DNA of 64,000 nt from NCBI RefSeq assembly GCF_036321535.1, contig NC_087451.1, positions 42,718,001 to 42,782,000 of the forward strand, read 5' to 3'. A program made the position numbers and the translations under genes. Shown piece by piece: positions 1 through 64,000 of the stretch. This DNA is from Camelus dromedarius (lineage: Eukaryota). The notes under the pieces are model-generated. The model ran no database searches. It was not told the origin of the DNA and saw only the letters and a program-made list of their open reading frames with translations. Positions within the stretch are counted from its first letter, which is position 1. Each line of letters begins with the position of its first letter.

Positions 1-1334
<1,334 letters not shown>

Positions 1335-1675
1335 ATTCCGAACAGAAGCCATGTGTCTCACCCACACCAGGGCCCACCATGGAGACTGTGCTCTAAGAAT
1401 CTGCTGATCAACACAACTCTGCAAGGAAGACCTCAGCACTGAGGGAGGAGGAGGCCTACGGGGCATGGAGAGTGCTGCTCCATCGTAGGGAAGAGCCAAA
1501 CATGTGGCTGTGTGTAACAGGTGTAAATTCTGCAGCCCACCATCCTCACCCCTGCCAACTCCCCAGCCGAGAGTCAACCACTAAGCAATCCCACCCGAGC
1601 CCAGATGCTTCTAGAGGACACACTCCCAGCTGGGCAGGAGGAAGGGGTGTTCTCACACCAGAATTAGTAGCAGTC

Positions 1676-1681
1676 AATAAA
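1676..1681 (+). terminator. Probable WNK4 polyadenylation signal AATAAA
   Basis: First AATAAA downstream of the WNK4 stop codon, about 340 nt into the 3'UTR. Confidence 0.65.
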
Positions 1682-2234
1682 AATGCCGGAACCTTGAACC
1701 CAGTGAATTTGTATGTCGGGCCTCAGGAACTGGGAGCAAAGCCTTGTGGGTGAGTCAGGGGAGGATTTAGAAGGGACTCTCCCCTCTTACAATGGGAGGC
1801 AGGGGTGGAACCCAGCCTTCTGGCTTCCTGCCAACAGTTCAAGAGGAAACTGCAAGATCAGTGACCCACCTGGCCCCACCTCACGCGTCCACAAGCAGGC
1901 CCCAGTAGAAGTTAAAGGAATGAAAGCTGCTTGCCCCTCATCCCTCACCTACCTCTCTCAAGACGGGAAAAGGCAGTGAAGTTGGAGTAGTGCATTCTTG
2001 AGGGTAGACAAGAGTGACCTTCCTTCCCCCAAGACCTGGTTCAGTCTCAAACAGCCGTGACCCACCATGATCTCTCCCTTAAATCAGGTGGAAAGATTGC
2101 ACGGAAAAAGTAATTCTAGTTAAACATTTACAGCTCCCTGGGGCAATGCCACAGCTGCAGCTACTGCCTGTGGAGCTTTCCAGCATGAAGTGTCAGCCCA
2201 ACACACTCACTGAACTCCAAGAGAGATGACTCAG

Positions 2235-2240
2235 TTTATT
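2235..2240 (-). terminator. Probable COA3 polyadenylation signal (AATAAA on the minus strand)
   Basis: TTTATT on the + strand, about 430 nt downstream of the COA3 stop codon. Confidence 0.55.
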
Positions 2241-2670
2241 ATTCTCAACCTGACCCCATCTTCCCCACTTTAGGCTCCAACCCTGCACAGAGCTGCCACA
2301 CCCACCCCCATAACAGCCCACCTCTTATTCTCCACCCTCCCAGCCAGCCCCTGGGAAGAGAAGGGGATAAACCACAAAGTCAGAAAGCTTGCGAAAGGCC
2401 AAGGTCAGATACCTCAAACAAGGAAACAAACTACAAGGAGTCAGTGGCTGCATACTGTGAGTGCACACACAGTGAGTGCGAGGTGGGCATGTTCCCTTGA
2501 CAATAGACAAATGCACAAACCCCTGGCTACTTGGGCCTGGCTACATTGTCCAAGGTTAGTAAGAAGGCCAGCAATGCTGTGTGCAGGCCTCAGTTTTTAC
2601 AGGGTCATGGGGCACCATCCATCAGGTGAAGAGGCTCCAGCAGGTTGGAGATGCGCAATGCCCATCTGGA

Positions 2671-3481
2671 TCAGTGTCCTGATGCCCTTTCCAGAGCTCG
2701 GGCTCGAGCAGCTTTGGCCTCATCCTCCAGCTCATCTAAAAAACGCTCCTGGGACACCGAGTAGAAGGTGTAACCATCTGGGGAGGTGGGTTCAGGAAAC
2801 CATGTGGAATACACACATTCCCTTTTCCCAGACTTGCTTAACCACCCTTGTTGATCTCTCATCCTCAGTGATTCCATCTTCTGCCCTCTGCTGTTCTGAT
2901 TCCGTTATCATTAATACATTATATTAAAAGAGCTCCTTTAAAGGGGGAGGATATACAGCTCAGTGGTAGAGTGCACGCTTAGCATGCACGAGGTCCTAGG
3001 TTCAATTCCCAGTACCTCCATCAAAAATAAATAAATAAACCTACTTACCTTCCCACCCCAAAGAAATTTTTAAAAAAAAATTTTTTAAGAGCACCTTTAA
3101 AATGACAAAGTAAGATACCCTAAACTCTTGGCTCAGCGTTAGAAGTAGCCAAGACTTTCACAGCTCCGGCTCTTTCTACCACCCCCGCACTGCCCTCCTA
3201 CACGCCTCTGCTCCCCTCCCCCTGCCCCCATACGCTGTCTCCCTGAGTCTATAGTCCAGACGGATACAAATTGCTAACACCACGGCCCCAATGCCTAGGC
3301 CGGTCAAGAGGTTCCGGGTTCGCCGCTGCGGCAGCGTCTTCTGCCACTGGGCGAGCTGCACCTGCCGCATAAATTGCAGTTGCGCTGGAGTCAGCTTCTC
3401 CCGAGTCGGGTCGATGCGCTGAGCCATAGGGGCCTTTCCACTCTTAGCTTCCAGAGGGTCTCCAGCTCCCGGCGCCGCCAT
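2671..3481 (-). CDS. COA3: Cytochrome c oxidase assembly factor 3 (CCDC56), 106 aa, 2 coding exons
   Basis: Exons 3481-3268 (214 nt) and 2777-2671 (107 nt) total 321 nt. Protein [13 protein letters not shown]...[55 protein letters not shown], with a single TM segment. Confidence 0.96.
2943..3086 (+). mobile_element. tRNA-derived SINE (camelid-type) in the COA3 intron
   Basis: A-box CAGCTCAGTGGTAGAG, B-box GGTTCAATTCCC and A-rich tail. 15-bp TSD AAGAGCTCCTTTAAA (2928-2942) / AAGAGCACCTTTAAA (3087-3101). Confidence 0.88.
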
Positions 3482-3860
3482 GTTACCGCTCCGCTCTTCG
3501 CAGCTCCCGAGGCGCGGAGCTTAGTGGGAATAGTAGTCCTTGGCTGACGCAGGGGACGCTGGGAGATGTAGTCCGCGTTTCCTTTCCCGAAGCGTGTGAC
3601 TCCTGGCCGTAGGGGAAGGGCGGGGCAGGCAGGAAGAGGCCGTGCTTTCTGATTGGCTGAGGGGTCGGTGGCCGTTGGGGCGGTAAAAGGCTGCGGAAGG
3701 CTGGAGGTTGTGGTAGTTAATTGGGTTTTCCTCAGACTTGAGGCGAGAACCAGCATACGGAAGGACGGAGAATCCAGGGTGTGGCAGTCTGAAGAGAAAC
3801 TAAGGGGGTCGGTTTATGGGTTCAGTGAGCTGTCCGGGTGCCCAAAAAGCGTTCTGAAAA
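3480..3860. promoter_or_regulatory. CpG-island bidirectional promoter of COA3 and CNTD1
   Basis: Head-to-head ATGs about 380 bp apart. Two ACTACAnnTCCCA-type ZNF143/THAP11 motifs (3525-3538, 3560-3573), a GC box GGGCGGGG, a CCAAT box (GATTGG, about 3651) and high CpG density. Confidence 0.8.
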
Positions 3861-6800
3861 TGGACCGACCTGTGAGGCCAAGGTTGGCTTCTCACAGTGA
3901 CTTTCAGTTTGGAGCTGTTGCCACAGAGACAATCGAAGACGCTCTGCTCCACTTGGCCCAGCAGAATGAACAGGCCGTGCAGGAGGCTGCGAGCCGGATG
4001 GGCAGCTTCAGGGAGACCCGGATCGTGGGTGGGGACACAGGCCAGGGAGCTGGGTTTATGGGAGACTGGGCATCTGTCTTTGAGGCGCCGACTTTGAGAT
4101 TCAGTGTACTTTACTCTTTCAAATAAGTTTCGTTAGTACCTACTGTATGCTAGGTGCTAGGGGTACAATGATGAGCAAGACTCGCCAGCACCCTACCCTT
4201 GATTTCAATACGTTATTCTTCCTGCTTCCTGGGATAGAAAGATGGAAGAAAATCTAGTCTCCACTTTCAAACCATGTATATAATCTTTGGAGGATATTAG
4301 GACAAATCTGCAAATGACTGGATACAAGTATAGTTATTTAAGTGACATACCAGATAAAATAAGCTTTTATGGGGATAGAAAGGAGTGAAGAGAGAGGTGG
4401 GGGTAGGATGAATTAAAGGAGTCCTCCAGGCATCGTGTTACTTGAGGTAGACCTTAAAGGAAGGATGACATTTTAGTTGAAGTTGGTAGGCAGGGACCGT
4501 GTTTCTACTAAAAGGGGATAACATGAGTCAAGCCATCAGAATAGAGACACTTCAGGTGAATGTGGATACCATGTCATCCAGGTTGGCTAGAGTATATGGC
4601 AGAGTAGTTGAAAGTACCAGAAAGGTAGTTTGGAGAAATTCCATGTGGAACTTTGAATGCCAGGATAATAGGAAAACAAGAAGGCATTGAAGGTTCTTCA
4701 TATGGGAGTGATATAGCTGTAACCTTTGCCTTAGAAAAAGTATTTTGGCTGGGGGAGGGTATAGCTCAAGNNNNNNNNNNNNNNNNNNNNNNNNNNNNNN
4801 NNNNNNNNNNNNNNNNNNNNNNNNNNNNNNNNNNNNNNNNNNNNNNNNNNNNNNNNNNNNNNNNNNNNNNNNNNNNNNNNNNNNNNNNNNNNNNNNNNNN
4901 NNNNNNNNNNNNNTTGGAGTAAAGAGAGATGGGAGATAGGAAGACCGATGGAGTCTTTGTCAGTAGTTCAGGTGATAGGGCAGAGAGAATGACATGGGAG
5001 GATGGATTCAAAACATTTCAGAAGTAAAATCTAGGGTTCTGCAATGCATGAATTTAAGAAGTGAAGAAGGCAAAGATGACTACCAAAGGTTGAGTCTAGG
5101 AATATATTGGCGCCATAAAGAGAAACAGAGACATACATTAAAAAAAATAAAACAGGAGGAAAAATGACTTGTTTGGGAAAGAAAATAGCTTTGGTTTTGG
5201 ATCTACTGAGTTTCGGGTGCTTGTAGAACATTAAGAGGAAGGTACGTTTCTAGCACGCTGTTTAAAAAGTAAATCAGAAGAGAGGTCAGAACTAGAGATA
5301 AGGGTTTGGGAGTTGTCTCCATCATGATACTGTTGAAACTGTGGCAGAGGATGAGCTCTTAGAGGGAGAGAAGAGAAACAGGTCAGGTACAGTTCCTTGG
5401 GAAACATTTTGTGTTCAGGAAAGCAGAGTAAGAAGAAGAGTCATGAAGGAAATAAATGGAATGGTTGGGGAGATAGGAACAGAACTTTAAAAGCCAAGAG
5501 GAGAGTTTCATGAAGATGATTGGCCAGCAGTTTCAGATGCTTCAGGGATATGAACAACAGGAATGAGGCTTACAAAAGTGCCATGATATTTAACAATTTT
5601 GATGTATTTTCTGACCTTTGAGACAATCATTTCAGCAAGTTGGGAAAAGTAGAAGCCAAACTGCAGAACATTAGGGAGTGACTGATGAAGTGGAAGCAGC
5701 GGATGTAAGCTAGGCTTTCAAGAAATTTAATAGATGGAAAGCTGGAGAGATAGAGCCCTAGCATAAGAGAATAGAGGAGAATCTTTTAGTTAATAGATCT
5801 GAATATATTTGTAAGTATAGGAGGTGGAGCCAACAGTAAGAGAGAAGTGTAACTCTCATCCATTCCACCTAACTCAAACGTTGGCAGTTTAAAATGGAAA
5901 ATAGAAATAATTGCCCAGATAATTCAGATCAAAAGCAAAATCAAACCAAACACACAAATGAAACAAAGAAACAAAACCTAAACTCCAGCAAACAATACTG
6001 GCTAATAACAAACAATTATGTGTTCTAGGATACTTTGCTTAATTGCTTAAAAACTCTTCTTCACTGGACACTGCTAGCATAACTTCAGCCTCTGTAACGA
6101 TAAGGTTTTGTACATATATCTACATGTAATGTGTGTCGAGTAGATTGTTAAACTGTCGGGTGCTTGCTTAAATTTTGCAGGTAGTTTTTTTCCCCAAGTC
6201 AAATTTTCTCTGAAGATACATGGTAATTCGGCTATATGTAATTCTTTGTGGATTAAAGCTTAAAGTTCCTAGTTCTGTAGGAGCTTTGAGAACTAACATT
6301 TATCCTTGTTTCCACCCCCTAATGATATTGCTAACTAAATAGAATTCTATCTGGGGCTGTTCTTTCAAAGAGAAACACAGGCAGCCTAAAATCTTGCCAA
6401 GGCATCTTACCCTTCCCACCTGACCAGTGATTTCCCCTCCCCTGCTGCCCAAGTTGGGCTCTGTTCCCTGATTTAAGGGATTTTTTTTCCAAACAAGCCA
6501 CTTCACAGTAATGAACTTGCTCCTGGGGAGAGGCTCAGCTACCATAGATTTACCAAACAAACTGGTGGTGGAGAGGTGGTGTCCAGCTGTAAGGTGAATC
6601 GTGTTTGTAAAGCAATGGGAGTTCTCCAGAGGGTGGTTACTAAGCAAACAGTGTTATAAAGACTATCGAAGTTCCAGGAGGGACCTTTCTGCTCCTGTCA
6701 ACAATCCACTGAAAACAGAATATAGGGGTTAGGGTTTTTATCCAACCAAAAATCTTCCTTGAAGCTGGGGGTTCCCAGCATGGTGTAGAGGCCAGCTAGA

Positions 6801-7745
6801 CTAGCTGATGTGTTTACATGCAGCTGGCCAAGTCTTTTATCAGCTGAGACCCACAGGAAGGCTCAAGGGACACTGAGGGGGCTTAGTAAGCCTTTGTCTT
6901 TGCATTCAGCCAGCCTCCTTTTCAGGCCTCTCATCTGCCTATGGGCAGTGAAGGGAAGAGCAGGCTTAGCTTGAGTTGTTTCAGTTTCATCTTTCTCACC
7001 TCCTGACCCTTTTCCCTTAGCCCCATCATGGCTTTTACACAATGCCAAGACTTCACAGAGTGGTTTTGGTTGCACCTTGTGAATTAGGCTCTTCTTTCCT
7101 ATTTTGGCAGAGTTTGTTTTTCTCCTGTCTGAACAATGGTGTCTGGAGAAATCTGTGGGCTACCAGGCTGTAGAAATCCTAGAAAGGTAAAGCCCTGAAC
7201 ATACGGCCTTTGTGAGGGGTACCTCTCAGAATGGCTAATGTAATCTTAAAAATATATAAACTAGCTGCCTCTTACCATGAGACCTGGTTTGCACCCTCTT
7301 TTATTTGCAAATGTAAATTTTTTAAGCGAGCTATTGACATTGGAGAGGATAAGATGTAGCATACTTTGAAGCACAAACTCCGTTTAGTTTGAGCGAGTGT
7401 GGATTGTTTCCTCTCCCCTTTCCCTTTTTTATAGGTTTATGGTTAAGCAGGCAGAGAACATTTGCAGGCAAGCTGCAATCCAGCTGAGAGATAAGACAGA
7501 GCCTCAGAACTGGAGGGCCCTGAAAGAGCAGCTTTTCAACAAGTTTATCCTGCGTCTTGTGTCATGTGTTCAGCTGGCGAGCAAACTTTCCTTCCACTAC
7601 AAAGTAAGGAGTGGGGTCACTCATGGGCATCTGAGTGTTAGAAAGAAACCAGCTCATCCAAAGATGGCTATGAGAAACCTAGGCTAGGTGAGAATACTCA
7701 TGCGGAAGTTCCAGAGTGTAATTGTGCTTCCTAAGCATACCTCCT

Positions 7746-7776
<31 letters not shown>

Positions 7777-10700
7777 CACACACAGGCAGTTATTAAATAG
7801 CCTGAGGTTCTGTTCCCAAAGTATAATTAATTGCTGGACAGATGCCATCATTCATACAGGTCACCTTTTCTCCTCTTGGACCCAAGGACAGTTTACATAA
7901 GGTGCCTGAATTGCCAACATAGCTATCAGTATTAAAGGAAAACTATTACATTTATAAAGGATAAAATGTTTCCACATGACTATGCAATGTCTGTAAAGTA
8001 TCATTGACTCAACAAATATTTATTGTCTTCTATGGCCAGATGTTGCACTAGATGCCTTGGTTACAAGAGTAAAAATATTGTCTGTGCTCTCAAGGAATTT
8101 ATTATCTAACGAGAGAAGACAAAGGTGAATAACGTCAGAAAGTGCTCTGATCAGTATAAATACAGAGGGTTATGAATGTACCTCATGAGCCTTGGAGAAG
8201 CAAGGAAGTGTATGTAGAGAAAATGACTTCTTGAAGGGGAGATGGGTGAATCCTTAGGGAAGGGGGAGAAGAGGTAAGGAAAGCAGAGGGAACTGTGGGG
8301 GGAAGGGGAGGGAGATTCAGGTACAGGAAACAGCATGTGGGTTTGGGAACTGCAAGTAATTCTATAGGACAAGTGGAGGGTATAAGGGAGAGTTACCAAG
8401 AGAGAAGGCGAGATAAAGGCATGGGCTAGATTGTGAAGGGCTTTGTATACTATGCCAAGATGTATGACCTCTATTCTGACACTCTGTTCTCCCTTTCATT
8501 CTATGTTGGTTTCCTTTGCTCAGATAATCAGCAACGTTACAGTCCTGAATTTCCTCCAGGCTCTGGGGTATCTACACACCAAAGAAGAACTGCTGGAGTC
8601 AGAGCTTGATGTCTTGAAGTCCCTGAACTTCCAAATCAATCTGCCTACTCCCCTGGCATATGTGGAGATGCTTCTGGAGGTTTTAGGTACTTAATTAAGT
8701 GTGTCAGGCATATGGGTAGGAGTCTTCCATAGAAAACAATAAGAATGTGCCCAGGGATTTGAGGGCAGTGGGCAGAACCTGCCAACGAGGGACAGCAGGA
8801 AGCTGGCAATGACTGAGGAAAGTAGCTCCTTCTAGTATTTCTCAGGGAAAGAAACACAGGTCTCAGCACCTGGGTTTTATTTGGGCTCATTAAACAGTCT
8901 CTTATCACATGATCAAAGAGTTGATTTTATAGAGAGGCATAAGGGGTAACAAACAAATACGCTCTAATTGTATAAATACTGTAGATGGAGGTTTCTCTAC
9001 CTCTCCCTTTGTCCTTTAAAACTGACCTCCAGTGAAAGACATTTCTTACAGTAGAACATAGCAACCAGGAAGCACATTAGCAGCTCAACAGCTTTGTGTC
9101 ACATGACAACTGTGATTTTGATCAGAGATGCACATAATGCTCTTTACCATGCACATACTCCATTTAGGATACAATGGCTGTTTGGTTCCAGTCACACGGC
9201 TGCATGCAACCTGCCTGACCCTGCTCGACCTAGTGTATCTTCTCCATGAACCCGTATATGAGAGCTTGCTGAGGGCTTCAATTGAGAACTCCACACCCAG
9301 TCAGCTGCAAGGGTAAGGCAACTCCTTTAGTATAAGGTCTTTCCAGAAACAGGGAGTCAGGAACATACCAAAAGAACTTGGGGAATGGAATTTACCTAGC
9401 AAGGCACCCAGTCCACAGATAACCTGCATGAATTACCTAGTTCTAATTAACTTCCAATCTGTTGCTTGGATGCAGATGACTGAACCCAATCAGCAAAACC
9501 CTAAAGGCTTTTACTTTTAAATTTAAGTGACTTCAAGTAATTAACATCCTTTCTTTCCTAGTTCTTCTTTTATAGCTGCTTATAATTTGAGATTACTGAA
9601 CTGCTTTTATAGTCACTTAGGAAAAAAAGCCAGTCAACAAGGTTGCAACTTGGACAAAAGTATTTGATTTCTGTGAAGTCAGACTAGTAAAAAGCCTCAT
9701 GGTTACATTTATTAGGGAGACGGAACAACAAAAGGCTCATACACCATTCAGACAGGAGGCTCAAGTTTTAATCCCAGTTGAGTTGGGGGAGGTTGGGAGA
9801 GGGGGTCAATTAGTTATTACTTGACCATTTCCCTCCACATCTAAAAAAATCCACAATGATCAACATAAATAACTCAAAGTTGAAGTATCATGACTCTAGG
9901 ATTTAGATCAAGTTTCATTCTAGTTCCAAAATTAATATGGTTTTAATCACTCAGNNNNNNNNNNNNNNNNNNNNNNNNNNNNNNNNNNNNNNNNNNNNNN
10001 NNNNNNNNNNNNNNNNNNNNNNNNNNNNNNNNNNNNNNNNNNNNNNNNNNNNNNNNNNNNNNNNNNNNNNNNNNNNNNNNNNNNNNNNNNNNNNATAGAA
10101 AGCATTCTCCCATCAGTTAAAGGAAAACAGAAGACAAGTTATAAAAGTGCCAAGACCTAGGATTAGAACAAATGATTAGGATTTGGGAGTGAAAAAAACT
10201 AGGATAGGACTGGATAATGTTCTCCAGTTTTCCCCTTATGAAATTGGAAATGGAGGCCCAAGTTCAGCTTGTTCATTTCCCTTGATGATGATAATCTGCT
10301 AATGTTAAAAGTCCAGTAAGTATATCCTCCCAAATAGAGAAAATGTCAAGACCCAAATATCCCTCTCATATTTCATAAAACTTATCTCCAGCAGAGGGAA
10401 ACGTCTAGCAGAAACTTTCCATGCTGACACTATCAGGGCAAAGGTATCCTAGTGTAATCTGGCCATTGGCAAACACTGGGATCTGGATTTAATCTTCTCT
10501 GTAAATTCAGAGAAACAGAAAAATTTACATTTGGCTTGAGAGAACAGCCCCGGGGCTGTCTGTGTCTATTTGTACACTAACACATGTTTATTCAGTAATA
10601 AGAAATCTGTCTCTATTTCTGAAGGTTGTGGGGCATTTGCAGAGCATCACTGGCATTGCTGTGGAAAGCATTGCTGAGTTCTCTTACACAATCCTGACTC

Positions 10701-10795
10701 ACAGCGTGGGAGCCAACACTCCAGGCCGACAGCAGCCTATTCCTCCCCACCTGGGGGCCCGAGCTCTGAGGGCTGCAACTTCCTCCAACACGTGA
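3860..10795 (+). CDS. CNTD1: Cyclin N-terminal domain-containing protein 1 (meiotic crossover factor, COSA-1 orthologue), about 329 aa, 7 exons
   Basis: Exons 3860-4028, 7111-7186, 7435-7603, 8524-8686, 9168-9312, [exon 6 not visible, expected in the N-gap 9955-10094] and 10625-10795. Peptides DFQFGAVATETIEDALLHLAQQNEQ, QWCLEKSVGYQAVEILERF, ELLESELDVLKSLNFQINLPTPLAYVE and the C-terminus ALRAATSSNT*. Phase requires a missing exon of 3n+1 nt. Confidence 0.93.
4751..4913 (+). mobile_element. tRNA-derived SINE head running into an N-gap
   Basis: GGGGGAGGGTATAGCTCAAG followed directly by 143 N, about the length of the other copies. Confidence 0.6.
4914..5830 (+). mobile_element. Degenerate LINE-2-like fragment(s) in CNTD1 intron 1
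   Basis: Purine-rich decayed sequence with L2-like motifs (GTTTTGGATCTACTGAGTTT, GAGATAAGGGTTTGGGAGTTGTC). Family assigned by recall only. Confidence 0.4.
7746..7783 (+). repeat. (CA)n microsatellite
   Basis: Direct reading of the CA tandem repeat. Confidence 0.9.
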
Positions 10796-11434
10796 GGCAG
10801 GTGCAATCCAAGTATAAACAGCCTTCCGTCACTGCACCCAAACCTCCCTTTGTTTACTTTCATACTCAGGGTACAAAATCTTCAAGTGTATTTTGAGCTA
10901 TGTTGTATATTCCAACTGCATGCTTATTCTTCTGTATCAGAGAAAGATTTAAGGTGGACAAGCCTGCCCTTCTTGTCGTATCAGACTGAAAATGTCAAAG
11001 AGCTGGGAGGAGATAGAATATCAGTGAAATTAGTTTATTTTTGTTTAACAAGATATTTATGGCTTTTCTTTAACTGTTCATTTTATTACGAGAGAACATC
11101 AGAAATGGAATTTAGTATAAACCAGGGGCTCAAAAACTGAGACCATCTGAGTGACGCTGACTGAGCATCAAGGAGGTAGCCTTTATTTTCCCTTAGAGTT
11201 AGTTTAACATTTCTGTTCTTTTACTGAGATCTACACAAATAGGGCTTTCTCTACAGCTGTCTATTTTTCTATTAGAGTCTTAAAAAAACAAAACCCCATC
11301 TCTAAACATGTTTCAGCAGACTTTCCACATACCTGCACTTGAACTCAATTCTCCCAGGATACAAAGTACTCTATTTTAGTTAAAGAAAAACCCAACAGTG
11401 CACCTCTGGGCAGTTATCAGACTTCAGTAAATCT

Positions 11435-11440
11435 TTTATT
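11435..11440 (-). terminator. Probable BECN1 polyadenylation signal
   Basis: TTTATT on the + strand about 600 nt downstream of the BECN1 stop. Further copies at 11182 and 11034. Confidence 0.55.
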
Positions 11441-12038
11441 ACAAATAATTAAATCTTTCCATAATGTCTCAAACAGTATCAAACATTGTTTCATATCTCT
11501 AACACAGAGCAGAGTAAGCATTCAGTACTAGAACCGAGTGAGAAGTGTTAAATTTCAAGCTTCTGATCACATCACAAGGTGACCAAAGCTTATATGTCAT
11601 TTTCTCACATTATCCAACTGCATCTCACACATATCGTTGTCTCAGTGGAGACAGAAGTTTCTATTTCATATTTTAAGTGCAGGAAGTTGAGAGATAAAAT
11701 CCAGTGAAAACACATCAATCTCAATTCAACTCAGTTTTTTAAAAAAAGCAAACTTAAATTAGTTGTTTTGAGGGGACAGAAGGAAAGGAAGGCATTGGGT
11801 TAATAGTCAAAACTATGACAAAGGCTGGTCGCTATACATGGCATGTTGTAGCTCTGCACACTATATGTCATATGATATTTCAAAATAAAGTGGCTTTTGT
11901 GGATTTTTTTTTTTTTTGGTATTGTAAACATGTGCTGCTTAATAGTACCCGAATTTAATTTAAAACTTTTTTTTTTTTGCAAACAAAACAAAATAAAGCC
12001 TTAAGGCAAACAGCCCCCTAAGGAAAAAAGAAAGTCAG

Positions 12039-20823
<8,785 letters not shown>

Positions 20824-21070
20824 TCAGGAGAATCGGCGCCCTTGAATCCCCCGGTCCTAGGCTACAACCTGCCTTGCTGTTGTGGTGGAGGGGTAAAATC
20901 CCGCCCCGCGCCATTCCCCGTAGGAGCGGTAGGACACCAACCGGACCTGCTTCCAGGGCAGCCCCGGCAAAGGCAGTTTACAGCCCAAAGTGAGGGAGGG
21001 TCTGCAATAGAGGCCGTCAGAGTTCCCAGATTCCCTTCTAAGGTCGCGTTCAGCCCCTGACGCTCTTTAC

Positions 21071-21400
21071 CTCGGGACCCGAACCCCGCCACACTGGTCC
21101 GGTCTACCGCGGGGGCATCGTGGCCTCGGGTCTACCCGGGAGCGGGGCCTCCAAAACTGCCATCTCCCAGCCTTCAGCTACTTCCCGGTCTGCCAGCGGG
21201 ACTTCCGCCGGGACCGGACGTGACGTCATGACGGCTGCAGCTGCTCTCGGGGTGGGTCATGGTCCACCCGCTTCCGCCCGGCTGCGGCCTCTAGAGGCTG
21301 AGCTGGGAAACGCGGCAGGCGTGGGCCAGTGGACTGGCGTTGCGGCGGGAAGTGGAACCTCCGAGTTGGGTGGAAATCTGGAGATTCTGCTGTTTTCTAA
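21071..21400 (-). promoter_or_regulatory. BECN1: BECN1 non-coding exon 1 and CpG-island promoter
   Basis: Donor CCCGAG/GTAAAG at 21071, spliced to acceptor CAG/GG-ATG at 20798. Perfect CRE palindrome TGACGTCA at 21221-21228, ETS motif ACTTCCG at 21201 and CpG-rich sequence from 20820 to 21400. Confidence 0.75.
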
Positions 21401-21589
21401 CTTAATGACTTTTCTTCAGATTTGTCTCTTCTGAGCGGAGCCGCTTTAGCTATTCAGTACGGTGTTTAACTATTCACCTTGGGAGAGCTGGGCTGTCTTT
21501 CAGACGCCCGAGAGTGTGGTAGACATACTTGGAGGGGAAAGTGAGGAGGTAAACTTTATTGTATTTCATTTTATGTTTTAAAGTTTCAG

Positions 21590-23870
21590 TTCTTAATTAG
21601 GGAAAGTCGAACATTTCAGATATTGAAACGTATTATAAAATTATAAAACTAAAACATTTTTGTCTTGGTGCAAGAATATCAGTGGAACAGAATAGAGTTC
21701 AAAAATAGACGAAGTACACAGGAAAATTTAATATGTGATAAAGCTAAGATTTCAAATCAGTGGGAAATGAACTATTTAATAAGTAATGAGTGGGACCAAA
21801 GAGCCATGTAAATGAATCTTCTACTTCACTGTTTACACCAAAAGAATTTCCAAGTTGATCACAAATGTAAACGTCAAAAATACAATAATTAAAGGTAGTA
21901 GATGAAAGCATGAGTGAATATGAATGAATATTTTTATAATCTTGGAGTAAAGAGGGTCTGTCCAAGCATGTCATGAAAATCAGAAGCCAAAAGGAAAAGA
22001 CTGAATTTTACTTCTTAGAAATTAAAACTTTCTGAGCTATCAAAAACACTGTAAAAATTTTTTACGAAAGAAAAATATGGAAAATAATTGCAGCTCAGAA
22101 GACAGAAGGTAAATTTCCTTAACATACAGAAGTCTATTAAATCAGTAAAAATACAGATAGGCTGTTGATGAAATGGGCAAAGAATGAGAAAGCACCTCAC
22201 ACAAAAAAAATTGATTAAAAAATTAAAAAGTATTTCATTTCACTTGTAATTAATGGAAATCAAACTTAAGCGAGGCAGCATTTCTCATTTTTGAGTTTGG
22301 TAAAGGCCAAACCAGTTGATAACATCCAGTATTGATTGAGGAGCATTTGGGTAACTGTGTGTAAATTAGTATAATCTTTTGGGAAGTCAGTTTGGTAATG
22401 TCTATCAAAATTTTAAATGTTCGATTCTTTGATTCATAAAGTCTCTTTCTAGGAATTTTCCTAAAATTGCAAGTTATCAGATATACATGTACAAGAATGT
22501 TCATGGCTAAATTCCTTCAATAATAGGGATTGTTTAAATAAATTACCTTATTATTCATTCAGGAGATTACTACACAACCATTAAAAAGAATAAAGCAAGG
22601 GAAAAAAAAGAATGAAATAAGTTGCTTTTTACATGGTTCGTTTGGCTACTTTGGAGAACGATCTGAAGAAGGGAAAAGATAGAAGCAGGGAGACCAGTTG
22701 GGAGGTTTTGTGTGAATTGAGGCAAGAGATGCTTGACAATTGAAATGAGAAAAGTTATAGGCAGTAAACATATGATTCCATTTGTACAAAAAATAACATG
22801 TAGTATATATTATGTGTTATGTGATATGAGATGCAGTGAGCTGTGTCTTTCACTGGACCATGGGACAGAGACTTTTGTGTCATAAAAGTTTGTGTTGTTA
22901 GGTTTTTTTTTTACAATAAGCCTATAATTCATTTACAACAAAATTAAACTTTTACAGAAAGATAATATAACAATACAGGAAGTTAGGGCAACAGTGTCAT
23001 GAAAATTACCCGTAGTCTCATCACACTATAATTTTTATTGTTTTCCATTACAATGTTTTTTCCCTATGTATTTTAACAAGGTAGTATTCATATTTGTAAT
23101 CTACATATAATTTTTGTATCTTGGTTTTAAAATTTTACATTACATAATAAATATTTCCCCTGTTGTTACAGTTTTTGTGCTTGTCATTCTCATGACTGCA
23201 TTACATTGCATCAAGTGCTCTACCTTACTGTGTTTCTTTGTTGCTGGAAATTTCCATTGCTTCCAGTTTTGGTGATTACAATAATGTTTCAATGAAGAGC
23301 TGACTGTTTCCTAATGGTAGAGCTTCATAATTGGGATTACTGAATTAAAAGAGTTTGGCTATTTCATGTCTCTTGATTAACATTAGCAATTATTTTCCAA
23401 AGCCGTTGTGCATAATTATATTCAGCCTCCAGTAATGTATGAGAGAGCCTGTTTCACGACGCCTTGGCCAGTATTAGGTATAATATAGTTGAAGAATGAG
23501 GGCAAAAAAATGGCACTTCCTTGTTATTTTTAGTTGACATCATTTGTTACTTGTAAATATTGACTTGTAGTTCCTCTTTTGTGAAGTTTGTTTGTTCTTT
23601 TGCTCATTTATCTACTAGATTCTTAATATTTTTCTTAATATTTTTCATTAATTTGCATGAATGGTCTATTTAACTAAGGAGTTTTCCAGATGTGCAGATG
23701 TTTTAAATGTTTATGAAGTCAAATCTGCTTTTTCTTGATGACTTAAATTGCTCAGAAAATTGTTTCCAGTTCTAGAAGTGACTTTCTATTAGTATTTTAA
23801 ATGTGTATGATCCTCCTATAATTAGTATCAGATATATTATGAGGGACTGGATTGATTTTCTCCTGGTATT
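21590..23870. mobile_element. AT-rich block of old L1 (L1M-like) fragments
   Basis: L1 ORF2/3'UTR-like decayed segments (GTGGAACAGAATAGAG...CAAATCAGTGGGAAA). No intact ORF. Confidence 0.45.
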
Positions 23871-24097
23871 GCTAATTAGAGGTAGACTTTACAACCCTTA
23901 TTCCTCTTGGATCTTTCAGCTTGAGACCCCCCTCTAGAGGAGATGAGTGGAATCATCCCCAAAGAATTCTCACCTAGCCCTGTTGTAGCAGGTTCATAGT
24001 CCTAAATTTCTTCCTGTGTGGCTGCCATTAACGCCATCTCTGAAAGGCGTAGAGATGTAAAGGGCTTCTAGAGAGGTAGGACTTAACAGAGATGACA

Positions 24098-24308
24098 ACT
24101 TTGGGTTTGGAAGTCTAGACTGCCTGGGGTCAAAACCTATCTTTGTCATTCACCAACTCTGACTTTGAGCAAGTTATTTAACCGCTCTGTACCTTGTTTT
24201 CTTATTTATAAAATGAGAATAATAGTATACATCACAGAGGGTAGTGTGATGATTAAATGAGCTAATAATAGGAAGCACAAGGAGTAACGTCTGGCACATA
24301 ATAAACTC
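24098..24308 (+). mobile_element. MIR SINE
   Basis: MIR core-like GACTTTGAGCAAGTTATTTAACCGCTCTGTACCTTGTTTTCTTATTTATAAAATGAGAATAATAGTA. Confidence 0.6.
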
Positions 24309-24940
24309 TTTTTGTGCTCTACTGCTGCTTGGAGAATGTGTGACGGTCAGTATCTGTAGTGCCTGAGAGATTGTGCGTGGTCAGCAGCAGCATACCATAG
24401 GTCATCAATTCAACAAATATTTGAACAACATCCTGACAACACTTTTGATTTCAGACTTGTCCTCTCCCGAGTTATGAGACAATTCATTACCCTTGTTATA
24501 AGTCACCCAGTTTGTGGTACTTTGTTATAGCAGCAAAACAAAATAGTAGGTATGCTAGGGAAAATAAAAGGAGGATGATGTGATAGAGAATAAGAGGGGG
24601 CAAGGGTGGGTGGAGTTCCTTCAACTAGGGGATTCAGGTGGGCTTCTGTCAACTACGAAACCGTCAAGTGTGTTAAGCAGACAAGAGACATGATCTTGCT
24701 GGTTTTTTAAAAAAACTGTTTACTGAAGTATAAAATACATAGAGAAAAGGACATAAATCATGAGTGTCCAGCTCAATGAATTTTCACAAATGAACACACC
24801 GGCATAACCAGCACTCAACTCCCCTCCCTCTTGCCACCATCCAGTTGCTACTCATCTCAAGGGTAAACAGTATCTTCTAACACTACAGATTAGTTCGACT
24901 GTTTTTGAATTTCATGTAAATGGACTCATACAGTATATAC

Positions 24941-25104
24941 TTTTTGTTGTTGTTTCCTTTTTTTTTTTGCTTTTTAAATTTAAATTTTGTTTTTGTTTTG
25001 GGGGGTAATTAGGTTTATTTAAATTTTTAAATGGAGATACTGGGGGCTGAACCCAGGACCTCGTGCATGCTAAGCGCATACTCTACCACTGAGCTGTCCT
25101 CCCC
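24941..25104 (-). mobile_element. tRNA-derived SINE (camelid-type)
   Basis: Same family consensus in reverse, with a degenerate TSD AGTATATACT/AGTATGTACT. Confidence 0.85.
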
Positions 25105-26345
25105 TAGTATGTACTCTTTTGTTTCTGATTTCTTTTACTCAGTATTATGTTTGTGAGATTCATCCATCTTGTTCATCCGTTCTCAATAATGTGCAGTATT
25201 CTTTTGGGTGAATAAATTTAGTAATGTATCCTACTGTTGAGAGACTTTTGGGTAATTTCCAGTTGGGGCTATTGTGGCTAGTACTATGAACGTTCTTGTT
25301 TATGTGTTTTGGTGAATATATTTATGTGTTTCTGTTAGGTATGTTCCTAGAGATGGGATTTCTGAGACATATATATTTATTCAGCTTTAGTAGATACTGC
25401 CATAACTATGGTTGCCATATTAGAAGGTAATTTTGGGTGCTGAGTAGAAAATAGATGTAGGGGAGGGTGGCAAGAGTGAAAATGGAGACCAAGTATGAGT
25501 CAATTGAAGAGTCCTGGCAAAGGATTACAATGGCTTTGACTAGGAGAACAAGTGAGGAGACGGAGAAAAAAATACAAATACGGAGTTCATTATACAGATA
25601 AAGCTGACAGGACCTACTGATGGATTGGATGTGGGAGATGAGAGAAAGACTGGACTCAGGGTTGATGGTTAGGTGTTTGGTTTGAACAGCTAGGTAGACA
25701 GTTGTGTCAGTTACTGAGACGGGGAAGAGCAGTAAAGTAACAAGTGTGCGGGAGAATCAAAAGCTTTGGTTTGCTCCCATTAAGTTTGAGATGCCAATTA
25801 GCTATCTAAGTAGAGATGTCAAATACACAGTTGGTGCTCAGTGAAGCTGTCAGGACTGGAGATTAAAATTTAGGGCCATCAGCATACATATGGTATTTAA
25901 AGTCATGAATATGGGTAATACTTCTTAGGGAGAAGGAGCTAGCAGGGGAAATGAAGTCACCATAGAGGCTGGAGGAAAACTGGAAGAACAGCTTGCCCTC
26001 TGTGTTTTAAAATGGGGAATGGCTAACGTGTTGAGTACCACTTAGAGGTTCGAGTAAGATGAAGAGAGGTGACTACCGGTGTCATCAACATGGAAATCAT
26101 AAGTAACCTAATAAGAAGTATCTAGTCAGGATGTAGGGTGAGAAAGCCATTTTGGAGTGAATTGGAGTAAATGGGAGATGAGGAAGTAGGTTAAGAGACA
26201 ATAATATTGTTCAAGAATTCTTGCCATGAAGAGCACAGAAACTGAGAGATATTCAGAGAGGAACCTGAGTTCAAGAGAGGGTTTTTCTCAAGATGGAAGA
26301 TATTTGTTATGTTTGGAAATCATTCAGCAAAGAAGGGTAAATGTA

Positions 26346-26567
26346 TTCAAAATTTGTAGATACTGACAGGCATATGTAGAATAGATAAACAAGATTATAC
26401 TGTATAGCACAGGGAAATATATGCAAGATCTTGTGGTGGCTCACAGGGAAAAAATGTGACAATCAATATATGTATGTTCATGTATAACTGAAAAATTGTG
26501 CTCTACACTGGAATTTGACACATTTTAAAATGACTACAACTCGATAAAAAATGTTAAAAAAAAAAAA
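26346..26567 (+). mobile_element. 5'-truncated young L1 3' end with poly(A) tail, inserted in an L2-like relic
   Basis: L1 3'UTR-like TATACTGTATAGCACAGGGAAATATAT..., poly(A) tail and 15-bp TSD AGAAGGGTAAATGTA (26331-26345) / AGAAGAGTAAATGTA (26568-26582). Confidence 0.8.
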
Positions 26568-28273
26568 AGAAGAGTAAATGTAATATAGAAAAAAGAATGA
26601 AGAATCACTGGAGCACAGACCTTGAGAAAATGAAAGGGAATGGGATCCAACACACACAAGGAAGAGTTGGTTTTTGATGGGAACAGGAGTGTTTCCTTCA
26701 ATGAAAGAGAAAAGGTAGAGTCTTTACAGGTTGGCAAATGAAGTTGTCATTTTCTTCTATTTTCCCAATCAAGAATGAGCCAAGACAATAAGTTGGGGGC
26801 TGGAGGGGAGGGATATTGGAGGTTTAGGAAGATGAGAACATATGACAGTCGTTTGGAGTGTGGGAGAGGAGCCTTGTCAGGAGCATGTAGTAGGATCACA
26901 GGCAGTGTTGTGCATCCATTTGAGTCTTGTGAACTTGAATTTAAAGTGAGACCAGTCATCAGTGATCACGTTTGATTCATAAGTACCCAGGAATGCATAG
27001 AGATTGTTAAATATAGTGGTGCCCTCAGCAGTTGTTCCCTGAATAAACAAATGAGTGGACATCACAGAATACATTTGAATAAGGGAGGAGGAAGGGAAAT
27101 AAAAAAAGGAGTGTGTATGTCTTCTTACAACTTACTTGAAGAAGACGAAACTAAATTATTTGAGCACAAAGCCGTATTTCAACAACAAGCACAAACATAC
27201 TACATTTTCAAGTTGAAGCTATTAATTCTGAAAGAAATGCAGGGAAATGACACACTTAAGATAGGATACAGTTAATATGGGAAAGCATTTCTGAACTTAA
27301 GTTCCAGATCAGAGTTCAAAAGTTACTAGGGATAAATGTTAACAGAAAGCTGAGGTAAATGGGGGAAAACTGTTAGATGTTAATAAGGAAGATGGGTAGT
27401 ACAGGCTATGTTGTATGTGGCCTTGAATAAGTGGAAAAGGACTTTGAAAGTGGGAGGTTAACAATATAAACTAATTATATGGTTTAAGGAGTAACCTCCT
27501 CATGATATGTGCTAATAGGTAGCTTATCTGATCATGACTACTGTTTATCTAGTGCCTGCCTTGTGTCCAGGCACTGTGCTAGTTCTTTTACCTATATGTG
27601 ATTTTCAGTATTCATAAGAACCATACAAAATTACATACTATTTATTAATAATAATTAAAATTCCATTTTACAGATGAGAGAATTGAGACTCAGCATTTTA
27701 GTAATTTTCCTAAGATATCCCAGTTAGTAAAGAGCTGAGGTGGGATCTAAAGCCAGGTTTCCCTGATTCTAACAGCCATAGTCAGCCACACTTCATTTAA
27801 CTGTAGTATTCCCACCATCTCCCTTGTTCTTAACACAGAGATGTGCCCAGGATAAAATGTAAGTCAGATGACCTGCCTTTGCACTTAATTCAAATTATTT
27901 CCTAACAAGCTTCCCCACCCCACTCCCACCATGCCCCCACCCTCAGCTCACTAACTAGTCTTTCAAAGCCTCTTTCCTTCCCCAAGGCATTTGCCCGTGC
28001 TGCACCCATACCTTTGAAGGCTCTTCTCACTCTTCCCAAGGTAACCCCTTTACACCCTTTAGATTTTAGCATAATTGTCACTTCATCTGAGAGGCCTTTC
28101 TTGGCCGTTTTATCTAAAATAGACAGACCTCTGGTATTCTCTAGGTCGTTTTTTCCCTAACATTTGTCAATCTTTGCAATTATGTTGTCAATTTACTTTC
28201 TAGTCTCTTTCTCCAGTAGTAAGTCCCATGAGACCAGAGAACTTGAGTCGTGTTTACTTTTAACTTCCCAGAA

Positions 28274-28565
28274 CTGTGCTGTTCAAAACAGGAGCCACTA
28301 GCCACATATGGTTACTAAGTACTGCAAATATGGCTCCTCTGAATTGAGATGCGCAAGTAAGTGCAAAATTCATAATGGATTTCGAAGACTTGGTGTGAGA
28401 AAATAATGTACAAGAGCTCATTAATATTTTTTATATTAATTACATGAAGAAATGATATTTGGATAAATTGCGTTAAATGATTAAAACTAATTTCACTTTT
28501 TAACGTGGATACCAGATTTTAACTTACGAAATGACTCATTATATTTCTAGCCTCTGGGACACTGT
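28274..28565. mobile_element. hAT-Charlie MITE (MER33/MER3-like)
   Basis: Termini CTGTGCTGTTCAA...GGGACACTG and the internal GCCACTAGCCACAT motif typical of MER3/MER33. Family assigned by recall. Confidence 0.5.
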
Positions 28566-28849
28566 CCCAGAGCTTGGTCCATTTTATTGAGTGAAATTAC
28601 AAATGTTAAGAGACAGACAGAATGAGTGAGTTAAGAGATGCAGCCTCTGCCAATGGATACAGCATTGTCCTGTAAGTCAGGAGTCTTGAGTTCTGGTCTT
28701 GGATTTACTGGAAACACTCACTGTGTGGCCTCGGACAAGCACTACCCGACTCAGGCATCAATTTGCCCATCCTATCAGGCAGTTGATCTCTGAGATCTCG
28801 AAGTGTATGAGAATAAGCGGCTAAGTGGCAGAGAAAGGTGGGGAAGCCT

Positions 28850-29495
28850 GGTACAATAGGACTTCTGTTTGGCTTCGCTCAAGGAGTGGAGGCAGCAGGA
28901 ATCACAGAGTAGGCGCCCGGAACCCAGCGCTGGGACCGCCGGCTTCTTCAGGCCGACGTCACTGGGGCGCGACGGCGTCGTTAGCCAGGTCCCCGCTCGA
29001 AGGGGCAGCGGCTCCGAACGTCCCTTCGGTGAAGGCGAGTGCCGGTATAACAGAGAAGCAAACAGTCCCTTGGAGGCTCACATCCCACCAAACTAACCTC
29101 CGCCGCTCTCCCTCTCACTTAAGCCTTATCTGGCACAGGAGCCGGGAGTTAAGAGCCAGACACCGAGCGTCAAAAGCCGAACCGCAGCCCTCAGCGCGCC
29201 TGCGCAGGGTACGCGCTCATCCTCGCCGGAGTCCCGACGATTGGCTGTGACGTAACTTCCGGCGTGAGCGGCGAAAGCCGGGAGGGCGAGCGAGAGAGAG
29301 CAAGCAGGCAGCAGGCAGCAGGTAGCGGGCGGTCGGACGGGCGGTACGAAGGGAGGGAGCGAGCGAGCAGCGAGTGAGCCAGCGAGGGCAGCCGCGTCCC
29401 GAGAGCAACCGAGATTCCTCCCGTCCTTCTGACCCCCTTCCCGGAGCCCACAGCGCCTCCGGTCTCCAGCGGAACGGACACGGCCCGGCCCGGCC
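28850..29495 (+). promoter_or_regulatory. PSME3: PSME3 CpG-island promoter and 5'UTR
   Basis: CpG-rich, with clustered GATTGG (CCAAT), TGACGT and ACTTCCGG (ETS) motifs at about 29239-29262, and GCCATGG Kozak context at 29496. Confidence 0.75.
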
Positions 29496-32400
29496 ATGGC
29501 CTCGTTGCTGAAGGTGGATCAGGAAGTGAAGCTCAAGGTAGCAGCACCGGTCCGGCCTTCCTTACCCCTCGCTTCTATTCCCGAGCTCTCTGATCGGTTG
29601 CCTACTCCCCGTGGCGTCTTTGTCTCCCTGGGTACACCAGCCTTGAGCTTCCGTTCAGCTCATCCCAGCCCCCAACTCCCGGAGACGGCATCGGGGGAGA
29701 GGATGACATGGGGGTGGCCTTCTGTACCGCGTCTGATGGTGGAGAGCCCAGGGGAGACTTCTGCGGACACGTGGTGGACTCAGTGCTTTAGACCAGCAAC
29801 AGCTGGAAGTCCCCCAGCCCAGCAACGTCCCAGCCTCCGGACGCTGCTACTGCCCCTGCCCTTAGCGTAGGGCCTGCCTCGTATCTTAGGCCAGGTTTGG
29901 ATGGAGGTTGACAACGTTTATGAGCTCACGCACTCCCCGCCCCCACATCTACCTGTCTTTTGTCTATGCTCAAATTCAGACAGCTTCAGACACAGGGAGG
30001 GAGGGAGGGAGGAAAGGAAGACAGGCGGGTGCTGCCCTCAAGCCCCGCTTGCCTCCCTCTCCTGAGATGGAGAAATGGATCCTAAAAAAAATTAAGTATT
30101 TGCAGTCTGGGGGCCTCTCTGCTTCTCATTACAATTACAAAGTAAGGGAAAGACAGCTGGATTTGGGGTTCCCCATCTTGCCCTTACTTCTGTTGCCAGG
30201 TACTGACTTGCACTTACTGAATTGTCTTCTTTGTTAATTTTAGGTTGATTCTTTCAGGGAGCGGATCACAAGTGAGGTGAGTGAAATAAACATAAAAATG
30301 AGCGTTGGTTAATACTTGGGAGTTCCCCAGAGAAGAAATACCTGTAGAGACAGACTTTCCCACAATTACTAATTCAGCTGTATTTACCCTCATCTTTAGG
30401 CAGAAGACTTGGTGGCAAATTTTTTCCCAAAGAAATTGTTAGAACTTGATAGTTTTTTGAAGGTGAGAGACCCTTTTCTTTTCCTCAAATTCCCCAATTT
30501 TTTTGGCCCTGATCTTTCTGTCAAATGGGACAAATCACGTGTTGATTGTATTTTGTTTTGTAATGTGAAGCACTTTCATTTCTTGCCCTTCAAATGAAAT
30601 ACTTCTTTGTTCCTCTTGAAAAGACTAATGTTTTTGGGGTGGGCGTCTCTCTTACAGGAACCAATCCTAAACATCCATGACCTAACTCAGATCCACTCAG
30701 ACATGAATCTCCCAGTCCCTGACCCCATTCTTCTCACCAATAGCCATGATGGACTGGACGGTGTAAGTGTCCTCTATTTATCTTTGTGTTTTGAAGCAAT
30801 AGGTCCTCTATTTCTTGGTCAGTTTGAACAGTTACAGAGGGAACAGTGGGATTTGGATCTGAGAATGAGGGTTCTTATAGACATTAGGACTCCGGTACAC
30901 TCCCTTTAGACCCTGATTTTCATTTATAGAATGAGGTGAATATGTTAATACTACTCTGTTAGAATGAGTTTAAAATAGAACTGATACAGGTTCCCTCAGG
31001 TTATCTGGTCTGTCCACATGGCTCTAAGCAAGGCTTTTCTCACCTGTTTCAATGTCTTGAGTCTTGTTACGGGATGAAAAGTTCTTGTTGTATAACTCCA
31101 GTGCCTATCTTTGTGTATCTTTAGCACTCAGTCTTCATCAGTTATATGTCCACATTCTGTTATAACATTGATTATACTTTTGTTTCATTGATAGAACTTG
31201 CAGTTCTGGAAAGCAGAAACTGTCTTGTCTTTTCCTTGTTATCTCCAGCACCTAGCATTGTTCCTAGTAAAGAGCAGGTGCTGAACACATGTTTATTGAT
31301 TGAATATTCTGTTTCTTTGCTAAACCAGCAGATTTGAATATAGTCCCTTAATTATCCTCACTCTGCACTGAATGGTTCATTTTTCCTATTGTATAATATC
31401 CTCCACTGCCTCTAATTGCTTAATGTGTTATATTTCTTGAAAGGTTGGTCTTCCCAACTAGAGTGTAAGTTGCTTTGTGGCAAGAACCTTTTGTTAAAGC
31501 CTTGTATGTGCTTAAGAAATAGTGCATAAGTTAATAAGACAACATATGGGGTCGAAGAACGGATTAGACTTGCTTGAAGGGTAACTTGTGATGGGGATGT
31601 CGATGCTGAGCAGGGTAATTCCTATTTGCGTCCTTAGCCCACTTACAAGAAGCGAAGGTTGGATGAATGCGAAGAGGCCTTCCAAGGTAAGAGCTATCCC
31701 CACTATCCCCCACCCTGACCTTTCCTGACTTGCAGCCCTGAGACACAGTATGGATCTTGTGTTCTCCTTGCCAGGAAGCAGGATCTAATTTTATTTCCCA
31801 GAGTTAGCATTCCCAAGTCCTCCAGTCATGGTCATTATTTAGCACTCTAAACCTAATTTTCCAATTAACGGAGGGTTTAACTTGTGTGGACTGCCAAGGG
31901 AGGGTGGTTGGCATTGGCTACACATCAGATTTTTCACAGAAGCCCCAGTTTCATGTCATTTTTTACTATTCAAAAATAGTTGGTACATTACCTCTGTAGA
32001 TCATATTTTAATTTCCTTATTCTTCAGACAGACTTTTGGGATACTTCAGACACTCAAATGTTAATCTATATATTCTCCCTTTTTGATTGTTAGTGATTTA
32101 TAGGTAGGGTTATGATAGATAAAAGGCAGAGGTCACAGCAACTCATAGGTCTGAGGAAGAGAGGTGGGGAGTGCTATATTCTGCTACCTGCCCCCCACCC
32201 CGAAATCATTTGACCTTCTTCACATCCCCACAAGGAACTAAGGTGTTTGTGATGCCCAATGGGATGCTGAAAAGCAACCAGCAGCTGGTGGACATTATTG
32301 AGAAAGTGAAGCCTGAGATCCGACTGCTGATCGAGAAATGCAATACGGTAAGGCAGGGACTAGTGACCTATGGGTTGACTCCAGATAGCCTGCTTGAACT

Positions 32401-33922
32401 ACAAAGAATGACAGATGTGGGGCTGGAGGCATGGAGTGGATGTGGAAGTTGGCAGGCTAAGTATTTTGGCTCCTGTACCCGTGGCATCTGGCCCTAGCAG
32501 CATGAATTGTATACTTCGTGGCTTCAGCAGAAAAGGCCATGGTCCTCATATATATATATATATTGGTCCCCTCATCCTCCAGGTCAAAATGTGGGTACAG
32601 CTCCTGATTCCTAGGATAGAAGATGGGAACAACTTTGGGGTGTCCATTCAGGTAATGTGCCTGCATTAGAAACTGTGGAAGGTTTGGGAGATAATCTCAT
32701 CTCCCATGTTCTATTTTCCCTTTCTCTTTGGTCTGCTGTGCAATAACGTGAAAGTGACTTTTGACTTACTTGTTTTTTTCAGGAGGAGACAGTTGCAGAA
32801 CTAAGAACTGTTGAGAGTGAAGCTGCATCTTATCTGGACCAGATTTCTAGGTAGGGCTGTTGGGCCTGGCTCAGGAATTGGGGGCTGGTGAGGTGGTAAG
32901 CACTGCCAGGGGTCCCCTGCAGCTTCCTCCTCTTCTCTCTCCTTCCAGATATTATATTACAAGAGCCAAATTGGTTTCTAAAATAGCTAAATATCCCCAT
33001 GTGGTAAGTAAGGGTTTTGTGGCCTGAGGGTGGAAGTGGTAGGGCAGGGAGGAGTGACTGTTCCTGGGAAGAGCTGTGTGGGGACAGTCAGAACACGGGG
33101 ACGAGTCTTTTCTCTGCCCCTCCTCTCAGGAGGACTATCGCCGCACAGTGACAGAGATTGATGAGAAAGAATATATCAGCCTTCGGCTCATCATATCAGA
33201 GCTAAGGAATCAATATGTAAGTAACCTTGGTCCCTGCCTGCAGTTACTCTGGCTTCTCTTAGTTCTGGTAATCATTTTCTTGCCACTCTGTGGGTCGAGA
33301 CAGAGTGTGGTGGTAAAATGAGCGGAACAAATTCTGCCCATCAACTGAGTGTTGAGAACTATGAGATCATTGAAGGTACCTAGCCGGGTATCTCCTTTCT
33401 TTCTACCTGGATGGGGGGGAGTGCAGTACAGTATAGGGGTGAAGGTGTGGGTGTCAGACTTAGGTTTAGAACCAACTCTACCTGTAATGTGGCTTTGGGC
33501 AAGTTTAATCTCAAACTTCAGTTTCTTCATCTCTAAAATGGAACTTAAGAGTAGCACAAAGATTGGTTTTTAAAAATGAGTGAGATAACATATGAGGGGA
33601 CCCAGTGCAATTTTTTAATGTTAAGTGCTTAATAAATGTTAATTATTAGACACTTGGGTCTGGAAGATACCCAGGTGCACTCAGATTTGGGGTATAAGAG
33701 GCAGGAAGGCAGCCACCCTTAATTCAAGTTCAGGTGAATGAGATCAGGGTTATGTGGATAATTGCTTGGGGATTCATGGGGATGTCTCATTTCCCTAGCA
33801 AGGTAGGGGTAGAACAGATGTGTGATTCTCTGATCCTTNNNNNNNNNNNNNNNNNNNNNNNNNNNNNNNNNNNNNNNNNNNNNNNNNNNNNNNNNNNNNN
33901 NNNNNNNNNNNNNNNNNNNNNN
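29496..33922 (+). CDS. PSME3: Proteasome activator subunit 3 (PA28-gamma/REG-gamma), 254 aa predicted, 11 exons
   Basis: Exons 29496-29537, 30244-30276, 30400-30462, 30658-30762, 31638-31686, 32235-32347, 32583-32651, 32783-32850, 32949-33003 and 33130-33216 give 228 codons (MASLLKVDQEVKLK..., NLS KKRRLD, activation loop IPRIEDGNNFGV). The last exon is not visible and should lie in the N-gap 33839-34132, so the end coordinate is approximate. Confidence 0.95.
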
Positions 33923-34574
33923 NNNNNNNNNNNNNNNNNNNNNNNNNNNNNNNNNNNNNNNNNNNNNNNNNNNNNNNNNNNNNNNNNNNNNNNNNNNNNN
34001 NNNNNNNNNNNNNNNNNNNNNNNNNNNNNNNNNNNNNNNNNNNNNNNNNNNNNNNNNNNNNNNNNNNNNNNNNNNNNNNNNNNNNNNNNNNNNNNNNNNN
34101 NNNNNNNNNNNNNNNNNNNNNNNNNNNNNNNNCCTCCCCTAACACCCCACGCCCCACCTGCCCTAATTTCTGGAAAACTCCAGGTTTGTGTGTGCAGGAT
34201 GTTGGCACAAGAATACTTGTGTTTTCTCTCCTGCCTCCCTCCTGTGTCTTGGGCTTTGTGTTTTCTTCCTTTTGGTGATTAGTTGGTTAGAAGCTGAGGG
34301 AACTGGAGGGAAAGTACTAGATGTTTTGTAGGAACTGGAGCGGGGTTGGGGGGGACCAGCTCCTCTCTTCTTCATGAAAGTTTAGTGTCTCTTGCACTGT
34401 GGGACATTGGATCCTTCCTGCCACAGTTGCCCTGGTGGTCGCTTAGGGTTCCCCATCTACATACGTTCCACCTTGACCCTGATCATGACAAGAAACACCT
34501 TAGACCTTTGGCCAAGTCTCTAGCTCCTTCAGAAGTTTTTATAATGCATTTTCACATACACATATATGTGTCTA

Positions 34575-34617
<43 letters not shown>

Positions 34618-34620
34618 CAC
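34575..34620 (+). repeat. Interrupted (CA)n microsatellite in the PSME3 3'UTR region
   Basis: Direct reading. Confidence 0.85.
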
Positions 34621-36048
34621 CCCCATTCAGAAGGTGATAGTTGTCCTTGTCCTCAATCCACCAGAGCCTATTGTCTCCTAATATGGTAGCCTCTTGGTGC
34701 CCGAGACTGGGGAGTTGGAGGAGAGCTGAGAGATGAGAAGCACAGGGACTGGGGAAGCCTCCTTCCTCTGTGACTTGGGTTCTTTTGGGCGTTATTGCAA
34801 AGGCTGGTCCTCTGACTCTTGGTTGCCTCCTCCCAGGCCAGATGTAAATTGGGTTAGGGGTGTCTGCAGCTGTGAGGACCAGATGCCGCTGCTCCCAGTG
34901 GGCTTTCTCTTTCGGAGAAATGTCTCTTGTTTGTTGTTTATAGTATTGTGCTTCCAGGGAAAGTGGTCACTTGTGTGTGTATGTGTGTGTACACATCATG
35001 TCGTGTGTGTGTGGAAATCTTCTGGGCAAGTCAAAACCATAGAAGAGTTGCCTCCTATCTCTCAAATCTTCCAGAGATGTCACTAGTTACAGCGTTTTGG
35101 TTAACCTTCATCAATCCCCACTTTTTTATTCTACCACACACTACTGGAGAGTCGGTATCTGTGGTCAGCTTGCCAGTGACTCTCTCAGTGTATTACTTCT
35201 GACTTCTATTCTTCCCCTGTCTCTATCTTCCAGTCCCCAATCATATTTCCATCTGGACGCATCATTTTTACTCCCGGTGGTGTGCTGCAGAGAAGGAGTT
35301 AGGATGCTGTCTTGCCGTGAATAGTGCTCAGTAACAAGCCAAGTGCATATTAGTTGGGCAGTGCCCCTACCCACCCTCCAGACCCCTTCCAACTAAAACC
35401 CTTCCCTCCTTCCACCATGTGTTTCTCAGTTTCCCTTTTTGTTTGTTGGATTGTTCCACTGCCCCTCCTCCTCACCCTATCACCCTTGGATCATAATGTA
35501 AAATTCTTTGCCATGTCAAGAAATTATTAAAAATACAGGTACTTTGACCTCTTTCTAAAGCTGCAGACCCTGATGCGATGCTGTGGTGGCCAGGGACGTA
35601 CCCGTACTCTTGTGTGCACATTGGGACACTCACCTCCACGTAGACCTCCTGCTACCCTACTGGGTGTCTTTATACCAGTTAAGCTGTCTCTTTTCTCTGG
35701 AATGATGGGAAGACTGAGGCTTCTTCCTACCAAGAGACAAGAGTGGGTCTTTCATTTGTGTTCAGTCTGAGTTATGTGAAAGCTCTTTCCAAACCTAAGC
35801 TGCCTTCTATTCTTAAAGATCCCAGCTCCTTCCTTCCTTCCCCTGTGCTACCCATGAACTGCCAGTAGAGGCTGCTCTTGTTCCATGTGGGGAATCATCT
35901 GATTTAAGGCACACCCTGCCCCATTCTTTACCTTATACTAATATTCCCCTCTGAGTAATGTCTTAAGTTTCTTGAGGAGATGCCAGGGACTTCTGGTTTT
36001 GGTTTTCAAATGACTTGGAGGGATGTCTAGGACCCTAGCTCCCTCTGA

Positions 36049-36054
36049 AATAAA
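36049..36054 (+). terminator. Candidate distal PSME3 polyadenylation signal AATAAA (proximal ATTAAA at 35526-35531)
   Basis: Hexamers downstream of the PSME3 last exon and upstream of AOC2. Confidence 0.55.
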
Positions 36055-36944
36055 GGTTCCTTAACTTCCACCTTGCCAAGTAGCCTTCTGGTATCCGTGG
36101 TCTCTGCAAAAAAGAGATTTAGGATCTTGAACAATGGAGGAACATCTGCTTTATTCTGTTTCAGAGCTCAGTACCAGTAGCTGACAAGTTTTGAATGCCT
36201 ACCCTGTGTCAGGCTCTGTTAAGCACTTTATGTGCATGATCACATTTAATCTTCATGCATCTCTAGGGTAGCTTTATCCCTTCTTTATAGGTGAGGACAC
36301 TGAATCTCATGATAAGTAACTCTCCCCAAGTCACACAGCTTAGGGACCTGCTATTGGTGCACAAACCTGACTGCTGTGGCCAGGCCTTCACCACTTCTTT
36401 CTCACCCACTAGAAGAAGAGGCCTGAGACTGCAAATCAAAGGCTTGGCCCCAGGCAACTGGCAGACCACAGTGCTTACTGCTGAACTGGGCAGTGGATCC
36501 TGGAAATACTGGGGGGTAGCGCCTGCCAGGAGGTAGGAAAATGGACAGTTTGAGTAGCTGCGTGAAGCACACAGGACTTGATTGGGCATCTGAGACTTGC
36601 GTTCTTTCTCAGACCTATTCTGGATGGAAGGTAGAGTTGAGTGTACATACAGATGCCCTCTAAGCTGGTATCAGTGATGGAAATCTCCAGTGGGTACTGA
36701 CAGTGCTGCTGGGAGGCGTTCAGGGATAGGGGAGACTATGCACGTGGAAGTAGTACCTGAGCCAAACCACAGAACAGAAAATTGGAGCAGAATTATATAA
36801 ATCAAGGTTAGAAATTTCCTGTCCAACCCACAGGGTGGAGTTTTCTCTATTCCTATCCATCCTACTGAATATAAACCCTGATTTGATGTCAGTAACTGGA
36901 AGGAGCAACTGGTGGGACTCTCATTTCAGCTCTTAGCATTCATC

Positions 36945-39900
36945 ATGAATCTCAAGGTAGTCCTCGTGTTCCTGGCACTGTCCCTCATTACCATCTTTGC
37001 CCTGGCCTATGTCTTGCTGACCAGCCAAGGTGGCTCCAGCCAGCCTCCCCGCTGCCCCTCTGTATCCCACAGTGCCCAGCCCTGGACACACCCTGGCCAG
37101 AGCCAGCTGTTTGCAGACCTGAGCCGAGAGGAGCTGATGGCTGTGATGAGCTTTCTGACTCAGAAGCTGGGGCCAGGCCTGGTGGACGCAGCCCAGGCCC
37201 GCCCCTTCGACAACTGTGTCTTCTCAGTGGAGCTGCAGCTGCCCCCCAAGGCTGCAGCCCTGGCCCACCTGGACAGGGGGAGCCCCCCACCTGCCCGGGA
37301 GGCACTGGCCATTGTCTTCTTTGGCGGACAACCCCAGCCCAACGTGACTGAGCTGGTGGTGGGGCCGCTGCCACGCCCTTCTTACATGCGGGATGTGACT
37401 GTGGAGCGTCACGGGGGCCCCTTGCCCTATCATCGACGCCCTGTGCTGAGAACCGAGTCTGCCCAGATGTGGAAACATTTGAAAGAGGTGGAGCTCCCCA
37501 AGGCACCAGTCTTCCTGGCTTCTGTCTTCAACTACAGTGGCTCCACTTTGGCAGGTCTGCACGCCACCCCTCGTGGCTTACGCTCGGGGGACCGTGCTAC
37601 CTGGATTGCCCTCTACCACAACATCTCAGGTGTTGGAATTTTTCTTCACCCCGTGGGGCTGGAGCTACTGCTGGACCACAGGGCCCTGGACCCTGCCCAC
37701 TGGGCTGTCCAGCAGGTCTTCTATCTTGGGCACTACTATGCAGACCTGAGCCAGTTGGAATGGGAGTTTAAGGCTGGCCGGCTGGAAGTGGTTAGAGTTC
37801 CTCTACCCCTGCCAGATGGGACCTCATCCCTGCGGTCCCGGATCTCCCCAGGTCCTCTTCCCCCTCTTCAGTTTTCACCTCAGGGCTCCCGGTACAGTGT
37901 CCAAGGGAACCTGGTGGCGTCCTCTCTCTGGACGTTTACCTTTGGCCATGGAGTGTTCAGTGGCATGAGAATATTTGATGTTCGGTTCAAGGGCGAGCGA
38001 GTGGCCTATGAAGTCAGTGTCCAGGAGTGCGTATCTATCTATGGTGCTGATTCACCCAAGACAATGATGACCCGATACTTGGATAGCAGCTATGGACTTG
38101 GCAGTCACAGCCGGGGCTTGGTGCGGGGAGTGGACTGCCCCTACCAGTCTACCATGGTGGACATCCACATATTAGTGGGCAAAGGGGTAGTCCAGCTGCT
38201 CCCAGGGTCTGTGTGTATATTTGAGGAGGCCCAGGGACTACCCCTCCGAAGGCACCACAATCACCTTCAGAGTCATTTCTATGGTGGTTTGGCTGGCTCG
38301 GCCCTTGTAGTCAGGTCTGTGTCCTCTGTAGGCAACTATGACTACATTTGGGACTTTGTATTGCACCCAAATGGGGCTCTTGAAGGGCGGGTCCATGCCA
38401 CAGGCTACATCAACACAGCTTTCCTGAGTGGGGGACAGGAGAGCCTTCTTTTTGGGAACCGCGTGGGGGAGCGAGTGCTGGGGGCGGTGCACACACATGC
38501 CTTCCATTTCAAGCTGGACCTGGATGTGGCAGGTGAGTGCCCAGGGGGTGAGTGTTGAGAGTTGGGGTGGGCCAGAGGGAAGGGAGACCCCCATATCAAG
38601 CCAGAATAGGAAAGAGCATGGCATTCCCACACAATTTAGCAACAGCAGGGACTGATTTGCATGTATTCAGCTGCAGTCAGCCTGAGGTACTGGGCTCACT
38701 GGACGTGTGGCAAAAGGTAGAGAGGGCTCCCCCCCGCCCAGGCCCCTCTGACCTGCTGCAACTGTGAAACTAAATGTAATGGCTGCGCTGGCTGCCTTGG
38801 CCTGTCTGTAGGTGGTGACCTGGCCCTGTCTGGCACCAGTTGCAGCTGGAGCTGGGACTCCTGATTCTGAGAGTCAGTGGAGGTGGGGAGAGCAGGGGCC
38901 CGAGCGGACATGGGAAGCAGTCTGTCTAAAGAGGTTTTCGGAGTGGAAGAAATTCTGGGGCCTGAGAAAGGGAGGTGCTGGCTGGGGACTGCTCCACAGG
39001 ATTTCAGACAAGCGGGGCTATGGGACAGGCCTCATCCTCCTGGGGACCGGGTGGGGAGGGGCATCCTGTTCCTGCCAGCACATGTCATCACAGTGGGCTG
39101 TCCTGTGACATGGCAGGCACGCAATAGTCTTGCTGCAAGGGTGGAAAGGGATTTCTCAAGTAGGGTTCAAAGCACAAAGGAGACTTTCTCTTCCTGCCAG
39201 ATTTTTGTGCAGGACAGAGAATTACCAAATTGGACTATTATACCCAGAAAGAAAATTAGGAATCTACCAGGCCCTCTCCAGTTTACAGTTGTGGAAACAG
39301 GAGGGTGCATGGAGGTGGGTCAGGAAGTGACGGCCCAAGTATAATGCAATGTAACTCAGCATATTTCTTGTGAAACATTTTCATATCCTCTTTGAGTATA
39401 AAGATGGTGTGTATGTGGGGGGGGGGGTGGAGGGGAGGGAGAGCTAAGAAAATAGCATGATTGAAATGCTATTTTCAATCATGCATAGTAACGATTATTC
39501 TTTGACATACTTGGAATATGACTATTTTCTGATTTGAAGATTCCCCCCCCCCAGCATTTTGGCATTAAAGAGCCTTGTCTTGGGATGTAAAATCAAGTAA
39601 CATTGGATCCCTAGAGTATGCAACAGAGGCTGGTGCTGTGGGCCAGAGATGCTGTGTCAGGCCCCTGGGCACAGGACGACGGGCAGAGGCACTGGCTTCA
39701 GTAGAGTGCCTCCCTGTGCCAGAGCCTTCTTAAGAGTTATGTTTAAAGGAACCAGCGGTCCAGACCTGCAGAGTCTAAGTGTTCCAAGGATCTCCCTGAC
39801 AATTTAAAGATAAAAATCTACTTACTTATAAAAAAGTCTGAAAGTGGTCCCTGCCATATTGAAAAAAAAAATAGCAAAGTCTCAGAACGAGGAGGATTAT

Positions 39901-41821
39901 GCAGGGCACCATGGGAGGAGATTGGGTTTTTCCAGCCAGCTTCTCCAAGACAAATAGCCCGTTCCTGGTTAGAAGCATGTTACTAGCCACTTGTATGTGC
40001 TTTTCTATTTACAGAGCTCAGCCACAGAACAACCTTTATTATGCCCAGTATAGAGATTCATAGAGTGAGAATCAGAGAAGCCAAGAATTGGTCCAAAGTC
40101 TACTGGGTAGACCAGTGCTAATAGAACTTTATGCAACGATGGAAATGTTCTCTGCCTGCAGTGTCCAATATGTGAGCCACTAGCCACAGGCAGCTATTGA
40201 GCACTTGAAATGTAGCTAGTGTGACTGAGGAACTGAATTAAAATTTTTTTTGGTGGGGGAGATAGGTTTATTTATTAAATAAACTGGGGAGGTACTGGGG
40301 ATTAAACCCTGGACCTCGTGCATGCTTACCACTGAGCTATATCCTCCCCCCAACCCCGGATTTTTAATTGAAATTGAAATAGCCACTTGTGACCAGTGGT
40401 AACAGTATTGGACCAGGGCACATTTGAAGAAGACAGGCTATCCCTCAAATCCAGACCTGACTCCCAGCACGAGTGCTCTCTGATGAGCTTTGTTAGGCCA
40501 GTGTAGTGGGCGTCATGGAGAAGACGAGGGACCTGTCTCACCTGGTGTGGAACTCCTCTCCCTCCCCTCACCCTGGCAGGGCTGAAAAACTGGGTCGTAG
40601 CTGAAGACGTGGTGTTTAAACCTGTGGCAGCCCCTTGGAGTCCGGAGCACCAACTGCAGCGCCCACAGCTGACTCGGCAGGTCCTGGGAAGGGAGGATCT
40701 GACAGCTTTTCTTTTGGGGAGCCCCCTTCCCCGCTACCTTTACTTGGCTAGCAACCAGACTAATGCCTGGGGTCACCAGCGCGGGTATCGAATCCAGATC
40801 CACAGCCCCTTCGGCATACACATGCCTCTGGACAGCGACATGGAGAGGGCCCTCAGCTGGGGGAGGTGAGGAGGGCCCTGGGCACTGGGTGGTAGGGAAG
40901 GACCAGTCCCCTTCCCATCCTGGCTCTTGGAGACCCCAACTCACTACCCTTGCTCCAAACCTCATCTCAGATCCAAGTAGATATGGGGTGGGAAATGGTC
41001 TCAGACAGAAATCTGATCCAAAGGACTTCGGGGCTGATAAAGGCCCTTGGCATTTTCTGATACCACCTTCCTACAAACATTCCTGGTCAGATACCAGCTC
41101 GCGGTGACTCGGAGGAAGGAGAAGGAGTCACAGAGCAGCAGCATCTATTACCAGAATGACATCTGGACACCCACTATGGCCTTTGCTGACTTCATCAACA
41201 ATGAGACCCTCTTAGGAGAGGTTGGTAGCCCTAGGGACACAGAAGAGGGGCTCCCCTGAGCCTGGTGTCTTGGCTGCCCGGCCCCTGGCTATAGGATGGA
41301 GGGAATGGTGGGTTTCCCACCATTTGATTAGGAGCCAGGGAGCTCCCTAATGACCAGAAGGGTCATCCCTTCCCGGGGTGAGATTAGCCCTGGGACTTAG
41401 ACCACCCTACGGCTTCTCAGGGTTTATCAAACCTTGGGCCTGAGGCTGGGCGGGGGTGGAAGCAGGCGGGACTGGAGGTTGGGGATTGTGGCTGAGGGGA
41501 GATTCTCTGCAAGGGTCTCACCTCCAAAGTCTCTGGCTCCTCCTCTTCCTTCAGGACCTGGTGGCTTGGGTTACAGCCAGCTTCCTGCACATCCCCCACG
41601 CTGAGGATGTCCCCAATACAGTGACTCTGGGGAACAGAGTTGGCTTCTTGCTCCGACCCTATAACTTCTTTGATGAGGACCCCTCCATCTTCTCCCCTGA
41701 CAGCGTCTACTTTGAGAAGGACCAGAATGCTGGGCTCTGCAGTGTCAATCATGTGGCCTGCATCCCCCACCTGGCGTCCTGTGTCCCGGATCTGCCCCCT
41801 TTCTCTTACCAAGACTTTTAG
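36945..41821 (+). CDS. AOC2: Copper-containing amine oxidase 2 (retina-specific type), 756 aa, 4 exons
   Basis: Exons 36945-38532, 40580-40865, 41091-41220 and 41555-41821. N-terminal TM anchor [17 protein letters not shown]2-type active-site motif SSVGNYDY (TPQ Tyr465 at 38337), catalytic Asp (RYLDS), Cu ligands HTH and FLHIPH. Confidence 0.95.
40114..40420. mobile_element. MER3-like hAT MITE interrupted by a SINE, AOC2 intron 1
   Basis: CAGTGCTAATAGAACTTTATGCAACGATGGAAATGTTCT...GCCACTAGCCACA...AGCCACTTGTGACCAGTGG...TATTGGAC, split at about 40244. Confidence 0.55.
40244..40351 (-). mobile_element. tRNA-derived SINE (camelid-type) with an internal deletion
   Basis: Family consensus in reverse, lacking about 12 nt after CATGCTT. 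Confidence 0.8.
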
Positions 41822-42842
41822 CCCTGAGTGTGTGGTGGGACACGGAGTGGGGTGCCAAGACATGTACCATACTCTCTGTTCCCACTTCCTGCTCCCCTGA
41901 CACTCCACCCTTGGGAAACAGCCTCCTATCACATAAACCACCATATAGCCTTTTGGTTAATTCTTATTTCCAGTTCATTTTTTTAAAATGATGAATTTAT
42001 AGAAATGATGTTATTAAAATATTCAAGCAAAAACACCCCAAATCCTACCACTCAGAAATGGCTAGCATTCACATTTGGTGAATGTTATTCCAGACATTTC
42101 TTCATGCATGTGCATTGAAACGGAAGAATAGATAGAATTTTGTAAAAATCGGAGGTGTGTGTAATTTATAATAAAAAGTATTACAAGATTTTTACTTGAA
42201 TTTCTTCTATTTTTGAAGTTTCTAGAATCTCCCAGAGAATACTAAAGACTCTGGCCAAGGAAATTAGCCATGGAGGAGTAGGGGAGGGGAACGGACCTGG
42301 CCAAGAAATGCTGCCGGGGACAATGAAGGGCTGGGAGTGGGGTTTTCCTGGAAGGAAGACAAGAGTTCCAAGGTATCAGAAAAGAAACATCTGGCCCTGG
42401 GGAAGTGGGGACTGGAGGAAGAAATGGGGCTGAGGGGGACGAGGGGCTGCCTCCTTGCTGGTGGTGCATTTCTGTGCTCAGGCTGGTCAGTTGCATTATT
42501 TTGAAATCCCCTCCACCCCTTCCCCCTACCTCAGCTCTCCTCTGTTCCAACCCTGACCCAGAGAGCAGAGTCTGAATTGGAGCCTGGGAGACAAAGCCAT
42601 GTAAGGTCTATGGAAATTGCTGCTACCCTGCTTCAGGCCCGCCCTCCAACCCCAGCCTGCCCCGCCCCCTCCCCAGCCTTCCCTGCTCTTCCCACCCTCA
42701 GTCTCCTTTGCGTCGGAATACTGAGAACCTCAGCCAGAGTCCAGAGCTCCCAATACAGGGGTTAAAAGAGACCTTCTTCAGCTCGCCTGAGAATACATAT
42801 CTCCATTTTTGTTCAACCCTCCATCTCTATGTTCTTGGGACA

Positions 42843-45800
42843 ATGAACCAGAAGACCACCCTGGTGCTCCTCGCTCTGGCTATCATCACTATCTTTGCCT
42901 TGGTGTGTGTCTTGCTAGCTGGCAGAGGAGGAGATGGGGGTGAATCCAGCCTGCCTGCCTTCTGCCCCTCCGTATCTCCCAGTGCCCAGCCCTGGACACA
43001 CCGTGGCCATAGCCAGCTGTTTGCAGACCTGAGCCGAGAAGAGCTGGCAGCTGTGATGAGATTTCTGACCCAGAAGCTGGGGCCAGGACTGGTGGACGCA
43101 GCCCAGGCCCAACCCTCAGACAACTGTGTCTTCTCAATAGAGCTGCAGCTGCCCCCCAAGGCTGCAGCCTTGGCCCACCTGGACAAGGGGAGACCCCCGC
43201 CTGCCCGGGAGGCACTGGCCATCGTCTTCTTTGGTAGACAGCTCCATCCCAACGTGACTGAGCTGGTGGTGGGACCACTGCCCCACCCCTCTTACATGCG
43301 GGATGTGACTGTGCAGCGTAATGGGGGACCCCTGCCCTATCACCGACGCCCTGTGCTCACCCGAGAGTACTTGGACATAGACCACATGATCTTCAACAGA
43401 GAGCTGCCCCAGGCTGCTGGGCTCCTCCATCACTGCTGCTCCTACAAACGCCAAGGACAGAACCTGGTGACAATGACCACAGCCCCTCGTGGTTTACAGT
43501 CAGGGGACCGGGCCACCTGGTTTGGCCTCTACTACAATATCTCAGGGGCTGGGTATTACCTCAATCCTGTGGGGTTGGAACTACTGGTAGACCACAAGGC
43601 TCTGGACCCCACCGGCTGGACCATCCAGAAAGTGTTCTTTCAAGGCCGCTACTATGAGAGTCTGGCCCAGCTGGAGGAAGAGTTTGAGGCTGGCCGGGTG
43701 AATGTGGTGGTGGTCCCAGACAATGGCACAGGTGCATCCTGGTCCCTGAAATCCCCGGTGCCCCGGGGTCTGTCTCCCCCTCTGCAGTTCCATCCCCAGG
43801 GTCCCCGCTTCATTGTCCAGGGGAGTCGAGTGGCCTCCTCATTGTGGACTTTCTCTTTTGGCCTTGGAGCTTTCACTGGCCCAAGGATCTTTGACATCCG
43901 CTTCCAGGGAGAACGTTTAGCTTACGAGATCAGCCTCCAGGAGGCCTTGGCCGTCTACGGTGGAAATACCCCAGCAGCAATGATGACCCGCTATATGGAC
44001 GGCAGCTTTGGCATGGGCAAGTACTCCACACCTCTGACCCGTGGGGTGGACTGCCCCTATCTGGCCACCTACGTGGACTGGCACTTCCTTCTGGAGTCCC
44101 AAGCCCCCAAGACACTACACGATGCCTTCTGTGTGTTTGAGCAGAACCAGGGCCTCCCACTGAGGCGACACCACTCATATTTTCACTCCCACTATTTTGG
44201 GGGCCTTCAGGAGACTGTGCTGATCATCAGATCTGTGTCCACCTTGCTCAATTATGACTACGTGTGGGATATGGTCTTCCATCCCAGTGGGGCCATAGAA
44301 GTCAAATTCCATGCCACGGGCTACATCAGCTCAGCGTTCCTCTTTGGTGCTGCCCGAAGATTCGGAAACCAGGTTGGGGAGCACACGCTGGGCACCATCC
44401 ACACCCACAGTGCCAACTTCAAGGTGGATCTGGATGTGGGAGGTAAGACATCCTGGCGGAGGCAAGGATTCAGAAGAGGAGCCTAAAGAGTTGTCTGCAT
44501 TTGCTTTGAGTTTTATGGAGGTTTTCCAGGAAAGGAAGATCTGAGCCTGAGTGGTTTTGGAATTTCATGCTTCCTCTTTTGCTAGATGGGAGAGAGCTGG
44601 CTGCTGAATGTCACTGAGAGGTTAACTCACTGGCTGGGTGCAGCCCTGCCACCCTCTCTCCACTTGATTTCATCCGAAAATCTTGGGCAATAGCTCAGCT
44701 CAGGCAGGATCTGGGCTAAGGGTCCCTATTGCCCTCTTCCTTCCCTGGCACTTATATGGGCTTCATTTTAGCGAGGCAGACATTTGTTTTTTGGCTCATC
44801 TGTGTCTGGCCTGCAGTGCTGGTGTTTTGGAAGATCTGTTTGCTTTCTGCCGAGTCCCTGGCACATGTAGGCTAATCAGGGAATATCCCAGATTGTACGT
44901 TTCCTTGGAAGGTGTTCCCTCCTCTTCCCTGAGTTTCCCTCTGGGCACAATACATTTAAGTGTGAGGGGTAGAGTGACTGCTGTGGAACATTCTGGGTAG
45001 TTCCTGGAGTTGGTGGTCACATAGAGAGCCAAGGCTACATGATGTCTTAGAGGCCTTGTCATTTTTCACTGTCCTTCCCCACATTGAGTTAATCACCAGA
45101 TTTTTTTCTGTTCTGCCTCTGAAATATCCCAAACTGCTCGCTAGACCCCACTGCCATCCCTCTGTTGAGCCAGTCCTCTCTTTGCCATTTTGACTATTCT
45201 TCCTCTCAGATTCAGGGCTCACTCTGCACCCAGAGGGACCTACCAGCCCATGCCAGCATGCTCCCTCACACACCTCCCACGTTCCCCATCACCTATGGGA
45301 CCCTGTCCGCAGAGGGACCTACGAAGCCCTTCCCCTCAGAGTGCAGCTCCTGCCTGCCTTTCATATTCTCCCCCAGGGCTGCATTAGCTGCACACACACC
45401 CTGCCTGGCCCTGGACACACACAGCGCCCAGGCCAGTCGGGCTGTTTTTCTTTTGCTCATGTTTTGGCCCTGCCTAGAATGCCCTGCCGTGTCATCTCTG
45501 CTGATGACATCCCCTGAGGACAGGCTGAAGCGTTGCCCAGGAAGGCCCCCACTCCTGCCTGCACCTGTGTTCCTCTAACCTTGAATCGTGAGCGTGCTCT
45601 TCTGGCATTGCAGGCCCCTCAGGGCTTTGCTCCTCTGTGGCTTCAGTGGGAGCAGGAGGGTAAGAATAAAGTTTCATTCACCTGTATGTCCCCCGCGCCG
45701 AGCACAGGCCTCTCCACTAATGGGTGTGAACGGATGAATGAATGAAATCCTTGAAGACATATTTCACAGGTCAACAGCTTTGGCTGAAAGATGGGGGATA

Positions 45801-47830
45801 ACTTGTCAAGACGGGAGAGAAGCAGGGGGCACACTCAGTCTGGGCTTCTCTTTGGCCTCCACTCTGAAGCCAGGTGGGGGCAGAGTCCAGAGAGGGTAGG
45901 GCCACCGTATGACCAGCCCTCCCTCCCACCCTTCCCCTTCACCCACCTCCACCCAACCCTTGCAGGAGTGGAGAACTGGGTCTGGGCTGAAGATATGGCT
46001 TATGCCCACTCGGTGGTACCCTGGAGTCCTGAGCACCAGATACAGAGAATGCAGGTGACTCGGAAGTTGCTGGAGACGGAAGACCAGGCTGCCTTCCCCC
46101 TGGGAACTGCCCTGCCTCGCTACGTGTACCTGGCCAGCAACCACAGCAACAAGTGGGGCCACCCTCGGGGCTACCGCATCCAGGTGGTCAGCTTTCCTGG
46201 GGAGCCGCTGCCCCAGGCCAGCTCCATGGAGAGAAGCCTCAGCTGGGCGAGGTGGGTGGCACGGTGTGTGTGTTTTGTGGAGTGGGAAGGGGCGGAGAAT
46301 GAGAGTGAGAAGGGAGTGTTGGGAGGGGCACTCGGGAACTCAGTTCAAATTTTATGCGAGGTGAGAGAAGAACTCAAAAAGGATTTCCTGGGTATCAAAA
46401 TTCACACAGTGGATGGATACATGGCCCCCTTGGAATACTAAAGCCCAGATGGCAGAATTCTTTTCTGTTTTGGAGAGGCCATGCTGTGAAATGACAAGGG
46501 GTGAACAGGAGGACATGGAAAGATGTTGGGCAACCCATTAGGGTGGCATCAAAGTCACTGTGTGGATGAGATGGGAAAGCTGAGGTCCATGTGCTGGGCT
46601 CCCTTCCCCAATAATCAGGAGGCAGGATGGGGCTAGTGACCTGGAGGCCTGACTAGTACAACTCTAGGTACAAGCTGGCCGTGACCCAGAGGAAGGAGAC
46701 AGAGCCCACCAGCACCAGCATCTTCAATCAGAATGACCCCTGGACCCCCTCTGTGGACTTCTCTGGCTTCATCAACAATGAGACTATTGCTGGAGAGGTC
46801 GGTTGACCGCGTGGGGACTGAGGGAGGCGGGCAGGGGCCCAGAGATGAGCCCCGCCTTTTCCTGGGGGTCCCTGAAAGCCATCTATCTCCTCAAAGGCAG
46901 AGCTGACTCCTGCCTTCTGTGGATCCGATCATTACCTGTTGAGGGAATCTTCCCAAGCTGGGAGTTCACTCGTACACACTGGCTGAGGCACCAGCCTCTC
47001 CTCAAGACACTACAGCCTTCTAAGTCTCAACTTTGTGGACTTGGCCCTTTTAGGGCCCCAGGACTCAGGAGTGCTGAAAGTCACCAAGGAAGGCCACATA
47101 GCTTATATCTAAAGCTTCTTCAGTCCTGGCTTTACCACTAAAGGATTAATTTTTAAATGTCGGACTTTTCTGCTTCCCAAGCCCTGAACTTCCCTCCTCC
47201 ATCCGCCTCTCAGTTAGAGTTTGGGAACTCTCTCACAGAGTTAGGGGAGAGGAGCTAAGTAGCTGGTGGGTGTCATCATTCCTCTGGGGGTGGGTAGGCT
47301 GATGGAGATGCTATGGGGAACATCAGAGATGGTGGGTGTGGGCTGGCACTGGGGGCAGGTGTGGCTCCCAATATGAAATTGACTATGCTTTGACTTCTGG
47401 GCTAGTAGGAAACATGTTTAAAGAGTTAAAATCCTTCTGAGGGAAGGTGGGCTGGCAAGGTGAATCATTCCATACAAGGCCACTGTGGGGGAGGGGGCAG
47501 GTATGTCTTTAGCAAAGCCAGGCCTTATAATCCTTTTTCTTCACCCCTTGCTAGGACCTGGTGGCCTGGGTGACACCTGGTTTCCTGCACATCCCACATG
47601 CAGAGGACGTCCCCAACACGGTGACTGCAGGGAATGCCGCAGGCTTCCTCCTCAGACCCTACAACTTCTTTGACTACGACCCCTCCTTTGATTCTGCTGA
47701 CTCTGTCTACTTCCGGGGGGACCAGGATGCTGGGGCCTGTGAGATCAACCCCCTGGCTTGCCTTCCCAAGGCTGATGCCTGTGCCCCCCACTTCCCTGCC
47801 TTCTCCCATGCAGGCTTCGCTCATAACTAG
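42843..47830 (+). CDS. AOC3: Copper-containing amine oxidase 3 (VAP-1/SSAO, membrane primary amine oxidase), 763 aa, 4 exons
   Basis: Exons 42843-44442, 45966-46251, 46668-46797 and 47555-47830. Type II anchor [25 protein letters not shown], Asp386 (43998), STLLNYDY with TPQ Tyr471 (44253), His520/His522 and RGD 726-728 (47714-47722). Numbering is colinear with human VAP-1. Confidence 0.95.
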
Positions 47831-48291
47831 GTGGGTCCTGGGATGAGGATTTTGACTGGGGCCCTTGGACCAGGAAGTGTGGGAGGGGAGGCAACAGGCA
47901 CTGGGCAGGGCAGCCTGTGCCCTCCTCACACCCCAAGGTCCTCTCTCTCCCATTGTCCTCCCTGCCTCCCCCTCCCTGCTGGGAGCATCCTGAGCCTGTG
48001 ACACCTGACACAGGGGGCACTTGGCTTTGTGGACCCCAGACCTGCTGGGCTCCTGTCCCTGAGAGGAGAGGAACGGCCATTCGGGACCGTGGAGTGATGA
48101 TGGTTAAGCTTTTCCCAGAAGACTCCTGTTTTTGGTTTTGCTTTTTGGCTGTCCCAAACCTTTTTAGGACATCCCAATTCTCTCCTAAGACTCTCCAGTC
48201 CTTCCCTTGGGAGGCAAGGAAGAAGGCTCTCTATGGGGATAGCCCCCTAGAGGCCCCAGGGCAGGGTTCCTGCCAGGCCTATAACGCCATG

Positions 48292-48297
48292 AATAAA
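48292..48297 (+). terminator. Probable AOC3 polyadenylation signal AATAAA
   Basis: First AATAAA downstream of the stop codon, about 460 nt away. Confidence 0.65.
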
Positions 48298-51200
48298 GCT
48301 GGAAGAGGCCCCTTGGCCCATGGTCACTCTCATACTAGTCTTCCTTGTCTCTCTCTTCCTTCTTGCCTAACCATCTCCTGTTCCTACCTGTTCTTATATC
48401 CTGGGATTTCCCTCCCAGCCCTGAAGGGATGTTCCTCTGCCCTGATGCTCCCCTAGCCCTCATTTCTTAACTCTGGTCTCTTCTCCTGGCTCTAGGCCTG
48501 TGGAAGTCTCAATATGCAAGGTACATCTAGTTTGAGAGGACGCCTGTCTGTCTCCCTGTGTCTGGGAGCTGCCCTTACCCCCAGTCCTGGGGCAGGGTGT
48601 GTTTCCCCACAATTTTCTCTGCCCATTTGTATAGCCCTGCCTTGCATTCTCTGGGAGAGGATGAATAGAGTCAGCAGCAACTCAACTTAGCACTTTAAGT
48701 GGATTTGTGGGTGCAGTGGTAATGTGGAGTGGTCATTTTGTGCCAGGTCTGTGTGTGACCAATGCCCTCTGTACTCTGTAACAGCCAACAAGGGAGGCTG
48801 GGTGGGCACCAATTGTGAGAAGCAGGAAGACCCAGGAACTCCAGCCAGGGGGCCAGGGGCTGTCCAGTCACATGTGGGCATGCAAATAAGGCCAGCCTCT
48901 GGGGGAGGAGCCTCTCCCCATCACTGTCCTGGTTTGAGGCAGGGGAGGAGGGTCTGGATTAGGGATTGGTATACAAATAGAAAGAGATTGGAAACAGCAG
49001 AACCATCCTTCCCTAGAGGATTGGTTAAATAAATTCTGATACAGCCTTAACAATGCAATACTATGCAATTATAAAACTAATTACATCTCTTTATAGGGAA
49101 TCATCTTCCAGTGAAAGGGGCAAGGTGCAGAACTGTGTATAGGGCACTTCCATTTGTGTATTAGAAGGGAGGATAATACAAATATTTTCTTATAGATGCA
49201 TATTCAGAAGAAACAGGTAACACAGGTTGCCTCTGGTGAGGGAAACTGGGAAGTGGGGACCAGAGAGAGAGGAGACTTAGTATTATAAATCCTTTTGTAC
49301 ATTTTGAATTTTGAACCATAATTTTACCTATTCATTTATTATTATTCAGATAATAAATGGGCCCAAACAAGAACTATTTTTTTCTTTTACAGACGGGCCT
49401 TAAAAAGGGTGAGGTAGGGGAGGGTAAAGTGAGTTAAGAGATGGGCCTGGGACTCAGTTTTCTCATTTTTGAGACCCAGAGAAATGGGTGTGGCCTCTGG
49501 TAACTCCTTTGCCTTCTCTTGAGTGTATATCTCCAGGGGAAATATTAAACTTCAGCCAATCTCTCTTTTGCTCTGTCTCGTGCGCTCTCTCTCTTTGTTT
49601 CTCTCAGAAGAGGGGGCAAGGGGAAGCAATGGGGAGGGGTGACTTCTGCCTGCTGGGAGCCCAGGCCAGGCCAGGAGGTGCCATGCAGGGACCAGATTTT
49701 GGATGCTTCTCAGCTTCTGCCCAGAGGGAGATCACATCCAGGGAGAGCAGGCATCACGGAAGTTTCTGCTACCTTCTGTCCTGCCCCAAGTCCAAGTTCA
49801 CTTCTGGGTCAGTGGAACAATGGATGGAGACGAGTCAGTAAGCTGGAGAGAAACCAGGTTCCAAAGAACAGGGAAAAAGACTTCAGTAAGGAGAGAGGGC
49901 CAGGGATGGCTGGATGAATTTATAACATGGCCTGGGGTAGAAGCAAGAGTGACAGAGGACAGAAAGAGATTTAAGACAAGGAGAGACTGAAGACTGAGAC
50001 AGAGGAGAAAAAGGGATGTCATGACCAACGTGGCTCTGATACTTACTTGATACTACTTCTTTCTATGACCTGAGTAGTTTACCTTCTCCATTACATGCCT
50101 TTTGTTTCCACCTCCTTCTGGCTCCTTTTTATGGTCAGTTGCACAACAGTCAGCTGGAGGGAAAAGGAAAAAAGGAATGCTGGTGTCCACACCTCCCCCT
50201 ACCCCGATTTAATAACTTGAAACTCCTTGTCTTGTAACCCATCTCCAGACCCAAGAGGGTGAGTGTTTGCAAGTGGTGAGTGTGCATGTGAATGTGTGTG
50301 AAGGCTCGCTCACAAGCCTTGATCTGAAAAAGGGACTGTGGTTATGTCTCTCTACATGTCATCATGGGGATAACACCCCTGTTCCAGGCCTCAGTGGACA
50401 TGGAGATCATGAGATCGTTAGCCCTGCTGGGGTTTAGAGGGCTGCAAGTTGGACCCCCAGCCCCCTACCCCACCCACTCTCTCCCTTAGACCCCTGAGGC
50501 TGGAAGGACTGTCTGCCTCAGACTTGTGGTCAAGCGATAGGCAGGAATAGTGACCAAAGATGTCAGGTTCTAAAAGAACTGGTGTCTCCAAGGCCAGAGA
50601 TCTTTAGGACTTGCCCCCATTGCCCTCCTAAGAGGAGATGGACAAGGGGCCACCCGAGGCTAGGTCAGGGGCACAGCTGGGACTTCTCCAGGAATGTAGA
50701 CACGGGGAGCCCCTGTGAGGAGCACAGGATGCACTCACCTGCCTCTGCTCTCCTCCTGCAGCGCCTGGGAAAGTCTCCCTCTGCAGTGGAAGAGAAGGAT
50801 TCCTACATGCATTCAACAATGATTTCCCAAGTGCCTCCTACCTGCCAGGCACCTTGGGAGGGGCTAGAGGGACAGGTAAAGGGGCAATTACACGAGGGAC
50901 TTTCAGAGAGGAGGCGGGAGGTAGCAGGGGCTCCTAACCCAGACTTGAGGATGAGGAAAGGCTCCCTGAGGGACATGATGTCTAAATTGATCCTGGCAGA
51001 AGAGTAGAAGCTAGCCCCGGGAGAAGGAAGAGAATGGAGAGAAGGTTCTAAAAAGAGGAAACAGCATCTTCAAAGGCCAGGAGGTGACACAGTGGCACCA
51101 TACAAGTACCCAAGTTTGTTGACAGGTGGGTGGGCTGTGAGGGGAGTCCCGAGGGGCAAACAGAGGGCAGAAGAGGCAGGTCCTTGCTGCCATGGTTGCT

Positions 51201-53588
51201 CTAAGGAAAACAGGGAGCCATGGAAGGATTCTCACCAAGGGAGTGACAGGGTCAGAGTTGCCTTTGAGGACATTCCCTCCAACCCAGGTACAATGAATAG
51301 AGTGGACAGATGGCTTAGCCACAGGGCGGTGGGTCAGAGGTGAGAAATGACGGTGGCCGGAATGCAGGGGGAGGCCGGCAGAGGACTCCCGTGGGAAATC
51401 TGGCCTGAGGAGGCCATGCTTGCAGAGAGCCGGGATCAGAACCCCACATCCAGCTGCCTCCCTCCCCACTTCCCACCTCTGCTGAGGTCACAGATGAAGT
51501 AAAGAAGGATCCCTGGCCACTGACTCTGGTTTTTCCCGCTGTGCAGCCCATGACCTCCTGAGTGGAAGAGCATTACTGTATTTAATGATCACTTACCGCC
51601 TGGGAAAGTCACTTGCTGATTAAAGTACAATTCCACCCAACAATCAGTCCCCTTGGTAGTTAGCGTGGTGACGGCATAACTGGTTAGATGATCCTTTACA
51701 CAGTGCACAGTGGGTTTGGAAAAAAGTGAAATCCCTAAAAAAAAAAATGTGTCTGAAGCCCTCCTGACAGCTTTTTTGAATGGTTTGGCAGTGAGGATGG
51801 GCTCATTAATTCTACGGCCTCCTTACCCGTTCTAAGGGGAAACCCACCACTTCTGGCTCCTCCTAGAAAGTTCTCTTTCAGTTATCCACTCATCTCCCCG
51901 TACTTTAAATCTCTCCCTTTTGACTGGCTCTTCCTCTCAACTTTCTAAGCTTCTCCCAGGACCCTACCTCTCCTGGCCGGGGGTCTTCTCTCAGCCTGTG
52001 CCCTCCAAGGAATGTTCTTTCTACCCCTCCTGGGCTTGCTTCCTTTCCTCCCACCTCTGTCACTCCTCAATGCCCTGCCCTCCCTCTGCTGACCCACAAG
52101 CCACAGGCCCTGCTCTGACGAAGGTCACCAGTGACTTCCAGATGCAAAATCCGCAGGCCTTCCCAGCCTAGTTTCTGGACCTCTCAGTGGCATTTGACTA
52201 CTCGCTTCTTAAACTCTCTCTTATCTTGACCTCCCCACATTCTGACTCCTCCTCATCTATATTTGCTGCTTCTCGGGCTCCTGTGCTGGCTCCTTGCCCT
52301 CTGCTCTGCCCACAGGTCCCCTCAGCCCCACACCTCAGTATTTTCCAGGACTCTGTCCCTGGCCCTCCTGTCTCCTCTCTCCAGAGGTCCTCTCTGGGTG
52401 AGCTCAGGCTCTCCTTAATTCATGACTAATATTTGTTGTTTTGCCCAAGTCTGTATTTCTAGCCTAGAGGAACCTCTCTCCTGAACTCCTAGCCCATAGA
52501 GCCAATGGCCCTTTTTTCTGGGCATCTGTGCTGGGGTTCCCCCTGAGCACCTCAAACTCAAACTTGTTGGTTTCCCCTTTAAACTCACTGCTCTCCATGA
52601 AGGTCCAACTAGTGAGAGCCTCTCCCCACCCCAAGTCACCCAATGGGAAACCTTTGTGTCTTTGTGGTGTCATCTAAGAGGCTGTGCCCTTACTCACCCA
52701 CCCACCCAATCAGGCACTGAGTCCCATCTACTCCACCTACAACATCTGTCCAGACTCATCCTTTCCTCTGTGTCCTCAAGGCCACTCACCTCACCCTGGC
52801 CCTTTGCCTCCTGCCTGGTCTCCTCGACTCTAGTCTGTCCTATACCCAAGCCCTGCTCCGCGCCTCAGCCAGAGCCATCTCCCTAGAATGCGGATCAGAG
52901 TGGAGTGACTGGGTATACGGAGGGGGGTTCCCACTGGCTGCACATGGTCTCTAGGGCAGCAGCTCGGTTGAAGCACCACGTCCTGGGGCTCAGTCTTCAA
53001 CCTGAAGGCCAGGAGTGGGCTCTGGCTCCCAGGGATAAGCTCATCTTCAACACATTCATAGAGGCTGGGGCCAGGTCTGTCCAAAGAGAAATAAGACCTA
53101 GTTAGGGGAGTAGGGTGTGTGGTCCTGTCTCCTAATTCTTCAAAAGAGACGCCTTTTCAACAAGTTTTCAGAGTGTTTGACATGATGATTGTGAAGCCCA
53201 GGATGAAATGATGTCAGAAGGAAACAATGTGACAGTGAGACACTTAGGGAAGGTGGTCAGAGGGGGTGCCTTCTTACATCCTCATCCCCCCACCAGGCAA
53301 GGCAAAGGCTCTCCCTCCCACCACCTGATCATTGCCCACTTCCCATCTGACAGCCTGGCATTACCCAACCAGAGCAAACATTCACGACCTTTGCTTGGTA
53401 ACACTGGTCAGGACAAAAAACACTAGCCATCTTAACATTGTGTTCTTGGCTGGGAGCAAAGACCATAACTTACCAAAGGCCCAGATTCATGTTCCCAGGC
53501 TGGGAAAGCTTGCCTTGTGGCCAGGGCTGGGCCTTGACCTTAGATTCTACTCCTCCTTATTATGAAACCCAAATGGCTCATTTCAAAT

Positions 53589-54053
53589 TGAGATAGGCTG
53601 GGACCTGGGACCCTCTACCGGAGTGTCTGCTCTTGTACCTGAACAAATGTCTCTGGGAGCAACAGAATACAAAGGAACTATAAGGGCTTAAAAATAACTG
53701 CATCCATGCATGCGCACTCAGGGCAATTATGAACAATAAGATACAAAAAGGTCACAAACCAACTGCCACTTCTGAGGTGCCAGAGCAAAAGTAGGGGACT
53801 GTGCATGATGCCTGCACACAGCACCAAGGGGGTGGACAGACCACCTAAGCCACCCCTGGAACTGACCCACCAAGCCCTCTAACCCTCACCTCATTTAAGG
53901 AAACCAGTCTAACCTCCACAGAGAGCAAGCAAGGGAACCTGTCTTTTGTCTTTGCTCCCTCCTGCTGCAGCACGAGTCCCTTGACTGAATTTCTCATCTG
54001 GTCTCTTATCAATTTCTATTGATTAAAGAGTCCAAGAACCTGGGTCAGTAACA
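53589..54053 (+). mobile_element. Solo LTR of a class I (ERV1-like) endogenous retrovirus, 465 bp
   Basis: Starts with TG (TGAGATAGGCTGGGACC) and ends with CA (GGGTCAGTAACA). Exact 4-bp TSD AAAT (53585-53588 / 54054-54057) and ATTAAA poly(A) signal at 54022-54027. No internal retroviral sequence. Confidence 0.85.
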
Positions 54054-55472
54054 AAATGACCCCTTATGTTTAATTTCCATATCAAAATATAGCTGATTGC
54101 ATAAATGAGCTGATATCTGGATAATCTGACCTTTCTGGTGTTGATTTACCTGGTTTAACTGGTTCCAAGATTTCTTAACTCTTTTCCTGCAATTACTACT
54201 TTGCTTAAAACACAAGGCTTCCCGACCTGCCTGCCTCCCCTCCCACCTCGCACCAAGGACACTGACCTTTTGGCCGTTCCCTGCCCATGTCAATGCTGTT
54301 TCAACTTTCTGTACCTTTTCACCTCCTGTTCTCTTCAGCTGAACATCCAGTCTGTTCTCCCCCAGGCCCATGCATCTGTCTATCGTGGCTTCCTGAAGAA
54401 ATGTTCCTGGACATGTCCAGGTTAGAAAGTCTTCTCCCCCAGGATCATAAAGGAAAGCATGTCCCCTCTCTGGAACCCTCAGTTTCTCTTAGTTCTGGAC
54501 CTGGCTGCCCAGAAAGTGGAGGTGCTTTCGCTCTCTGCCTCTACAACATTTTGGAGGAGGGTTTCCTGGAGATGAGGGTTCTAGGCTGCTAGGTTAATTT
54601 TATAGTCAGTTTTCCAGGCACCCTGAGCTCTAACCTGACCCATCAGCCCTGCTCGAGGGATGGATGGGGGTCTCTGTTATACTGCCACCCCACCACCTAC
54701 TCTGACTTCGGATTGGCTCTACCCTCCTGCCCGCGAATGCTTCCCTCCAGTGATTTAGGGTCCTCAGGGCCTCCAGTATGTTGACCTGGCTCAGCCCTTC
54801 AGCCCCCCAGCTCTTCCCAGGTGATTTGTGTTCTCAGTAGACCTCTCAAGCCTCCCAGGGAGTGGATGCCAGTAGGATTCTGGTTGATGGGGGGTGGGTA
54901 GCAGTAGACAGTGATGAGGAGCAGAGCCTGGAGGGCATCACAAACTAGAGAGAGGAAGGAGGGAAGCAAGCTGGAGGGGTGAGCACAGGTGAGTTTTGCT
55001 TGCAGCCTTGTAGCCAGGAGAAAGATTCCATCCAGAGGGTAGAGGAAGAGCCCAAGGACAGTCCCTTTCTGCCCCTGTCAGTTCTTCCTCTTGCTGCACT
55101 CGCTCCAGCTGTGTTAATGCCAAAGCCCACCCCTCCCCTGCTTCATTCCCAACCTTGAACTTGAGTGTTTGACTTGGAACAGGAGGACAGGCTTACATGG
55201 GCCATTGAAAGTCCAGGTTCCCACCTGAGCCCCGCCTCCCAAGCCTGGCCAGACTCCTGGCACCGTCCACTTCCACCCCCTCCCAACCCTCTGTACTTGG
55301 CTGCTTGTCTTCAATGTACCCATCATGCCTCTTTCCCAGAAAAACCACCCAGAGACCAAGCACCTCTGGAGACTGAAAGAGACATCCTGCACTCAGGTCC
55401 TGTCGGTCGATCTTTTTATCTTGCATTCTGCATTCTGATTCAAGAGACTGAAGACAGCCAGGAGCTTCAGCT

Positions 55473-58400
55473 ATGACCCTCTTCATTCTTTTGTGTAGTG
55501 TTCTGGTGATGGCCATGGGTGAAGGTGGTGCTGGGAGTAAGGAAGGAGTAGGGAAGGAATGTAAACCCAGCTGCCCCTCCGTATCTCCCAGTGCCCAGCA
55601 ATGGACACACCATGGCCAGAGCCAGCTGTTTGCAGACCTGAGCCGAGAAGAGCTGGCAGCTGTGATGAGCTTTCTGGCCCAGAAGCTGGGGCCAGACCTG
55701 GTGGACGCAGCCCAGGCCCAACCCTCGGACAACTGTGTCTTCTCAATAGAGCTGCAGCTGCCCCCCAAGGCTGCAGCCTTGGCCCACCTGGACAAGGGGA
55801 GACCCCCGCCTGCCCGGGAGGCACTGGCCATCGTCTTCTTTGGTAGACAGCTCCATCCCAACGTGACTGAGCTGGTGGTGGGACCACTGCCCCACCCCTC
55901 TTACATGCGGGATGTGACTGTGCAGCGTAATGGGGGACCCCTGCCCTATCACCGACGCCCTGTGCCCATCCGAGAGTACTTGGACATAGACCACATGATC
56001 TTCAACAGAGAGCTGCCCCAGGCTGCTGGGCTTCTCCATCACTGCTGCTCCTACAAACGCCAAGAAAAGAACCTGGTGACAATGAACTCAGCCCCCCGTG
56101 GTTTGCAGTCAGGGGACCGGGCCACCTGGTTTGGCCTCTACTACAACATCTCAGGGGCTGGGTATTACCTGAACCCCTTGGGGTTGGAACTACTGGTAGA
56201 CCACAAGGCTCTGGACCCCACCGGCTGGACCATCCAGAAAGTGTTCTTTCAAGGCCGCTACTATGAGAGTCTGGCCCAGCTGGAGGAAGAGTTTGAGGCT
56301 GGCCGGGTGAATGTGGTGGTGGTCCCAGACAATGGCACAGGTGCATCCTGGTCCCTGAAATCCCCAGTGCCCCCGGGTCTGGCTCCCCCTCTGCAGTTCC
56401 ATCCCCAGGGTCCCCGCTTCATTGTCCAGGGGAGTCGAGTGGCCTCCTCATTGTGGACTTTCTCCTTTGGCCTTGGAGTTTTCACTGGCCCAAGGATCTT
56501 TGACATCCGCTTCCGAAGGGAGAGAGTGGCCTATGAGGTCAGCCTCCAGGAGGCCTTGGCCGTCTACGGTGGAAATTCTCCTTCTGCTCTGAGAGGCCGG
56601 TATGCGGACAGCAACTTTGGCTTGGGCTACTTCTCCACACCTCTGACCCGTGGGGTGGACTGCCCCTATCTGGCCACCTATGTGGACTGGCACTTCCTTT
56701 TGGAGTCCCAAGCCCCCAAGACACTACACGATGCCTTCTGTGTGTTTGAGCAGAACCAGGGCCTCCCACTGAGGCGACACCACTCAGATGAGACCGCCTA
56801 CTATTTTGGGGGCCTTGCAGAGACAGTGCTGGTTATCAGATCTGTGTCCACCATGCTCAACTATGACTATATATGCGATTTGGTCTTCCACCCCAATGGG
56901 GCCATAGAAGTCAAAGTCCATGCCACGGGCTATATTGGTTCATCGTTCCTCTTTGGTGCTGCCCGAAGATTCGGAAACCAGGTTGGGGAGCACACGCTGG
57001 GCACCGTCCATACTCACAGTGTCAACTTCAAGGTGGATCTTGATGTGGGAGGTAAGACATCCTGGCGGAGGCAAGGATTCCAGTAGAGGAGGATGAAGTC
57101 TTCATGCCTAGCTTTAAAAATTGTCATTGAAACCTTAAAAATGTACAAGTATATGAAGTAAATGTGAAAGTCATCGAATTCCTTCGAGATTTTCACCCTT
57201 AGATGTCTGTTCTCTCATGCTTAAGAAAATTCTTCCGTCTTTTAAAACAGTGCGTCTGCAATTCTAGAGTATATTATGGTGTTTACTATGTACAAGATAG
57301 GCTATACTGATAGGCATATTTAGATTTTTACTATCAAATTTCAACCATACTGTACACATATATTGTCACTTCTGTTTTCTTGCATAACAACATATCACAC
57401 TCATGCAAGCAAGGAATATTTACTGAATGCATATTTGTGCCGAGCACTGCGCTTAAACAATTTAACAAAAGAAACAACGTCCCTGCTCTCAGGAGGTTTA
57501 CATTCTAATGGAGATGCAGAGAGAGCATGGAGAACTCCCAGAAAATGTGTGTGATAGAAATATTTTTACACTTAACCTCTTTGTGTCTCAGCTTAACTCA
57601 AGTATAAAAATGGTATAGGCAGCGCATTCCTCATAAGATTGTTGTAAAGATTAATGGTGACTATTTTAAAACCTTTTGTCTTTTGAAATAACTTTAGACT
57701 TAGAGAAAAGCTGCAGAGATTATACAGAATTCCCATAAACCCTTCACCATCTCCCCCTCATTTTAACGTCTCACATAACCATAGGATAATCAAAAGCAGG
57801 GAATTAATATTATTATCATACTATAAACCATAGACCTTAGGAGAATTTCATCAGTGCTTCTACTAATTTTCTTTTAGAAGATATTGGTCAATCATTTTGT
57901 AGGGTGTCTTTCAATTTGGGTTTCTCTAATATTTTCTCATAATTAGATTGAGCTTGTGTTTTTGTTTTTGTGGTTTTTTTTTTTTTTTGGCAAGAAAACC
58001 GCAGAAATGATGTATCTCCTCCCTAGAGCATCATATCAAGGGTACATGATGTCCATATGTTGTCTTATCAGTGATGTTGACCTCAAGCAGTTGTTTAACG
58101 TAGTGTTTTCCAGCTTCCTTCGTCGTAAAAGTTAGTATGTTTCCATTTGCAATTAACAAATATTTGGGGGAAATTTTTGATGCTGTGCAAATATACTATT
58201 TATTTTCTTCTCAAATTTCTTTTTTAAAATTTTTTTAAAATTTATTTTTAATGGAGGTGCTGGGGAATTGAACCCAGGACTTCGTGCATGCTAATTGAGC
58301 ATTCTACCACTGAGCTATACCCTCCACCCCTCTTCTCAAATTCTTCCCTGCTAATTTTAGCATCTATTGGTGGATTTTTCGATGCAACAATTATTGTTGC

Positions 58401-60512
58401 TGTTTCCCTCCTAGTCATTTAAATGTTTTCCCTTATTCTTTATACATTAATAATTGGAATTCTCCATAAGAAAGTCTTATCTCTCCTTTTCCCTCTATGT
58501 AATATATGTAATCATTTATTCATTACTGTATAAATTCATGGATATTTTATTCTAAGGGTTAAAACCCAGTACTATTGTTTATTTTGTTCCTTAAATTGTT
58601 CCAGTTTTGGCCATTGGGAGATCCTTCAGGTTGATTTCTGTGTCCTTCTGACATGCCGCCATCCTTTTTTAAGCATTTCTTTACTTTCTGGCACCATAAG
58701 ATGTTCTAAATCCATCTGGTATTTTCTCTGCTCCAGCCCTGGAATCAACCACTTCTCCAAGAATCTCTGGCTCCTTTATTGGAGAATAGTATGTAGAAGC
58801 CAAGATCTGGGTACCAGGTGTGCTCATTATTACTGGGATGTTGCTTTTAGGCTCTTATTGGACTTAGAAAATATATGTATGTATTAGAACTAACACAACA
58901 TGTCCCTCTTTATCTCTACATCTAAGCGATGGCAACTTTTCAAACACTTGGAACTGCGCCTGACACACACTGAGAAATATTAGCTATTGTTGTTGCTGTT
59001 ATTATCCACATGAGCCTACTAGTGTGGATATATCAGAATGAGAACTCTTTCCCTTTAATTGTCCTCTACAAGTAGGCACTGTAGAGTGTGGACTAGGAGC
59101 AGTAATCCACAAAAGGAAACTGAGGGTTTGCTCAAACAGTCTCTGCTCTCTTTGATCCTTGGAAGGTATGGAGGGAGCTTCCAGCATGTTTTGGTTTACT
59201 GCTCTTTGGTCTCAGATCACTTAAGTTGCCTCATAATATGGAACCTAGTTGGACTCTAATAAAATCATTCAAAATTCCAAATATTCAGGCAACAGACTGT
59301 GCCTTTGGCCTTCCTCTTAATTCCTTTCCAAACCCCAAACAATAGAAAACACCTGTAAGCTCCAGCAATGTTGGGCCCAGGGTCTGCCTTTCCTTCCTTC
59401 TAGCCTGCGTGTCTGCTGTCCATGTGTGATGGGACCACTTTATGTTGGTCTTCTCTGGGTCCTGTAGAGCCAGACCAAGACCTGGGTCCCCAGCCCTGTC
59501 ATGAAACTAACCAAGTGCCCTTGGTGACAAACCAGGGCACATTATTTAAATTCCCTAATTCTCAGTTATCCCATCTGTAAAATGGGAACAACTACAGTTC
59601 CTCCTTCATAAGATAGTTGTGCAAGTAGAGCATCACTACATGTAAAGTACTCAGCACCCTGCCTTGCAGAGCTTTTTCAAGTTCAACAATTGTGAGCTAC
59701 CACTGTTATTATTTACATGATAAGGCAGTCTGGTGATGCCATAAGGCTTCAGATGTGAGGTGCAGACCCTTTCCTCAGGTCAGAAAGAAACTGACTCTGC
59801 ACATTGCCTGCTCAACTGATCCAACCTCAGGTAAACCATTCTCCCTTTAGCTCCTCAGAGGGACAAGGTCACTGGAAGCCCAGTCACAAGACATCTGGGA
59901 TGATTACTGGATATGATATCCGGGGGAAGACTTTCTCCAAACTCTGGATCTGGGGTATCTTGACAAGAGGGGAAGGAAGCAAGGGGCACACTCAGTCTGG
60001 ACTTCTCTTTGGCCCCTCCTCAGAAGCCAGGTCGGGGCAGAGTCTAGAGGGGGTAGGGCCACCGTATGACCAGCCCTCCCTCCCACCCTTCCCCTTCACC
60101 CACCTCCACCCAACCCTTGCAGGAGTGGAGAACTGGGTCTGGGCTGAAGACACGGCTTTTGTCCCCACGGCGATACCCTGGAGTCCTGAGCACCAGATAC
60201 AGAGGCTGCAGGTGACCCGGAAGTTGCTGGAGACGGAAGACCAGGCTGCCTTCCCCCTGGGAACTGCCCTGCCTCGCTACGTGTACCTGGCCAGCAACCA
60301 CAGCAACAAGTGGGGCCACCCTCGGGGCTACCGCATCCAGGTGGTCAGCTTTCCTGGGGAGCCGCTGCCCCAGGCCAGCTCCATGGAGAGAGCCTTCAGC
60401 TGGGCGAGGTGGGTGGTGGGGTGCCAGAGAGGCACTGGGGGAGGCAGATTGTACAAGAAGCTCCATGTTGCTGGGAACCCAGGTTCCCCCACCTCCCGTG
60501 GGTGTGCATGCA

Positions 60513-60580
<68 letters not shown>

Positions 60581-61791
60581 CCCTGCAGCCACAATCTTAG
60601 GCCACTCAAAATGAATCCTACTGGTTGGATGGATGAATGGAGAGATATGTGCTGAATCAGATACAACAAAATGTTCCAGGTAGAATCTAGGATGTGAGCA
60701 TGTGGGTGTTTACTATTCTTTCAACTCTTCTCTATGTTTAAAATGTTTGCAATCAAGGTTGGAAGGGAAACAAAGAAGAAGAGAGGAGCACAGATCTGAG
60801 GGGGTGTCCCCTAAAATCCAAGCACATAAGATACTGAAATTGACCTAAGATGGGAATCAGGCTGTGTCTGGGCATATGCATCCATCTGGATGGACACATG
60901 AGCGACAGTCCCATCTGAAGTCTGAACAGCGGGCCAGTAGATGTTTGAGATACAGGATATTGAAGAAATGCAGGAACTTTAAGAGAGAAAGAACGGGAAG
61001 TGGACAAAGAATAATAAAGAGGTTTGATACCCTGAGACCTCTGTGCTCATTTCCCCTTCATGTCCCCACCCTAGTGCAGCTTCAGGCAGCGGGACGGGTC
61101 GATTGAACTTGGGGATCTAATCCAAATCCCCTGCAGGTACCAGCTGGCTGTGACCCAGCGGAAGGAGGAGGAGCCCAGCAGCATCAGCATCTACAATTTG
61201 AATGACCCCTGGACCCCGACCTTGGACTTCACGGACTTCATCAACAATGAGACCATCGCTGGGCAGGTGAGTCGAGAGGGAGGAGGTGGGGGTCAGAGGC
61301 GGACGAGGGGGAACAAGGACGAGCCACCTCATTCTCTCCTAATCCAGAGTCCTCCAGGGGGTCTTTGGAGCCCACCAAGGAAGAAAGCATTATAATTTCA
61401 CATTTTTCCTGGTCTGGTGAACTGAATCGTTCCACACAAGGCCACTGCGAAGGAGGGGGCAGGCATGTCCTTAGCAAAGCCAGGCTTCAAAATCCTCTTT
61501 CTTCACCCCTGCTAGGACCTGGTGGCCTGGGTGACAACCGGTTTCCTGCACATCCCACATGCAGAGGACGTTCCCAATACGGTGACTGTAGGGAACGGAG
61601 TGGGCTTCTTCCTCCGGCCCTACAACTTCTTTGACCAGGACCCCTCCTTTGACTCTGCTGACTCCATCTACTTCCGGGCAGACCAGGATCCTAGGGCTTG
61701 TGAGGTCAACCCCATGGCTTGCCTCCCCAAGTATGCAGCCTGTGCCCCGGACCTCCCTGCCTTCTCCCACGGGGGCTTCTCTTACAACTAG
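55473..61791 (+). CDS. AOC4: Secreted copper amine oxidase, AOC4/serum (plasma) amine oxidase type, 756 aa, 4 exons, intact ORF
   Basis: Exons 55473-57051, 60123-60408, 61137-61266 and 61516-61791, with no stops or frameshifts. Signal-peptide-like [16 protein letters not shown] followed by [14 protein letters not shown] (resembles bovine serum amine oxidase EEGGVGSEEGVGKQC), [17 protein letters not shown] (TPQ Tyr at 56862), Asp at 56607, HTH and FLHIPH. Located downstream of AOC3. Confidence 0.88.
57660..58900 (-). mobile_element. Old L1 fragment(s) in AOC4 intron 1
   Basis: T-rich L1M-like antisense segments (TTTTGAAATAACTTTAGACTTAGAGAAAAGCTGCA..., CCAGCCCTGGAATCAACCACTTCTCCAAG). Family assigned by recall. 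Confidence 0.5.
58218..58330 (-). mobile_element. tRNA-derived SINE (camelid-type) nested in L1
   Basis: Family consensus in reverse, with a perfect 12-bp TSD TCTTCTCAAATT (58206-58217 / 58331-58342). Confidence 0.9.
60513..60579 (+). repeat. Long (CA)n microsatellite in AOC4 intron 2
   Basis: Uninterrupted CA run of more than 30 units. Confidence 0.95.
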
Positions 61792-62104
61792 ATGGGCCCT
61801 GGAATGGGGATTTTGGCTGGGGACCCAGGACTGGGAAGTGTGGGAGGGGAGGCAATGGGCACTGGGCAGGGCAGTCTGTGCCCTCTTCTCCCTCCTCACA
61901 CCCCAAGGTCCTCTCTCTCCCACTGTCCTCCCTGCCTCCCCCTCCCTACTGGGAGCATCCTGAGCCTGTGACACCTGACACAGGGGTACTTGGCTTTGTG
62001 GACCCCAGACCTGCTGGGCTCCTGTCCCTGAGAGGAGAGGAATGGCCAGCCAGGAGCCAGGAGTGATGGCCAAACTTTTACCAGAAGACTCCTGTCTTTT
62101 CTAA

Positions 62105-63050
62105 CAGTTGGTAATCTTATTTTTTAAATGAGATATAATTCCCATAACGTAAAATTCACCCTTTTAACATGTAAAATCTAATGAGCTTGGGTATATTCAT
62201 TAAGTTATGTAACCATTGCTGCTCTCTAATTCCCTAACATTTTCATCACCCCAGAAAGAAACCCCAAAACTTGTTAGCCGTCACTGCCTATTTCCCTCTA
62301 ACCCCTTCCTCGCTCTAGGCAGCCACTGACCTTTCTGTCACTGCAGATTTGCCTATATTCTGGAAATTTCATATAAATAGACTCATATGTGGTCTTTTGT
62401 GTTGGCTTCTTTCACTCAGTTTAGTGTTTTTGAGGTGCATCCATGTTGTAGAATGAATCAGGACTTTGTTCCTTTCTGGCTGAATAATATTCCATTATAA
62501 TAACAGATCACATTTTGTTTTCACTGTTTGATTGTGTATAATGCTGCTACAAACATTTGTGTACAAATTTTCATATGGACGTATGCCTTCATTTCTCTTG
62601 GGTGCACACCTGGGAGTAGAATTTCTCAGTCAAATGGTAATTCTTTGTTTAACCTCTTGAGGAACTGCCAGGCTCTTCCAAAGTAACTGTACCATTTCCT
62701 TTCTTTTCTTTTCTTTTCTTTTCTTTTCTTTTTGCATAACATAAACATTTTACTTAAACTTTTACACAACATACTTATACATAATGTAAAATTTTCCATT
62801 TGACCATTTTATTTAGTTTATTTTTTGTATTTAAATTCTATTCTATTTAAGTCTTTTTGAAAAAATTGAAATAGAGTTGATTTACAGTGTGCTAATTTCT
62901 GGTGTACAGCATAGTGATTCAGCCACACTATATGTATATATTCCTTTTCATTATAGGCCATTACAATGTATTGAATAGAATTCTCTGTGCTGTACAGTAG
63001 GATCCATTCGACCATTTTTAAATGTATAGTTCAGTTACCCTAAGCATATT
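62105..63050 (-). mobile_element. L1 3'-end fragments (two nested pieces) downstream of the AOC4 stop codon
   Basis: Antisense L1 3'UTR-like text (TTTTTAAATGAGATATAATTCCCATAAC..., CTGGTGTACAGCATAGTGATTCAG...CTGTGCTGTACAGTAGGA) and a (TTTTC)n tail. Confidence 0.6.
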
Positions 63051-63089
63051 CATAAGCTTTATTGGAACTCCTCAGCTCCTCTTCTACCC

Positions 63090-63277
63090 TGGGACTTTTT
63101 TTTTTTAAATCATTCTTTTTTTCTTTCCTTCCAGTTTTTCATGTATACTTATTTGGGGGAGGGGAGGAGTAATTAGCTGTGTTTTTTTTGTTTTGTTTTT
63201 TTAAGGAGGTACTAGGGATTGAACCCAGGCCCTCATGCTTGCTAGGCAAGAACTCTACCACTGAGCTATACCCTCCC
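63090..63277 (-). mobile_element. tRNA-derived SINE (camelid-type)
   Basis: GGATTGAACCCAGG...CTACCACTGAGCTATACCCTCCC in reverse orientation. Confidence 0.8.
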
Positions 63278-64000
63278 TTCCTGCCCTGGCTCTTGAATAT
63301 GAAGGTGAGGCTTCTGGAGACCAGCTGTTCTTGGAGCCCCAGGACAGGGTCCCTACTAGGCCTGTGTCCCAGATCTTAGGAAGGTGCTTCCATCGCGACT
63401 GTCACCCTAGCTGACTCCTTCTCTCTCCTTTTTCTCTCCTTCTCCTTCCCCTCCTCTTGTTTCTTCAGCATCTACTCCCTGGTGTTTCCCTCCGAGGTCC
63501 TGGAGGGATGTCCCTGCTGCCTCAAGTCCTATAATCTGTGCCCCCCCACCATTCCCTCAGTTTTTGTGTCCTCCTCTGTCCCTGGGCTGGGGAAGCCTTT
63601 GACATGCAGGGCACTGCGGAGCCAGGGGTGTCCAGTGGGGACAAGTCTGACCTGGTCAGGCAGCAGCCTCCTGGGCCTCACATCCCTGCTGCCCCTCTCA
63701 GGACATGGACTTTGGATGGGCATAATTAAAAACTGAGACATTTTCCAGAAAGGAGTGTAGGGGCAGGAGTATGGTGGAGAGGAGGTAGGTCTCAAAGACC
63801 AGGCTTTCTCAGGTGACTCCTGGTTGGAGGAACTCATGTGGTGTGCAGTGTCTGCTTCTAGAACTTGCCCTATTCTGCCATTGTCATTTCTAGGAGGGGG
63901 GAGCTGTGAGGTCAGGAAGAGAGGGGGTTCCTTCTCCAGCCGGAAGCCCACACCGCAGACCCAGCGCTAGTGGAGGACACTGAGTGGGCAGGCCCTGGCA

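Follow-up and report, generated by a model that had tools for sequence, protein, structure and literature searches.

Evidence for recurrent gene conversion between camel AOC3 and AOC4 that leaves islands coding for the substrate channel paralogue-specific

The amine oxidase locus of the dromedary raises the question of how two tandem genes, AOC3 and AOC4, come to be perfectly identical over some stretches and clearly diverged over others. We give a probability of roughly 0.88 to the reading that they are an old tandem pair in which the scaffold has been homogenised by repeated conversion, with the islands that code for the channel left paralogue-specific. This had been the original prediction for the locus, and opposite trees, a mosaic of dS and site quartets concur with it.

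In the window of 64,000 nucleotides of Camelus dromedarius DNA that was analysed, AOC2, AOC3 and AOC4 are all intact and form a tandem array on the forward strand (Table 1). AOC3 and AOC4 lie in direct tandem orientation at a distance of 12.6 kb, each with four exons, GT-AG introns and no disruption, and their products are identical to the dromedary proteins P0123 and P0131, respectively. The TPQ motif (T/S-X1-X2-N-Y-D) reads STLLNYDY in AOC3 and STMLNYDY in AOC4, and Tyr471, the catalytic Asp386 and the copper ligands His520, His522 and His684 are found in both. PF02727, PF02728 and PF01179 are present on protein P0003, which represents the AOC3 exon-1 sequence of the window, and on P0001, from the 90%-identity cluster of the window AOC4. 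AOC3 starts with [21 protein letters not shown]... and AOC4 with [16 protein letters not shown]..., and the predicted topology is a membrane anchor for the former as against a cleavable signal peptide for the latter. Residue 212 is threonine in AOC3, asparagine in AOC4 and histidine in AOC2, where a VG motif preceding NYD is a further mark of identity; according to PMC7144023 this position is occupied by Thr in VAP-1, by Asn in SAO and by His in RAO.

Table 1. Positions of the genes, shared tracts and diverged segments within the window (all on the + strand)
Feature	Position	Counterpart	Strand	Details
AOC2, retina-type amine oxidase	36945..41821		+	exons 36945-38532, 40580-40865, 41091-41220, 41555-41821; 756 aa
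AOC2 5' block, about codons 41-170	37029..37447	AOC3 42939-43357 and AOC4 55566-55965	+	shared with both genes
AOC3, membrane VAP-1 type, N-terminal anchor	42843..47830		+	exons 42843-44442, 45966-46251, 46668-46797, 47555-47830; 763 aa
Exon-1 homology/conversion block	42962..44488	AOC4 55571-57098	+	93.5% identical overall, internally mosaic
Perfect tract 1	43119..43356	AOC4 55728-55965	+	238 nt; end coincides with end of AOC2 homology block
Mini-island, codons 205-213	43455..43481	AOC4 56064-56090	+	G205E, Q206K, T212N, T213S; all nonsynonymous
Perfect tract 2	43570..43756	AOC4 56179-56365	+	187 nt
Island, codons 355-394	43905..44024	AOC4 56514-56633	+	74% nt identity between paralogues; includes K393Y, Y394F; flanks catalytic Asp386
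Island, codons 446-498	44178..44336	AOC4 56787-56945	+	82% nt identity; Arm-I tip 446-450; L468M beside TPQ Tyr471; W475C in AOC4
AOC3 intron 1 interior	44489..45782	AOC4 intron 1 57099-59946	+	unalignable with AOC4 intron 1; collinear with warthog AOC3 intron 1
Perfect tract 3	45894..45993	AOC4 60051-60150	+	100 nt: 72 of intron 1 and 28 of exon 2
Exon-2 island, codons 543-565	45994..46060	AOC4 60151-60217	+	AOC3-specific states kept at 45994, 45996, 46005, 46010, 46049
Perfect tract 4	46061..46234	AOC4 60218-60391	+	174 nt
AOC3 exon 3, intron 3, exon 4	46668..47830	AOC4 61137-61791	+	not homogenised in camelids; exon 3 sorts by paralogue
AOC4, secreted plasma type, signal peptide	55473..61791		+	exons 55473-57051, 60123-60408, 61137-61266, 61516-61791; 756 aa

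When the coordinate pairs of the four perfect tracts first noted (238, 187, 100 and 174 nt) were recompared, no mismatch was found inside any of them, and every tract is flanked by mismatches at both its ends. The offset from AOC3 to AOC4 is 12609 in exon 1 and 14157 in exon 2. The intronic share given for tract 3 is right, as exon 2 begins at 45966, and the initial 29 nt of intron 1 are likewise identical between the genes. In a shuffle of the 101 differing columns over the 1528-column exon-1 block, runs of 238 and 187 nt had P<=5e-5, and with the two large islands left out the values were 0.0075 and 0.0005, respectively. A permutation test of the Sawyer type, run over 503 variable sites, gave p=5e-5, a value returned in each of camel, alpaca and warthog. 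The breakpoints are sharp, and the intron ends were converted along with the adjoining exons: over the intron stretch 45894-45965 camel AOC3 differs from camel AOC4 at 0/72 positions, against 24/111 in the flank 45783-45893, while the differences from alpaca AOC3 run the other way, with 8/72 in the stretch and 2/111 in the flank.

For the comparison of silent divergence the scaffold was taken as codons 41-353 and 395-445 with exon 2, and the islands as codons 355-394 and 446-498, exon 3 and codon 212 (Thr/Asn). Between camel AOC3 and AOC4 dS is 0.057 in the scaffold and 0.47 in the islands, exon 3 standing at 0.52 and exon 4 at 0.34 (3e-9 by Fisher's test for synonymous differences), and sliding pS varies between 0 and 0.46; the uniformly low dS of a simple recent duplication is thereby excluded. 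The expectation that converted tracts would group by lineage and islands by paralogue is borne out by the partition trees and by AU tests. In the scaffold tree the AOC3 and AOC4 sequences of camelids form one clade and those of warthog another, each at 100%, and the paralogue tree is rejected (delta lnL 332, p=8e-5). In the islands tree there is an AOC4 clade at 99%, and here it is the lineage tree that is rejected (delta lnL 66, p=1.6e-7). The camel AOC4 islands group with AOC4 of pig, elephant, dugong and donkey. Counts of paralogue-type (P) and species-type (S) sites in the camel/warthog quartet change in the same way along the gene, from P0/S51 in codons 41-204 and P1/S38 in codons 205-353 to P21/S3 in codons 354-394 and P8/S0 in exon 3. 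A scaffold that simply evolves slowly, with no conversion, was ruled out by the camel-warthog orthologue dS of 0.27 there and by the S51/P0 count.

The amino-acid differences between the two products are clustered at residues 172-173, 205-213, 355-363, 376-394, 446-450, 468-477, 489-498 and 543-551, slightly more places than had been named, and the diagnostic pairs TT/NS (212-213), KY/YF (393-394) and LL/ML (468-469) are all present. Asn525 is found in both paralogues, as had been noted, and among the placentals sampled this is so only in camelids. The other introns and exons 3 and 4 are clearly diverged, with identities of 82.9% for exon 3 and 85.6% for exon 4, and comparison of the AOC3 and AOC4 intron interiors gave no BLAST alignment even at a word size of 7. 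In camel, alpaca, warthog and donkey alike the island of codons 355-394 sorts by paralogue, and over codons 354-394 nucleotide identity is 72-74% between the paralogues within a species (camel, alpaca, warthog) as against 86-91% between orthologues. Codon 212 is spared singly, its ACC and AAC differing by one base. T212N, which is the sole paralogue-type site of codons 205-353 in the camel/warthog quartet, is also retained in alpaca and warthog within homogenised sequence; in warthog codons 79-335 of AOC3 and AOC4 differ at only three codons (204, 212 and 257), with zero synonymous differences. In the exon-2 island four of the five retained AOC3 states are nonsynonymous and interleaved with sites in the AOC4 state, and the replacements Y546, H548 and V550 are specific to Camelus or to the dromedary. 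At the DNA level the comparison takes in camelids, a single suid and, for AOC4, one equid, and the pattern in wider mammals comes from automated protein models, in which AOC3-AOC4 island protein identity is 61-78% in pig, hare, cervids and sirenians and 100% in gundi. Sparing of the islands is thus not universal: those of gundi AOC3 and AOC4 are identical, and mink AOC3 has an AOC4-type island.

The differences concentrate at residues of the substrate channel, as predicted. Of the channel positions published for hVAP-1, 8/19 differ between AOC3 and AOC4, against 80/704 others (p=8.6e-4), and for residues no more than three from a channel residue the figures are 18/71 and 40/519 (p=3.5e-5). We infer that the substrate preferences of the two enzymes in camel are not the same. 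The spared positions T212N, A378S, M381R, M391L, Y394F, L468M, L625F, F648Y and Q650L are candidates for the residues that separate plasma amine oxidase from VAP-1, and the list is relevant to the choice of animal models for VAP-1 inhibitors.

The process that we envisage is recurrent non-allelic gene conversion, in which segments tens to hundreds of bases long pass between AOC3 and AOC4 in both directions, with AOC2 entering the exchange over codons 41-170. The outcome is that most of exon 1, exon 2 and the adjoining intron ends become homogenised within each lineage, while converted haplotypes that span codon 212, codons 355-394, 446-498 or 543-562, or exon 3 would fail to fix. The likeliest cause of that failure is that such conversions would exchange the very residues by which the active-site channels of the membrane and plasma enzymes differ, with the high local divergence probably an added hindrance to heteroduplex formation. 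It might instead be that the hindrance is all there is: at about 25% divergence mismatch repair would abort heteroduplexes, tracts would stop at the edges, and the islands would be spared mechanically with no selection on the channel. The large islands, at 74-82% identity, do lie well under the identity for efficient conversion, tract ends match island edges, and in gundi and mink the islands have been overwritten without obvious gene loss. The islands have a dN/dS of just 0.2-0.4, which does not demonstrate positive selection. However, a single mismatch is no barrier to a heteroduplex, and the one-base difference at codon 212 has outlasted the homogenisation of its surroundings in camel, alpaca and warthog; nor is a barrier of this kind suggested by the mixing of mostly nonsynonymous AOC3 states among AOC4-state sites in exon 2. 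The same islands are also conserved per paralogue across orders, with a dN/dS of 0.12 for the AOC3 island between camel and warthog. We consider a purely mechanical sparing unlikely, although it is the most serious of the alternatives. The pattern strongly suggests that selection keeps codon 212 paralogue-specific, and protection of the large islands by selection is plausible.

The conversion had been called recent, which is right only in part. It applies to the exon-2 tracts, which belong to Camelus after its separation from alpaca, and to a few sites exchanged since dromedary and Bactrian camel parted, and not to most of the exon-1 mosaic, which was already in the camel-alpaca ancestor: between camel and alpaca, 105 sites of exon 1 are of the paralogue type and 5 of the species type. 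Species-type sites are found at 43127 (in tract 1), 43472, 43614, 43657, 43813 and 46113, and some of the five to six that separate camel from alpaca in exon 1 could be parallel mutations. In exon 2 the dS between camel and alpaca AOC3 is 0.26, as against 0.02-0.05 elsewhere: exon 2 (tracts 3 and 4) was converted from AOC4 to AOC3 within Camelus after the split from alpaca. Dromedary and Bactrian camels differ by exchange at 43540, 43735/6, 46113, 43357, 43773 and 43805. At 43735-43736 the dromedary AOC4 has the AOC3 state, where AOC4 of Bactrian or wild camel and of alpaca has GG; at 46113 both dromedary copies have T, and both Bactrian copies and alpaca have C; and at 43805 the derived state is in both Bactrian copies. 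Exchange has continued since speciation and has run in both directions.

The dromedary-only exchanges (43540, 43735/6 and 46113) come from one assembly and could be polishing artefacts. More generally, the perfect tracts or the newest exchanges might be produced by collapse or cross-polishing of the paralogues in the dromedary assembly. In an older short-read gene model from Camelus ferus, P0126, codons 233-363 of AOC3 show AOC4 states that are missing from the newer assembly, so chimeras do arise at this locus, and perfect paralogous tracts of 100-240 nt are a hazard for any assembly of it. The same mosaic is nevertheless found in four other assemblies (alpaca GCA_048564905.1, Camelus GCA_009834535.1 and GCA_048773025.1, and warthog), with the exon-2 conversion common to both non-dromedary Camelus assemblies, and the two Bactrian-type assemblies agree on the exchange states at 43773 and 43805. 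The tracts also sit within unique, collinear introns, and 94-98% of sampled 31-mers of 42800-46400 are found in 20 runs from 9 studies, listed as contigs only, which is weak support. An artefact is therefore an improbable explanation of the tracts.

The duplication itself is ancient and predates the placental radiation, since introns and the N-terminal part of the exon are orthologous across orders and the intron interiors of the camel paralogues cannot be aligned. Camel AOC4, introns included, is collinear with its counterparts in donkey and warthog at 77-82%, camel AOC3 is likewise collinear with warthog AOC3, and the signal-peptide type of AOC4 N-terminus is common to horse, cattle, pig, dugong, elephant, tupaia and hare. 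That AOC4 is instead a recent camelid duplicate of AOC3, with islands driven apart quickly by positive selection and no conversion, would fit the high overall identity of exon 1 and the concentration of replacements at channel residues, but is refuted by this intron orthology, by an island dS above the camel-warthog orthologue value, by the grouping of the islands by paralogue and by the AU test.

The conversion system is larger than was originally proposed, with codons 41-170 of AOC2 taking part. The AOC2 5' block is 89% identical, as against about 70% in the rest of the gene, and ends abruptly at 37447/43357; the AOC2-AOC3 dS is 0.23 within the block and 1.4 downstream. In warthog the block is 97.8% identical, and it gives P3/S15 in the camel/warthog quartet. 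The islands themselves were not imported from AOC2, as neither resembles it: identity with AOC2 is 62% for the island of AOC4 and 66% for that of AOC3.

One published account of AOC phylogeny (PMC12058724, which cites Lopes de Carvalho et al. 2019) describes mammalian AOC3 and AOC4 as sharing synteny and states that they 'differentiate in a species-specific manner', a pattern ascribed there to 'different evolutionary pressures'. Relative to that account the present analysis adds a mechanism, conversion, and a map of the tracts. A full-text literature search, whose reach did not extend to Lopes de Carvalho et al. 2019, returned no paper proposing conversion or concerted evolution between AOC genes. 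Conversion accounts for the clustering of AOC3 and AOC4 by species in published trees despite their synteny and old age. Whole-gene trees and percent identity are consequently unfit for assigning AOC3/AOC4 orthology, for which only the N-terminus, introns, islands and exon 3 are suitable. Just short of even odds, we would extend the reading to all three genes: AOC2, AOC3 and AOC4 may form a concerted-evolution array across placentals, with conserved tract boundaries at about codons 41 and 171. The spared set (codon 212, codons 355-394, parts of 446-498 and exon 3) would then be the minimal determinant of membrane- as against plasma-type specificity, and a conversion that crosses an island would amount to a channel transplant between the two enzymes. 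Mink AOC3, gundi and the Leu468Met of pig are candidates for such transplants, which, if real, would add to the known species differences in the pharmacology of VAP-1 inhibitors.

Camel AOC3 and AOC4 are a new example of a known process, interlocus gene conversion of tandem paralogues. In the tandem L/M (red/green) opsin genes of primates, conversion has homogenised the copies, introns included, and a few function-defining codons have been kept different. AOC3 and AOC4 are similar in being tandem, in the co-conversion of introns and in keeping functional codons distinct. Unlike in the opsins, the protected unit consists of two long islands (120-160 nt) together with isolated codons, three genes are involved, and sparing of the same islands is seen independently in camelids and in suids. 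RHD/RHCE and the models of Innan and of Teshima and Innan reportedly describe how selection maintains divergence under gene conversion. The AOC genes resemble these in combining an old duplication with a young-looking, mosaic divergence that peaks at sites probably under diversifying or paralogue-specific selection, and differ from them in that the case is made from phylogeny, with four camelid assemblies, warthog and donkey, rather than from polymorphism.

Three intact copper amine oxidase genes lie in tandem on the + strand of the window, each with four exons and GT-AG introns. AOC3 encodes a protein identical to Camelus dromedarius P0123, and the AOC4 product is identical to P0131 of the same species. 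AOC3 has a membrane-anchor N-terminus in its sequence, and AOC4 has one of the signal-peptide type, which is also seen in the horse, cattle, pig, dugong, elephant, tupaia and hare proteins. A predicted "isoform X2" of camel AOC3 (P0003/P0124, 886 aa) is the same as AOC3 to residue 733, after which it runs into unrelated downstream sequence.

Positions within the window, AOC3–AOC4 dS in camel and camel/warthog quartet counts (scaffold, homogenised codons; islands, spared segments)
Feature	Position	Strand	Details	dS	Paralogue-type	Lineage-type
AOC2	36945-41821	+	intact, 4 exons
AOC3	42843-47830	+	intact, 4 exons
AOC4	55473-61791	+	intact, 4 exons
Homology block 1	42962-44488		= 55571-57098, 93.5% identity
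Homology block 2	45790-46266		= 59947-60423, 92.9% identity
Perfect tract 1	43119-43356		238 nt
Perfect tract 2	43570-43756		187 nt
Perfect tract 3	45894-45993		100 nt
Perfect tract 4	46061-46234		174 nt
AOC2 block	37029-37447		AOC2 codons 41-170; = AOC3 42939-43357 = AOC4 55566-55965		3	15
Scaffold			codons 41-204, 214-353, 395-445, 499-534	0.057
Islands			codons 354-394, 446-498	0.47
Exon 3				0.52	8	0
Exon 4				0.34
Codons 41-204					0	51
Codons 205-353					1	38
Codons 354-394					21	3

Self-alignment gave two blocks of homology between AOC3 and AOC4, with no alignment found between their intron interiors. The four perfect tracts in the original prediction are exact, with mismatches at both bounds, and the accompanying observations were verified: the first 29 bases of intron 1 are identical, 72 bases of tract 3 are intronic, the residue pairs TT/NS, KY/YF and LL/ML are present, Asn525 is found in both genes, and the remaining introns and exons 3–4 are diverged, the exons being 83–86% identical and local BLAST alignments around them 72–86%. 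When the differing columns were shuffled the 238-nt and 187-nt runs gave P ≤ 5e-5, and with the two big islands removed P was 0.0075 and 0.0005, respectively.

The divergence between the two genes is mosaic. For comparison with the dS values in the table, orthologue dS is 0.02–0.05 for camel–alpaca and 0.27 for camel–warthog. Synonymous differences are in excess in the islands (Fisher 3e-9), and when 503 variable sites were permuted in a Sawyer-type test, the paralogue pairs of camel, alpaca and warthog gave p = 5e-5; on the orthologue pairs camel–warthog and camel–donkey the test was not significant. Trees of camel, alpaca, warthog and donkey DNA, in which AOC2 served as the outgroup, grouped, as had been predicted, by lineage in the tracts and by paralogue in the islands. 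In the scaffold tree, AOC3 and AOC4 of the camelids form one clade and those of warthog another (both 100%), and the paralogue tree was rejected in an AU test (delta lnL 332, p = 8e-5). In the island tree, the camelid, warthog and donkey AOC4 sequences form one clade (99%), and the lineage tree was rejected both for the islands (delta lnL 66, p = 1.6e-7) and for exon 3 (p = 0.005). The trees and quartet counts indicate that camelids and suids were homogenised independently, with the same island left untouched in both.

A simple recent duplication is excluded. Camel AOC4, introns included, is collinear with the donkey and warthog AOC4 loci at 77–82% identity, and warthog AOC3 aligns with camel AOC3 and its introns at 80–82%; since the introns are thus orthologous across orders, the introns of the camel paralogues cannot be aligned and the AOC4 N-terminus is found in Afrotheria too, the duplication predates the placental radiation.

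The original description of the conversion as recent does not hold for most of the exon 1 mosaic, though it does for exon 2, converted within Camelus, and for exchanges after the dromedary/Bactrian split. In exon 1, camel and alpaca have 105 AOC3/AOC4 differences in common against only 5 species-type sites (2 sites show the third pattern), so that the mosaic predates the camel–alpaca split, some 15–25 Myr ago. In the exon 2 tracts (tracts 3 and 4) camel AOC3 and AOC4 differ at 0/72, 0/28 and 0/174 sites, whereas camel and alpaca AOC3 differ at 8/72 and 18/174; in the immediate flanks the relation is reversed, the camel paralogues differing at 24/111 and 32/69 sites and the AOC3 orthologues at 2/111 and 3/66. 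Several of the alpaca AOC3 states in exon 2 are common to outgroups. This contrast, together with the outgroup states, indicates that within Camelus, once alpaca had split off, AOC4 sequence replaced that of AOC3, the intron being converted with the exon. In L005 and L006, two non-dromedary Camelus assemblies, the same conversion is present. At 43540 and at the neighbouring bases 43735-43736, the latter within tract 2, dromedary AOC4 carries the AOC3 state, unlike AOC4 of Bactrian-type camels and alpaca; in AOC4 the pair lies at 56344-56345 and reads C-A. Both dromedary copies have T at site 46113, where all others have C, and sites 43357, 43773 and 43805 mark exchanges on the Bactrian side. 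Exchanges newer than the dromedary–Bactrian split point to conversion that is ongoing and in both directions, the dromedary-only ones being based on one assembly and the older layers repeated in four others. An AOC3 model from an older Camelus ferus assembly (P0126, EPY88154.1) has AOC4 states at codons 233-363 that the AOC3 of a newer C. ferus assembly (P0125, L005) lacks. This model is probably chimeric, built from short reads; its mixed states show that chimeras do occur here and that the locus calls for care. A perfect (CA)33 microsatellite (60514-60579) lies in AOC4 intron 2, ~120 nt beyond the end of the exon 2 conversion tract; alpaca and donkey AOC4 have CA-rich sequence at the matching place.

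Protein comparisons across orders, which use automated gene models and call for caution, suggest the same mosaic elsewhere. In pig, hare, cervids, bovids and sirenians, AOC3 and AOC4 of one species are 93–99% identical over codons 41-204, against 82–89% for orthologues, and 61–88% identical in the island. Gundi (P0057/P0061) is an exception, its two islands being 100% identical. Mink AOC3 (P0035), which has the membrane N-terminus, carries AOC4-type residues at 378, 381, 391, 393, 394 and 468, and residue 468 of AOC3 is Met in pig (P0031) and Leu in warthog; conversion tracts may thus have extended across the islands in some lineages. The tract pattern is also lineage-specific, since exon 4 is 100% identical between the warthog paralogues (L004 15759-16034 and 33548-33823) and 85.6% identical between those of camelids.

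The conversion system is wider than the AOC3/AOC4 pair originally proposed, as AOC2 takes part. Codons 41-170 of AOC2 are 89% identical to AOC3/AOC4, falling to ~70% downstream, at a sharp edge (37447/43357) that coincides with the end of tract 1. The dS between AOC2 and AOC3 is 0.23 in the block and 1.4 downstream, and in warthog the block is 97.8% identical with a dS of 0.03, which places AOC2 in the same concerted-evolution system.

As predicted, the AOC3/AOC4 differences are enriched at residues of the substrate channel: 8/19 of the channel residues listed for human VAP-1 (PMC7144023) differ, including 173, 212, 394, 446-448, 468 and 761, against 80/704 others (p = 8.6e-4). Position 212 is described as subfamily-specific: VAP-1 has Thr, the plasma enzyme Asn and the retina enzyme His (PMC7144023), and camel AOC3, AOC4 and AOC2 fit this exactly. 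In warthog only three codons (204, 212 and 257) differ between AOC3 and AOC4 over codons 79-335, with 0 synonymous differences. One of the three is T212N, a single-base difference that has been kept through homogenisation in three lineages, which is hard to explain without selection. At this codon the proposed protection by selection is strongly suggested; for the long islands, a mismatch barrier that spared them from conversion fits the present data as well as selection does. Island dN/dS of 0.1–0.4 indicates purifying selection within each paralogue, and in the exon 2 island 4/5 of the retained AOC3 states are nonsynonymous. This island also holds a cluster of camel-AOC3-specific replacements at codons 546-550 (46001-46015), of which Y546 is shared across Camelus, H548 and V550 being confined to dromedary; local dN/dS is >1, over very few sites. 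In AOC4, Trp475 is replaced by Cys (56874-56876) four residues past the TPQ tyrosine, giving NYDYICD and not NYDYVWD, in camel and alpaca and in no other protein sampled.

Mammalian AOC3 and AOC4 have been reported to differentiate "in a species-specific manner", with evolutionary pressures given as the cause (PMC12058724). A full-text literature search, which did not extend to the key 2019 paper, turned up none in which gene conversion is put forward for the AOC genes. Conversion here has consequences for the assignment of AOC3/AOC4 orthology and for narrowing down the residues that may determine specificity. Conversion alongside selection-protected sites is well known from, for example, the opsins and RHD/RHCE, and camel AOC3 and AOC4 resemble these in that gene conversion has spared a set of paralogue-specific sites.

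Follow-up and report, generated by a model that had tools for sequence, protein, structure and literature searches.

Dromedary AOC4 is predicted to be an active, secreted copper amine oxidase with two old camelid-specific patches in its catalytic half

The dromedary AOC4 gene very probably encodes a functional copper amine oxidase (CuAO) that carries two old patches of residues specific to camelids. One patch, Glu440-Thr441-Ala442-Tyr443, lies at the tip of arm I and the other, Ile467-Cys468-Asp469-Leu470, on the strand of the cofactor tyrosine. The gene was analysed in a window of 64,000 nucleotides, which is the whole stretch considered here, and all features given below are on its + strand. 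Our reading of the sequence as a whole, to which we incline with modest confidence, is that AOC4 would be an active enzyme of the BSAO kind that is made in the liver and secreted, with an altered channel mouth and a repacked core. The structural placement of the patches and all their functional consequences are inferred.

AOC4 is an intact four-exon gene with GT-AG introns and a product of 756 amino acids. Exon 1 (55473..57051) contains codons 1-526 plus one base within an open reading frame of 55473..57086 and is followed by a GT donor. Exon 2 (60123..60408) was placed by its AG/GT boundaries and the reading frame, exon 3 (61137..61266) by the same gene model, and exon 4 (61516..61791) contains the third copper ligand and the TAG stop. 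The protein predicted from the spliced exons matches the annotated dromedary protein P0271 at every position. Exon 1 encodes the N2 and N3 domains and the first half of the catalytic domain, and the Pfam profiles PF02727, PF02728 and PF01179 (CuAO N2, N3 and catalytic) all exceeded their curated cut-offs in AOC4.

The catalytic residues were all found in place. Asp379 (56607-56609) and the N-Y-D-Y cofactor motif (56859..56870), with Tyr464 (56862-56864) as the TPQ precursor, are in exon 1, as are the copper ligands His513 and His515 (57009..57017); the third ligand, His677 (61549-61551), is in exon 4. The CuAO cofactor motif T/S-X-X-N-Y-D/E-Y is matched by S-T-M-L-N-Y-D-Y, and every conserved cysteine is retained, disulphide cysteines included. 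The enzyme is expected to follow the canonical chemistry, in which Tyr464 would be converted to TPQ, Asp379 would act as the base and the three histidines would bind copper. A first-pass annotation of this DNA had described the catalytic Asp, N-Y-D and the three copper histidines as intact, and this was correct. The three peptides it had quoted all lie in the frame of the exon 1 reading frame: the 21-residue peptide at codons 368-388 (56574-56636), HHSDETAYY with Glu440 at 56790-56792, and a 12-residue peptide with Cys468 encoded by TGC at 56874-56876. Its equivalents '381' and '447' were also right, as human residue numbers exceed those of the window by 7, an offset verified in alignments to BSAO and VAP-1 from the PDB.

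The N-terminus of the product aligns with secreted-type AOC4, and residue 17 of the query is matched to the third residue of mature BSAO (1tu5). A cleavable signal peptide of about 16 residues (55473..55520), with a putative cleavage site at its end, is predicted to replace the membrane anchor of AOC3. Asn205 (AAC, 56085..56087) aligns with human Thr212, and Asn at this VAP-1 position is a marker of the soluble plasma oxidase (SAO) subfamily (PMC7144023); camel AOC3 has Thr there and camel AOC2 has His. Together with the four-exon model and the catalytic residues, these features bear out the earlier claim of an intact secreted-type AOC4.

The window contains three paralogous exon 1 reading frames, AOC2, AOC3 and AOC4, at about 36.9, 42.7 and 55.5 kb. 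Across the genome only four CuAO loci were found, namely these three and AOC1, and AOC4 is single-copy. A PDB search returned BSAO and VAP-1 as the closest relatives of AOC4, with 1tu5 as the top match (E = 2e-291). In a tree of exons 3-4, AOC4 grouped with other AOC4-like sequences and apart from camel AOC3, with weak support (SH-aLRT 86). In a tree of the N-terminal part it joined camel AOC3 (support 100) because of concerted evolution, and the same pattern was observed in hare, gundi, pig and bovids. Gene conversion between AOC3 and AOC4 was found in nearly every lineage compared. A branch-site dN/dS analysis would be confounded by this conversion and by codons 440, 441 and 467, each of which has changed at more than one nucleotide, a recognised cause of false positives in such tests. 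The change on the camelid stem was assessed by relative-rate counts and pairwise pN/pS.

The residues around the catalytic Asp are not part of the camelid novelty. By alignment this island (56574..56636; Arg374, Gly375, Ala378, Leu384, Tyr386, Phe387) is a general AOC4 signature. The "RGRYAD...FGLGYF" island, including the Arg at human 381, is common to yak, pig, horse, elephant, hare and dugong; yak and pig AOC4 have nearly the same 21 residues, and Arg381 occurs in 15 of the 26 non-camelid sequences that bear the SAO marker Asn212. Arg381, which had been proposed as part of a new charge distribution, is thus not specific to camelids. The question whether the noted residues are widespread in non-ruminant AOC4 has a divided answer: the island is (pig, horse, elephant, hare, dugong), whereas Glu447 and Cys475 in human numbering were found only in camelids among the AOC2/3/4 sequences compared. 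The island escapes the homogenisation between AOC3 and AOC4, and its apparent novelty came from comparison with the crystallised bovine enzyme, whose island resembles that of AOC3.

The patch at the tip of arm I (56790..56801, human 447-450) arose by 7 base changes within 10 bases, every one non-synonymous. An acidic residue at 447 was observed in none of 117 other AOC2/3/4 sequences, so that Glu there is specific to the lineage, as had been claimed. Positions 447 and 448 are variable among species and are a known cause of species-specific inhibitor binding. Ser449, which 99% of 115 other mammalian sequences share, is replaced by Ala442 in camelids. Micro-conversion from another locus was considered as a source of the patch and rejected, since searches of the window with up to 3 mismatches and of the genome with up to 2 gave no second copy.

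The second patch (56871..56882; human Val474, Trp475, Asp476 and Met477) shows 4 base changes in 10 bases. The residue equivalent to Trp475 is Trp in 114 of 115 other mammalian AOC2/3/4 sequences, as it is in the AOC2 and AOC3 paralogues of the window, and Cys in camelids, which agrees with the earlier description of a lineage-specific Trp-to-Cys change. Cys468 is the sole additional cysteine of the mature protein. Val482 (56916..56918, human Phe489) is its putative cross-strand partner, in a register taken from the Tyr407/Leu425 pocket of HPAO-1; Val at this position was found in none of 6 AOC4/AOC3 comparators but in 21 other matches, including AOC2. The placement of Cys468, Leu470 and Val482 was derived from strand periodicity and the HPAO-1 hairpin register rather than from coordinates. 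Tyr, Tyr, Trp, Met and Phe occupy alternate positions on the TPQ strand and form a hydrophobic face, which suggests a buried core site for Cys468. It is probably a second-shell residue behind the O2/copper site and outside the amine channel. Among 114 diverse CuAOs, 43 carry I, V or L at TPQ+4 and one carries Cys, and F is also tolerated; a small residue there is therefore common to many of these enzymes. A literature search on Trp475/474/465 in copper amine oxidases returned nothing relevant, and the TPQ+4 residue is absent from the ECAO xenon-site table.

A free Cys near the cofactor, with possible redox regulation, had also been proposed. Cys468 is indeed unpaired, additional and only four residues from TPQ in the sequence, and it could be imagined as an accessible thiol with a role as redox switch or with reactivity towards the quinone. 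We consider this very unlikely. In beta-strand geometry TPQ+4 would be about 13 Å from TPQ along the backbone, the hydrophobic inward face points to a buried core site that is neither channel nor surface, and no partner cysteine has arisen. The proposal found no support.

The codons of both patches are the same in the dromedary, the wild Bactrian camel and the alpaca. AGA, GAG ACC GCC, ATA TGC and TTG were present in two Camelus ferus assemblies and in one alpaca assembly; the patches are therefore older than the split of camels and llamas and are not sequencing errors. An assembly or sequencing artefact of this genome has next to no probability and is refuted by these independent assemblies. 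An older C. ferus protein record also has the variants, and many DNA runs from several studies contain a fraction of 0.91 of the stretch's words.

The substitution pattern since the split of camel and alpaca indicates that AOC4 is under purifying selection. The camel-alpaca dN/dS was 0.24 for the gene as a whole and 0.13 over codons 341-756 (binomial test against neutrality, p = 1e-5 and 1e-4, respectively). This bears on the possibility that the gene is decaying, in which case the loss of a conserved Trp would impair TPQ formation and leave the protein inactive or with a non-catalytic role. The Trp475 position is near-invariant in mammalian AOC2/3/4, and humans and rodents have lost AOC4 (PMC3382800). 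Against decay stand the low ratio in the catalytic half, a reading frame and splice sites that are intact in three species, and the fact that no catalytic residue, copper ligand or disulphide cysteine has been lost. Camelid-only residues at sites that are at least 90% conserved elsewhere number three, one in the signal peptide and only two, Ala442 and Cys468, in the entire mature protein, and the Leu, Ile or Val at TPQ+4 of many diverse CuAOs also speaks against a loss of function. AOC4-specific words were moreover present in liver cDNA libraries, and decay is highly improbable.

Dromedary AOC4 is apparently expressed in the liver. Three liver/mammal cDNA libraries (70-127 million letters), which come from one study and whose RNA nature was guessed, contained 0.82-0.87 of the words of 56480-57051, a stretch that shares 22% of its 31-mers with AOC3. 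Words of intron 1 were found at 0.28 in one of the three libraries and were unlisted for the other two. The literature searched yielded neither enzymatic, cofactor or plasma data for any camelid AOC4 nor a study of amine oxidase activity in camel plasma. A camel-milk whey proteome reports two amine oxidases (PMC8909633), neither of which could be matched to AOC4.

The camelid stem appears to have seen a burst of amino-acid changes in an otherwise most constrained stretch that was frozen afterwards. Inside 43 residues lie 8 of the 24 camelid-only residues, and a scan permutation gave a clustering as extreme in 61 of 20000 trials. For codons 434-491 the pN/pS was 0.30-0.45 in pairs that contain camel, compared with 0.07-0.20 in other AOC4 pairs. 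The pig AOC4 DNA covered just exon 1 and came from a metagenome contig of low coverage. Synonymous differences were not in excess in this segment, and the ratios outside it were equal. The whole protein showed no acceleration, with 30 unique changes in camel and 26 in yak.

Such a burst could also have come about by neutral fixation, with one or two complex multi-nucleotide mutations drifting to fixation in a small population of camelid ancestors and leaving an enzyme much like other AOC4. Seven changes within 10 bases resemble one complex mutational event that could be fixed without adaptive value, and the 4 changes in 10 bases of the second patch are likewise what a single event would give. 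The variability of 447/448 among species, the acceptance of small hydrophobic residues at TPQ+4 across the family and a pN/pS that stays below 1 in the camel-containing pairs also fit drift. It is less easily reconciled with the 99% conservation of Ser449 and Trp475 in 115 other mammalian sequences, with the location in a segment that, camelids apart, is more constrained than the rest of AOC4, with two separate clusters in one functional hairpin region, or with zero amino-acid change in the patches across camel, C. ferus and alpaca. We regard neutral fixation as unlikely overall, although it keeps appreciable weight.

We prefer an active enzyme that is altered at two places. The arm I hairpin is expected to enter the partner subunit and to build part of the wall of the partner's substrate channel. 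At its tip a hydrophobic/His-Ser-His sequence has become Glu-Thr-Ala-Tyr, with a carboxylate where Leu447 and Tyr448 of VAP-1 stack on ligands. As these two residues touch ligands and inhibitors in human VAP-1 crystal structures (PMC7144023), a changed amine selectivity of camelid AOC4 is plausible. In the simplest case cationic di- and polyamines would be bound better and hydrophobic aromatic amines worse. On the TPQ hairpin, Trp to Cys (TPQ+4), Met to Leu (TPQ+6) and, across the hairpin on the partner strand, Phe to Val would, by beta-strand geometry, place Cys468, Leu470 and Val482 on the hydrophobic side of TPQ and Tyr(TPQ+2). A core repacked with smaller residues may then lie behind the O2/copper pocket, with Cys468 as a buried unpaired thiol, and O2 kinetics or TPQ biogenesis might be affected. 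That the two patches alter amine or O2 kinetics is a tentative proposal, to which we give slightly less than even credence.

A more far-reaching possibility is that Trp to Cys, Phe to Val and Met to Leu open a cavity with a free thiol beside the off-metal O2 pocket, which could lead to distinct O2 kinetics or H2O2 handling or to a cysteine-modified or -gated cofactor. With an acidic arm tip tuned to polyamines, this would amount to an adaptive plasma amine clearance in the foregut-fermenting camelids. We think it quite unlikely. If true, it would present a cysteine-modified or -gated cofactor environment unseen in any characterised copper amine oxidase.

Mammals differ widely in how abundant their plasma amine oxidases are and in which substrates these accept, and BSAO and VAP-1 are used as mutual surrogates in drug screening. 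Camelid AOC4 is a natural experiment in which the channel mouth has gained an acidic residue and a near-invariant Trp behind the O2 site has been lost; both changes became fixed before camels and llamas diverged and have been kept ever since. If the amine or O2 kinetics are shifted, second-shell determinants unexplored by mutagenesis would be identified, and the patches may bear on how camelids handle polyamines and dietary amines. If the patches are without effect, the Trp475 equivalent would be shown to be dispensable.

Compared with known enzymes, camel AOC4 is closest to BSAO and mammalian AOC4 (PDB 1tu5/2pnc). It shares with them the locus order after AOC2 and AOC3, the four exons, the signal peptide, the Asn at the 212 equivalent, the TPQ motif, the catalytic Asp and the three copper histidines, and with yak and pig AOC4 also the near-identical island around the catalytic Asp. 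The other AOC4 proteins have F/I-H/R-S-H at the arm tip, Trp at TPQ+4 and Met at TPQ+6, whereas camel has E-T-A-Y, Cys and Leu. The crystallised BSAO is unlike camel AOC4 in its AOC3-like island (AAMLTRYMD) and is for this reason a poor template there. Human VAP-1/AOC3 (PDB 2c10, 4btx, 2y73) is about 78% identical in exon 1, with the fold and the catalytic residues in common, and residues 447/448 of arm I of the partner subunit line its channel. VAP-1 is membrane-anchored, whereas camel AOC4 has a predicted signal peptide, and Thr212, Thr381, Lys393, Tyr394, Leu447, Tyr448 and Trp475 of VAP-1 correspond to Asn, Arg, Tyr, Phe, Glu, Thr and Cys in camel AOC4. To our knowledge, no vertebrate-type enzyme with Cys at TPQ+4 has been characterised. 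HPAO-1 and the other non-vertebrate CuAOs are distant (about 35-45% identity), and a small aliphatic residue at TPQ+4 is frequent among them. In HPAO-1 the O2 pocket is formed by Tyr407 (TPQ+2), Leu425 and Met634 (PMC3382800).

Three copper amine oxidase paralogues were found in the window, all on the + strand, and the open reading frames of their large first exons lie at ~36.9 kb (AOC2-like), ~42.7 kb (AOC3-like, encoding a membrane anchor) and ~55.5 kb (AOC4). The AOC4 gene was complete. Exons 1 (55473-57051), 2 (60123-60408), 3 (61137-61266) and 4 (61516-61791), all on the + strand, are separated by introns that are GT-AG throughout, and they encode a product of 756 aa in which Pfam detected the N2, N3 and catalytic copper amine oxidase (CuAO) domains. 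The spliced product was identical at every residue to a public protein of Camelus dromedarius, 'primary amine oxidase, liver isozyme-like', so the gene model matches the existing annotation. Intron 2 contains a (CA)33 microsatellite at 60514-60579, ~100 bases 3' of exon 2, and five runs of N lie 5' of the AOC cluster (4771-4913, 9955-10094, 12079-12210, 12940-13103 and 33839-34132).

The three peptides and the codon positions quoted in the first-pass annotation were all correct in AOC4 exon 1 (+ strand): island 1 around the catalytic Asp379 (codons 368-388, 56574-56636), Glu440 at the arm tip (56790-56792) and Cys468, encoded by TGC at 56874-56876. Asp379, the N-Y-D-Y motif with Tyr464, the source of the quinone cofactor TPQ, and His513, His515 and His677 were all present, as had been claimed. 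Human VAP-1 (AOC3) numbering is the AOC4 numbering plus 7.

The novelty of these residues was judged in an alignment of the 3 window paralogues with 120 database homologues. Island 1, including Arg381, had been regarded as new and proved to be ordinary for AOC4. The pattern S-x-L-R-G/S-R-Y-x-D...F-G-L-G-H/Y-F was common to the AOC4-type proteins of yak ('liver isozyme'), pig, horse/donkey, elephant, dugong, hare, tree shrew and tiger. Among the 26 non-camelid sequences with Asn at the 212-equivalent, the marker of the soluble plasma amine oxidases (SAO), 15 had Arg at the 381-equivalent and 17 had Phe at the 394-equivalent. The impression of novelty came from the crystallised bovine enzyme (1tu5), which shares A-A-M-L-T-R-Y-M-D with AOC3. 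Two patches were camelid-specific: Glu440-Thr441-Ala442-Tyr443 at the arm tip (human 447-450) and Ile467-Cys468-Asp469-Leu470 in the TPQ strand (human 474-477). An acidic residue at the 447-equivalent was found in none of the 117 other sequences, and Ser449 and Trp475 were each kept in 114 of 115, so the lineage-specificity claimed for the arm-tip Glu and the Trp475-to-Cys change held. A screen for camelid-shared residues with no more than one occurrence among the other sequences, at sites at least 90% conserved in those sequences, returned three positions, one in the signal peptide and two in the mature protein (Ala442 and Cys468).

Two C. ferus assemblies and the alpaca assembly carry the same patch codons, and the changes are therefore older than the Camelini/Lamini split and not assembly errors. 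Between camel and alpaca, dN/dS was 0.24 for the whole AOC4 gene and 0.13 for codons 341-756, both significantly under the neutral expectation; codons 434-491 had no amino-acid difference and one synonymous change. With donkey as the outgroup, codons 341-756 had acquired 30 unique replacements in camel and 26 in yak. Camelid AOC4 is thus not generally accelerated and its change is local. Eight of the 24 camelid-only residues fell within the 43-residue span 440-482, a clustering reached in 61 of 20000 trials of a scan-statistic permutation. Codons 434-491 were the most constrained segment among yak, donkey, hare and dugong (pN/pS 0.07-0.20), whereas every camel-containing pair gave 0.30-0.45, with about ten extra replacements and no excess of synonymous differences. 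No such contrast between camel and non-camel pairs was found in the remaining catalytic part. At the DNA level, 7 changes in 10 bases were counted in the arm-tip patch and 4 in 10 in the TPQ-strand patch, all in codons with an altered amino acid. Taken together, these comparisons make it very probable that the Glu at the arm tip and the replacement of Trp by Cys are real, ancient camelid-specific features, conserved in an AOC4 that is functional.

Exon 1 of camel AOC3 and AOC4 (42962-44481 and 55571-57091) was 93.7% identical, with 98 mismatches that crowd into 56515-56632 and 56787-56943; the 154 bases between had two. Identity was 93.8% in exon 2, 83.6% in exon 3 and 86% in exon 4. This mosaic is consistent with gene conversion that spared the specificity islands. 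Trees placed the first 300 residues of camel AOC4 with camel AOC3, the N-terminal part likewise grouped with the same species' AOC3 in hare, gundi, pig and bovids, and camel exons 3-4 clustered weakly with other AOC4, in line with a published description of the two genes as differentiating 'in a species-specific manner' (PMC12058724). Such conversion would make a formal branch-site test unreliable at this locus. A donor for the arm-tip patch was not found in the window (up to 3 mismatches) or in the genome (up to 2).

In human VAP-1 crystals, the partner subunit contributes Leu447 and Tyr448 of its Arm I, which make stacking contacts or hydrogen bonds with imidazole, pyridazinone and other ligands, and Leu447/Phe differences explain the species-specific potency of inhibitors (PMC7144023). 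Because these residues contact ligands, Glu-Thr in their place should alter the mouth of the channel, where a carboxylate would most simply favour substrates that bear an additional positive charge. In camel AOC3, codon 446 (44178-44180) is TAT (Tyr), next to the ligand-contacting Leu447, where other AOC3/AOC4 have mostly Asp and in a few cases Asn, Ala or Glu; the Tyr is also present in the public dromedary AOC3 isoform P0003. The arm tip is thus unusual in both camel paralogues, and the positions concerned are adjacent.

Cys468 had been proposed as a channel or regulatory residue. In other mammals TPQ and the residues at +2, +4, +6 and +8 are Tyr, Tyr, Trp, Met and Phe, a hydrophobic face, and the putative O2 pocket of the Hansenula polymorpha enzyme HPAO-1 comprises Tyr407 (TPQ+2), Leu425 on the paired strand and Met634 (PMC3382800). 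If the HPAO-1 hairpin register is carried over, the partner of Cys468 would be Val482 (human Phe489); this would place the Trp-to-Cys change beside Met to Leu (TPQ+6) and Phe to Val on the inward face, two of the three with a sharply smaller side chain. On this structural analogy, Cys468 is probably buried in the second shell, behind the O2/copper site and outside the amine channel, which speaks against the proposed role. It is the sole additional cysteine of the mature protein, and since all conserved cysteines are kept, it has no new disulphide partner. Across 114 diverse CuAO representatives, TPQ+4 is hydrophobic yet tolerant (F 35, I 22, W 18, V 12, Y 10, L 9, C 1), which argues against a loss of activity in camelid AOC4. 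The other Cys at this position, in P0174 (616 aa, ~40% identity to AOC4), lies in the same string N-Y-D-Y-I-C-D.

Of the sampled 31-mers from 56480-57051, a fraction of 0.82-0.87 was present in three small cDNA libraries that come from a single study and carry liver or mammal metagenome labels; only 22% of all 31-mers in this stretch are in common with AOC3. For intron 1 the fraction was 0.28 in one library, the other two not being among the matches listed, and genomic DNA runs gave 0.97-0.99. At 70-127 million letters each, the libraries are too small to cover, as DNA, a locus present once in a 2.3-Gb genome, which points indirectly to abundant transcription in liver, in keeping with what AOC4 should show; the bovine AOC4 is expressed in liver and secreted (PMC12914920). 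Our literature search found no biochemical work on camelid AOC4. Two C. ferus amine oxidases were quantified in the camel milk whey proteome (UniProt S9XJ18 and S9Z0L8; PMC8909633), one of which may be the AOC4 product.

At codon 720 in exon 4, camelid AOC4 has R-A-D where human VAP-1 has RGD; mammals differ at the middle position, with E, G, K and others, and the change is probably unimportant for this reason. The bovid sequences yak P0005, bison P0017 and 1tu5 show that bovids have at least two secreted-type paralogues, of which one carries the island 1 that is general in AOC4 (RGRYAD...FGLGYF) and the type crystallised as bovine serum amine oxidase carries an AOC3-like island (AAMLTRYMD). 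Near the catalytic Asp, the crystallised enzyme therefore does not represent AOC4. The yak protein also has a longer C-terminus (787 aa). The dromedary genome has only four CuAO loci, the window cluster and AOC1 on another contig, so that AOC4 is single-copy in dromedary, whereas in bovids it is not.
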